Shown: positions 1 through 64,000 of the stretch, in pieces
How positions within the stretch are numbered: position 1 is the first letter of the stretch
Layout: the number at the start of each line of letters is the position of its first letter
Source: Octopus sinensis
Taxonomy: Eukaryota
Direction of reading: 5' to 3'
Length of the DNA: 64,000 nucleotides
NCBI RefSeq assembly: GCF_006345805.1
Contig: NC_043014.1
Span: forward strand, 9,052,001-9,116,000
Notes under the pieces: generated by a model
Database searches by the model: none
Told to the model about the DNA's origin: nothing
What the model saw: only the letters and a program-made list of their open reading frames with translations
Program-made: the position numbers and the translations under genes

Positions 1-435
1 CAGCTGGTCAAATGCAGTAATTTTCAAAATGCAGTAATCAAATTGTATACTGCAGTGCATTAGCATGCATTAAAGCAAAACTTCTCAAAATGACACGCAA
101 CAATATTAACGAAACATTTTGACTCCATTTTCCTTTTCCAAATAGAGTTTCCGGTTATATATATATATTTCATCGCTTTGTTATTAGATTTAAAACGTAT
201 AAAAGCAACATTATTTTAGTAAATATGTCACCTTGCCCATCTCTTTCAAAGCCTTGAAACCCTATAGGAAACATTATATTGAGAGATAAATAAAATAAAT
301 TTAATCGGTGAATACATTTAATAAGTGAACGAGCATCATTTATATATCCCACATCTATTAACCCCCTCCCCCCCATATATATATATATATAATTATATGT
401 TACGGGTGAAGATATTTTGTACGTATATGATGATG

Positions 436-673
436 TAGGCGCAGAAGTGGCTGTGTGGAAAGAAGGTCGATTGCCAACCACATGATTCCGGGTTCAGTCC
501 CACTGCGTGGCATTTCGAGCAAGTGTCTTCTACTATACCCTCGGGCCGACGAAAGCCTTGTGAGTAGACTGAAAGAAGCTCGTCGTGTGTATATATATAT
601 ATATATATTATATATATATATATAATATAATATATATATATATATGTATATATATATATGTATATATATACAT

Positions 674-748
<75 letters not shown>

Positions 749-912
749 CAACCGATGCTGGTGTGTTTAAGACCCCATAACTTAGCAGTTCGGCAAAAGA
801 GGCTGATAGAATAAGTACAAGGGTAACAAAGAATAAATCCTGGGGTCGATTTGTTTGACTAAAAGGCTGTGCTCCATCATGACCGCAGTCAAATGACTGA
901 AACAAAAATAAA
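436..912 (+). mobile_element. SINE family A (tRNA-like head, CORE-like segment, internal microsatellite, 3' body)
   Basis: Head ggcgcagaagtggctgtgtgg with B-box-like ggttcagtccc; internal (TA)n(TG)n; 3' body ending gactgaaacaa. About ten homologous copies in the window. Confidence 0.85.
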
Positions 913-1056
913 TAATAAAGAATATGTACGCATATAGGAGTAAATGCGTGTAAATAATTGTGAACGTTCCTGTGGGTGCGTATATATATATATATATATA
1001 TATGTATATACGAATATATGTATATGTAGCTGTATATATATATGAATATTTATATA

Positions 1057-1314
1057 TATTAGTCATACGATATAGTGTATATTTAAACACATAAGGAATC
1101 CACTTATATGGATTCTACACGCTAGAAAGAACAGCTAGGTTCTATAACCACAAAAATTGGGGATAAAATTCGACAGGAATTTAAATATACACTATATCGT
1201 ATGACTAATACATAGTCTTTTTGACTAAATTTTTTTACACGTTAGACCACTGGAAGTGTAAATTTTAATTAAATTTTAAAAATTTTAATTAAATTCCATT
1301 TCCCTTGATATGAT

Positions 1315-1315
<1 letters not shown>
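1057..1315. mobile_element. Short element: 31-bp perfect inverted repeat plus agaccactgg terminal module
   Basis: 1057-1087 is the exact reverse complement of 1180-1210; downstream module resembles 1352-1410 (reverse) and 47940-48010. Confidence 0.55.
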
Positions 1316-1351
<36 letters not shown>

Positions 1352-1358
<7 letters not shown>

Positions 1359-1637
1359 TAATTAAGGGTAGAAATTGATATTAGCCATTAAAACCAGTGG
1401 TCTAGCATATCAAAAAGAATCCGAAGATTAAAATATTTATATATACCAATTAAGGACTGAACACGAAAAGTGGACAGTCAACATGCTAGATATAGACATC
1501 AAATCGCCATTCTCCACAAAGAGTATGTTCTCAAATAAAACTCAGCACAAAACCAAAGCATTAAACAGGACAAATGAAAATATACGAAATAAAATAATTA
1601 TCCACTTTTCGTGTTCAGTCCTTAATTGGTATATATA
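1352..1637. mobile_element. Short element: terminal module plus 37-bp perfect inverted repeat
   Basis: 1438-1474 is the reverse complement of 1601-1637; spacer homologous to that of 47754-48020. Confidence 0.55.
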
Positions 1638-1721
1638 TATTTATGTGTGTGTGTGTGTGTATGTATGTCTAATATATATGTGTATATGTATGGCTAATCG
1701 ATTATGTGCGTAACTAGTTGG

Positions 1722-1800
1722 TACCTATTTCATCAAAACCCGAAAGGATGAAAGACAAAGTCGACCATAACGGAATCTTGAACTCAGAACGCAAAGCCGG
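1722..1800 (-). mobile_element. SINE family E fragment
   Basis: cgaaaggatgaaagacaaagtcgac...gaactcagaacg matches other E copies. Confidence 0.65.
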
Positions 1801-2544
1801 AATCCGATATATATATATAATAATAACAATTATATACAAAGCTAATTTAGCTCTAGGTATGAAATCGATTTGAATACTAAAAGAGAAAGAAAGCGATATC
1901 TCGGCAACAGTGACCTTTGCTTCAACTTCACCTCCAGTGAAGTTACACAATGAAGAGGAACTGAAACACGATATTCATTAAAAGCTGTCTCATATCAAAG
2001 AAAGACACAAGAAATGAAAGAGTGAGAGCATAGAAGTGCGAGTCTAGCCTCTCCAGACATTCTCTAATAGCTGTCTAATGGTTTTATTTGTTTCATCGCT
2101 GCAGTGTGTATTTTTTCCCTTTCTTTTCTCTTCTCTTTCTTTTCCGACCAGAACAAAAGAAAAAAGAGAGGAATAACTAATACATCTCCATCATTAGTCT
2201 ACACCACTTGGTCAAAATCTGACAGCTGACACGTTATTATATAGCGAAACAGTAATATCTGTGTCAACGACCAGCTCAGATGTGTATAATGAACGACGTT
2301 GATAAGGAGCAGCGTTAGTAATCACCATCTTGTCCCAAAGAAGTCAATTAGAGTTGTCAGTTCTTAGAGAGAAGCTGCACTCAGAAGAAACAATAAAAAC
2401 GAAATCGAAAACACAAATCCCCACAAGGCTGGCTCCTCTGCACAGCCCCTGACTAGCAGAAGCTTCTTGATTTGGTAGACAACTGATGTTTTCACAACAC
2501 ATAGTTCTAACCTGTTGTGAACGCAAGTTCTCAACAGGTTAGAA

Positions 2545-2778
2545 CACCGACAATAACAACAAAAATGGTTTCAAATTTTGACACAAGGCCAGCAAGTTCA
2601 GGGAGAGGTTTGATTGGTTAATTCGATCCCAGTGCATAAATGCTAGTCGTCTTATCGATCGCGAAAGGATGAAAGGTAATGTCGACGTCGGCGGGATTTG
2701 AACGCAGAACGTAAAGACTGACAAAATACTGCTAAGCATTCTGGGCGGCGTCCTAACGATTCTGCCAGCTCACCGCCT
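2545..2778 (-). mobile_element. SINE family E, alternative 3' tail, diverged
   Basis: Head ...ctgccagctcaccgcc and central gaaaggatgaaagg module; tail differs from the main E tail. Confidence 0.75.
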
Positions 2779-2943
2779 TAATAACAATACTAATAATAAT
2801 AATAATAATAATAATAATATAATAATAATAATAATAATCATAATAATAATATTAATAATAATAATAATAATAAATAATAATAATAATAATATAATAATAA
2901 TAATAATAATAATAATATAATAATATTAATAATAATAATAATA
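2778..2943. repeat. (TAA)n microsatellite
   Basis: Direct inspection. Confidence 0.95.
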
Positions 2944-3885
2944 AGAAGATGAAGAAACAACCAAAAGGTATAAAACAAATGAATCCAAACTAAAAATAGA
3001 ACAGCAACGAACCATGATAAAACGATGGCAAGAAAAGCCCCTTCATGGTAAATACTGGACTAACTAAACGCAAAAGAAATAGACAAGAAAAAATCCCAGC
3101 AATGGTTGAGAAGCTCAGGACTCAAGCAGCAGAAACAGAGGGATTTTTAATTGCAGCACAAGACCAAAGCCTCCCCACAGAAATTACCAAAAACATGTAA
3201 TGAAAAGAAATATTACAAGTAACTGCAGAAATTGGAGATGGACAAGAAACAATAAATCATATTATCTCTGGCTGCCCAGTCCTGGCTAAGAAGGAATATA
3301 TTCACAGACAATGACAGAGTGGAACCTACATACATTGGAAGCTATGCCAACATTATGGAATAACAACAGAAAAAAGATGGTATAGGCACACACCAGAAAA
3401 GGTCACAGAAAACGAGAAAGCAACCATACTCTGGGATATGCCGATACACACAGATAGAGAAATTAAGGCCAACAGACCAGATATAGTTGTCAGAGACCAT
3501 GAAGAAGAAAAAATGCTTTCTAATTGATGTATCAATACGGCTGATGACAACGTGTCTCTAAAAGAATGGAGAAACTCTCAAAATACAAAGACCTGGAAAT
3601 AGAGGTAACTAGAATGTGGAATTTGAAAACAGAAACAATTCCTATCATAGTAGGTGCATTAGGCATGATAAAAAAATATTCAGACAAATAATAACAAAAA
3701 ACCAGGACTTACAAACACATATAACATACAGAAAATTGCACTACTAGGCACTGCACACATCCTACGCAGAACACTTTCCATACAATAACCATCAGAGCAT
3801 CACAACAAATCACAGCACATACCCAAGGCACACAGAGCTGCGCTCGGTAGTGAAGTGAAAGCACGCTATAAAAATAAAACTACTG
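2944..3885 (+). mobile_element. R4/Dong-clade non-LTR retrotransposon, 5'-truncated and frameshifted (CCHC knuckle plus restriction-like endonuclease, 3' UTR)
   Basis: Manual translation across frameshifts gives WQEKPLHGKYW, FLIAAQDQSL, C..CGDGQETINHIISGCPVLAKKEY, ILWDMPIHTDREIKANRPDIVV, KYKDLEIEVTRMWNLK, KIALLGTAHILRRTLS*; (TAA)n on both sides. Confidence 0.85.
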
Positions 3886-3899
3886 AATAATAATAATAA

Positions 3900-3950
<51 letters not shown>

Positions 3951-4065
3951 TATAATAATAATAATTATAATGATAATAATTATAATGATAATAATAATGA
4001 TAATAATAATAATAATAGTGACAATGATAATGACAATAATAATAATAATAATTATAATAATAATA

Positions 4066-4098
<33 letters not shown>

Positions 4099-4237
4099 TA
4101 TGATAATAATATGACAATAATAATAATAATAATAATAATAAATAATAATAATAATATAATAATATAATAATATAATATAATAATAATAATAATATAATAA
4201 TAATAATAATAATATAATAATAATAATAATAATAATA
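3886..4237. repeat. (TAA)n microsatellite
   Basis: Direct inspection; source of ORFs 3970-4167 and 4052-4255. Confidence 0.95.
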
Positions 4238-4680
4238 TCCTGTGGGGTGTAACATCCAGTAGGATCACCTGACCAGGGATAGGAAACTGGACGTTATTGT
4301 GGTGTATAAAAAAGAAGGAACATATATGATTATCAACGTAGCATGCCCCCGTGACAGCAGGATCAATGTGAAAGAAAAAATAAACAACTATGACGATTTA
4401 AAGTGGGAAATACGAAGGTTGTGGTCAATGAAGAGAGTAGACGTGATACCAGGAGTAATTAGTGAACTTGGGAATATCAGCACTCACCTACCAGCATGGT
4501 TGAAAAAGATCGGTGCAAGTGTGAAAGTAGAACGCCTACAAAAATCAACATTGCTTGTAACTGCAGGAATTCTTCGCAGGGTTCTTCAAGCATGACCAGT
4601 AAACAAGTGTCACCTTACTCTGCTGGGTGTGGACAACTGATACTTTCCATGATACCCAGCAAAATAAGCTGTGAGTTTTC
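4238..4680 (+). mobile_element. Second, divergent R4/Dong-type endonuclease fragment
   Basis: ORF 4299-4595: IINVACPRDSRI...YDDLKWEIRRLWSMKRVDVIP...LQKSTLLVTAGILRRVL, collinear with the end of the 2944-3885 ORF. Confidence 0.75.
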
Positions 4681-4995
4681 ATACAGCAAATATTCTGCTC
4701 AATACCACAGATTTGCTTGTCAGTTGTTTGACCTCAACCAGTTGAGCATGTGCCTCGGTGGCTGATGATATGTGCATCTCTGATCACGAGCAGAAGTAGT
4801 GGGGGAGCATCATAGCAATGTGTTGAAAGGAATTCGTTAGGGTTTGAATAATTTACCTCTGGAAACATGGGTGTTTCGTTCAACATCCTTAAACGACCCT
4901 TATTCAGGGACCATTTGATTGTAATGGGGTACTCGACCCGAAGAAAATTCTGACTGGGTGCCGTCTGCAAGGTTATGCGCTGTGCCTTGTGCCTA
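4681..4995 (+). mobile_element. Dispersed repeat of a (TAA)n-tailed family, unclassified
   Basis: 4900-4985 overlaps in sequence with the reverse complement of 52078-52296. Confidence 0.5.
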
Positions 4996-5110
4996 GAGTA
5001 GAAAAGAATATATGTAAGACTTTCCAAAAAGTTTAGCGTATATGTCCACATTCACATGTCTAGACATGCAACTGTAAGTATGAGTTTGCATACAGATCTG
5101 TACATATACT

Positions 5111-5316
5111 AACGCCGGGCGAAATGCGTAGCCGTATTTCGTCTGCCGTTACGTTCTGGGTTCAAATTCCGCCGAGGTCGACTTTGCCTTTCATCCTTTC
5201 GGGGTCGATAAATTAAGTACCAGTTACGCACTGGGGTTGATGTAATCGACTTAATCCGTTTGTCTGTCCTTGTTTGTCCCCTCTGTGTTTAGCCCCTTGT
5301 GGGTAGTAAAGAAATA
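5111..5316 (+). mobile_element. SINE family E (tRNA-like head, Nin-like central domain), 5'-truncated
   Basis: gttcaaattcc B box; ttgcctttcatcctttcggggtcgataaattaagtaccag resembles the Nin/Inv domain as I recall it; tail gtagtaaagaaata. Confidence 0.85.
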
Positions 5317-5439
5317 TGTACACACATACATGCACATCCATTTGTTGATTTTGCTGAAATTCCTGTGAAAGAGTCTTAAATCTACGTTCGAAACCGGCTC
5401 TTTCCCTATTGTCAAGAAATGTAGAAATAAACTAAATAA

Positions 5440-6005
5440 TAACATACATGCACTTACATATATACACACATACATACGTGCAAACATACATATAAACTAC
5501 GTTCATACATATATACACACATACAAACATACACGCACTTACATATATACACACATACATACAAACATACATGCACTTACATATATACACACATACAAAC
5601 ATACATGCACTTACATATATACACACATACATACAAACATACATGCACTTACATACATACACACATACATACAAACATACATGCACTTACATACATACAC
5701 ACATACATACAAACATATGTGCACTTACATATATATATATATACATACATACAAACATACATATAAACTACGCTCATACATATATACACACATACACGCA
5801 TACATACATACATGAATACAAATACACACATATGTGCACTTACATATATACACACATACAGGCATACATGCATACATATGCACACATACATGCACTTACA
5901 TATATACACACATACATACGTACAAACACATATAAACTACGTTCATACATATATACACACATACATGCATACATATATACATACATGAATACATATACAC
6001 ACATA
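5440..6005. repeat. (ACAT)-based compound minisatellite
   Basis: Recurring acatacatgcacttacatatatacacac units. Confidence 0.9.
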
Positions 6006-6888
6006 TGTGCGGGCGAACGACGCAGTGATGTGTTCAAAGAACCCTCTGATTAGTTCATTAAAATTATTTGATATCCTTCAAACGATGTCGCGGTTTGTAC
6101 CATATAACAAAATGGAGAAACCTCATTAGTTCATATCCTGAGAATTTATTCATATATTCTTCACTTTATGTCAGAAATATGATTAATGACTTTACGTAAT
6201 AAATTTTATATACATAAGAATCCATTGTTGATAAGTATTTTGCTTCGATGTTGAAAAGAGCCATATTAGTAAATTGTAAAGACTGCCATTTAAATCGATG
6301 ACATCTAAATAAGATTTTCTCTGTTAAATTCACAATATATAATTATAGAAGTTAACTTATATCAAATCCTAAACTAATTACAATCAATTTAATTATCAAC
6401 AGCCTTTCATATATAAGTAGCTTTTCGATATTATATCATCTTGATCAGTATATACATATATTTGTATATTTGTGCGTAATGAATAGGATTTAGGCTTGTG
6501 ATTATGTATTTGTTCGGCTGTCTATTTTCATTGTCTATCACTCTAATATGCAGCAATTAATACACACATATAAATACATGCAAGATTAAACTATTATCGC
6601 ATATATGTAGGTAATACTATTATACTAATATACTTACAATGAGAAATTTGTATGCAGTCTAGATTTTCATTTGTGTCTATCATCGTAAGCTGTACTGGGC
6701 TGCGTAAAAGACTAGAAATACAGTTTCTGTAAGAAAGTAGATGGTAAACTCATTTGCATTCTTCAAATAGGTGGGATAGTTACAATGTGATTTTGCGCAA
6801 TCCGGACCACCTCTCTCCTCTAGCTACAAACACATAATACTTATTGTATTCCCTTTCCTGAACACTTTCATGTAAACTGTTTTTAAAC

Positions 6889-7139
6889 TAATAGTTATCG
6901 CCATACTAATATGGCATTCTTATAAAAATAAGAAAAAAGCTGTCCGCTTATTAGCTCCATGAGGCCATCGCCTTAAGTTAGCTATTTGATACACAAACTG
7001 TATCCATATAACCTTCGAACAAGGATACAGTTTGTGTATCAAATAGCTAACTTAAGGCGATGGCCTCATGGAGCTAATAAACGGACAGCTTTATTCTTAT
7101 TTTTATAAGAATGCCATATTAGTATGGCGATAACTATTA
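6889..7139. mobile_element. Fold-back MITE-like element with TA flanks
   Basis: Arms about 6889-7005 and 7023-7139, two mismatches seen, 17-nt spacer. Confidence 0.75.
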
Positions 7140-7275
7140 TTTTCCGGGAACGCTGCCGTTGTTCTCTTTTAGAGAGACTTAGTAATTTTAATATTTCTAT
7201 TATGTTTTTAAACTTTTCTCATCATTATCAAAGACTGTATAACTGTATTTTAATACTTATGTGATAACCATTTTT

Positions 7276-7313
<38 letters not shown>

Positions 7314-7359
7314 AATTATTCAGTTTATCATTTAAATATATATGACATGTCTAGATAAT

Positions 7360-7420
<61 letters not shown>

Positions 7421-7422
<2 letters not shown>

Positions 7423-7655
7423 ATTTGTTACTCGTGCCTGTGTTTATCCATCCATCATCGCCTGACAACCGATGTTGGTGTGTTTACGTTCCCATCAGTT
7501 AGCGGTTCGGCAAAAAACGTCCGATAGAATAAGTACAAGGCTTACAAAGAATAAGTCCTGGGGGTCGATTTGTTAGACTAAAGGAAGTGCTCCAGCATGG
7601 CCGCAGTCAACTAACTGAAGCAAGTAAAAGAATAACACAATGTATATATATATAT

Positions 7656-7708
<53 letters not shown>

Positions 7709-7925
7709 TGTATGTATTTGTTACTCGTGCCTGTGTTTATCCATCCATCATCGCCTGACAACCGATGTTGGTGTGTTTACGTTCCCATCAGTTAGCGGTT
7801 CGGCAAAAAACGTCCGATAGAATAAGTACAAGGCTTACAAAGAATAAGTCCTGGGGGTCGATTTGTTAGACTAAAGGAAGTGCTCCAGCATGGCCGCAGT
7901 CAACTAACTGAAGCAAGTAAAAGAA
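7421..7925 (+). repeat. Tandem duplication (293-bp period) of a SINE A 3' half plus microsatellite
   Basis: 7421-7632 and 7714-7925 appear identical. Confidence 0.85.
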
Positions 7926-7935
7926 TAACACAATG

Positions 7936-7968
<33 letters not shown>

Positions 7969-9435
7969 GTATGTATATATGTATATATATATATACACAC
8001 ATACATACATATACATACATACATATACACACACACGAAGAAACTGACAGAATAAGTACCAGGCTTATCAAAAAAACTCACTAGACAGTGTCTCATATTT
8101 TTGTTTGCCCACTCAGTTGTATCTATCAATTTTTCTTTGTATATATATATATATATATATAACACCCTAATGAGGGTCTTAACTCCTAAAATCATTTCTT
8201 TTATGATCCAAAACTAGGTCAAAAGTACTGAAATTTGGAAATTATATTCTATGCATAAGGGCCATAACCCCCATGACAATTCATATATTTTTCCTTTTGA
8301 TGAAATTTAAACCATAGATATTAGACACAAATGAAGTAATTTTTTATAAAATTTCATCTTCTTACAAGTTAGAAAGACCCTTCTATGGGGACTTAACACC
8401 CACAATTTTGTCATTTTATCTAAGCAAAAACGAATACAGTGGTGCTCTTGGAAGCTGTAGGGTTACCCGGACATAAAAGATGAGCATTATTTGTAATTCA
8501 ATAGTACAACAGTGTAATAGTTTGCTTTCACATACACTTACATTGTGATTTCTGTAATGTGATGCATAAATTGTCAAGTAAACGAGAGGCATCTTTGCCG
8601 CCACAGATTCAGTTGCAAAGTGTTGAGTAAAGTTATTTGGTTGCAGACCTCCTCTCAGTCTTTTTATAATCACTGGCTCACACATAGTCCCCAGATGGTA
8701 ACATTGATTTCAAGGCCTTCCCAGATGAGTGACTGGTTATTCAAAGACATTTATAGATTGCAAATTTATTCTGTCCAATTACGTATCAGTATAGTGGTCA
8801 TTTGCAAACTCCAGAGATGACACTTTCATTTCTCCTTAGCCTTCACGTCACACAGTTGTTAATGTTTATTTCAGTTGGGTCACGCCCTTCCAATTGCTAT
8901 AGATTCGTAATGCATCTTACGACTGTGCCTGTCACCTGAATGGTGAGGAATTCTACATTGGGAGTGGTAACGACTAGGGTAGGATAGCTGACTGCTTATT
9001 GTGATCATTCGTCTTTTGGTTTCCTGTAGCTTTGCTCTCTTTTACAAACCCAGTGAACATATATTTCCTATTTCAAAGAAGTTCAAACAATAGACATAAG
9101 ACCCAAGTTAAAAAGATTCTCAACAATTCAACTTCTCTAGTTGACATTAAGACACCCACTCCCGACAGGGGCCTTAACTCTCACATTTTAGAGCTCCATG
9201 ACCTTCATTTTTCAAAAGCAAAATTCTTTTAACAGGTTCAATAAGACTGGAATTTTAGAATATGCGCATAAAAATCAGTAGTATGGGATACATCTGACAC
9301 GATTGGAAATTTTTTTAGGGTATGTAAAGAGGGAAATATCCCTCATCTGCAATTTTGATGAAATTCGAAACATAGATATTCCAGTTCATTACAGAAAATA
9401 AAGCAGAAAAGTCTAATTCTTCAATTGCATGTTAC

Positions 9436-9464
9436 ACGAGCAACGCCGGGTATCTCATGCTAGA
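9436..9464 (+). mobile_element. Helitron-like 3' terminus
   Basis: gagcaacgccgggtatctcatgCTAG, like the 3' end at 51541-51565; upstream extent unknown. Confidence 0.5.
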
Positions 9465-9983
9465 ATTTATATATATATATATATTATATATATATATACA
9501 TACATACATATATACATATATGTTTACTGAATATTTAGGGTAAACGGATAGCTGTAGATTCTTGAAAATATTTAAGCGATAAGCTGTTACGTTTAATAAA
9601 TAATTAATTGAGGTAGAAATAATAAAAGTGTTGAGAACAAAATCAATGAAACAACTTCTTATCTAGTATTTATAGAAGTTTAAACAGTTTTCAAAGGGTT
9701 AACTAGTTTTAAATATACGTAAAAAAAATCATACCTTGAAAAAATTGTAAAAATAAACGCTGAAAAGTTCTAAATATTACGTATTCGATCAATATTAAAT
9801 ATAACAAGTGAATCGATGGATAAAGGTCTTTGAATTATAAAAAGATTTAATATGGAATCGAATTATAAGTTATATGTAGGAAAGGATGGACGATATGCTA
9901 GAAAAAGATATTTTTCAAGTACAGGAGAATAATTGGAACGGGCAGAGTCTATCTGTCTGCCTGTCTATCTGTCTGCCTGTCTA

Positions 9984-10042
<59 letters not shown>

Positions 10043-10173
10043 GTATACACCCGTGACTAAAGAAGCCAAATTGTTATTACATATATGTGTGTGAGTTCGT
10101 GCCTCTATGTGAGTGTTTGTATGCGTGTCTGTGCGTGTGAATGTGTGTATATATAAATATATATATATAAATT

Positions 10174-10418
10174 AGGTTCCTTCTCGAGCCATGCCACGCT
10201 CATAAGGGCCGATTTCCCGGTTTCAGCGGAGTAGAAATTCCCCACCTGGACGGGACGCCAGTCCGTGGCAGTATTGCTAATTTTTGTCAGCGGAGTGGAC
10301 TGGAGCAGGGTGAAAATGAAGTGTTTTGCTCAAGAACACAACGCATCGCCCGATCCTGGAATCGAAACCACAACTTTACGATCATGAGTTCAACACCCTA
10401 ACCACTAAGCCACGCGCC

Positions 10419-10421
<3 letters not shown>
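10174..10421 (-). mobile_element. SINE D (head 2, CORE-like segment, tail 2)
   Basis: Minus strand gaaggcgcgtggcttagtggttaggg...cttatgagcgtggcatggctcgagaaggaac. Confidence 0.8.
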
Positions 10422-10459
<38 letters not shown>

Positions 10460-10853
10460 ACACACATACATATCTGTATGTTTATAATATGCTTAAACTA
10501 AAGAAGATGAGAAGAACATAGAAGCCAAACAATCGAGGATGAAACCTTAAAATTCAAAATATAAGCGAGTAAATTTAATAAAGAATTAGTAATTTTTTTT
10601 CCCGTGAAGAAATGAGTGGGAGGTGGCTAAATTCGTTTGTATGGGCAGGAAATGATTGCAAAAAGCATATTTTTAGAAAAATGCTAAACTTATTAGGATT
10701 AGTAAAAATTCAAAATAAGAAAAATATTAAAATTATTATAAGTTGATAAAGCAATAACGAGATAAGAAAAGACAGAATAGTACGAGAAATATAATTCGAA
10801 AGTAAAACATAATTTGATTGTAGTGAAATAGATTAAATTATGATATCAAATAT

Positions 10854-11238
10854 GGAAGCACTCCGTCGGTTACGACGACGAGGGTTCCGGTTGATCCGAA
10901 TCAACGGAACAGCCTGCTCGTGAAATTAACGTGCAAGTGGCTGAGCACTCCACAGACACGTGTACCCTTAACGTAGTTCTCGGGGATATTCAGCGTGACA
11001 CAGAGCGTGACAAGGCCGGCCCTTTGAAGTACAGGTACAACAGAAACAGGAAGTAAGAGTGAGAGAAAGTTGTGATGAAAGAGTACAGCAGGGATCACCA
11101 CCATCCCCTGCCGGAGCCTCGTGGAGCTTTTAGGTGTTTTCGCTCAATAAACACTCACAACGCCCGGTCTGGGAATCGAAACAACGATCCTATGACCGCG
11201 TGTCCGCTGCCCTAACCACTGGGCCATTGCGCCTCCAC
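10854..11238 (-). mobile_element. SINE B (head 1, tail 1), full length, 11-bp TSD
   Basis: TSD atatcaaatat at 10843-10853 and 11241-11251; high similarity to 55829-56210. Confidence 0.9.
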
Positions 11239-11375
11239 TAATATCAAATATACGTACTGTAACGCTGGGGATTCATATAATTTAACGGATGAAGGCGGAT
11301 TTAAAAATATAGTAAGTGCGAATTTGGGGGATTTAGTAAGAATAAGTTTCAACTTTAAATTATATATTCAGAAAT

Positions 11376-11640
11376 CTATTATATAAAATCCGTTCTGTCT
11401 ATCTGTCTGTGTGTCTTCTAGGATCTCGGGCATCCTCCATCTGATTGCGCTCAAATTTGATATGTAGATGCCGACGGTATCAGGGCGTGTATAAAGTCTT
11501 GAAAAAAATTTCAAAAATCGATTCCAGGTGAGAATGCGATCGATAAAGCCGCGGAAACATGCATTTGTACGCGCAAGTACATCAGTCGAAATCAGTCTTT
11601 TGCTGGTGTCTCAAATTTAGGTTAAATCAGTGTTTCTCAA
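11376..11640 (+). mobile_element. Probable non-autonomous Helitron 5' part
   Basis: tctattatataaaa start followed by ctgtct repeats, like 51196; no 3' end found. Confidence 0.4.
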
Positions 11641-11856
11641 GGGGGGGGGGGGCTATGGGGCGGTCGGACAAGTTGTTTTGAGAAAATTTGGTTTCAATGT
11701 TTGACAACTCAGCACCGTCCATTAGACGGGGGCGTTTTGCTCGTGTTTAATATTAGAGTAAATGAAGGAAAGGTAATTATTGGATATAATTGGGAGCTTA
11801 TTTGGATTGAGAAATGTTTCTCCAAGAATTCAATGAAAAGTCAAGAAAAGAAGTCA

Positions 11857-12022
11857 TAGGCGTAGGAGTGGCTGTGTGGTAAGTAGCTTGCTTACCAACC
11901 ACATGGTTCCGGGTTCAGTCCCACTGGGTGGCACCTTGGGCAAAGTGTCTTCTGCTATAGCCCCGGGCCGACCAAAGCCTTGTGAGTGGATTTGGCAGAC
12001 GGAAATTGAAAGAAGCCCGTCG

Positions 12023-12056
<34 letters not shown>

Positions 12057-12229
12057 TGTTTGTGTGTCTGTGTTTGTCCCCCCCCCCCCAACATCGCTTG
12101 ACAGCCGATGCTGGTGTGTTTACGTCCCCGTAACTTAGCGGTTCGGCAAAAGTGACCGATAGAATAAGTACTAGGCTTACAAAGAATAAGTCCTGGGGTC
12201 GATTTGCCTGGCTAAAGGCGGTGCTCCAG
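11857..12229 (+). mobile_element. SINE family A, 3' end truncated
   Basis: Homology to other A copies up to gtgctccag. Confidence 0.88.
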
Positions 12230-12835
12230 TGCTCAGCCTCGAGTAGAAAAGAATATATACCAGTCGGGTGCTCGTGTAGTCTTTCCTCGCACCCTCGATG
12301 TTCCTTTTGGTCAAATGTAGGGCGGCCGATGGGGCGTCTGCTCTCGACTACATAGAAACCTAAAGCAATTATCAAAGTATGGTAAACGTTACTCCACTCT
12401 TGTTAAAGAGTGACCACTGCATCTTTAAGAATACGACAGATGCGTGATTCAGTAGTGGTCAGTAGGCTTTGTACATTTTTGCTACCAATAAAATGTTTAA
12501 TCTTATTTAATGTTAATAGTCGAAAAAGTTGAAATATTTGCACAATCGCTTACTGCTAAGCTAATCTTAAATCATTTAAAAATTTTATTCTATCTATATA
12601 ATTTTAAAATTTCTTTTTGGTGAATATCCAATAATTTTCTATCGTATAAATACATAATTTTCTCATAATTATAAATTTCCCATTTTATCTCCCAAACTAA
12701 CTGCTATCTAAAATAGCATTTTCTCTAGCACCAAATTATAGCTTTATTTTTGAATTTTAACCATATTTAACTTCTTTACTCAGTAAACAGTCCATATAAG
12801 CTCCGCCCCTAGAATCTTATTTAAACCTCGGGATA

Positions 12836-12993
12836 TACACACGTACATGCATACACATATGTATATACATACATATACACATGCACACATATGTACATAC
12901 ACACACACGTACACAGACACACGCACATATATGTATATATACATAAACACACATATACGCATACATACAAACAGAAACGCAGACACACATACA

Positions 12994-13032
<39 letters not shown>

Positions 13033-13045
13033 CCCAACACACATA
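12836..13045. repeat. (CA/TA) microsatellite
   Basis: Direct inspection. Confidence 0.9.
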
Positions 13046-13272
13046 TCCTCAGAAAATAAAGACAAAATTGCATAGCTTACGTCAAGTAATTTATATCCCT
13101 CTGAGCTGTATTAAATAAGCAGAACAAATATTTTAACATTTAGTTCGCATATTTTCCAATTGTTTTTCAGTCTGAGATATTGAAGAAGAAAAAGTAGTTT
13201 ACTTTTTAAATCTTTCAAAACCCCGTTATAATGTTTCGCTCTGTATAAGTCTTTTTTAACATATCACTATAT

Positions 13273-13876
13273 ATTTCTTTACTACCCACAAGGGGCTAAA
13301 CACAGAGAGGACAAACAAGGACAGACAAACGGATTAAGTCGATTACATCGACCCCAGTGCGTAACTGGTACTTAATTTATCGACCCCGAAAGGATGAAAG
13401 GCAAAGTCGACCTCGGCGGAAGTTGAACTCAGAACTTAACGACAGACGAAATACCTATTTCTTTACTACCCACAAGGGGCTAAACACAGAGAGGACAAAC
13501 AAGGACAGGCAAACGGATTAAGTCGATTACATCGACCACAGTGCGTAACTGGTACTTTTTTAATCGACCCCGAAAGGATGAAAGGCAAAATCGACCTCGG
13601 CGGAATTTGAACTCAGAACGTAACGGCAGACGAAATACCTATTTCTATTTCTTTACTACCAACAAGGGGCTAAACACAGAGAGGTCAAACAAGGACAGAC
13701 AAACGGATTAAGTCGATTACATCGACCGCAATGCGTAACTGGTACTTATTTAATCGACCCCGAAAGGATGATAGGCAAAGTCCACCTCGGCGGAATTTGA
13801 ACTCAGAACGTAGCGGCAAACGAAATACTGCTAAGCATTTCACCAGGCACGCTAACGTCTCTGCCAGCTCGCCGCC
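13273..13876 (-). mobile_element. SINE E trimer within one 19-bp TSD
   Basis: Three ~180-bp units, one head; TSD ttttaacatatcactatat at 13254-13272 and 13877-13895. Confidence 0.9.
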
Positions 13877-15289
13877 TTTTAACATATCACTATATTCACA
13901 GTGATTAATGATTAACTGTTAATGAGCGGCTTTTATAACTTTGTTATTTCGCCGATGCTCTGTAGCAGTTATAAATTGGAAATTTTGTAAATCCACTTTG
14001 ACATATATTACCATATGTCCAGTAATGGAAATTTCTTGTACTCTTACAATTGATTTACTGTTCGTTTATCGCCATTCTTTTGCGTACCGACAATATTGTT
14101 TCTCCTATGTTGTTTCCCAAGCTTCTGCATACTGCCACACAGCCTAGGTTCTTTGAGCTTCAAATAAAGCCCTAATTTACTTTAAAGCACTGTCTGTCTT
14201 TAAACTTGAGGGTTGAGTCTTCATTGAAACATAAAGACATAGCACGTTTTCGTCTTATGCAGCTTGTAACAGAGGAGTTGGAAACTTGTTTATGAACTTT
14301 TCAATACTATGTACATATTAGGTTGCTTTTGATATCTTATTCATTTTCTAAAACATACTTCATATAACATGGGTAAAATTTTAAGCCAAATTTAGCAAAA
14401 TAAAGCGAAATATTTCGGCCTTTCTTGCTTTAAACGTTGACACAAGACAACACCTTGCTGTCAGTTTTACGTGTTGAATATCTCCAAGAATTGCTGTTTG
14501 AATAAGAATGTTCTTACAATTCAATTTGTGGTTACATTCTGTAGGTTTTGATACTAGTGAAATTCTTTTTGCTAGGGTCGCATGTTCTTTCATGTGTGTT
14601 TAGGAAGGCAAAATGGGGGAAAAATATAGAGCTTTGAATCTGAGAGTTTATGGTAAATGTATGTTTGTACCTTCTTGTCAGTTTACATAATTAAAGCACC
14701 TAAAACGGTATGCCCTTCTTGTTGAATTCCATTGTGGATTTAACATTAGATTTATTACAAGCATCCAGCCACAAAATGAAACAGGCAGCCAGATATTAAT
14801 TTTTTTTAAAGTATGATGTAAAATGTATTTCGAAATATTTGTAAATATACATCATGAATTTCTTCTCATGGTAACAATCACTAAGTTGGCGTATGTGAGG
14901 ACTACTTTAGTTCCCCTGTCAGTCTCTGATATTTGTCGGTTCGTTGTGTCATCAAATATGAAGAAATGTTGACGTTACACGATTCTAGGACAAGCAACAA
15001 TAAAGGTTTTAAGTGTGTTCTGATAACCCAAATTGATATGTATTAAGCCAATACTTAGTCACATTGATTCCATATTCATGAGGGATAATAATGCGCAAGA
15101 TTAAAGTATCAAGGTAAACAATAATTTCATTGTAGTTTACTATCTTTAGGAAGAGTTAAGTACATGTAGATCATTTATAATATTTTGTATGTTTCTAATT
15201 GAATCTTAGTAAGATTTCCAAATATTACTTAACATGTGTATTTTGAATGCAGGATCTAATTCCAAATCCCCAGTGATAGTATTTCAATA

Positions 15290-15903
15290 GGAGGCGCAAT
15301 GGCCCAGTGGTTAGGGCAGCGGACTCGCGGTCATAGGATCGCGGTTTCGATTCCCAGACCGGGCGTTGTGAGTGTTTATTGAGCGAAAACACCTAAAGCT
15401 CCACGAGGCTCCGGCAGGGGATGGTGGTGATCCCTGCTGTACTCTTTCACCACAACTTTCTCTCACTCTTACTTCCTGTTTCTGTTGTACCTGTATTTCA
15501 AAGGGCCGGCCTTGTCACTCTCTGTGTCACGCTGAATATCCCCGAGAACTACGTTAAGGGTACACGTGTCTGTGTGAGGGCGCGTGGCTTAGTGGTTAGG
15601 GCACTCGGCTCATGATCGTAAGGTTGTGAGTTCGATTCCCGGCGACGCGTTGTGTCCTTGAGCAAGACACTTTATTTCACGTTGCTCCAGTCCATTCAGC
15701 TGGCAAAAATGAGTTGTACTTGTATTTCAAAGGGTCAGCCTTGTCACTCACTGTGTCACGCTGAATATCCCCGAGAACTACGTTAAGGGTGCACGTGTCT
15801 GTGGAATGCTCAGCCATTTGCACGTTAATTTCACGAGCAAGCTGTTCCGTTGATCGTATCAGCTGGGACCCTCGTCGTCGTAACCGACGGAGTGTTTCCT
15901 CCC
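15290..15903 (+). mobile_element. Chimeric SINE dimer: 3'-truncated B fused to a head 2-tail 1 SINE, one 13-bp TSD
   Basis: Junction near 15575; TSD tagtatttcaata at 15277-15289 and 15904-15916. Confidence 0.85.
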
Positions 15904-16299
15904 TAGTATTTCAATACAGTTTGTTTCTGAGCTTTTATAGGCATCAACTTTATTTTGTGCATTTAGGGTAGGCCACAGAAATTGTTAATTTAGCAGTTTT
16001 GAGTTGATTACATAATCAAATTCTTTGGTGGCCAAATATTTGCAGTTCATATTCAATAATCTCATTAGATTTTCACTATTTTTAGTTGTTTAGAGTCGTT
16101 TTGTTTTGTTGCTAGAAATTGTTATTTCTTAATATTTTAAGCATAACTTCTTTATAACAATCTGTATCCATGAAAACAGCTGCACTACCTTTACTGGCTT
16201 CCCTAATTTTCATTTTAATGTTTTTTCTATCGAGATCATTTAGATGTTTCTATTCTTGTCTAAAGAAATACGATTTCATGTTCCTATTTTCAGTCATTT

Positions 16300-17900
16300 C
16301 AATGAGAAAATTCATAATGTGTTCACAGTTAGAGCCAATTGCTTAATTCCTTCTTTTCTTTGCACAAAAATAACTTTTAATTATAGCTAGTGACTCATTA
16401 TGATTATCACCACCCTTTCTAAAATTAGGCTCAACTAGCATAGGATTTCAACAATTTTTTCGTCTAATGAAAGTTAGAATTGTAGGAAGTAGCTGAAAGC
16501 TTCAGATCTCCCCCAAAGGCCACTAAATATGTTCACTTGATTATCGGCTAATCTTCTGATTGATATTAATCTTTTATCTGATTTTGCGCATATCTGAGCT
16601 CGATCTAGAAAGCGATTCTTATTGCTCTGTGAACTTGGTCTTAAAACACAAATCTTATTGCATTTATTATCTTTGGTCTTAATTCTCATGTTTTAGGTTG
16701 ACGTATCGAATCTATGACACATTCTATTTCAAATAATCTTTTCTGCTCTAGGTACAAAGCCCGAAAGTTTTTGGGGAGGGAGCCAATCGATTAGATCGAC
16801 CCCAGAATGCAACGGGTGCTTAATTGATCGACTCCGAAAGGATGAAAGCCAAAGTCAACTTAGGTGGAATTTGAACTCTGAATGTAAAGACAGATGAAAT
16901 ACTGCTAAGCATTTCGCCCGGCGAGCTAACGTTTCTTATTTCTTTATTGCCCACAAGGGGCTAAATATAGAGGGGACAAACAGGGACAGAAAAACGGATT
17001 AAGTCGATTACGACGATCCCAGTGCGTAACTGGTACTTAATTTATCGACCCCGAAATGAGGAAAGGCAAAATCAACCTCGGCGGAATTTGAACTCGGAAC
17101 GTAACGGCAGACAAAATACATATTTCTTTACTACCCACAAGGGGCTAAACACAGAGGGGACAAACAAGGACAGACAAACGGATTAAGTCGATTAAATCGA
17201 CTCCAGTGTTTCACTGGTACTTAATTTATCGACCCCGAAATGAGGAAAGGCAAAGTCGACCTCGGCGGAATTTGAACTCAGAGCGTAACGGCAGACGAAA
17301 TATCGCTAAGCATTTCTCCCGGCGAGCTAACGATTCTTCCAGCTCGCCGCCTTATTCTATTTCAAATAATGTTACTTTGTTCAAAGCGGTTCCTAATGTA
17401 GTTTCTCATCGTTGTCATATTTCTTCCGAATTTCAGAATAATTTCATCTGGAAAATTTTGTGCATCTTCCAGAAGATTTAGCTCATTGGAAAAATAGCTT
17501 GTCTGCATTATAATTATCGAATATATCTCATATTACGAATTACCTGGATATATCACCAATAATGTTATCTGGAGTCATTGGGTGTTTCGTGTTATATCAC
17601 TCACCCAGGAAAGCTACAGATGTGCTGCAGTGTCCCACTCCTCAGGTACACAGAGAAAGCTGTCGTCTCTACTTTCACCAAAACAAGTAGGGTAGTTTTA
17701 AAGAACCGTTGTAAACGGTTTGTCTTTAAAGCTTTATGCATTGGAACTCCAGGAATAATTTTTGCCCTTCTCTCTTTGTTTCCAGCTTCTTATGTACTTT
17801 TTCCCAGCTGGATGTATCCCAATCACGCACTCGGGTCGGTCCTCCTGTACTGACTTTTATCCTGGATCAGTGATGCCTTGTTATTCGTCTGAATCTCGCC
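16300..17900 (-). pseudogene. Ancient LINE reverse-transcriptase remnant interrupted by the SINE E trimer
   Basis: Minus-strand fragments VPEEW...ITLLVIY, KFGRNMTT, FDT, FLDRAQI and GDLKLSAT occur in the order expected for RT motifs; many stops. Confidence 0.4.
16738..17353 (-). mobile_element. SINE E heterogeneous trimer within one 17-bp TSD
   Basis: TSD attctatttcaaataat at 16721-16737 and 17354-17370; the terminal unit carries the alternative tail. Confidence 0.85.
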
Positions 17901-17961
17901 CTAAAGAAGTAATGTGCGGCTACCATGAATAGCACTTTCAGAACCTGATTCGCTTCGATCA

Positions 17962-18005
<44 letters not shown>

Positions 18006-18042
18006 TGCACGCAGAGTATTTAAAGGAAAATCAAAGGATATG

Positions 18043-18081
<39 letters not shown>

Positions 18082-18085
<4 letters not shown>

Positions 18086-18240
18086 CGCAAGTGTGGTAAG
18101 TAGCTTGGTTAGGAACCACATGGTTCCGGGTTCAGTCCCACTGCGTGGCACCTTGGTCAAGTGTCTTCTACTATTGCCACGGGCCGACCAAAGCCTTGGG
18201 AGTGGATTTTGTAGACGGAAACTGTAAGAAGCCCGTCGTA

Positions 18241-18280
<40 letters not shown>

Positions 18281-18502
18281 TAAGTGTGTATATGTTTGTG
18301 TGTCTGTGTTTGTTCCTCCAACATCGCTTGACAACCGATGGTGGTGTGTTTACGTCCCCGTAACTTAGCAGTTCGGCAAAGGATACCGATAGAATAAGTA
18401 CTAGGCTTACAAAGAATAAGTCCTGGGGTCGATTTGTTCGACTAAAGGCGGTGCTCCAGCATGGCCACAGTGAAATGACTGAAACAAGTAAAAGAGTAAA
18501 AG
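18082..18502 (+). mobile_element. SINE family A
   Basis: Homology; small deletion in the A-box region; tail aagtaaaagagtaaaaga. Confidence 0.88.
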
Positions 18503-18633
18503 ATATATATATATGTATGTATGTGTGTGTGTGTGTGTGCACGCAAAGTATTTAAAGTTAAATCAAAGGATATTAAAGTGAAGTCCCTGAAGAAACTGCA
18601 CCCGCATTACAATAGGGATGCAATTGCAACGGT

Positions 18634-18739
18634 GCAGCTGTCAATCGATGCAGCTGTCAATCGATGCAGCTGTCAATCGATGCAGCTGTCAATCGATGCA
18701 GCTGTCAATCGATGCAGCTGTCAATCGATGCAGATGTCA
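18634..18739. repeat. 16-bp minisatellite (gcagctgtcaatcgat), about 6.5 copies
   Basis: Direct inspection. Confidence 0.95.
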
Positions 18740-18845
18740 TGTGTTGGTATTAATACATCGATTAGAAAGCAATTTTTTCTTGGTGATCTCTGCCAACTAT
18801 ATCCGGCATATTAGCCTTAATTTCCCTATCTGTGTACATTGGCAC

Positions 18846-18846
<1 letters not shown>

Positions 18847-18891
<45 letters not shown>

Positions 18892-19030
18892 TATTATCCT
18901 TATTATTATCCTTATATTATTATTATTATTATTATCATAATTATTATTATTATCATTATTATTATTATTATCATTCTTCTTCTTCTTCTTCTTCTTCTTC
19001 TTCTTCTTCTTCCTTCTTCTTCTTATTATT
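18847..19030. repeat. (ATT)n/(TCT)n microsatellite
   Basis: Direct inspection. Confidence 0.95.
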
Positions 19031-19487
19031 ATATGTGTGTGTTTAAAACACACAAATATTGGGAAAGATAGAGAAAGGAAGAGAGAGGAGTGATTATCTA
19101 TTATCTACACAGTGTGTATGTATACATTTATACGCACGAATACTTATCCGTGTGTGTATCTGTGAGTGTTTATGTGTGTACACGTGTGCTTGTATCTGTG
19201 CATCTGTGTTAAGATGTTTTTCATGAAATGTCTTTTCTCAAAAGATAACACAAAGCATAAACGCATCAGGAATAGGATTAAACAGATTTATTTAATCAAA
19301 ATACTTAATCCATTATCTTCTTTTGTTATTAGTTATTCCTGTTTAAAAAGAAATCTCTTGTTTCTCAAGATTATGAACTGCACCAAATCACAACTATGAC
19401 TTCTTCACGAAGCTTAATTATGCTTAATGAGTTCTAAATGTTGGAAAATGTAATTAGTTGGGGGAAATGCTGTTGGATTAAGACGGA

Positions 19488-19697
19488 TACTCTTTACTCT
19501 TTTACTTGCTTCAGCCATTTGACTGCGGCCATGCTGGAGCACCGCCTTTAGTCGAGCAAATCGACCCCGGGACTTATTCTTTGTAAGCCCAGTTCTTATT
19601 CTATCGGTCTCTTTTGCCGAACCGCTAAGTGACGTGGACGTAAACACACCAGCATCGTTTGTCAAGCAATGCTAGGGGGACAAACACAGACACACAA

Positions 19698-19738
<41 letters not shown>

Positions 19739-19910
19739 CATATATACGACAGGCTTCTTTCAGTTTCCGTCTACCAAATCCACTCACAAGGCATTGGTCG
19801 GCCCGAGGCTATAGCAGAAGACACTTGCCCAAGGTTCCACACAGTGGGACTGAACCCGGAACCATGTGGTTGGTTAGCAAGCTACTTACCACACAGCCAC
19901 TCCTGCGTCT
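19488..19910 (-). mobile_element. SINE family A, full length
   Basis: Reverse complement of the A pattern from head to tail. Confidence 0.9.
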
Positions 19911-20022
19911 GTTCAAAATTTTATAAGCAACGTTCTGTTTTGGAGAGGTATATCTTAGGCGAGATTGTGGCTGTGTCGTAAGACCTTGCTTCCCAACTAA
20001 TGGTTCCAGTATCACTCCCACA

Positions 20023-20343
20023 GTGGAGGCACATGGCCTAGTGGTTAGAGCAGCGGACTCGCGGTCGAGGGATCGCGGGTTCGAATCTCAGACCGGGCGA
20101 TGTGTGTGTTTATGAGCGAAACACCTAAGCTCCACGTGGCTCAGGCAGAATGAAATGGCGAACTTCTGCTGAATCTTTCACCACAACTTTCACTCACTCC
20201 TTCCTCCTGCATCTAGCAGCTCACCTGCGACGGACCGGCGTCCCATCCATGTGGGGAACCTATACGCCAGTGAAACCGGGAAACGGGCCCTTATGAGCCA
20301 GGCATGGCTCGAGGAGGAAGAAGGAAAAATAAAAATAAAAATA
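20023..20343 (+). mobile_element. SINE C (head 1, tail 2) nested in a decayed SINE A head, 13-bp TSD
   Basis: TSD tatcactcccaca at 20010-20022 and 20344-20356; A-like sequence on both sides (19962-20022, 20344-20410). Confidence 0.85.
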
Positions 20344-20596
20344 TATCACTCCCACACTGTGGCAACTTGGGCAAGTGTCATTTTATACGGCCCAGGGCTG
20401 ACCAAAGCACTGAAACATTCTATCTTCAAGTGAATTGTTTACATAGACGTATTCGCACATAAAACAGCGTCACTTTCAGTGATGGCTCTAAATTCTTAAG
20501 AAAATCTGTAGACATAACTTAAAAATGATATATATATACGATGCGGTGTAAGAAGTTCCTGGCCTTAAGTGTATCGCGAAAGGCATAGTTGGAGCC

Positions 20597-21720
20597 TCAT
20601 CGACGACAGTGAACAGGTGTGGGCGCCGTTCGTAAGGTGCGCCTTCCCGCAGCTCGTCTCACTGACCGAACTGCAAACATGAATAAAAAAGAGACCGAAA
20701 CTGGGCGATTGGGACCGAGAGTGTCGTCAAGCTGTACAGCAGCTCTGCCGTCCGGGATCAAACTTGTGCAACTTACAAACGACTCAAGCGTTCTATAGAG
20801 GATTAGTGGAGGGGAGGTCCGACGACACACTCGGGGTAAACCTGGGCGTCGACGAGAAATTCCTAACCCGCCTTTTTGAGGACGTCGTTCGGGCCGGGGC
20901 CTATGGATAACTTCCAGAGATCCCTGGCTTGGCAATGTTATCGAGACGCACTACCAGTTCGAGAGTAGATCTACAGACAGGGTTCGAAAACCATCACCGG
21001 ACCGACCTGCCCGAGATGCGGCCAGAGCGACGAAACCGTTCTGCACGCACTCGTGCAGTGTCCAGATATTTCAGAGCTGTGGACCTTCGTCGAACAGCTG
21101 TTGTCGCGTGTAGGACGGGCCCGGTTATCGGCCGAGTCTATCGTGAATATTGTTCCGCCACCTTCCTTTAAACGGGAAGGAAAAACAGTTTTCGTAACAC
21201 TGATAGCTATGGCGAAAGAATGCGTGTGGTGGACGCGTTTGAAAAGCTTACAAACAAACACTTTCCTTTCTGTTCAGTCTCTCGTTAACTTGTTCAAGTA
21301 CCACTTGAAAAGGAGGATGAGAATAGAGAGAAAAGTGTTGTCGAATGAAAGTCTGAATATAAAATGGGTAAATGTGGCAAAAATGGTCAGTATGAAAGAC
21401 GACACCATTTTAAGCATAAACCTATAACGAGAGGAAAGGTACATACTCTTAAGTACATTTTGAACTGCCTGAGGTGACCTTGGTCTTTTTTGTAGGTTTT
21501 TCTTTCCAAGCCTACACCTAAACTGTGAACAACATCGATTCTCCCTCTTTTTGGGGGAACTTTATATATTTCTTTCTTCTTTTGTACACCACATAACCCA
21601 AAGATCCCTATTGAACGAACTTTTTCTTTGTGTCCCACCCATCCCACCTCGAAAAGAAAAACTCTACATTGTATTTCGTCTATTTTCTGTGTTTAGCCCT
21701 GTGTGGCCATAATAAAAATA
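20597..21720 (+). mobile_element. Tx1/L1-clade LINE 3' fragment, copy 1 (ORF2 C-terminal zinc-binding region plus 3' UTR)
   Basis: DNFQRSLAWQCYRDALPV, CPRCGQSDETVLHALVQCP, then ORF 21053-21427. Confidence 0.8.
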
Positions 21721-21722
21721 TA

Positions 21723-22446
21723 TGCCTCCTTCCTTCAAACGGGAAGGAAGAGCTATTTTCATCATCCTTGTGGCTATGGCGAAAGAATGTATCTGGTGGA
21801 CGCGTCTGAAAGGATTGGAGACAAACACTTTCCTCTCTGGTCAATCTCTCATCAACTTCTTCAAGTACCACTTGAAAAGGAAAGTGAGAGTAGAGAGGCA
21901 AGTTTTGTCTAGCGAATGTTTTAAAAAAGATGGGTGAATGTAGCAAGGATGGCACGTATGAATGACGAAGCCACCACCTTGAGCATAATCCTATGAACCC
22001 AGAAATTGAAAACAGAGGGTTACCCACTTGCAAACAAATGGTGGTAACATATAACAATATTGACCAAGGTTACCGTGGTCTTTTTCGTAGGCTTTTCTGC
22101 CCACGGATAAACCTTACTTGTTGCTTTCCCCTTTACACCATATATCATAACACTGTGATACACGATCCCTATTGATCGTTCTTTTTTCCTCTTCCCTTTT
22201 TTTCCCCTTTTTTCTTCTTTTTCCATTTCTCTTTCCTTTTGTTTCCTTTTCCTTTCTTTTTTTTCTTTTTATTCTTTTTTTGTTTTTGTTTTTGTCTTTT
22301 CTTCCCTTTTACGATCCCTCTTGATCGAAAACCTACGCCACCCCCTTTTTTTTCTTTTGTTTTTGTTCTCTTCATCCCCCAAAAGAAAAGCTCTACCTTG
22401 TAACTTGTCCCATCTGTGTGCAGCCCTGTGTGGCCAATAAAGAAAC
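21723..22446 (+). mobile_element. Tx1/L1-clade LINE 3' fragment, copy 2, with (ATCT)n tail
   Basis: PPSFKREGRAIFIILVAMAKECIWWTRLKG; ends gccaataaagaaac followed by (tatc)n. Confidence 0.8.
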
Positions 22447-22517
<71 letters not shown>

Positions 22518-23726
22518 GACGACGGTGAACAGGTGTGGTCGCCGTTTGTGAGGCACGCTTTCCCGCAGCTCGTCTCCATGACCGAACTGCAGTCGTGGAT
22601 CAAAAAGAGGCCGAGGAAGGGCGAATGGCACCGCGAGTGTCGCGTTCCTCTCAAGCAACTCTGCCGTCCTGGGTCGACCTTAAGTGACTTCAACACAACC
22701 AAAGCATTCTATAGGGGGTTTAGTGGAGGGGAGGTACGACGACGAGCTCGGGGCGAACCTGGACGTCGACGAGGAGTACCTGACCCGCCTGTTTCGGACG
22801 ACTTTCGGGCCAGGGCCCATGGACAACTTCCAGAGATCCCTGGCCTGGCAGTGCTACCGAGAAGCGCTACCCGTTCGGGATAAGCTCTACAGACACGGCT
22901 CGAGAAACACAGGGGGGCCGACCTGCCCGAGATGCGGTCAGAGCGACGAAACCGTTCTGCACGCACTCGTTCAGTGTCCAACAATTTCCGACCTGTGGGC
23001 TTATGTCGAACAACTGCTGTCACGTGTGGGACGAGTCGGTTATCAGCTGAGTCTATCGTCATATTGTCACGCCTCCTTCCTTCAAACGTGAAGGAAGAGC
23101 TATTTTCATCATCTTGTGGCTATGGCGAAAGAATGTATCTGGTGGACGCGTCTGAAAGGATTGGAGACAAACACTTTCCTCTCTGGTCAATCTCTCATCA
23201 ACTTCTTCAAGTACCACTTGAAAAGGAAAGTGAGAGTAGAGAGGCAAGTTTTGTCTAGCGAATGTTTTAAAAAAGATGGGTGAATGTAGCAAGAATGGCA
23301 CGTATGAATGACGAAGCCACCTTGAGCATAGTCCTATGAACCCAGAAATCGAAAACAGAGAGTTGCTTATTTGCAAAAAAAAAAAAAAAGAAATATAAAA
23401 TGTGACCTCATTGACCGAGGTACCGTGGTCTTTTCCGTAGGCTTTTCTTTCCACGGGTAAACCTCACCTGTCCTCCCCTTTACACTTCATATTGACATTT
23501 CTGTGATAACGATCCCTATTGATCAATTTTTTTTCCTCTCCACCCCTTTTTTTTTTTTTTTTTTTTTTTTAACCCCACTTTTTGTCCTCTTTCTCCTTTT
23601 ACGATCCCTTTTGATCGAAAATCCCCCTTCCTTTTTTTTTTTTTTTTTTTTAAACCTTCAAAAGAAAAAGCTCTACCTTGTAATTTGTTCTATCTGTGTG
23701 CAGCCCTGTGTGGCTAATAAAGAAAC
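22518..23726 (+). mobile_element. Tx1/L1-clade LINE 3' fragment, copy 3, between (ATCT)n tracts
   Basis: ORF 22684-23091 with C-x2-C...H-x4-C knuckle; collinear with copy 1. Confidence 0.82.
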
Positions 23727-23727
23727 A

Positions 23728-23758
<31 letters not shown>

Positions 23759-23769
23759 ATTAACTACCC

Positions 23770-23828
<59 letters not shown>

Positions 23829-23897
23829 AATCTATCTCTATATCTCTCTCTCTCTCTATCTCTCTATCTATCTATCTATCTATATATCTATCTATCA

Positions 23898-23947
<50 letters not shown>

Positions 23948-24004
23948 ATCTATCTATCTATCTAACTATCCATCTATCTATCTATCTATCTGTCTGTCTA
24001 TCTG

Positions 24005-24055
<51 letters not shown>

Positions 24056-24125
24056 CTCTATCTATCTCTCTCTCTCTCTCTATCTATCTCTCTATCTCTC
24101 TCTCTATCTATCTGTCTATCAGTCT
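23727..24125. repeat. (ATCT)n microsatellite
   Basis: Direct inspection. Confidence 0.95.
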
Positions 24126-24383
24126 ATAAATAGACAGACATACAGACAGATCGATAAATATACGGGCGTTTGTGTATCTACAGGTGTATGGGGTGCTGTG
24201 TACCTACATAAAATACTAAAATTCTTAGTCATATACTTATAACTATTGACTACTTTCTCCCTTATGATTTCTAAACTTAATTTTTAATTTAAATTCTGTC
24301 AGAAGATTTCTCCCGTTATATCTACACCTCGATTCGCTTAAATTATATATTTTAAGTTTCCTAACTTCTAGAATATTCTAGTA

Positions 24384-37512: not shown

Positions 37513-37547
37513 GTTCAACGTTTCGAGCGGAGCTCTTCGTCAGAAAC
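37513..37547 (-). ncRNA. Minimal type I hammerhead ribozyme within a Penelope-LTR-like repeat (about 37405-37640)
   Basis: Minus strand GUUU-CUGACGA-A-GAGC(UCC)GCUC-GAAAC-GUU-GAAC. Confidence 0.7.
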
Positions 37548-37707
37548 ATAGGAAAAGGAAAGATCCAAAGAAGGGAAGACGGAGGGAAAAATCGCCAACG
37601 ATACAAACGCGGTCACATTTTGAATGCTTGTCGCAGTGGCGCGTGAGAGGCGTGAAGCGGAGTTCCCTCTTGAGAAGAGAGCGCTCGGCAGCGGATGTAT
37701 ATATATA

Positions 37708-38116
37708 CTAGCAGCATAGCCTGGCGTTGCCCGAGTATGTAAGAGCCCCTAGTAGGCAACGACTAATCCCAATCTAGTTCTTTCCCTCCAGGGAACGAAG
37801 GCGCATGTGTAGGTTGCAATGTCTTCTCTTCACTCGAATACTTCTATGTATACGACGTTCCTAGCTGTTTCCCGACAGAAAATGTGTTGCACATAAAAAG
37901 CTTAGATTCTCGACCCCCATGTCGAATTTATCGATTTTTTTCAGAACTGGGGGAACTTTTCAAAATTTTCGCTGCGTTAGTTTTGAATTATGACATTGGG
38001 CTATGTGTGTGTCAAGTTTCATCAGAATCGGTTGAAAGCCGTGATCAGGGTTAGGGTACAACCTGACAGCCACACAGACACACAGACAGACAAACTGCCG
38101 TTTATATATATAGAGA
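37708..38116 (-). mobile_element. Non-autonomous Helitron
   Basis: 5' TC start (tctctatatatataaa); subterminal gggcaacgccagg motif and CTAG 3' end. Confidence 0.75.
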
Positions 38117-38373
38117 TATATATTTACTGAGATGTAATCATTTATGGACTGTAGTATTGGTTGTTTCTCGTGTAATTAAATAGAAATGAGAAATGAGTGA
38201 GACTCGCTTTCCTCTGTATTCTAATTTCGTTGTCGAAATAAAGATTAAGTAAATATCCAAGTATTCGCAAAGAATGAGACAAGTAAACTCAGCTCTAGCG
38301 GTGTTTCATACAGTTTAATGTATGCAAGATGCGTGTCATATACATAATATTATACTCGGGAAAGTGAAAAAGT

Positions 38374-38409
38374 CGTTTACGTTTCGAGCCTACGCTCTTC
38401 AGCGGAAAG
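38374..38409 (-). ncRNA. Degenerate hammerhead-like motif (24.8/45.9 kb family)
   Basis: ccttt-CCGCUGA-A-GAGC(GUAG)GCUC-GAAAC-GUA-AACG; core mutated. Confidence 0.4.
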
Positions 38410-39198
38410 GAATAATTGTGTTCATACACCTGCCTTGGTCTTTTTTTAAACTCCTTTTGCTATATCAGTCATGCCTGTTTCACTCATGCTTTTTTTCTTG
38501 TTTCAGCGGCCATGATGTATCACATATTATATATCGTGTACGTTTATTCGAATTTATAGGTCTGTTGCCGTATTTTGGTGTTTATTATCTTCGTATGAAT
38601 TGCATGCGTCGCATGCATAAGTATAGGGGGTGTATATGTCCCCCCCCTCTCTCTCTTTACCCCCTGTCTCAATATGTGTATGTGTACATGTGTGAGTGTA
38701 TGTGCATGTGTGTGTGTACACGCGTATGTTTGAGTGTGTTTAATTCTGTACGTGTATTCGTTTGAATTTTGTTTTCTGCTTCGGATGTGTCGTTCGTAAT
38801 ATATATATATGTATAATTAATTAATTAATCAATTGATCGCAAGAGGGCAGGTATCACGTAGGATGATTACGCGCTTTCTGTTTCCTTGTAAATCATTAAT
38901 TAATATCTTCCCGTACTGCGACGAGAGAGGTTGTTTACATCACTCAACTATCTTAACTGGTAGTTATTAACACCTGCTCACTGATCATTACGGAGATGAT
39001 CTTTTGAATCCTGGCTTTGTTTATTTTTTGACCGTTTTTTTTTAATAAACAGACATTCCCTCTGACGTAACGATATTTACCATACTCCGGGCTACTTTGC
39101 ATACATACATGAGATATGTCGGGTCAGTGACAGCTCTGTTGTTTACAAACAACATATAACGATAATTACGTTTTCGCTAAAATACACATAGATTTATT

Positions 39199-39599
39199 AA
39201 CCTCCAGTGGCTAGCCACATTCAGATGGCTAGTACACCTTACGTTATCGAGCGGTTACTGTTTATATCTCGTTCAGAGATTTATTAATGCTTTCAGACAG
39301 TTTTTCTAAGTTAGTGACTGTGGTTACTGTGAAAAACGTTAAATATTATTAATTGTAAAGGTCTCCTTCTTCGAAAACCGGTGTTTACCATGCGTTGACG
39401 AGAAGCAATTACCTTGAAACTATAGTCCGTATGTATCAGTTAGGTTTTCGAGGGAGGCTGACCTCCCTTTGCAAATAACACAAGGGCACTGAAATTTTGT
39501 GTCTAAAGTCCATCTGGTGACGTTGATCGCCTGGGGCTAAAAGCATCAGTAACACCCCACCCCCAGTGGCTAGCCACATTCAGATGGCTAGTACACCTT
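39199..39599 (+). mobile_element. Retrozyme-like insertion: 359-bp unit plus 37-bp terminal direct repeat, 15-bp TSD
   Basis: Direct repeat 39204-39240 = 39563-39599; TSD acacatagatttatt at 39184-39198 and 39600-39614; internal hammerhead fold. Confidence 0.75.
39389..39433 (+). ncRNA. Type I hammerhead ribozyme fold (C3U variant, weak stem II)
   Basis: Stem I CAUGCG/CGUAUG; UUGACGA; AAG..CUU; GAAAC-UAUA-GUC; predicted cut after 39427. Confidence 0.65.
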
Positions 39600-39789
39600 A
39601 CACATAGATTTATTCTCCAGTTTTGCATCCATTCAAAAGTGGCTCAGTGACTTCACAACGGTGGAGGCACATAGCTTAGTGCTTAGAGCAGCGGACGCCT
39701 TCTTATGTATGAATGTACGGCTACGTTTTACTATAACAAATATTTTATGGTGGTTATTTCATTTTAGATAGATGTAAATGTGTAAAAAA

Positions 39790-40088
39790 GTGGAGGCACA
39801 CGGCTTAGTGGTTAGAGCAGCGGATTCGCGGTCGAAAGATCGCGGGTTCGAATCTCAGACCGGGTGATGTGTGTTTTTATGAGCGAAACACCCAAGCTCC
39901 ACGCGGCTCCGGCAGAAGGTAATGGCGAACTTCTGCTGACTCTTCCGCCACAACTTTCTCTCACTCTTTCCTCCTGCACCTTGCAGATCACCTGCGACGG
40001 ACCGGCCTCCCGTCCAGGTGGGGAACCTATACGCCAAGGAAACAGGGAAACCGGCCGTTATCAGCCAGGCATGGCTCGAGAAGGAACA
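39790..40088 (+). mobile_element. SINE C (head 1, tail 2)
   Basis: Homologous to 20023-20320; an isolated head fragment also lies at 39660-39697. Confidence 0.85.
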
Positions 40089-40482
40089 GGAATTCACAAC
40101 GAGTTATCACACATGGGTAAACTCACTGTAGCTATTGCGTAGTCGTGTATAGACATCTGATGCAAATAAAATGCAGTTTCCGAGGTGAAGTATAAACCCC
40201 AAAAAACAATTATTTCAGGCGTGTATTTATAGAGGAACAGAAATGATACATCATGCCCACCACCCCCAAATTTAGATATACTACTCCTTTTTTTTACTCT
40301 TACTTATTTCAGTCATTTGACTGCGGCCATGCTGGAATAAGAAATAGGTAATGAAATTTATTCCATAATTTCTTTTTTGGTTTTCATTTATTTCATTTCA
40401 TAAATATAAAAATATAAATATTTGCTTTTCGTTTTTGGATTTGGTTTGCAAGATTCTTTATGTGAGTTCGTGTGTTGTTGAA

Positions 40483-40755
40483 GCATATTCTGTTGTGTCT
40501 GGGGAGAGTCATTCTCTTTTAGTGCCTTTTAATTTAACATACTCAGCGGTAAAATTTCCACTGAATTTCTTCTTTATTTTTCTAAAATTTTCGTTGCGTC
40601 TTACAACCTTTTGAATAGGTTTGACTCTAGGTTGCAAGACGCAACGAAAATTATAGAAAAATAATGAAGAAAATGAGTGGAAATTTTACCGCTGCGTATG
40701 TTAAATTATAAGGCACTAGAAGAGAATGATTCTCCCCAGATACAACAGAATAAAT
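40483..40755. repeat. Fold-back inverted repeat, ~125-bp arms
   Basis: 40483-40608 versus 40630-40755, imperfect. Confidence 0.75.
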
Positions 40756-42026
40756 ATTTGCATCCACTGTTAGCAAAACTGTTGTGTGGACGCCCCCAGA
40801 CGATGAAGTAGGCTAACCCAATGCGTAGATATAAATGGAGAAGTCTAGACGCCAGAATAGAGTAGTAGTAGGGAAGTGTAAAGTATAAGAGTATAGGGGC
40901 ATCCGAACGTGCGATATAACAAAAATGAAAACCGTTTCGTGTAAATAAATATAAAAGCAATTAGCGCATTTTAATTCTTTTCTTGATAGTTTCCGCATAA
41001 AAGACGGCGAATTAGTTGAAACATTAGCACAACGGGGAAAATAGCGGCATATCGTCTGTCTTGACTTTCTGAGTCCAAAGTGGTGGCGTTATCTTTGCAT
41101 TTCATCCCATTCGGAGTCGATAAAAATAAGAACCAACTGTTTATTTGGGGGTCGATGTAATAGACATAACATTCTCCTCGAAATCGCTGACCTCAAGCCA
41201 AACTTCGTGACGTTATATCTTAAAATTTATTTTCTACGACCAACGATACTAAGCACCGAAAATGCCACCTAAATTTGAAAAAATATCCCACCAATAATTC
41301 TTTAGCGAACGGAATCTTAAAGACCTATCTTATCAGTACCAAACTTATCACTCTAACCGAACAACTCAGCAAATTTTCACGAATTCAGTATAAAATATAC
41401 GATGAAGGAAGAAAATAAGCTCTCAAACCTCAGAGTAACAACAACATTGAAAAGATATGTAAAAATTTGAAACAATCTTTCAATAATGACCAACAGATTG
41501 CAATTCACCACATACGGAAATATCCGAAGATAATTCCAGGTTTATTCTCCTTATCAAAAAGCTGAATAGACTATGTTCGGAATTAAAATTCAGATATGAG
41601 ATAATTCGCTTTTTGGGATATGCAGAATGATAATAACAAAACAGAAATTTACGAACGTTGAGAGACATGACCCCAACAAATATTTCTTAATAAAATACAA
41701 TATTCAAAGACGTTGACCAACAAACAATTCTACAGCAAAAATTGACTGTATAAAATACGAAATGCAAATGGATTAATGAAATTGTGAGCTAAAGGACAAA
41801 GAATACAAGGATATAGACCCAGAAACGAAGATCGATTTTACACCACTGAACCGACGTAGAATTTCAAGTTCGTGTTTATAAATTCTGGAATCAAGTATGT
41901 GAGAAGGAACCACTGATTTCTTTACAAGAATACGTGAAAGGCGAAGAGTAGCTTTCTAAGAAGAACGATCCGAAAAGGAATGCATGTCAGAAAAGCCTGT
42001 TCGAATATAAACATTAAGTAGAAAAT

Positions 42027-42419
42027 GGCGGCGAGCTGGCAGACACTTAGCGGTATTTCGTCTGCCGTTACGTTCTGAGTTCAAATTCCGCCGAGATCGA
42101 CTTTGCCTTTCATCCTTTCGGGGTCGATAAATAAAGTATCAGTTTCGCACTGGACTCGATGTAATCGACTTAATCCCTTTGTCTGTCCTTGTTTGTCTCC
42201 TCTATGTTTAGCCCCTTGTGGGTAGTAAAGAAATAGGTATTTTGTCTGCCGCTACGTTCTGAGTTGAAATTCCGCCGAGGTCGATTTTATTTTTCATCCT
42301 TTTGGGGTCGATAAATAAAGTACCAGTTTCGCACTGGGGTCGATATAATTGACTGAATCCGTTTGTCTGTCCTTGTTTGTCCCCTCTATGTTTAGCCCCT
42401 TGTGGGCAATAAAGAAATG
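42027..42419 (+). mobile_element. SINE E dimer within one 16-bp TSD
   Basis: TSD tataaacattaagtag at 42006-42021 and 42420-42435; junction aaagaaataggtatt near 42235. Confidence 0.9.
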
Positions 42420-42799
42420 TATAAACATTAAGTAGCAAACTAGCTTCGTAGGATACTGACAAGGGATATCGATGACAATGACGTAATGACATTTGGTTTT
42501 TAATGAAGGCTTGGCGATACAAATAGCTAATAGGAAACAGCGGAAAATCACGTTAAAGCTATTCGCTGAATGAGTTTATGCACAGATGGACACATATACA
42601 TATATAATATATATATATACAATCGTAAACACGTATAGGTACGCGTGCATGTGTGTGAAAACACAGCTGTATAAAAATATATATGTTATTACATTTATAC
42701 ATACAGAGGCAAACATATACACACGCACTTCCTTTCTCTCAAATACGTGTCTTTATACACTCACAAAATATCTGCGTGCAGAAGCTATTCATGGGCCTA

Positions 42800-42972
42800 C
42801 ATGTTTATATAAATACATACATATACACACGCGCACATTTATACACACACATATACATATATACACACACACATATATATATATATACACACGCACATAT
42901 ATACACACGCACATATATATGTATACACACATACACACATATATATAAACATTTATAAATATATGCACTCAC

Positions 42973-43010
<38 letters not shown>

Positions 43011-43140
43011 GCACACACATATGTGTATACATACACACATATATATATATGTATATATATATATATTATATACATATATATATATACATACATACATACA
43101 TACATAAATACATACATACATACACACACATATATAATAT

Positions 43141-43184
<44 letters not shown>

Positions 43185-43591
43185 TATATATAAACCCATG
43201 TGTTTGCACATATACAAAAGAGATATTCGAATGATTCAGTGTCTGCATATGTTAGTTTGCACTTGTGTGTCTGTGTGTGAGTATCTGGAATTAAAATAAC
43301 CTTAAAATTGCGATTCCCAAAATATGGTAGAGTGAATAATTCTGCCAGGTTTAATGTTATTTAATTCAAATTTAATTTGATTTCATTGTTTTGCTTTTTA
43401 GCTTTTTCCGTTTTCATGTAATTACAATTGATTTTTCTTCCTTGAAATGAAAACTAGAATATAAAAATCCCTAAAATTTTCACCGACTTCAGCACAACAG
43501 GAAACAACAGCCGCATCAGCTCCAAACACCATAAATAGCAACAATAGCATGTATATATACATACATACTTGTGTGCATACGTGAGTGTATA

Positions 43592-43639
<48 letters not shown>

Positions 43640-44128
43640 ATGTATATGCATATATATATATACATATATATATGTACGTATGTATGCATATATATACATA
43701 TATATATGTATGTATATGTATATATATATATATATATATATACACATTAACACACATATATTATATATACATGTATATATATGTATATGTATATATATAT
43801 ATATGAATATATATATATTTACACGCATGTATATGTATATGTATATATATATATATGAATATATATATATTTACACGCATATATATTATACATTGATATA
43901 TATATATATATATACACATACAAATATATATTTATATACATATATATTTACGCATGTATATATTTCTACACACACATATATTATATATATACATATATAT
44001 ATTTACGCACACACATATATATATTTACACATATAATACATATGCATATATATTTGCACACACACACACATATAATACATACACACACACACACACATAA
44101 TACATACACACACACACACATAATACAT

Positions 44129-44171
<43 letters not shown>

Positions 44172-44211
44172 CACGCATATATAAAATATATATGTATATA
44201 TATTTACAGAC

Positions 44212-44255
<44 letters not shown>
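42800..44255. repeat. Long (TA/CA/TG) compound microsatellite
   Basis: Direct inspection. Confidence 0.95.
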
Positions 44256-44256
<1 letters not shown>

Positions 44257-44689
44257 GAAACACATATACAAATCCCATTTATAAGTGTGTTTGAGTTATA
44301 CTGTGTGTATGTATGTGTGTGTGTTTGCATCTTAGAGAACGTAACGAGAACAGCAAGAATGACATCAAAAAGTTTAGATCCAACGACAAAGTAGTCGCGA
44401 CAACAACAACAACACGACTAGAAGCGGCAACGACGACAAAGGAAGTAACAAGAATATTTTTTTATTTGGGGGGGGGAAATATACAAACACACTCCAATAT
44501 CAGAAAGACCCAAATCAAGCGCATTCCGTGAAGAAGTGAATGTTTAGCTGATCAATAAATAGAAATCTTCCATTTATTAAAGATTTTGTTTATAGTCGAT
44601 CATATCGTATATCTCGATTTCATTTATTGATTTCGATATTTTGAATCCTTATAAATGCTATGATCGATAGGTGGAGATATAAGTAGCTA

Positions 44690-45390
44690 TGTATTTATTT
44701 ATGTATGTATGTATGTGTGTATGTATGTATGTATGTATGTATGCATGCATGTATGTATGCATGTATGCATGTATTTATTTATGTATGCATGCATGTATGT
44801 ATATATGTATGTATATATGTATGCATGCATGTATGTATGTATGTATGTATGAATGTATGTATGTATGCATGTATGTATATACGTATATATTCTTGCATGT
44901 ATGTATGTATGTATGTATGTATGTACATATGTATGTTTGCATGTATGTATGTATATTTTCATGTATGTATGTGTGCATGTGTATATGTATGTATGTAGGA
45001 ATGTATGTATGTATGTATATATACATGCATGTTTGCATGTATGTATGTATGTATCAATGTATGCATATATGTATGTATGCATGCATGCATACATGTATGT
45101 ATGCATGCATGCATACATGTATGTATGTATGCATGCATACATGTATGTATGTATGCATGCATGCATACATGTATGTATGCATGCATGCATACATGTATGT
45201 ATGTATGCATGCATGCATACATGTATGTATGCATGCATGCATACATGTATGTATGCATGCATGCATACATGTATGTATGTATGTATGCATGCATGCATGC
45301 ATGCATGCATGTATGTATGTATTCATGTATGTTTGTATGCATGCATGCGTGCATGCATGTATGTATGCATGCATGTATGTATGTATGTAA
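44690..45390. repeat. (ATGT)n/(ATGC)n microsatellite
   Basis: Direct inspection. Confidence 0.95.
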
Positions 45391-45754
45391 TTTACGTATA
45401 TATACATGTGAACATATTTGGAAAGGGGAAATAGATATTCTTTGATTCTCTTGCCGGTTTCTTTTATTGGACTGTAGAAATAATGTAATTGATTATATCT
45501 AACTATATAACTATATTGTCTCGTATTTATCGCACACGCAGGACGAAATATGAAGTCGACTTAGGCGTGGGATGGGCTGTGTTGTATTATAGAAATGGTT
45601 ATAAACGCTTCAAAGTATTTTCGCTTTGCCTTATCGATCGTTCACCATTGAAGGCTTTGGACTCTCACAAAGCAACCTTTATACATACGTACATGCATGC
45701 ATACAAGCATCACATACGTACGTACATACATACATGCATGTATCTACATGCATA

Positions 45755-45799
<45 letters not shown>

Positions 45800-45804
45800 T
45801 ATAT

Positions 45805-46790
45805 ATACAGCTCCTACACGCATTTTTTTCTCTCCTTGTTTTTTTTTGTGTATTTTTCTGTCGAAGAGCGTAGGCTCGAAACGTAAAAGACTTGTTCTAT
45901 TTCTAATTCTGAGCGCCATACTAGTATATTTGTTTGTCTGTACTCCACCTGCCTTCGTCTTTTGTTAATTTTCGTAAACCTTCCCGTTATATATATACAT
46001 ACATACACCTGCACGACATTTGACTCAGCAATGAGACCCCAGTTTTGTGTCATTTCTGCTCTACCGGTCATTCATAACAACACTTGTCTGTATTCAGATT
46101 GCCTTTGCACAGTGGCCATCCGATATCCTGCCTTCGCCGTGAACAAGAATTTATCTTCTCTCCTCGTTTCTTTGCGCCACATGGGTTCCGCTTTCTTCCT
46201 CTCTTCATCTGACACCCCTCCTCTCCTCATATCACATCCATTTCCTCTTTTCACTCCTACCCATCTCTTGTCTCCTGTCTTGCACTGACACCTACTTCCA
46301 CTCTTCACTCCAACACGCCTTCTCCCTTCATTGGTACTACCTCCATGCACATTACATCCTCACACCATCCCACGACCTCACCCCAAACCCACCATCCACC
46401 CACACATCAACATGACTACTCCACCACACACAGCCACAGCACACACCACCACACCGCCTCTTTACACGAACACACACTAGCATTCACCACTTTCCAGCAA
46501 TCACACTTTCATCACATCCACTAATTACAGGCGCTCACACATGCACACATCCACACATCAAAATCACTATCTACAAGCACACATATACAAACTCTCACAT
46601 ACACACGCACACGCACCTTTGTTTGCGGATAGCCAGTACTTTATTATCTCCCCTTCTTCCTAGCGCTCCTGTCCAACTACCTTCTCTAGCCAGTCGCCCT
46701 GATTGACTGCTAAATCCACAAGTTTTTTTTTTTTATTCTCCCTCTGTTCATTTCCTCGTGTTCTTTTCCGTTGAAGACTTTCCTACGGAA
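45805..46790 (+). mobile_element. Decayed Penelope-like element: LTR-like unit with variant hammerhead, possible endonuclease C-terminus, second LTR remnant
   Basis: Fold at 45854-45889 (core CUGUCGA); second similar start at about 46725-46790; weak resemblance of 46040-46190 to a PLE endonuclease end. Confidence 0.45.
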
Positions 46791-47331
46791 TTCCCTTGGA
46801 TACGCCTGCTATATCTACAGCAGCACTTTTGTTAGAAGTTGCCCAGTATTGAAGTGAAAGGACCGCCCCTGGTAAACGCCACCAGATCTTTGTTGCTTTT
46901 CCCGTCGTAAATATTTTCCCCACTTACAAGCAAACTTAACGGATAACGTCATTTATATTTAATTTGTGTAGATAAGTTATTTAATGTTTTAATTGTCTTA
47001 AAACTTAAAATTTCAGTTAGTTCAAATTATTCTCTGCAAGCGGAAACTTGATCTATTCGTCGTAATTTATTCTAGTGCCATCTCCAGTAATGCCATATTA
47101 ATTTGACATTTTTCAATAAATGTACTCGTTAATGCGATTAACATTTCACTGCTGATTTACGTGTTGTTGTGCGAAATCATTAAGCAGCTATCAAGGTGTA
47201 ACTAAAGTTTCATTACACACACACACACACACACACATACACGCACCTATGTATATACATATAACTATATAGATATATAAACACACACACGCACACACAC
47301 ATACGAATATGTTTGTATATTTATATATATA

Positions 47332-47722
47332 CTAGCAGTATCGCCCGGCGTTGCTCGGGTTTGTAAGGGAAATAACTATACAGCATTTTTAGAGAGTTAT
47401 AGCCAAAAAATAGCAAAAAAATGCATTAAAAATGGAAACAATATGATGGTAATTTTTTTTTTAAATCGTTGACTCATCGTAGACATTTTTAGAGAGTTAC
47501 TTCCCTTTAAAAAAATATGCATGAAAATGGAAAAAAATTATGGTAAATTATTTTTAAAATCGTAGACTCATCGTAGAGGCGCGCTAATACCCAGAAGGGC
47601 TCGATATGAATCACTACTATAAGATACCCGGTTTTGGTTAAACTGCACCGCAAAATGTGGGAGTAGTTAGGAATCTAAATCGAAGGGGACAGACACTCAC
47701 ACAACTACAGTTTTATATATAA

Positions 47723-47725
<3 letters not shown>
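47332..47725 (-). mobile_element. Non-autonomous Helitron
   Basis: TC start; cccgagcaacgccggg hairpin; CTAG end. Confidence 0.75.
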
Positions 47726-47753
<28 letters not shown>

Positions 47754-47766
<13 letters not shown>

Positions 47767-48016
47767 GGGAAACCACCATATTTTTATTACTTTTTCTTTT
47801 GTCTTGCTCCATTACGTTTTGGTTGTTTTGCTAAATTTTTCTTGAGAACATTCCTTATTGGTGAGACCGTAGCGGATCTGTTTCTAGCATTTGGTGTCCA
47901 CATAGTGGTTTCCCTCTAATATATATACAATATTACTTTTTTTAATGCTAGACCACTGGTATGAAATCGATGTTAATTAAATTAATATCTAATTTCTCAC
48001 CCTTATTTTAAAATTT

Positions 48017-48020
<4 letters not shown>
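47754..48020. mobile_element. Short element: ~20-bp inverted repeat plus agaccactgg terminal module
   Basis: attagagggaaaccac and gtggtttccctctaat; spacer homologous to 1470-1590. Confidence 0.55.
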
Positions 48021-48077
<57 letters not shown>

Positions 48078-48091
48078 CATACATACATACA

Positions 48092-49562
48092 TAGGAGGTT
48101 ACATCAAAAAGTTCCCGAACTAGTTATGTTTGATAAAAATGACAACTTATTTATGTAAGATTTAACAGGATCTCTGTGGAAATAATCACTTTGCATAGTA
48201 ATACACTGGTCTCAACGTTCATGTCTCTTTTAGAATCCGACCTGGAAATCTTTTTTTTCCTGAAGGGAGTCGAGGACCCTCCGCAATTCATTTTGCATCT
48301 CAGCAATGGTGTTAAAACCACGGCGAACATTGAGGTACATTTTCATGTCGGGAAAGAGATGGAAGTCCGCAAGTGCTAAATCTGTCGAATAGGGGTTCTC
48401 GTGTGGAAGCGAGACCATGTTGTTTCTGGCGAGAAACTCACGGATGAGGAGAGCTCGGTGGTAGGGTGTACCGTCGTCGTAAAAAATCTTATTCTTCTTG
48501 TTGTTTTCGCCGAATGTCCACCCTTAAACCGTCCAAAACGTCGCAGTAGATTTGTCAATTGACGTTCTGGCTCTGGAGGGCAAATTCACGATGCACAATA
48601 CCGCGGATGCCGTAAAAAGCGAGAAGCATACTCTTGAGTTAGTTGCAACTCTGTCGTGCTTTTGTCGGTCATGGAGACAAAGGTCTCTTCCGTTGTGACC
48701 CTAGCTTCTTCGTCTCATGGTTGTAATTGTAAACCCGACTCGCGTCATCATTTTCGACCCTCCACATGAAGGATGGGCCTTCAATGGCAGGCTGACGGAG
48801 ATCTTGACTGATTTCGACGCGATTTGTTTTCTGTTCAGTGGTCAACAGGCGGGATCAAACGTGGCAGAGATACGCCGTATGTTCAATTCATACGTTAGAA
48901 TTGCTAGACCCTCCACATGAAGGATGGGCCTTCAATGGCAGGCTGACGGAGATCTTGACAGATTTCGACGCGATGTTTTTTTTTTTTTCAGTGGTCAACA
49001 GGCGGGATCAAACGTGGCAGAGATACGCCGTATGTTCAATTCATACTTTAGGATTGCTGGTACCAATTTTTACGCAAGCAAACAGCAACAGAAACATCAC
49101 TGATTGTCTTCTGACGATCTTCATGCACGAGCTGATGAATATTCTCTATATTTCTGGGTCTGAGGCACATGGTGGGTCTTTCAGAACGCTTATCGTCTTC
49201 AAGGGATGTCCCTCCACTTTTGAAATACCCGCGCCACTCTAAACTTTGCATACGACCCATTGCCTCATCACTATAACCTTTCCAAAACTTGCTCAATATC
49301 TCTGGACCAGACTTTCCAACTTTAACGCGAAATTTCATGTTGGCTCTTTGTGCCAACTTCCTGCCCATGACAAAATCGCAGACTACAGCATACACATTAT
49401 AACAGATTCACCAGTTTCACAACTTACGAAGGAAACACAGCAATGTCACTTGGTACACTGACTCATGAAGGTCACTGCTAGCTCTTACTGCATAGGCAAC
49501 CATGTGCTGCCTTCTAGAGACGAGCTACAGAATTAGTTCGAGAACTTTTTGATACCACCTTT
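48092..49562 (-). mobile_element. Decayed Tc1/mariner DNA transposon, near full length
   Basis: TIRs ...atcaaaaagttcYcgaacta...; N-terminal QRANMKF...LEDDKRSERP (49048-49395); PYSTDLALADFHLFP (48230-48418), matching the mariner YSPDLAP-DF-LF motif. Confidence 0.85.
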
Positions 49563-49577
49563 TTAATATGTATACGA

Positions 49578-49625
<48 letters not shown>

Positions 49626-51195
49626 GTGGAGACAGACACCCTCGCACATACATACAAGAATGCATATTCGTACACTCTTTGTTAATATGCTTTCTTCAAT
49701 TTGAAAAAGGGATTCTTTCACGAAATAATTCTGGATTTTAATCCGTTTATGCAGGGCTATAGAATATCATATAACTTTATTTTTATGCTTTCTACATGTA
49801 TCTTTTCGTATTTTGCTTAATCTCTTAATTTCATTGCCTAAAGACATTGTTTCAACAATGCTCGTACATATAAATTCTCAGGAACATATTATTTAAAGGC
49901 TTGCAACAGGCACGTTAAATATATCATAAACGCATCATACAGTATACCATAGAAATTAACTTTTGTTGACTTCTTGTATTTCGAACATGTGGAGTTACTA
50001 GTCTCTAACGCTCTGCACTACGACACACATTTTCAGTAAGGTGGAGTGTCGCTGTGTGAAATAAGATGCCAAGAAGCTCCTGCCACACGTCGCACCATCC
50101 GGGTATCGAGTCTGGATATAGTAATCTTGGGTCCAAGAGACTAAGCATTTGGGCATAAGCATTCATTTTCAATGTATAGGAAATATCTAATGATGGAAAC
50201 AATTTGCTGTGACCGAGTTAATGAATAAATTTAAATTGTATTTATATAAAGATTTCATACTCTTTATTTGGTTGTGTGAGTAATTCATTACTGCGTTGTT
50301 TATTGCTCATTAGTTGTTTTGCCTAAAAGACACACGCAGCTAGGTATGAAATAGAAAAAAATAATTACCATAATTTGAAAGATGTTGGGCTGCATATCCA
50401 CAGTTGCAAATTGAAGTGTTTACTGTAAAGTGCAAGGTAGAATGTTTAGGCATTAATTCAATAGATAATTAAATGTTAATTGTTAATGAGTAATTATACG
50501 CGTTAAATTAAAAAGCAATCATTATCTTTATTAGGGAAGAAAATGAGGATAAAATAATTTATCCGACAAGCTTATCTATTCCTAAGAATAATCGTGAATC
50601 AGGATGGATTTTCAAGACAATTAGAAGAAAAAATGATTAATCAACGAAAATTACACAGGTGTATTGTTTTATTCTGATTTCTCAAAAACTCAATTTTAAT
50701 AAGAAACAATTTGTGGCACAATAGGTTTTCATTTAGGCTGGCGAATAAAAGCAATTTTCTGTTATCTTGTATTTGTTTCAGTTATAGGATTTCCGCGATT
50801 GTAGGGCCCCACCTGGAAGCATTTGGTATTTCTTTATTACCCACTAGGGGCGACACAGAGGGGACACCACAAGACATTGGGGACATAGAACATTATAATT
50901 AAATTTATGAACAATGAATTATTAAATGAAAAAATGATAATATGAAAGCGATGCTAACAGCCCCATCCGCCAGCATCACTTACCTGTCCTTAATCACCCA
51001 TTTCCAAATACAATTCCTTCCTTTCTTATCACACTCTTCGTTTTCCTTTCATACTTCTCTATCATTTCATCCTGCATTTCATCAATTTTATACCCTCTTC
51101 CTCACGCTTCCTCACCAATGTGTCCATAAATTCATCTTTCAAAACCGCGTAACCTGGAAGCATTTGGTCGAACAAATCACCTCTAATCTCTTCTC

Positions 51196-51565
51196 TCTAT
51201 ATATAAATGGCAGTTTGTCTGTGTGTGTTTCTGTGTGTCTGTTAGCTTGTACCCTCACCCTGACCACGGCTTTCAACTGATTCTGATGAAACTTGACACA
51301 CACATAGCCCAATGTCATAATTCAAAACTAGCGTAGAGAAAATTTTGAAAAGTTCCCCCAGTTCTGAAAAAAAAAATAAATTCGACATGGGGGTCGAGAA
51401 TTAGAAACACAAACCACAGACTGTCTAGGGGACGCAACTCGACCGTTTTAACTCTCAAAAAAAATTTACCATAATTTGTTTTCCATTTTTTTGGCTATAA
51501 CTCTCTAAAAATGCTTTATAGTTATTTCCCTTACAAACCTGAGCAACGCCGGGCGATACTGCTAG
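51196..51565 (+). mobile_element. Non-autonomous Helitron (mosaic)
   Basis: TC start, hairpin plus CTAG end; 5' half like 37.9-38.1 kb, 3' end like 47.3-47.45 kb. Confidence 0.78.
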
Positions 51566-51865
51566 TACTTTTTAATTACGCTCTTCGCACGAAGAGAGCA
51601 GCGACGTTTCTTTACAACTGTTTCAGTTTTACATAACGAAAGATCTAAGATACATATTCTAAGGAGTTCAAATTCATCGTGCGTTTATCTATATGTCATG
51701 CTGTGAGAACGAATAAATAAATACACGCACACATACATGTGATGGCTGCAGACTTGTGTTCAAGTATTGCCATTGCCTGATCGAAAGTCCCGCACATCCG
51801 AGGGCTACGACCAACTGTTTTTGTGGTAGGTCTTACATTTTTTCAAGCGATGCCTGTACATGATG

Positions 51866-52005
51866 ATTCTTCTTCTTTTTTTTTCTTCTTCCTCTTCTCT
51901 TCCTCCTCCTCCTTCTCTTCTTCCTTCTCCTCTTCTTCCTCCTCCTTCTTCTCCTCCTTCTTATCATTATCATTATTATTATTATTATCATTATTGTTAT
52001 TGTTA

Positions 52006-52039
<34 letters not shown>

Positions 52040-52082
52040 CAGTATTATTATTATTATCAGTATTATTATTATTATTATTATT
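51866..52082. repeat. (TCT/CCT)n-(ATT)n microsatellite
   Basis: Direct inspection. Confidence 0.95.
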
Positions 52083-52296
52083 GAGTGAGAGAGCAGTGCA
52101 TGCCATCAAAGTGACACTGGGGTAAAATATGCGAAGCCCAGTTTACCCATCATGACTGCCCGTCTGATAAGGGTACACCAGGCACATGCATCACAACCAT
52201 ATGTGCACGACATGGTGATCACATATCAAGATAAACAGCATATGACCTTGCATTTCTTCTGGTCGAGTAACCCATCCCGCTCAAAAGGTCCCCGAA
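52078..52296 (-). mobile_element. 3' end of the (TAA)n-tailed repeat family
   Basis: Ends ...ctctctcactcaataataat on the minus strand; overlaps in sequence with 4900-4985. Confidence 0.55.
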
Positions 52297-52339
52297 TAAT
52301 TTATTATTATTATTATTGTTGTTGTTGTTATTATTATTA

Positions 52340-52750
52340 GCGTGGAAAAAGGATTTGCACAAACCCAATCCCACTCCCTGAACATGGCCAACATAAACTC
52401 GAAAAGAAGAACTAGTCTACATCATCGCATATTGTCAGTGTCACAGGTTTTCTCTCCGACTTTCTCTCTCCTAGAGAGATGTTGTGACATAAACACAGGA
52501 GTCTCCCACACCCAGGGGGCCAACCTCGCCCCTGGACGCCGACTCAGATATTTCCATGTCCCCGCACATATATGCAAGCTTATATACACATATTGTTGGA
52601 TGGCCGTTTATTGCTCATGAGCTCTTCCATCTTGCAGGGTGTCCAACAATAACCCACCTCACCAAGCAAGCTCGACGGAGTTGCCAGTTGAGTCGCCGAT
52701 GATCCGACCATGCAACAGTTTATACTGGGTTACATGTTAAAGCGACCTGA
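52340..52750 (-). mobile_element. Second copy of the 28096-28560 family
   Basis: Collinear motifs aacggccatccaa, gcggggacat, ctaggagag, gagtgggattg. Confidence 0.6.
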
Positions 52751-52827
52751 CATATCGAACATATATGCATAATACTCACACATGTATGTATACATAGACA
52801 CTCAAAAGCTTATCTTCAAAGAATATC

Positions 52828-53235
52828 TATTTCTTTATTGCCTACAGGGAGATAAACATAGAAGGTACAAACAAACGTATTAAGTCGATTACATCGACCC
52901 CAATGCATAACTGGTACTTATTTAATCGACCCCCAAAAGGATGAAAGGCAAAGTCAAACTCGGCGGAATTTGAACTCAGAACGTAACGGCAGACGAAATA
53001 CCTATTTCTTTACTACCCACAAGGGGCTAAACACAGAGGGGACAAAGAAGGACAGGAAAACGGGTTAAGTCGATTACATCGACCACAGTGCGTAACTGGT
53101 ACTTAATTTATCGACCCCGAAAGGATGAAAAGTAAAGTCGACCTCGGCGGAATTTGGACTCAGAACCTAATAGAAGACGAAATACCGCTAAGCATTTCGC
53201 CCTGCGTGCTACCGTTTCTGCCAGCTCGCCGCCTT
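52828..53235 (-). mobile_element. SINE E dimer within one 18-bp TSD
   Basis: TSD ttatcttcaaagaatatc at 52810-52827 and 53236-53253; junction gaaatacctatttc near 53001. Confidence 0.9.
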
Positions 53236-54219
53236 TTATCTTCAAAGAATATCGTTGGAGAAGAACTGCAGCGAGTAACGTGGCAAATTTCATGTATATG
53301 TATCGAGGACTGTCAAACCTGGATGAAATTAAATATATAAAAATCATTGGCGGCAGTTGAAATAACTGAAATAGAGAAATTACTGAGAAGCACAAAGAAA
53401 AGTTACAATTGATATTTCAAAGATAAGAAGAACCAGTTTATGTAACACGATAAATGTTTATTTATCGCAGAAGGAAGTACGAAGGAAATATCAAATAGAT
53501 ATTCATTAATGCATCTGCATAAGATGAAATTATTGTATTTCGTAGAAATATATTTACAGATCTAAAAGCCATTATATGTAGATTAACTAAATGGAGGTCG
53601 AGTTTTATTCGTTGTTGTGGAGACTGGATCTTAACATCATCGTCTCACCAAAAACTTATGGCTGATGTTTATGTTCTTAAACATCCAACTATGCATCATT
53701 GAAGTTTTACGATTTTAAAGATTCGATAAAGTAGGATATAAAAGTACAGAAGCTACTTAAAAATATATAGTGAAAGTTTGTATACCGGTAATATTTGAGA
53801 TGTAATTGTAGGGAAAGTAACGTGCAATGTTTTATAGTTGTGAGAGAGAGAAATGGTTTTCTCCTCGAAGAAAATGCTTTTAGAACGATCATCAGTCATT
53901 TCAATATGTGAAGCTGTTGACTCAACCAAACCAATAACTTTACGCTAAACCAACCAGTATATTAATGATGTAAGGCTTCCTAGCTCTGTGAATTTGTATG
54001 GGATACATCATCTTCTGTAGTCCTTTTAAAGTCATTATCAAAAGTACATGTGAAGTGAATGTGGCAAACCCTCTGCCACACCATAAATTTACTCAGGGTT
54101 TTGATGGTTTGACACAAAGAGAGGATGAATTGGTGTGCATAGACTCACTCATTGATGGAACTCTCCTAAACTAGAAAGTTACAAAGTCGAATAATAAAAA
54201 CAACCTTGTTACTCTCTCC

Positions 54220-54326
54220 TTTACTTGTTTCAGTCATTTGACTGTGGTCATGCTGGGGCACCGCCTTTAGTCGAGCAAATTGATCGCAGGTCTTATTCTT
54301 TGTAAGCCTAGTACTTATTCTATCGG
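54220..54326 (-). mobile_element. SINE A 3' fragment
   Basis: Homology. Confidence 0.75.
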
Positions 54327-54534
54327 AATTTTTGGGTTCAAAGACACGGATAGTGTGCGTAAAAGAATATAGTTTATATTTATAAAAATGTGTTTTGCTG
54401 TCCACAGAATGTTATATAAAATAGAAACAGCTAAGGTAGCTTCTGTACACTTATATAATTAAATGGATATCTACTTTGAGGTAAAATTTCAAGTCGCTCA
54501 CTGCTGTTCTTTTAAAGGATAACTGGAAGTTGTC

Positions 54535-54687
54535 GCTGTGTGGTAAGTAGCTTGCTAACCAACTACATGGTTCCGGGTTCAGTCCCACTGCGTGGCATCT
54601 TGGGCAAGTGTCTTTTGCTATAGCCCCGGGCCGACCAATGCCTTGTGAGTGGATTTGGTAGATGGTAACTGAAAGAAGCCTGTCGTA

Positions 54688-54748
<61 letters not shown>

Positions 54749-54990
54749 TGTGTGTGGTGTGTGTGTGTGTGTTTCCGTGTCTGTGTTTGTCCCCCTAGCA
54801 TTGCTTGACAACCGATGCTGGTGTGTTTACGTCCCCGTCACTTAGCGATTCGGCAAAAGGCACCGATAGAATAAGTACTGGGCTTACAAAGAATAAGTCC
54901 TGGGGTCGAGTTGCTTGACTAAAGGCGGTGCTCCATCATGGCCACAGTCATATGACTGAAACAAGTAAAAGAGTAAAAAGAGTAAAAGAG
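54535..54990 (+). mobile_element. SINE family A
   Basis: Homology; tail (aaaagagt)x3. Confidence 0.9.
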
Positions 54991-55229
54991 TATATGCTAT
55001 GTTTACGGGGAATACTTGGTGTAACGATGGTTAAGTAAATGAAAATTGGAGGAAAATATAATTTACTGTTAAAACAGGTGAGACACCAATCGTGTATAAT
55101 TGTACTAAGGAGAAATGTGTTGGTAAATTAATGAAAGAAGATTTCTCTCACTTCGTCTCACTGTCTGTCTCTTGGTTTCTGTCCTTTTCACTCTTGGTAT
55201 TTTTTTATCTGTCTTTCTGTCACTCACTA

Positions 55230-55332
55230 CGCACACACACACACACACACATGCAACACACACATGCACACACACACACACACACACATGCACACACACA
55301 CATGCACACACACACATGCACACACACACATG

Positions 55333-55363
<31 letters not shown>

Positions 55364-55529
55364 CTACATTCATACACACACGCACTCACGCACGCAGACA
55401 CACACTCACACACAAACACACACAAACACACACACACAAACACAAACGCACACACACACACATACACACACACACACACAAACACACACACGCACACACA
55501 CAAACACACAAACACACACAACACACACA

Positions 55530-55568
<39 letters not shown>

Positions 55569-55615
55569 CTACACACGCGCACTCACGCACGCAGACACAC
55601 ACGCACACACACATT
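55230..55615. repeat. (CA)n microsatellite
   Basis: Direct inspection. Confidence 0.95.
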
Positions 55616-55828
55616 TGACAAATTTCCCTCATGCTTGAATTTCTCTCCCCCCCCCCCTCATCGATATGAATCGTGCCTCTCGCAGATTCTGTTTCCTTTC
55701 TCTCCTTTTATTCATATTTCTTTCTCTCACTCCATCTTCCTATCTTTATCTTCATCTCATTAGCGTAGCCGTGCCTAAAATACTTTATTTTCTCCCTTTT
55801 TTCAGTGACACCTAAACGCTATTTTTTT

Positions 55829-56210
55829 AGGAGCACTCCGTCGGTTACGACGACGAGGGTTCCGGTTGATCCGAATCAAAGGAACAGCCTGCTCGTGAAA
55901 TTAACGTGTAAGTGGCTGAGCACTCCACAGACACGTGTACCCTTAACGTAGTTCTCGGGGATATTCAGCGTGACACAGAGAGTGACAAGGCCGGCCCTTT
56001 GAAATACAGGTACAACAGAAACAGGAAGTAAGAGTGAGAGAAAGTTGTGGTGAAAGAGTACAGCAGGGATCACCACCATCCCCTGTCGGAGCCTCGTGGA
56101 GCTTTAGGTGTTTTCGCTCAATAAACACTCCCAATGCCCGGTCTGGAAATCGAAGCCGCGATCCTACGACTGTGAGTCCGCTGCCCTAACCACTGGGTCA
56201 TTGCGCCTCC
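55829..56210 (-). mobile_element. SINE B, full length, 15-bp TSD
   Basis: TSD acacctaaacgctat at 55808-55822 and 56211-56225. Confidence 0.92.
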
Positions 56211-56562
56211 ACACCTAAACGCTATATCTATATACGAAAGCGTTTTCCTGGCCAAATGTAAGTTTTCCTTTACGATAAGTGAATACTTTCCTGAGAGAAA
56301 AGAGAAAACTTTTAATGATACGTAAATTCTGTTTCATAAAGAATCTATTTCTGCGCGAAGAGTACCAATTCCTCATTAATTTCTTCGTTTTACTCGATTC
56401 CACAGAGGTTCAGCTTGACGTGTTCGCATGTTTAATAGAATCTTGGAAATCCGCGGAACTTTTGACCGGCAGGTGCTAAAAACCAATTTGACTAATGGTA
56501 TGAGTTCCACAAGTCGCTTTTAACTGGTGTTCTTCAAAAAGAAATTATCATAATAATATTCC

Positions 56563-56758
56563 TTTCTACTCTAGGCACAAGGCTCGAAATTTTGGAGGTG
56601 GAGGGTAGTCGATCAGATCAACCCCAGTACGTAACTGGAGTCGATCTGATCGATCTGGTATAAAAGGCGGTGTCGACCTCGGCAGAATTTGAAATCCTAA
56701 CGTTTGTGTTTACGTTCTGAGTTCAAATTCCGCCGAGGTCGACTTTGCTTTTCATCTT
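56563..56758. mobile_element. SINE E (alternative tail, minus strand) joined to an inverted E fragment
   Basis: 56672-56693 is the reverse complement of 56722-56743 (one mismatch). Confidence 0.7.
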
Positions 56759-56855
56759 TGTGCCTACAATATTGTCATTAATGATTTGTTATTTAAAGAA
56801 AAGTAATTATTTTCAGCTTAACATTTAATTAGGTTAACAGTTTTGTTCATTATTT

Positions 56856-57579
56856 ACATTATTTACATTTGACGGATATTTGCCCTCATCTTGTTTGTTG
56901 TTAACACAACGTTTCGTCTGATATACCCTCCAGCCTTCATCAGGGGTTTTGGGGAAATTTCGAACGTGGGTTCTCGTTTCTAAGGTATTTTCGATGTTGT
57001 TGTTGTTATTATTATTATCATTCAGTAGTTTTATTTTTATAGCGTCCTTTCACTTCACTACCGAGCGCAGCTCTGTGTGCCTTGTATTGAAAGTGTTCTG
57101 CGTAGGATGTGTGCAGTGCCTAGTAGTGCAATTTTCTGTATATTATATGTGTTTGTAAGTCCTGGTTTTTTTATTATGTATTTGTCTGAATAGTTTTTTA
57201 TCATGCATAATGCACCTATTATGATAGGAATTGTTTCTGTTTATAGATTCCACATTCTAGTTACCTCTATTTCCAGGTCTTTGTATTCTGAAAGCTTCTC
57301 CATTTCTTTTAGGGACATGTCATCTGCTATTATTATTATATTATTATTATTATTATTATTGTTGTTATTATTATTCAGGTAACTGCCTGGAATTTCAGGC
57401 AATGACCTGAACCTGAACAACAACAACAACAACAACAATAATAATAACATCAAAAGGATGAGAACCCAGGTTTGAAATTTCTCCAAGACACCTGACGATG
57501 GCTGGAGGGTATATCCGGTGAGACGTTGTGTTAACAACAAACAAGAAGAGGGAAAATATCCGTCCAATGTAAATAATGT
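56856..57579. mobile_element. Fold-back Penelope-LTR-like element with a degenerate hammerhead in each arm
   Basis: Arms 56856-56975 and 57460-57579; CUGAUGA..GAAACGUU on minus at 56903-56948; CUGACGA..GAGACGUU on plus at 57487-57532. Confidence 0.65.
57023..57327 (-). mobile_element. R4/Dong 3' fragment (family of 2944-3885) nested in an AAT tract
   Basis: ADDMSLKEMEKLSEYKDLEIEVTRMWNL; same 3' end; internal deletion in the UTR. Confidence 0.85.
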
Positions 57580-57954
57580 ACATAATACCTCATCTCTTAA
57601 ATATAGAATCGTAACAGACAGTTTTTTCATGATGGTATGGAAAAGAAATCTTGAGATATTTCTCGCATGTATTCTCTTTTCTCCGTACTTAATTAATCGT
57701 CAGTGATTATGCTAATGAATATTTATATTTAAATGAGGTCGAGACCATAGTCATTACATGCAAATTTTGATCCCATTTATCAATAGAACTTAATATTTTC
57801 TTCACCAAATTGCGTCTTTGCTTATTGTTGTAAATAACTTCAGCTTCTGAGAAGCCAATTTAGTGCACAATAAATTATATTAATTAAACCGCTTATGAAT
57901 AATTTCTTTAGCAAGCTATATAATTTCCTACGTTGTTTATACATAGAATACGTT

Positions 57955-58290
57955 GGAGGCACAATGGCCCAGTGGTTAGGGCAGCGGACTCGCGGTCATA
58001 GGATCGCGGTTGTGAGTGTTTATTGAGCGAAAACACCTAAAGCTCCACGAGGCTCCGGCAGGGATGGTGGTGATCCCTGCTGTACTCTTTCATCACAACT
58101 TTCTCTCACTCTTACTTCCTGTTTCTGTTGTACCTGTATTTCAAAGGGCCGGCCTTGTCACTCTCTGTGTCACGCTGAATATCCCCGAGAACTACGTTAA
58201 GGGTACACGTGTCTGTGGAGTGCTCAGCCACTTACACGTTAATTTCACGAGCAGGCTGCTCCGTTGATTCGTAACCGACGAAGTGCTTCC
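57955..58290 (+). mobile_element. SINE B with small internal deletions
   Basis: Homology; possible TSD acgttgg at 57950-57956 and 58291-58297. Confidence 0.88.
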
Positions 58291-59240
58291 ACGTTGGTTT
58301 ATATTATAATACCTGGTCAAACTTATAACAACTATTTATTAAAATTTATGCTTAGCATACAACATAGGAACTCCTGTTGGCTCCTGATTGCGCTGATCGG
58401 CCACTAGTTATTTGCCTGATCTGAAATACGCGCTTAAAACTAAATTAAAGAGGTGAGCAAATGTTGAATTTTATCTTACTGTAGGAGTTTATTGTGCAGT
58501 ATTGTATGTTATTATATTTCAATTCATCGTGGCTATATTTTAAAACGTATTTTCTTTTTCACCTCATTAAGACTGTTAACTCAGCATCGGCACAGCGTAA
58601 ATGGAAGCAAGAGTCTTTTCAAGAAATCGGAAATGGAAGATTTAGCAAGATCTGAAAAGGGGTGAGGGTATAAAGCAGCTTCCATTCTGAAATATTGATT
58701 GGATGGATTTCCTTCGCAAAGAGACATTATAAACCTGTTCACACTTGGTTTTTCCGATAAAAATGACCAAGGACAAAGGAGTACATTACCTTAGAACTCA
58801 GTAGCATAAACCTGAATTCAAGTATTTTGTTGATTTCTTTTCTCAGGTAGTCCCAGTTTAATTGCTGCCAAAATTGGCATTAACGTGTTTTATTGCTCAG
58901 CATGAGAACAATCCAGTTTCAGAGGTTGTAATAAAGAATATGCTGATTGTCTTTGTGATTCGATTGCATTCAAAGGATAATATTCAGTGCATTAGGAGGT
59001 TGATTGTGAGAAATAAACTTAATGCTGAAAACAAATATATCAGAACAGCAAGCAACAGTTATTATTTCATGAAAATTTCATTTCATTTATTTTGATTGGA
59101 GCATTAACGGTTCTCATATGATAGGCTCTGCAGAACACGTTTATGCTAGATGGGCACAAATATGTAAGGTAGTATCAAAAGGTCTCTCTTTCGTCGTCAA
59201 ACTAGCGTCCAAAAATATTCTATATGACATTGATAGTCCA

Positions 59241-59416
59241 TGTTGTTGTTAAGCAACAAAACGGGTAAGGGTGATTAGGGGCGGACCTTGGAAAAAAAAA
59301 ATCTTTGGTCGTCTTGTTGTAGTCGAGGGCTCTTCGTTGACGCCCGACACCACAGGGAGGTGGCCCTCGAAGCCGCTGGAAATAGAAATCTCCAGGTCCA
59401 AATTCTTGAACGGCTT
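59241..59416 (-). mobile_element. Second copy of the (CAA)n-tailed repeat
   Basis: Homology to 27185-27400. Confidence 0.6.
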
Positions 59417-59802
59417 GATAGTCGATTGCGCGAGGGTGACAGAGGGATAGATTTAGTTACATTGTCCGCAAATATGTTAGGTAGACTTTCATTGCGCTTT
59501 AAGCAAAGGGAGCAGGTATGCAAATGCTGGCCTTAAAAAAAACTTGAAAATGAGATAAAAAAGATTATGCATATGCGTTAGATTTTATACAAGAAAATTT
59601 CAGCATCCCTTGCATAATATGAAATCGATGTAGACAACAAAAGTCGATGCATTGTTTGTTAACTTTATGGACAATCCTGAAGACAAGAAATGTTTCTTTC
59701 CGGAATGAAGTCAAAGGCTGGTTCCAGATTTTTAGCTCGGCCAGCATGTTCAAGGGAATGGATAAATCTACTACTTTGGCTTCAGTGCTCAACTACAACT
59801 TA

Positions 59803-59912
59803 ATTTATCTATCCCAAACCGATGAAAGGCAAAGCCGACCTCAGTAAAATTCGAACTCAGAACGTAAAAAAGGGGACGAGATGCCGCTAAGCATTTTGCT
59901 CGGCATGTTAAC
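59803..59912 (-). mobile_element. SINE E fragment, diverged
   Basis: gatgaaaggcaaagccgacctc...gaactcagaacgt. Confidence 0.65.
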
Positions 59913-60350
59913 AATTAAATTACTGTCTTTGATCGAAGTCATATATTACATCACAAACCTCTCTAGGCTATTGCTGCAATTCCTTAAAATGGTCAATAAG
60001 AATTTCCTGAAAACATTTGTTACAATCTCTATTTATTGATTAGTTTTACCACACCTCTGATGAACTTCATTTCTACCTTTAATTCCTTTTGAATCCTGTT
60101 CCCTCCAAAATATCTATCCCTTATTCCCCCAACAGCTCGTCATAAGTTACAAAGTCTGACAGCATATTGCTATCCATCCCCACTTCGCACATCCCGTATA
60201 CACTTTTGTATTTTGACACTTTCTTATCTTTTTGTTCCCCTGAAAGTAACATGCAAACGTGTCACCCCTCAACGTTATCGAATCCCTTTGTTTCCACTTT
60301 TTAAAAAATCTTTCCAAATTATTACCTCACTATACAAATCTTCATTAGCA

Positions 60351-60770
60351 TACTCTTTACTCTTTTACTCTCTTACTTGTTTCAGTCATTTGACTGCGGC
60401 CATGCTGGAGCACCGCCTTTAATCGAGCAACTCGACCCCGATCTTATTCTTTTGTAAGCCCAGTACTTATTCTATCGGTCGCTTTTGCCGAACCGCTAAG
60501 TGACGGGGACGTAAACACACCAATATCGGTTGTCAAGCGATGTTGGGTGAGGGGGGCAAACACAACACACAAACATACACACACATATATATATATATAT
60601 ACATATATACGACGGGCTTCTTTCAGTTTCCGTCTACCAAATCCACTCACAAGGCATTGGTCGGCCCGGGGCTATAGCAGAAGACATTTGCCCAAGATTC
60701 CACGCAGTGGGACTGAACCCGGAACCATGTGGTTGGTTAGCAAGCTACTTACCACACAGCCACACCTGCG
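60351..60770 (-). mobile_element. SINE family A, full length
   Basis: Homology from head to tail. Confidence 0.9.
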
Positions 60771-61672
60771 CGTCATCATAATTAATACAGTACATTTTTC
60801 TTTATTGTGTGGGGAAGAAAGCTAGTGCTTTCTTTTTTGTTTTTATATCGGAAAGGAGTGGTTAGGTTTGGTGTCTGTAGTGGAGGGTAACACTTAGAAG
60901 GTGTGGTGGCTGTGGGTAGGAGGTCCAAATACGCTAGACACATTATACGTCTTCGTACGTATATTGTGAAAACGCAACTTTATTGCTACACATTACAAAA
61001 AGATTCAGAATACGAGGTGGTGGTTAGAAGAAACGGAAGTGGTAGAATGGAGGAAAAAGAAAGAAAGAGATAGAAAAGATAGAATATGAAAGAAGATAAC
61101 AGCGTTCACGAAAGTATCTAACGATATAGAGAAGTAGAATGAAAAGAAAGGGAAAGATTAAGGAAATGACACACCTAAACTTTACGCATAAAAGCCAAGC
61201 CCGTGAACGCATGTATAACATATATATACATACTCACTTAAGCGAAAACGTATACAATAGTAAAATACATGTAAGCATGCATATAGATACACAGATTATA
61301 TAAGATTATATATATATATATATATATACTTTATTTTAAGCAGCAGAAAATTCAACAAAATCTGTTACTCTGAGTTTCTCGTTGCCGTTCATGAGACAGT
61401 TTTTGCTAGAATGGAACTGATATATCAATTCAATCTATACTCTTACAAACGCTACACCTTTAAAAAGAAATGGACTTGTTTGATTGGCCCTTTAGAAAAA
61501 ACGATCAATCTTCGAGCGATAAACAAAAAGGTCAAAAATATATGTATATATATATAAAAAAACTTATAAAAATTATAAAATCCGAGGAAAAAACCTATTG
61601 ACGTTAATGAAGACAGTGCAAATTAATGCATAGAAATTAAACCTGTTATAAATACTGTTATAAAGAGCCAAG

Positions 61673-62041
61673 GTGCAAGTGGAAGGCTCAACGGAATACA
61701 AGACATACACAGGGGCTTCAGAAAATTCATTTAAAACAAGATTTTATTCTCATAAAAATTCATTTAAATACCCAGAGAATAGGAAGAAAACCAGCCTAGC
61801 AAAATATGTCTGGGAACTAAAAGAAAAGGAAGCCCCACCTTTCAACGTGACATGGAGCATTCTGGACAGGGCGGCACCATACAGGCATGGAGCTTACAAA
61901 AATAATTTCAAGTGCAGACTTCGTCTATTAGAAAAATTGTACATCTTATTCAAAGAAGTGAATCAAAGAAGTGAGTTAATGAACTTATGTAGGCACGCGG
62001 CTCAATTTAAAATGTCGAATATAAATATACCATATGGATAG
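61673..62041 (+). pseudogene. GIY-YIG endonuclease C-terminal remnant (Penelope, Neptune-like)
   Basis: KTYTGASENSFKTRFYSHKNSF...TSLAKYVWELK...WSILDRAAPY...CRL.LLEK...RSELMNLCRH, the pattern of PLE endonuclease ends. Confidence 0.8.
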
Positions 62042-63066
62042 AGTATATATTTTTGATTTTTGATTTTGATTTTGACTCTTGAGCGCTATGATGGATTTTG
62101 ATTTTGTTTCCAAGCTATGCGGATCTTAATCCGTATAGCAAAGTCTTATGTTTCTACATATATATTAGGAAAAACCTACAAACTTTGTTTTCATGTTATT
62201 GTATTGCATAGGATTACCTTGATTATTTATATTACCTTGATTATTTATAAATGACCCAAAATAGGATGTTATATTTTATTTTATATGTCTTTCGTATATA
62301 TTTTTATTAATGCACCCATTTTTAAAAGCAATGTTTTTTAAAAAAAAGCAATGTTGTCAAAATTAGAATGTTTATATAAGTATGTGTATAGCAAAGTATA
62401 TGTATTTGTAAGCATGCGTATCTGTAAGTGAAAGTATGTTTGTGCTTAAGCACACATATACACGACGGTATGTATATGTATCCATTCAAACTTGTGTATG
62501 TATACTGGTCTCTATAGATGCCAATAACATAGTTACACTGCTTGTATACATAAGTTTTTTTCCCCACCCCTCCTTCGTTCCTTGTTCTCTCTTTCCCTTT
62601 CTTTCGTTCCCCCTCCTTGCTCAGTATATGAGAATTGCTACATAGATGAATTTTAGCTTGCGTGCGAGACGGTTTGCGTGAATATATGTACACATGCTTT
62701 TATGTGTATATTTAGATTCATATTCATACGTCTGTATATGTATGTATGGCGTTTACGCGCATCCTTTTGTGTATGTTGATATATATATGTAGATTTTAAT
62801 ATAAATATGTATTGCAGTATTTATAACAGGTTTAATTCTATGCATTAATTTGCACTGTCTTCATTAACGTCAATAGGTTTTTTCCTCGGATTTTATAATT
62901 TTTATAAGTTTTTTTATATATATATACATATATTTTTGACCTTTTTGTTTATCGCTCGAAGATTGACCGTTTTTTCTAAAGGGCCAATCAAACAAGTCCA
63001 TTTCTTTTTAAAGGTGTAGCGTTTGTAAGAGTATAGATTGAATTGATATATCAGTTACATTCTAGC

Positions 63067-63114
63067 AAAAACTGTCTGATGAACGGCAACGAGAAACTCG
63101 GAGTAACAGATTTT
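63067..63114 (+). ncRNA. Type I hammerhead ribozyme, intact core, in the PLE 3' pseudo-LTR
   Basis: CUGU-CUGAUGA-A-CG(GCAA)CG-A-GAAA-CUC(G)GAGU-A-ACAG; predicted cut after 63105; the inverted copy at 61357-61404 reads CUCAUGA. Confidence 0.72.
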
Positions 63115-63238
63115 GTTGAATTTTCTGCTGCTTTAAATAAAGCATATTACTCTACCACTGGTATTTGAGTACTCTTTTTTCCACCTTGTTTCACATTTAT
63201 GTGTTTACTCCGGTATATATATATATATATATATATTT

Positions 63239-63464
63239 GCCGGCGAGCTGGCAGAATCGTTAGCACGCCGGGCGAAATGCTTAGCAGTACTTCGTCTGCT
63301 GTTACGTTCTGAGTTCAAATTCCGCCGAGGTCGACTTTGCCTTTCATCCTTTCGAGGTCGATAAATTAAGTACCAGTTACGCACTGGGGTCGATGTAATC
63401 TACTTAATCTGTTTGTCTGTCTTTGTTTGTCCTCTCTGTGTTTAGCCCCTTGTGGGTAGTAAAG

Positions 63465-63469
<5 letters not shown>
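63239..63469 (+). mobile_element. SINE family E, full-length monomer
   Basis: Head gccggcgagctggcagaatcg to tail gtagtaaagaaata. Confidence 0.9.
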
Positions 63470-63505
<36 letters not shown>

Positions 63506-64000
63506 TATAATCTACATACGTAAATATACGTAAACAAGCGTATATACACACGCGAATATATTTAAAACCGTTTGTCAGGTATATTGAATATTAAAATAAT
63601 ATAACTTCAAATTGTAGATTGAAAGAAAGAATCGATAATATAATTAGAGGGATAGTGTAATAACATAATGTAAAATAAATTTTGGCCTCGGCGAAATTTA
63701 AATGAGAAAATTTAGTGACTGCCGAAAATCATCAAAAATTTTTTACTAAGTTCATTAAAGTTCTATCATCACCATCGAATTACAATCAATGATACTAAAA
63801 ATGATAAATAAATACAATGGAAGTTATTAAATAAATAATAAAAATAACAATGATAAAATTATGATAAAGAATGATGTAAAATAAAAGGAATCCATTCTGG
63901 TTTTCGATGTCTTTAAAAACACATTTTGATCGGCTGTAAATATTCGATATCTGTACAACACACATTAAGCGATTGTAAAAGGGCTTTCGAGATGTGCAAT

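What the first reader, a model, noticed from the sequence alone, without database searches (positions are those of the whole stretch)
13254..13895. SINE E multimers: one head, two or three bodies, one TSD, the same junction at four loci
Seen: trimer 13273-13876, trimer 16738-17353 and dimers 42027-42419 and 52828-53235, each inside a single 16-19-bp TSD. Units rejoin at tail aaagaaata(g/t) to internal gtattt(c/t)gtctgcc. The junction gaaatacctatttc is itself an inverted repeat, so the RNA 3' end can pair with the restart site. Units within a locus share private variants (cacagagaggac at 13 kb, cctcatttcgggg at 17 kb, ttcgcactgg at 42 kb). Inference: either RT jumps back to the 3' end of the same RNA at a structure-defined site, or multimeric source loci are transcribed from one head.
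Basis: partly seen in the sequence, partly recalled or inferred. Interest (0 to 1): 0.7.

Follow-up and report, generated by a model that had tools for sequence, protein, structure and literature searches.

The report
One-headed SINE with repeated bodies
A short retrotransposon in this animal genome often occurs as one promoter "head" followed by two or three copies of its body, each array inserted in a single event; it most likely spreads as a multi-unit element, which is an uncommon but known kind of SINE evolution.

Summary
Four of the eight SINE-E loci in the window carry one tRNA-like head followed by two or three 184-nt units. Each array lies inside one exact 16-19-bp target-site duplication (TSD). 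Five junctions are identical: tail AAAGAAATA, one base (G or T), then GTATTT(C/T)GTCTG. None is expected by chance.

Three corrections:
- The 17-kb "trimer" is an E dimer plus a 5'-truncated unit of a different SINE family, joined at a different point.
- The 13-kb "private" variant also occurs in a monomer at 63 kb.
- Variant sharing within a locus is not significant (p = 0.11-0.16).

Units within a locus differ by 5-16%, about as much as unrelated copies, although the TSDs are perfect. Units of different loci also share non-CpG variants. A LINE-like tail variant (GGGCAATAAAG) marks only the 3'-most E unit, in three loci. So the units already differed at insertion. This argues against post-insertion duplication and against re-copying of one RNA.

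Best reading (about 0.55): multi-unit source elements are transcribed from one head, with an inherited junction and recombination between units. The 17-kb chimera shows that reverse-transcriptase template jumps do occur. The restart point lies at the 3' edge of the anticodon-like loop, so a recurrent site-specific jump remains possible. No genome-wide census could be run.

The parts
13254..13272 (.). Left copy of the 19-bp TSD of the 13-kb trimer (TTTTAACATATCACTATAT)
   Evidence: Exact 19-bp match with 13877-13895.
13273..13455 (-). 13-kb unit 3, the 3'-most unit. Its tail ends AAAGAAAT next to the TSD. It is 2.2% from the consensus.
   Evidence: blastn q48-231 at 97.8%; alignment.
13456..13639 (-). 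13-kb unit 2. All 7 of its derived states are also found in other units of the window; it has no singleton variants.
13640..13829 (-). 13-kb unit 1, with a 6-nt tail duplication (GAAATAGAAATAG). It carries variants TTAAATAAG and T98, which are shared with unit 2 at 53 kb.
13830..13876 (-). Single tRNA-like head of the 13-kb trimer (q1-47). The base before GTATTTC is A here but G at both internal junctions.
13877..13895 (.). Right copy of the 19-bp TSD.
16738..16936 (-). 5'-truncated unit of a different SINE family. It runs from about head position 16 to its own tail ...CCTAGAGCAGAAAAG and is joined to the E tail at a non-canonical junction.
   Evidence: About 80% identity to E over q15-164; the 3' third is unrelated to E.
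16937..17120 (-). 17-kb E unit 2, with the tail variant GGGCAATAAAGAAATA ('E-b').
17121..17304 (-). 17-kb E unit 1, with tail GGGTAGTAAAGAAATA followed by junction base T.
17305..17351 (-). Head of the 17-kb composite. A 17-bp TSD lies at 16721-16737 and 17354-17370, and two extra A bases lie between the TSD and the head.
42027..42051 (+). Head of the 42-kb dimer, with an internal deletion of about 24 nt. A 16-bp TSD lies at 42006-42021 and 42420-42435, and AAAAT lies between the TSD and the head.
42052..42235 (+). 42-kb unit 1 (TAG tail).
42236..42419 (+). 42-kb unit 2 (E-b tail, GGGCAATAAAGAAATG).
52828..53002 (-). 53-kb unit 2 (E-b tail). It has a 10-nt internal deletion and is 9.8% from the consensus.
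53003..53186 (-). 53-kb unit 1 (TAG tail).
53187..53233 (-). Head of the 53-kb dimer. An 18-bp TSD lies at 52810-52827 and 53236-53253.
22396..22445 (+). 3' end of a LINE fragment whose tail (...CTGTGTGCAGCCCTGTGTGGCCAATAAAGAAAC, followed by (TATC)n) is homologous to the SINE tail q183-229. This is the likely partner-LINE family.
   Evidence: The upstream ORF carries zf-RVT (PF13966).
23684..23725 (+). 3' end of a second LINE fragment with the same kind of tail (GGCTAATAAAGAAAC followed by (TATC)n).

Best explanation
SINE E is a tRNA-derived SINE with a tail taken from a LINE. It exists both as a monomer (about 231 nt) and as a tandem-body form. The tandem-body form has one promoter head (q1-47) followed by two or three copies of the module q48-231.

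Shown:
- Each array was integrated in one target-primed reverse-transcription event, because it has one TSD.
- The units already differed from one another at integration.

Inferred:
- The arrays are progeny of multimeric source elements that RNA polymerase III transcribes from the single head.
- The junction between the tail and the anticodon-like loop was created once or a few times, probably by an end-to-end template jump of the partner LINE's reverse transcriptase. It has been inherited since.
- Unit number (2 or 3) and the mosaic variant patterns come from recombination between homologous units. This could be RT switching between units or RNAs, or unequal exchange or conversion in source loci.

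The 17-kb locus is such a dimer RNA onto whose 3' end the RT jumped after starting on a different SINE's RNA.
For: - One event per array: exact TSDs of 19, 17, 16 and 18 bp bracket each whole array, and no TSD lies between units.
- Fixed junction: 5 of 5 homotypic junctions are identical, against 0 expected by chance.
- Units were not identical at insertion. They differ by 4.9-15.6% within a locus and 3-15% between loci. About 7 TSD mismatches would be expected if this divergence were post-insertion, and 0 are seen (P about 9e-4). 13-kb unit 2 has no singleton variant at all.
- Position-specific diagnostic states: C171/A173 (GGGCAATAAAG) with A152 occur in the 3'-most E unit of 17 kb, 42 kb and 53 kb. 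C171/A173 are in no internal unit and no monomer (3/4 against 0/8, Fisher about 0.018). This resembles the diagnostic sites of the two Bov-A2 monomers (PMC4324840).
- Every array has exactly one complete head, and none of the 8 loci starts headless at q48. This is expected if only head-bearing multimers are transcribed.
- The consensus unit has no T4 run, so polymerase III could read through a multimer.
- The three dimers have G at q48, while three monomers have C.
- The RT can join RNAs end to end: the heterologous unit at 17 kb lies inside one TSD, with no internal TSD.
Against: - The sample is only 8 loci and 13 units. No genome-wide data could be obtained.
- The 13-kb trimer lacks the E-b terminal tail and shares T147 with a monomer. 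It is either a second multimer lineage with the same junction or a recombinant. That favours recurrent formation at a preferred site.
- The upstream units of the three dimers share no diagnostic state, and the dimers are 9-15% apart from each other.
- Variants are shared between loci in swapped unit order: 13-kb u1 resembles 53-kb u2, and 13-kb u2 resembles 53-kb u1. No simple tree of multimers fits.
- All four arrays carry internal T4-T5 runs in the sense strand. These particular copies would be poor polymerase III templates. One such run (GATTTTGCC) is shared by three loci and may predate insertion.
- The restart base sits next to the only hexamer in the element that is complementary to the tail (about 1% by chance). 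Pure descent leaves this as coincidence.
Confidence: 0.55

Rival explanations
1. Recurrent, site-specific template jumping. Each array is made de novo. The LINE RT copies a SINE RNA from its tail and is blocked, or runs off, at q48 on the 3' side of the anticodon-like loop. The cause would be loop cleavage or a modified base at the position-37 equivalent. The RT then jumps to the 3' end of another SINE RNA, and repeats this until it reads through a head.
For: - The same restart base is used in two apparently different multimer lineages: the 13-kb T147-type trimer and the E-b dimers.
- The heterologous jump at 17 kb shows that this RT does jump.
- q48 lies in the 3' part of the loop of a 13-bp hairpin and of a degenerate cloverleaf.
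- The junction base is G even where the locus's own head has A (13 kb).
- Multimers have G or A at q48, while three monomers have C.
- Mosaic units fit draws from a mixed RNA pool.
- There is precedent for R2 end-to-end template jumping and for L1 chimeras (own knowledge; PMC3510499 reference 49, PMC4476161).
Against: - The E-b tail is found only in the first-copied E unit and never in an acceptor or a monomer (Fisher about 0.018). This would need an extra assumption.
- No headless q48-truncated copy is seen among 8 loci, although 5 jumps would have occurred.
- The head is not recognised as a tRNA by Rfam or by default ARAGORN. Recognition by tRNA-modifying or tRNA-cleaving enzymes is therefore speculative.
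- It would require a jump probability of about 50%, far above known chimera rates (own knowledge).
Confidence: 0.2
2. RNA-level ligation before reverse transcription. A SINE RNA is cut in the anticodon-like loop. The tail of another SINE RNA pairs with UAUUUC (q50-55), imitating the missing strand of the stem. A tRNA-type ligase (RtcB) then seals the nick, giving a head-unit-unit RNA that is retrotransposed.
For: - The tail hexamer GAAAUA is perfectly complementary to q50-55, directly next to the junction. It replaces the head's own CGAAAU strand.
- The junction lies where tRNA exon ends meet.
- There is precedent: RtcB ligation precedes the retrotransposition of U6/L1 chimeras (PMC6789731).
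Against: - The duplex is weak (-7 kcal/mol).
- It needs a 2',3'-cyclic-phosphate tail end, for which there is no evidence.
- It predicts headless unit-unit products, and none is seen.
- It does not explain the position-specific E-b tail or the non-canonical 17-kb junction.
Confidence: 0.08
3. Post-insertion tandem duplication of the body at each locus, by replication slippage or unequal exchange after a monomer inserted.
For: - A single TSD around each array is compatible with this.
- A few variants are shared by units of one locus: 17-kb C59/A62 and 42-kb A81/T93.
- A clear DNA-level tandem duplication exists elsewhere in the window (7360-7974, 98% identity).
Against: - The same junction at 5 places has no flanking microhomology that could drive it, because the 3' flanks differ.
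- Units are 5-16% apart, against 98% identity for the true duplication.
- Differences between the units of a locus are shared with other loci.
- The heterologous unit at 17 kb cannot arise this way.
Confidence: 0.04

Closest known systems
Composite (dimeric or multimeric) SINEs that propagate as such, for example Alu (two 7SL-derived arms) and ruminant Bov-A2 (two Bov-A monomers with diagnostic sites)
   Same: Units are joined head-to-tail at a fixed junction. The whole composite is mobilised as one element with one TSD. Some units are told apart by position-specific diagnostic substitutions (PMC4324840).
   Different: Here only the body is repeated: the 3' half of the tRNA-like region, the central domain and the LINE tail. 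A single A-box head sits in front, every unit carries its own B-box-like motif and a complete LINE tail, and unit number varies between 2 and 3. Monomers coexist with multimers and are the youngest copies in the window.
LINE-mediated chimeric retrocopies (U6/L1 and similar) made by RT template switching or by RtcB ligation
   Same: The 17-kb locus carries segments from two different RNAs in the same orientation inside one TSD. The upstream RNA is joined at its exact 3' end to a 5'-truncated downstream copy (PMC4476161, PMC6789731, PMC11838501).
   Different: The homotypic junctions are at one fixed base rather than at variable truncation points. Multimers make up half of the loci in the window, whereas such chimeras are rare.
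[quoted passage not shown]
   Same: A tail is joined directly to the end of the previous template with 0-1 extra base and without microhomology (PMC3510499 and its reference 49).
   Different: Known jumps start from the true 5' end of the template. Here the donor end is internal, in the loop of a hairpin, so a processed RNA or an RT block would have to be invoked.
SVA-type VNTR variation and SINE-derived tandem or satellite arrays
   Same: A retrotransposon carries a variable number of internal tandem units.
   Different: The units here are whole 184-nt SINE bodies, each with its own LINE-recognition tail. They are as divergent from each other as dispersed copies are, so they were not expanded in place recently.

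Membership tests
LINE-dependent tRNA-derived SINE | tRNA-like head with an internal polymerase III promoter | tested here: inconclusive
   There is no tRNA hit with ARAGORN defaults or with Rfam. A degenerate cloverleaf (q19-94, anticodon loop CTTAGCGG, Leu or Ala) appears only at a 70% threshold. Motifs like box A and box B (GAGCTGGCAGA, GAGTTCAAATTCC) are visible by eye.
LINE-dependent tRNA-derived SINE | 3' tail shared with a partner LINE | tested here: met
   SINE q183-229 aligns at about 78% with the 3' ends of two LINE fragments (22396-22445 and 23684-23725). These lie downstream of an ORF carrying zf-RVT.
LINE-dependent tRNA-derived SINE | Variable-length TSDs flanking each copy; short and non-coding | tested here: met
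   TSDs of 13-19 bp flank 5 loci. The only ORFs are short antisense ones with no homologues.
Composite or multimeric SINE family that propagates as a multimer | Fixed inter-unit junction, with a single TSD around the composite | tested here: met
Composite or multimeric SINE family that propagates as a multimer | Position-specific diagnostic differences between units, shared across independent insertions | tested here: inconclusive
   The E-b tail (C171/A173, with A152) is in the last E unit of 3 of the 4 arrays, and C171/A173 occur nowhere else (Fisher about 0.018). The first units share no diagnostic state, the 13-kb trimer lacks E-b, and other variants are shared in swapped order.
Composite or multimeric SINE family that propagates as a multimer | Multimeric transcripts from source loci | not testable with these tools
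   No transcriptome data are available. The consensus has no T4 terminator, but the four copies here do.
RT template-switch chimera | Two distinct RNA-derived segments in the same orientation inside one TSD, with no internal TSD | tested here: met
   Met at 17 kb, where an E dimer is joined to another SINE family.
RT template-switch chimera | Junction positions that vary between independent events | tested here: not met
   For the homotypic junctions, 5 of 5 are at the same base. Only the heterologous junction differs.
Post-insertion tandem duplication (VNTR or satellite-like) | Units of an array are each other's closest relatives, and their differences are private | tested here: not met
   Within-locus distances are 4.9-15.6%, about the same as between loci. 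The differences between units are shared with other loci, and the permutation p is 0.11-0.16.
Block or cleavage at tRNA position 37/38 (modified base, loop nuclease or tRNA ligase) | Junction maps to the 3' side of the anticodon loop | tested here: inconclusive
   q48/49 are the last bases of the loop in a sub-threshold ARAGORN cloverleaf. In the RNAfold structure, q48 (closing wobble pair U43-G48) directly follows the 4-nt apical loop of a 13-bp hairpin. The tRNA likeness itself is weak.
Block or cleavage at tRNA position 37/38 (modified base, loop nuclease or tRNA ligase) | An RNA 5' end or an RT stop at that base in vivo | not testable with these tools
   This needs RNA data.

The most novel reading that the evidence does not exclude
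The multimers are made anew at each insertion. The position-37 equivalent of the SINE's anticodon-like loop (q48, G or A) would be modified (m1G or m1I type) or cleaved in the RNA. The partner LINE's reverse transcriptase would stop there and jump to the 3' end of another SINE RNA, so a tRNA-type RNA mark would decide between monomer and concatemer. This would explain three things: the fixed restart base, the G at junctions where the head has A, and the lack of multimers in the C48 subfamily.
Probability: 0.15. Interest if true: 0.8.

Novelty: new variant of a known kind. Interest (0 to 1): 0.45.

Why it matters
If the tandem-body form is a propagating family, it is a clear case of a SINE duplicating its LINE-recognition module behind a single promoter. 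That is a possible first step from a dispersed repeat to a tandem or satellite array, and it gives a marker system for subfamily history in what is probably a cephalopod genome (my recollection of the other repeats in the window; not tested).

If the junction is instead re-made at each insertion, it marks a defined stop-and-jump site for a non-LTR reverse transcriptase in vivo. That would tie tRNA-like RNA processing or modification to retrotransposon structure, and it would be directly testable.

Either way, annotation pipelines that mask these loci as adjacent independent SINE copies would over-count insertion events.

Tried and rejected
- External copies. Exact-pattern scans with a 28-nt SINE core found nothing in viral, metagenome or bacterial/archaeal genome collections.
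- The antisense ORF that spans the junction has no protein homologue.
- The LINE C-terminal ORF gave only 4 hits, on contigs of at most 1.5 kb and at 58-81% identity, so probably from other species. These contigs showed a related LINE tail but contained no SINE E. No census or orthologous site was therefore possible.
- Sequence strings of the element were not found in the paper library. A cephalopod literature search returned hits that were mostly the species name 'sinensis'.
- Rfam and default ARAGORN do not recognise the head as a tRNA.
- Sequential independent insertion into the tail of a resident copy was rejected. It would leave a 13-19-bp TSD between units, and none is present.
- Microhomology-driven slippage was rejected, because the 3' flanks differ between loci.
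- Assembly artefact was rejected, because units differ by 5-16%.
- RNA editing or an unusual mutation spectrum as the source of unit divergence was rejected. The spectrum is ordinary and dominated by transitions.
- An 11-nt match to the unit start (GTATTTCGTCT) in one LINE 3' UTR (21671-21681) aligns with a different part of the SINE tail and does not explain the junction.

Full report
WHAT IS THERE

The window is eukaryotic DNA, AT-rich and full of microsatellites. I take it to be cephalopod-like from my recollection of the other repeats in it; this was not tested.

SINE E has a consensus of about 231 nt:
- A head, GGCGGCGAGCTGGCAGAAACGTTAGCACGCCGGGCGAAATGCTTAGC (q1-47).
- A module q48-231, which starts (G)GTATTTCGTCTGCC and ends ...GTGGGTAGTAAAGAAATA.

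A blastn census finds eight E loci. Four are single copies: 5112-5316 (5'-truncated at q27), 30382-30592 (3'-truncated), 34987-35215 and 63241-63469. Four are arrays, at 13 kb, 17 kb, 42 kb and 53 kb. Older related families share the head and central domain but have other tails.

The last 45-50 nt of the SINE are homologous to the 3' ends of LINE fragments at 22396-22445 and 23684-23725. Those fragments end in AATAAAGAAAC followed by (TATC)n, and they follow an ORF with a zf-RVT domain. SINE E is therefore a SINE that shares its tail with a LINE.

CHECK OF THE OBSERVATION

- TRF independently reports arrays with a 184-nt period at 13272-13829 (3.0 copies, 91% matches), 16937-17302 and 42052-42418 (2.0 copies each, 89%). 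The 53-kb pair is too diverged for TRF at the score used, but it is clear by blastn.
- Each array has one complete head.
- Each array is bracketed by an exact direct repeat of 19, 17, 16 or 18 bp. Random flank pairs give a mean longest shared run of 5.
- The junction AAAGAAATA-N-GTATTTYGTCTG occurs five times, against zero in 100 shuffles.
- GAAATA-CC-TATTTC is a perfect inverted repeat.

Three points differ from the finding:
1. The 17-kb "trimer" is an E dimer followed by a 199-nt unit of a different SINE family. That unit begins at about head position 16 and has its own tail. Its junction is AAAGAAATA|AGAAACGTTAGC.
2. The 13-kb "private" variant is also in the 63-kb monomer.
3. Sharing of derived states between units of one locus is not above permutation expectation (p = 0.11-0.16).

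WHAT THE UNITS SAY

Units of one locus are far from identical: 4.9-7.1% apart at 13 kb, 10.9% at 17 kb, 10.9% at 42 kb and 15.6% at 53 kb. Units of different loci are 3-15% apart.

The insertions nevertheless look young. All 70 TSD positions match. If the unit divergence had arisen after insertion, about 7 TSD mismatches would be expected after correcting for the AT-richness of the TSDs (P about 9e-4). This figure ignores the fact that TSD ends are defined by identity. In addition, 13-kb unit 2 has no variant that is unique to it.

The differences between units of a locus are also not private:
- C171/A173 with A152 (tail GGGCAATAAAG, closer to the LINE's AATAAA) occur in the 3'-most E unit of 17 kb, 42 kb and 53 kb. 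C171/A173 are found in no internal unit and no monomer: 3/4 against 0/8, Fisher about 0.018.
- TTAAATAAG and T98 link 13-kb unit 1 with 53-kb unit 2.
- T101 and C130 link 13-kb unit 2 with 53-kb unit 1.

The units therefore differed when the loci were formed, and their relationships are reticulate. This excludes simple post-insertion duplication. The genuine DNA-level tandem duplication at 7360-7974 is 98% identical by comparison. It also argues against repeated copying of one RNA.

WHERE THE RESTART POINT LIES

The head folds into a 13-bp hairpin, q31-43 with q48-60, with a 4-nt apical loop. ARAGORN finds a degenerate cloverleaf only at a 70% threshold. Its anticodon loop is CTTAGCGG, and its last two bases are q48 and q49. 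Rfam and default ARAGORN find no tRNA. The repeated module thus begins on the 3' side of the anticodon-like loop.

The tail hexamer GAAAUA is complementary to q50-55, the only TATTTC in the element. A random restart point would fall this close to it about 1% of the time. The duplex is weak, at -7 kcal/mol against -15 for the head's own strand.

MECHANISM

Shown:
- One integration event per array.
- Units were heterogeneous before insertion.
- The homotypic junction is fixed.
- One heterologous chimera lies inside a single TSD. It is best explained by an RT jump from another SINE's RNA onto the 3' end of an E RNA, since an independent insertion would have left its own TSD.

Inferred, and my preferred reading (about 0.55): the arrays descend from multimeric source elements transcribed from the single head. 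In this reading the junction is inherited, a terminal unit is diagnostic for the dimer lineage, and recombination between homologous units changes unit number and produces mosaics. This explains the position-specific tail, the invariable single head, the absence of headless copies that start at q48, and the high share of arrays without needing an unusually efficient jump.

Points against this reading:
- The 13-kb trimer has the same junction but no E-b tail, and it shares T147 with a monomer.
- Some shared variants occur in swapped unit order.
- The dimers are very diverged from each other.
- All four arrays contain internal T4-T5 runs.
- The palindrome at the junction would be a coincidence.

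RIVALS

- Recurrent site-specific stop-and-jump at q48 (about 0.2). It fits the 13-kb trimer, the G at junctions under an A-bearing head, and the split between G/A at q48 in arrays and C in three monomers. It does not fit the position-specific E-b tail or the lack of truncated copies.
- RNA ligation splinted by pairing of the tail with q50-55 (about 0.08). The precedent is PMC6789731.
- Post-insertion duplication (below 0.05).

COMPARISON WITH KNOWN SYSTEMS

- Composite SINEs that travel as multimers, with diagnostic differences between units, are known (Alu; Bov-A2, PMC4324840).
- LINE-mediated chimeras formed by template switching or ligation are known (PMC4476161, PMC6789731, PMC11838501).
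- End-to-end jumping by non-LTR reverse transcriptases is known (PMC3510499, reference 49).
- Template switching is the usual explanation for module exchange among mollusc and cephalopod SINEs (PMC4758252).

What is unusual here is the architecture and the boundary. There is one head, then 2-3 full bodies, each with its own LINE tail. The repeat boundary falls exactly at the 3' edge of the anticodon-like loop, next to a tail-complementary hexamer. I rate it a new variant of a known kind. I could not check it against Repbase or SINEBase, or against the octopus SINEs OK, OR1 and OR2.

LIMITS

There are eight loci and thirteen units. No other copy of this genome, no orthologous locus and no RNA data could be reached. 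The statistical statements are therefore weak, and the choice between descent and recurrent jumping rests mainly on one association (p about 0.02) and on prior plausibility.

Noticed in passing
window 20602-23802 (+): Three 3'-terminal fragments of the putative partner LINE lie head-to-tail: about 20602-21722, 21724-22517 and 22518-23760. They are about 79-80% identical to each other. The second and third are separated only by (TATC)n. This resembles the tail-to-internal joining seen in the SINE arrays. It could reflect RT jumping or repeated insertion into the LINE's own microsatellite tail. No TSD could be defined because of the long (TATC)n and the nearby assembly gap.
   Followed up: partly
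window 7360-7974: A 293-bp unit, consisting of another repeat plus its (TA)n(TG)n microsatellite, is duplicated 2.1 times at 98% identity. This is a recent DNA-level tandem duplication and a useful contrast to the 84-95% identity of the SINE-E units.
   Followed up: partly
window 56607-56759: A SINE fragment (q66-166, minus strand) abuts an inverted 50-nt piece of SINE E (q64-113, plus strand, 96% identity). This 5'-inversion arrangement is of the kind attributed to twin priming in LINE-mediated insertions.
   Followed up: no
window 42027-42051: The head of the 42-kb dimer lacks about 24 nt (q18-41, the 5' strand of the anticodon-like hairpin) and has CA in their place. The box-A-like motif is kept.
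   Followed up: no
window 17352-17353, 42022-42026, 53234-53235, 35216: A-rich extra bases (AA, AAAAT, AA, A) lie between the 5' TSD copy and the first G of the head. They could be untemplated additions by the RT or transcription that starts just upstream in the source loci.
   Followed up: no
window 21671-21681: One LINE 3' UTR contains GTATTTCGTCT, an 11-nt exact match to the start of the SINE unit (about 0.03 expected by chance in the window). It aligns with a different part of the SINE tail, and no role was found for it.
   Followed up: partly
window 1706-1794, 2623-2777, 41005-41169, 59783-59912, 50827-50866: Older SINE families share the same head and central domain (TTCATCCTTTCGGGGTCGAT) but have different 3' parts. 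There is also an isolated tail fragment with a third tail variant (GGGTAATAAAGAAATA). Together these suggest a SINE superfamily with exchangeable tails.
   Followed up: partly
window 24383-24482: A run of 100 N (an assembly gap) lies next to the long (TATC)n tract downstream of the LINE fragments.
   Followed up: no

What the first reader, a model, noticed from the sequence alone, without database searches (positions are those of the whole stretch)
22404..22445. SINE E shares its 3' tail with the Tx1/L1-like LINE in the same window
Seen: LINE end ttgtccccatctgtgtgcagccctgtgtggccaataaagaaa versus SINE E end ttgtcccctctatgtttagccccttgtgggcaataaagaaa (about 42380-42418); about 35 of 42 columns are identical with one gap. 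LINE copy 1 also has tctgtgtttagccc. E copies have 13-19-bp TSDs. Known: SINEs of the stringent type borrow the 3' end of their partner LINE, and long TSDs fit L1-clade insertion. Inference: a Nin-like-domain SINE mobilised by a Tx1-clade LINE, a pairing I do not recall as commonly described.
Basis: partly seen in the sequence, partly recalled or inferred. Interest (0 to 1): 0.72.

Follow-up and report, generated by a model that had tools for sequence, protein, structure and literature searches.

The report
Octopus SINE borrows L1-like LINE tail
A short parasitic repeat (SINE) in this octopus DNA ends in the same roughly 50-base tail as an L1/Tx1-like LINE nearby. The same tail pairing appears in another octopod genus, so this LINE lineage very probably copies the SINE: an ordinary mechanism with a partner type rarely reported in animals.

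Summary
LINE 22405-22445 and SINE E 42377-42417 match at 34 of 41 bases with no gap. The full local alignment covers about 50 nt and ends at the last base of both elements. Its score is 45, against 19.9 +/- 2.6 for 1000 shuffles.

The window holds three 5'-truncated, head-to-tail copies of one LINE (about 20530-21724, 21725-22445, 22518-23725). It also holds eight SINE E insertions (13 units) with 13-19 bp target-site duplications.

A near full-length relative in Argonauta hians has ORF1 with a CCHC knuckle and ORF2 with an APE endonuclease, RT and zf-RVT. Its closest solved structure is human L1 ORF2p. It ends in the same tail, and so do about 35 SINE copies around it, which look like several families.

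Between LINE subfamilies only the last 13-18 nt of the 3' UTR are conserved. These are followed by subfamily-specific microsatellites: (TCTA)n, (ATT)n or (CA)n.

Other SINEs in the window share SINE E's head and core but carry different tails. [quoted passage not shown]

Not shown: Tx1 subclade membership, Nin-DC identity of the core, and that the window's LINE subfamily is the direct donor (tail identity is only 74-80%). This is a new member of a known kind, of moderate interest.

The parts
22396..22445 (+). 3' tail of LINE copy B (the finding): CCTTGTAACTTGTCCCATCTGTGTGCAGCCCTGTGTGGCCAATAAAGAAA
21725..22445 (+). LINE copy B, 5'-truncated: last ~90 codons of ORF2 (with frameshifts) plus a pyrimidine-rich 3' UTR
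22448..22517 (+). (TATC/TCTA)17.5 perfect microsatellite directly after the copy B tail; read as the LINE's own 3'-terminal repeat
   Evidence: compare TCTAT after the tail in A. hians, (ATT)n in L017 and (CA)n in L006
22518..23725 (+). LINE copy C, 5'-truncated: C-terminal ~270 codons of ORF2 including the CX2CX8HX4C zf-RVT motif, 3' UTR, and the same tail at 23676-23725
23728..24120 (+). (TATC/TCTA)~99 microsatellite after the copy C tail
20530..21724 (+). LINE copy A, a more diverged subfamily (K2P 0.31 to C). It starts after a (TA)n run. Its tail at ~21668-21715 contains tctgtgtttagccctgtgtggcc. It abuts copy B.
42027..42419 (+). The 3' unit ends GGGCAATAAAGAAA (tail 42368-42417). A 16-bp target-site duplication (tataaacattaagtag) flanks the whole dimer.
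34987..35215 (-). Full-length SINE E monomer (head ggcggcgagctggcagaa..., core gtcgactttgcctttcatcctttcgg..gtaccag, LINE-like tail); 13-bp target-site duplication
13272..13876 (-). SINE E trimer; a 19-bp target-site duplication flanks the whole trimer
16937..17351 (-). SINE E dimer; the 3' unit has the GGGCAATAAAGAAA tail; it abuts another SINE
52828..53233 (-). SINE E dimer; 18-bp target-site duplication
5113..5316 (+). SINE E monomer, 5'-truncated
30382..30592 (+). SINE E monomer, truncated at the 3' end inside the tail
63241..63469 (+). SINE E monomer inserted in a (TA)n run
50829..51152 (-). 324-bp element of unknown type with a 16-17 bp target-site duplication. Only its last ~48 nt resemble SINE E (81-83%, the best non-SINE match to the tail). 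It may be the 3' end of a sister LINE subfamily.
2566..2776 (-). Related SINE with the same head and core as SINE E but a different tail (...ctgaacttgctggccttgtgtcaaaatttgaaacc)
16735..16909 (-). Related SINE (same core) with a third tail (...ctccccaaaaactttcgggctttgtacctagagcagaaaag)

Best explanation
SINE E is a non-autonomous retroposon. Its last ~50 nt are a copy of the 3' end of an L1-superclade (probably Tx1-type) LINE lineage of octopods. That tail contains the motif GCCC(C)TTGTGG(G/C)N, which can form a 3-4 bp hairpin with a CTTGT loop. It is followed by AATAAAGAAA and a short T/A-rich end.

The proposed mechanism is as follows. The LINE's ORF2 protein recognises the tail in trans on the SINE transcript, which makes this a 'stringent' type pair. 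Its APE endonuclease nicks an AT-rich target. Reverse transcription is primed there with a few bases of microhomology, since the target-site duplications start with ATA/TATA and the element ends GAAATA. The second nick falls 13-19 bp away, which produces the target-site duplications.

Shown here: homology of the tails, their terminal position, their conservation in the LINE lineage while the rest of the 3' UTR diverges, their presence on what look like several SINE families, and the target-site duplications. Inferred: recognition by ORF2p, the direction of transfer (LINE to SINE), and the role of the hairpin.
For: The tail is present in three LINE copies in the window.

A near full-length A. 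hians relative (L001) has ORF1 and ORF2 with Exo_endo_phos, RVT_1 and zf-RVT. It ends GTCCCCTCTATGTTTTTGCCCTTGTGGCTAATAAAAGAAA. Further LINE copies end GGCCCTTGTGGCTAATAAAGAAAtctat (L003) and GGGCCCTTGTGGCCAATAAAAGAAATC(ATT)n (L017).

About 35 SINE copies in 43 kb of A. hians, which by eye fall into several families, end GGCCCTTGTGGCTAATAGAGAAATCTAT. Only the terminal 13-18 nt are conserved between the LINE 3' UTRs.

SINEs with the same head and core but other tails are in the window. Target-site duplications are 13-19 bp and start with (A)TA. One hairpin pair changes G-C to C-G between A. hians and the octopus SINE E and 50829 tails.

SINE E units are 1-10% from their consensus, and the octopus literature reports recently active L1-Tx1 families (PMC13282606).
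Against: Tail identity between SINE E and the window's own LINE copies is only 74-80%, so these copies are unlikely to be the direct source. SINE E lacks the (TCTA)n that follows the LINE tail.

The hairpin is tiny (-3.8 kcal/mol). In the octopus LINE copies one of its pairs is a C-C mismatch.

No intact LINE is in the window, and no octopus full-length copy was obtained. With only three LINE copies, age overlap is weakly supported.
Confidence: 0.85

Rival explanations
1. The true partner is a different subfamily of the same LINE lineage, whose tail is closer to SINE E. The three copies in the window are only cousins of the donor.
For: Tail identity to LINE B/C is 74-80%. It is 81-83% for the 324-bp element at 50829-51152 and 78-80% for A. 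hians L001. LINE subfamilies differ strongly outside the tail. O. vulgaris is reported to have 13 recently active L1-Tx1 families (PMC13282606).
Against: This refines the main explanation rather than contradicting it. The 50829 element has no recognisable ORF2 and no other copy was found.
Confidence: 0.55
2. The transfer went the other way, or by recombination. On this view a SINE-derived tail was captured by the LINE, and SINE E is mobilised by some other LINE such as RTE or CR1.
For: Sequence similarity alone does not give direction. RTE and CR1 are abundant and active in octopus (PMC9115989; PMC13282606).
Against: The tail motif is present in LINE relatives down to ~56-69% protein identity, each with its own 3' UTR and terminal microsatellite. 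It is attached to what look like several unrelated SINE bodies. SINEs with the same body but other tails exist. This pattern fits a LINE-owned module copied repeatedly onto SINEs.
Confidence: 0.06
3. The resemblance is chance or compositional, for example a shared AATAAA signal plus T/G-rich sequence.
For: The tails are short. They include a common polyadenylation hexamer and low-complexity stretches.
Against: 0 of 1000 dinucleotide shuffles reach the observed score, z is about 9.6, and the alignment is anchored at both 3' termini. The pairing is independently repeated in a second genus.
Confidence: 0.02
4. The (TCTA)n next to LINE copies B and C is a preferred target, as for the microsatellite-specific Tx1 elements Kibi and Koshi, rather than the LINE's own terminal repeat. 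SINE E would then not share the LINE's integration behaviour.
For: Some Tx1 families insert specifically into microsatellites (PMC4494074). Copy C lies between two (TATC)n arrays and copy A starts after (TA)n.
Against: In A. hians a constant TCTAT follows GAAA in nearly all SINE copies and in the L003 LINE, whatever the flank. Sister subfamilies instead carry (ATT)n or (CA)n after the same tail. That pattern fits element-borne repeats. SINE E sits in unique sequence with ordinary target-site duplications.
Confidence: 0.15

Closest known systems
Stringent-type SINE/LINE pairs with a common 3' tail (e.g. UnaSINE1/UnaL2 in eel; tortoise Pol III SINE/CR1; Ohshima and Okada)
   Same: The SINE's 3' end is a copy of the LINE's 3' end. 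The tail is the conserved part of the LINE 3' UTR. A small stem-loop is followed by short terminal repeats rather than a long poly(A). Several SINE families use one tail.
   Different: The known animal pairs listed in PMC3747384 involve L2, CR1, RTE, I, Rex1 and Vingi LINEs, not the L1 superclade. Recognition has not been tested here.
L1-clade stringent pairs: ZmSINE2/3 with LINE1-1_ZM (maize, sorghum) and SINEX-3_CR with L1-1_CR (Chlamydomonas) (PMC3472496, PMC3747384)
   Same: An L1-clade LINE with a conserved 3'-end sequence is shared with tRNA-type SINEs. This argues for specific rather than poly(A)-only template recognition.
   Different: Those cases are in plants and a green alga and end in (T)n or poly(A). 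Here the host is an animal (octopod) and the LINE ends in subfamily-specific microsatellites.
Tx1 clade of non-LTR retrotransposons (Tx1L, Keno, Kibi, Koshi; crocodilian Tx1-Mar with SINEU, PMC4494074)
   Same: It is an animal L1-superclade element with a gag-like CCHC ORF1. It tends to lie head to tail or next to microsatellites. A SINE is proposed to depend on it.
   Different: SINEU was linked to Tx1-Mar by shared target preference, not by a shared tail, and it has poly(A). Clear target specificity is not seen for SINE E. Tx1 membership of this LINE was not tested phylogenetically.
Nin-DC / Deu-core SINE superfamily (Piskurek and Jackson 2011) and the 'tRNA-Deu' SINEs annotated in octopus genomes (PMC8967140)
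   Same: A central domain is shared by at least five SINE families in the window that carry at least three different tails. This is the defining behaviour of a conserved-core SINE superfamily. Known Nin-DC SINEs likewise switch LINE partners.
   Different: The listed Nin-DC partners are L2 and CR1 (Nematostella; PMC3747384). Identity of this core to Nin-DC could not be checked.

Membership tests
Stringent-type SINE/LINE pair (shared 3' tail) | SINE and LINE share sequence at their extreme 3' ends beyond chance | tested here: met
   34/41 ungapped; ~50-nt local alignment ending at both termini; score 45 against shuffles 19.9 +/- 2.6, 0/1000
Stringent-type SINE/LINE pair (shared 3' tail) | The tail is an integral, conserved part of the LINE while the rest of the 3' UTR diverges | tested here: met
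   The tail is present in window copies A-C and in L001, L003 and L017. Only the terminal 13-18 nt match between 3' UTRs of subfamilies.
Stringent-type SINE/LINE pair (shared 3' tail) | Conserved stem-loop in the tail supported by compensatory changes | tested here: inconclusive
   A 4-bp hairpin with a CTTGT loop, -3.8 kcal/mol. One pair is G-C in 6 sequences, C-G in 4 and mismatched in 4.
Stringent-type SINE/LINE pair (shared 3' tail) | Short tandem repeats, not poly(A), at the 3' terminus | tested here: met
   For the LINE: (TCTA)n, (ATT)n and (CA)n. A. hians SINEs end TCTAT. SINE E itself ends only GAAATA.
Stringent-type SINE/LINE pair (shared 3' tail) | LINE ORF2p mobilises the SINE through the tail | not testable with these tools
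   Needs a retrotransposition assay
L1 superclade of non-LTR retrotransposons | Two ORFs; ORF2 with N-terminal APE endonuclease, RT and a C-terminal Cys-His motif | tested here: met
   L001: Exo_endo_phos 5e-11, RVT_1 2e-18, zf-RVT 6e-8. Window copies have CPRCGQSDETVLHALVQC, and PF13966 is on all close homologues.
L1 superclade of non-LTR retrotransposons | Closest characterised relatives are L1 ORF2 proteins | tested here: met
   Best PDB matches are human L1 ORF2p: 5e-22 for the RT half, and 8e-13 collinear over residues 5-524 for the endonuclease half. R2 scores 1e-13 or worse. The PDB holds no RTE, CR1 or I-clade proteins, so this is not exclusive.
Tx1 clade | RT groups with reference Tx1 elements in a phylogeny (RTclass1/Repbase) | not testable with these tools
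   No reference Tx1 sequence could be obtained, and the hits carry no clade names. Indirect support: octopus annotations list L1-Tx1 but no plain L1 (PMC13282606, PMC8967140).
Tx1 clade | Type I-like ORF1 (gag-like CCHC knuckle, no Transposase_22) | tested here: met
   CHRCGLPGHIRSGC in L001 ORF1 (zf-CCHC E = 0.06, below the cut-off). zf-CCHC scores 23.9 bits, above the cut-off, in the L015 relative. No Transposase_22 hit. Such ORF1s in animals are said to fit Tx1 (PMC5203782). An RRM was not detected.
Tx1 clade | Target-specific insertion | tested here: inconclusive
   LINE copies lie head to tail and next to (TA)n/(TCTA)n. L015 has two full-length copies in tandem. But SINE E and A. hians copies sit in varied sequence, with only an ATA/TATA start to the target-site duplication.
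tRNA-derived SINE (SINE2) | Head recognisable as a tRNA with A and B boxes | tested here: not met
   ARAGORN finds none. An Rfam scan of a full copy at E <= 10 gives no tRNA match. By eye there are only box-like motifs: TGGCAGAA and GAGTTCAAATTCC. The head may be too diverged for these tools.
Nin-DC / Deu-core SINE superfamily | Central domain homologous to the published Nin-DC consensus | not testable with these tools
   No reference sequence is held in papers or supplements. What was shown is that the core is shared by several SINE families with different tails. tRNA-Deu is reported as a main octopus SINE class (PMC8967140).

The most novel reading that the evidence does not exclude
The GGCC(C)TTGTGG...AATAAAGAAA tail, followed by a microsatellite, marks a stringent-type L1/Tx1 LINE lineage that is old in octopods and perhaps in molluscs. 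Relatives at ~40% protein identity still carry GGCCTTGTG near their 3' end. On this reading the lineage drives a large share of the octopod-specific SINE expansion. It could also be the so far unidentified partner of the 3' tail shared by several bivalve and gastropod SINE families (PMC4824008, PMC4758252). It would be the first animal case of specific 3'-end recognition in the L1 clade. That would support the idea that stringent recognition is ancestral for L1 and was relaxed in mammals.
Probability: 0.25. Interest if true: 0.7.

Novelty: new member of a known kind. Interest (0 to 1): 0.5.

Why it matters
SINEs are the largest repeat class in Octopus genomes: about 40% of transposable-element content in one survey and 11.6% of the O. 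vulgaris genome in another. Their expansion is octopus-specific. Yet the papers I could search name no LINE that moves them, and attention has gone to an RTE element.

This pair points to an L1/Tx1-like lineage as the engine for at least one abundant SINE family in Octopus and for many SINE copies in Argonauta.

It also bears on how L1-clade reverse transcriptases choose templates. The published survey of 58 tail-sharing pairs has L1-clade examples only in plants and a green alga. An animal example with a conserved motif and variable terminal repeats gives a concrete tail to test in retrotransposition assays.

Tried and rejected
- **Rfam and tRNA scans.** Rfam at gathering threshold on the whole window, ARAGORN on the window and on two A. 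hians loci, and an E-value Rfam scan of a full SINE E copy found no tRNA or other RNA family. The tRNA origin of the head therefore rests on box-like motifs only.
- **Clade names from protein searches.** Two searches returned almost only unnamed cephalopod and ENA proteins.
- **Reference Nin-DC or bivalve tail sequences.** None is held in the papers or their supplements.
- **More octopus LINE tails or other copies of the 50829 element.** Exact-pattern scans of metagenome contigs (twice) and prokaryote genome contigs found nothing. One look-up (P0004) was not on record.
- **Other TE-like ORFs in the window.** Pfam found no hits.
- **Possible SINE fragment at the LINE end.** I considered that the LINE tail might be a short 5'-truncated SINE E fragment inserted next to the LINE. 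I rejected this because the junction is identical in three window copies and in relatives from other assemblies, and B and C share LINE-specific differences from SINE E.
- **Weak lead only.** The tail of the SINE at 16735-16909 resembles the L016 LINE tail by eye, but blastn does not support it.

Full report
**What is at the coordinates**

The window is AT-rich, repeat-dense animal DNA. Its LINE-encoded peptides match only cephalopod proteins. These include one from Octopus bimaculoides at 97% identity over a short stretch, and Argonauta hians proteins. The source is therefore an octopod, most likely an Octopus species.

At 22404-22445 the sequence reads cttgtcccatctgtgtgcagccctgtgtggccaataaagaaa, followed at once by a perfect (TATC)17.5 array. 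This is the 3' end of a 5'-truncated LINE copy (B, 21725-22445).

Two more copies lie head to tail with it:
- Copy A (about 20530-21724) is a more diverged subfamily and directly abuts B.
- Copy C (22518-23725) starts right after B's microsatellite. It ends in the same tail, followed by about 99 TATC units.

Copies A and C encode the C-terminal part of ORF2, with frameshifts and stops. This includes a CX2CX8HX4C motif. No long RT reading frame exists anywhere in the window.

**The SINE**

'SINE E' is a unit of about 215-230 bp with three parts:
- a head, ggcggcgagctggcagaaacgttagc...;
- a core, gtcgactttgcctttcatcctttcggggtcgataaattaagtaccag;
- a tail, ccttgtttgtcccctctgtgtttagccccttgtgggtagtaaagaaa.

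The tail pattern occurs 12 times in the window, against 0 expected by chance. I count eight insertions holding 13 units: four monomers, three dimers and one trimer.

Target-site duplications are 13, 16, 18 and 19 bp. In the multimers they flank the whole multimer. They begin with ATA, TATA or GATA, which overlaps the element's own end GAAATA.

ARAGORN and Rfam do not recognise the head as a tRNA. Only box-like motifs are visible by eye.

**Is the resemblance real?**

Yes.

blastn of SINE E against the window finds the LINE tail as its only match in another kind of element (E = 8e-5).

A local alignment of a whole SINE E copy with LINE copies B and C covers about 50 nt. It ends on the last bases of both elements. 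It scores 45 and 40, against a mean of 19.9 (sd 2.6, maximum 30-33) for 1000 dinucleotide shuffles.

**Evidence from outside the window**

A protein search led to a 20.8-kb A. hians locus, L001, with a near full-length relative:
- ORF1 is 639 aa with a CCHC knuckle.
- ORF2 comes in two pieces.
- Pfam assigns Exo_endo_phos, RVT_1 and zf-RVT to ORF2.
- The best solved homologue of both halves is human L1 ORF2p. The endonuclease half aligns collinearly over L1 residues 5-524.
- A relative's ORF1 (L015) passes the zf-CCHC threshold, and none hits Transposase_22.

The L001 LINE ends gtcccctctatgtttttgcccttgtggctaataaaagaaa. This matches SINE E about as well as the window's own LINE copies do.

Other LINE copies end as follows:
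- A second A. hians copy (L003) ends ggcccttgtggctaataaagaaatctat.
- A copy from a metagenome contig (L017) ends gggcccttgtggccaataaaagaaatc followed by (ATT)n.
- More distant relatives keep parts of the motif.

In the 43 kb of A. hians sequence, about 35 SINE copies end in GGCCCTTGTGGCTAATAGAGAAATCTAT. By eye, from their upstream sequences, they belong to several families with different bodies; I did not cluster them.

When the 3' UTRs of the LINE subfamilies are compared, only the terminal 13-18 nt match significantly.

Inside the window, at least three other SINEs share SINE E's head and core but carry different tails.

Together these results show three things. The tail belongs to the LINE lineage. 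It is under constraint there. It is a module that SINE bodies acquire and exchange.

**How it most likely works**

The pattern is that of a stringent-type SINE/LINE partnership. The LINE's ORF2 protein recognises a specific 3' element and starts target-primed reverse transcription there, so any transcript carrying the tail is copied.

The recognised element probably includes GCCC(C)TTGTGG(G/C)N. This can form a 3-4 bp hairpin with an invariant CTTGT loop. One of its pairs is G-C in Argonauta and C-G in the octopus SINE E and 50829 tails. In the octopus LINE copies that pair is mismatched. The hairpin is too small for firm support.

The element also includes AATAAAGAAA. The main SINE E subfamily has AGTAAA in place of AATAAA.

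The repeats that follow the LINE tail differ by subfamily: (TCTA)n, (ATT)n or (CA)n. A constant TCTAT follows the tail in Argonauta SINEs whatever the flank. I therefore read these repeats as element-borne terminal repeats, not as targets.

The AT-rich starts of the target-site duplications, and their 13-19 bp length, fit an L1-like endonuclease with microhomology priming.

Recognition by ORF2p, the role of the hairpin and the direction of transfer are all inferences.

**Limits**

- The window's LINE copies match the SINE E tail at only 74-80%. A 324-bp element at 50829-51152 has its own 16-17 bp target-site duplication and a body unlike any other sequence I held. It matches the tail at 81-83%. 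The direct donor is therefore probably a sister subfamily not present in the window.
- I could not place the RT against reference Tx1 sequences. Tx1 assignment rests on three things: the animal host, the CCHC-type ORF1 (PMC5203782), and published octopus annotations that list L1-Tx1 but no plain L1 among LINE classes (PMC13282606, PMC8967140).
- I could not compare the core with a Nin-DC reference.
- Age overlap is only loosely supported. SINE E units are 1-10% from their window consensus. LINE copies B and C look nearly identical in the coding part by eye, though their overall K2P distance is 0.16.

**Comparison with what is known**

Tail sharing between SINEs and LINEs is textbook. A survey of 58 such pairs lists L2, CR1, RTE, I, Rex1, Vingi, R4 and Tad1 partners. 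L1-clade partners appear there only in maize/sorghum and in Chlamydomonas. It has no octopus entry (PMC3747384, PMC3472496).

Crocodilian SINEU was tied to Tx1-Mar by shared target preference, not by a shared tail (PMC4494074). Known Nin-DC SINEs pair with L2 or CR1.

Octopus repeat papers report abundant tRNA-Deu and tRNA-Core SINEs and active L1-Tx1, RTE, CR1 and Dong-R4 LINEs. None names a SINE partner.

Two mollusc SINE papers describe a tail shared by several bivalve and gastropod SINE families whose LINE is unidentified. Whether that is the same tail could not be checked.

Repbase and Dfam entries, which I cannot read, may already record this pairing.

**Verdict**

This is a new member of a known kind: a stringent-type SINE/LINE pair whose LINE belongs to the L1 superclade in an animal. 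Interest is moderate. It would rise if genome-wide work shows that this lineage drives much of the octopod SINE load, or that the tail is the shared mollusc tail.

Noticed in passing
window 13272-13876, 16937-17351, 42027-42419, 52828-53233: SINE E occurs as dimers and a trimer with an identical internal junction (GAAATAG|GTATTTCGTCTGCC, the second unit starting ~45 nt into the head). Target-site duplications flank the whole multimer, so multimers retrotransposed as units. In all three dimers the 5' unit has GGGTAGTAAAGAAA and the 3' unit has GGGCAATAAAGAAA. The latter is closer to the LINE and more diverged from the unit consensus.
   Followed up: partly
window 20530-24120; L015 348-13712; L001 4900-5360: Elements of this system tend to sit head to tail. 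Examples are three LINE fragments in the window, two full-length LINE copies in tandem in a distant relative (L015), and three full SINE copies in tandem in A. hians. This suggests integration next to an existing tail or terminal repeat.
   Followed up: partly
window 50829-51152 (-): A 324-bp element with a 16-17 bp target-site duplication. Only its last ~48 nt resemble the SINE E/LINE tail, and this is the best non-SINE match. It has no ORF, no other copy in the held sequences, and none in the metagenome scan.
   Followed up: partly
window 2566-2776 (-), 16735-16909 (-), 59719-59890 (-), 31049-31082 (+), 1719-1791 (-), 56710-56759 (+): SINE families that share SINE E's head and/or core domain but have at least two other tails. 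One contains GGCCTTGTG again. This is module exchange within a conserved-core SINE superfamily.
   Followed up: partly
L017 1990-2105; L001 11164-11215; L006 end; window 22448-22517: Sister LINE subfamilies carry different microsatellites after the same conserved tail: (ATT)n, (CA)n and (TCTA)n. LINE insertions of this lineage could therefore seed microsatellites.
   Followed up: partly
L015 6906; L016 10710: LINE relatives at ~40% protein identity (unknown ENA eukaryote assemblies) still have GGCCTTGTG 45-65 nt before an AATAAA near the 3' end. No SINE-like copies with this motif were found in those two loci.
   Followed up: partly
window 19970-20330 (+): A different SINE-like repeat (ggaggcacatggcctagtggttagagcagcgg...gggttcgaatc...) ending in an A-rich run lies just upstream of LINE copy A. 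Its tail is unrelated to the LINE tail.
   Followed up: no
window 393-905, 11854-12375, 18020-18542, 19669-19926, 36768-37226 and others: A very abundant repeat, seen as recurring ORF translations such as ...PGTMWLVSKLLTTQPLLRL, is regularly attached to (TA)n/(CA)n microsatellites. It is probably another major octopus SINE family.
   Followed up: no
window 48233-49407 (-); 3315-4592 (+) and 57061-57699 (-); 61664-62038 (+): ORF fragments that look by eye like a mariner-type transposase, the C-terminal part of another retroelement protein (RPDIVV...ILRRVL motif, two copies), and a GIY-YIG-like ORF. Pfam gave no hits, so these labels are unverified.
   Followed up: partly
P0004: A cephalopod LINE ORF2 fragment is deposited in NCBI as a 'zinc-binding domain-containing protein' of a Herbaspirillum metagenome-assembled genome. 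This is likely host-DNA contamination of that bin.
   Followed up: no
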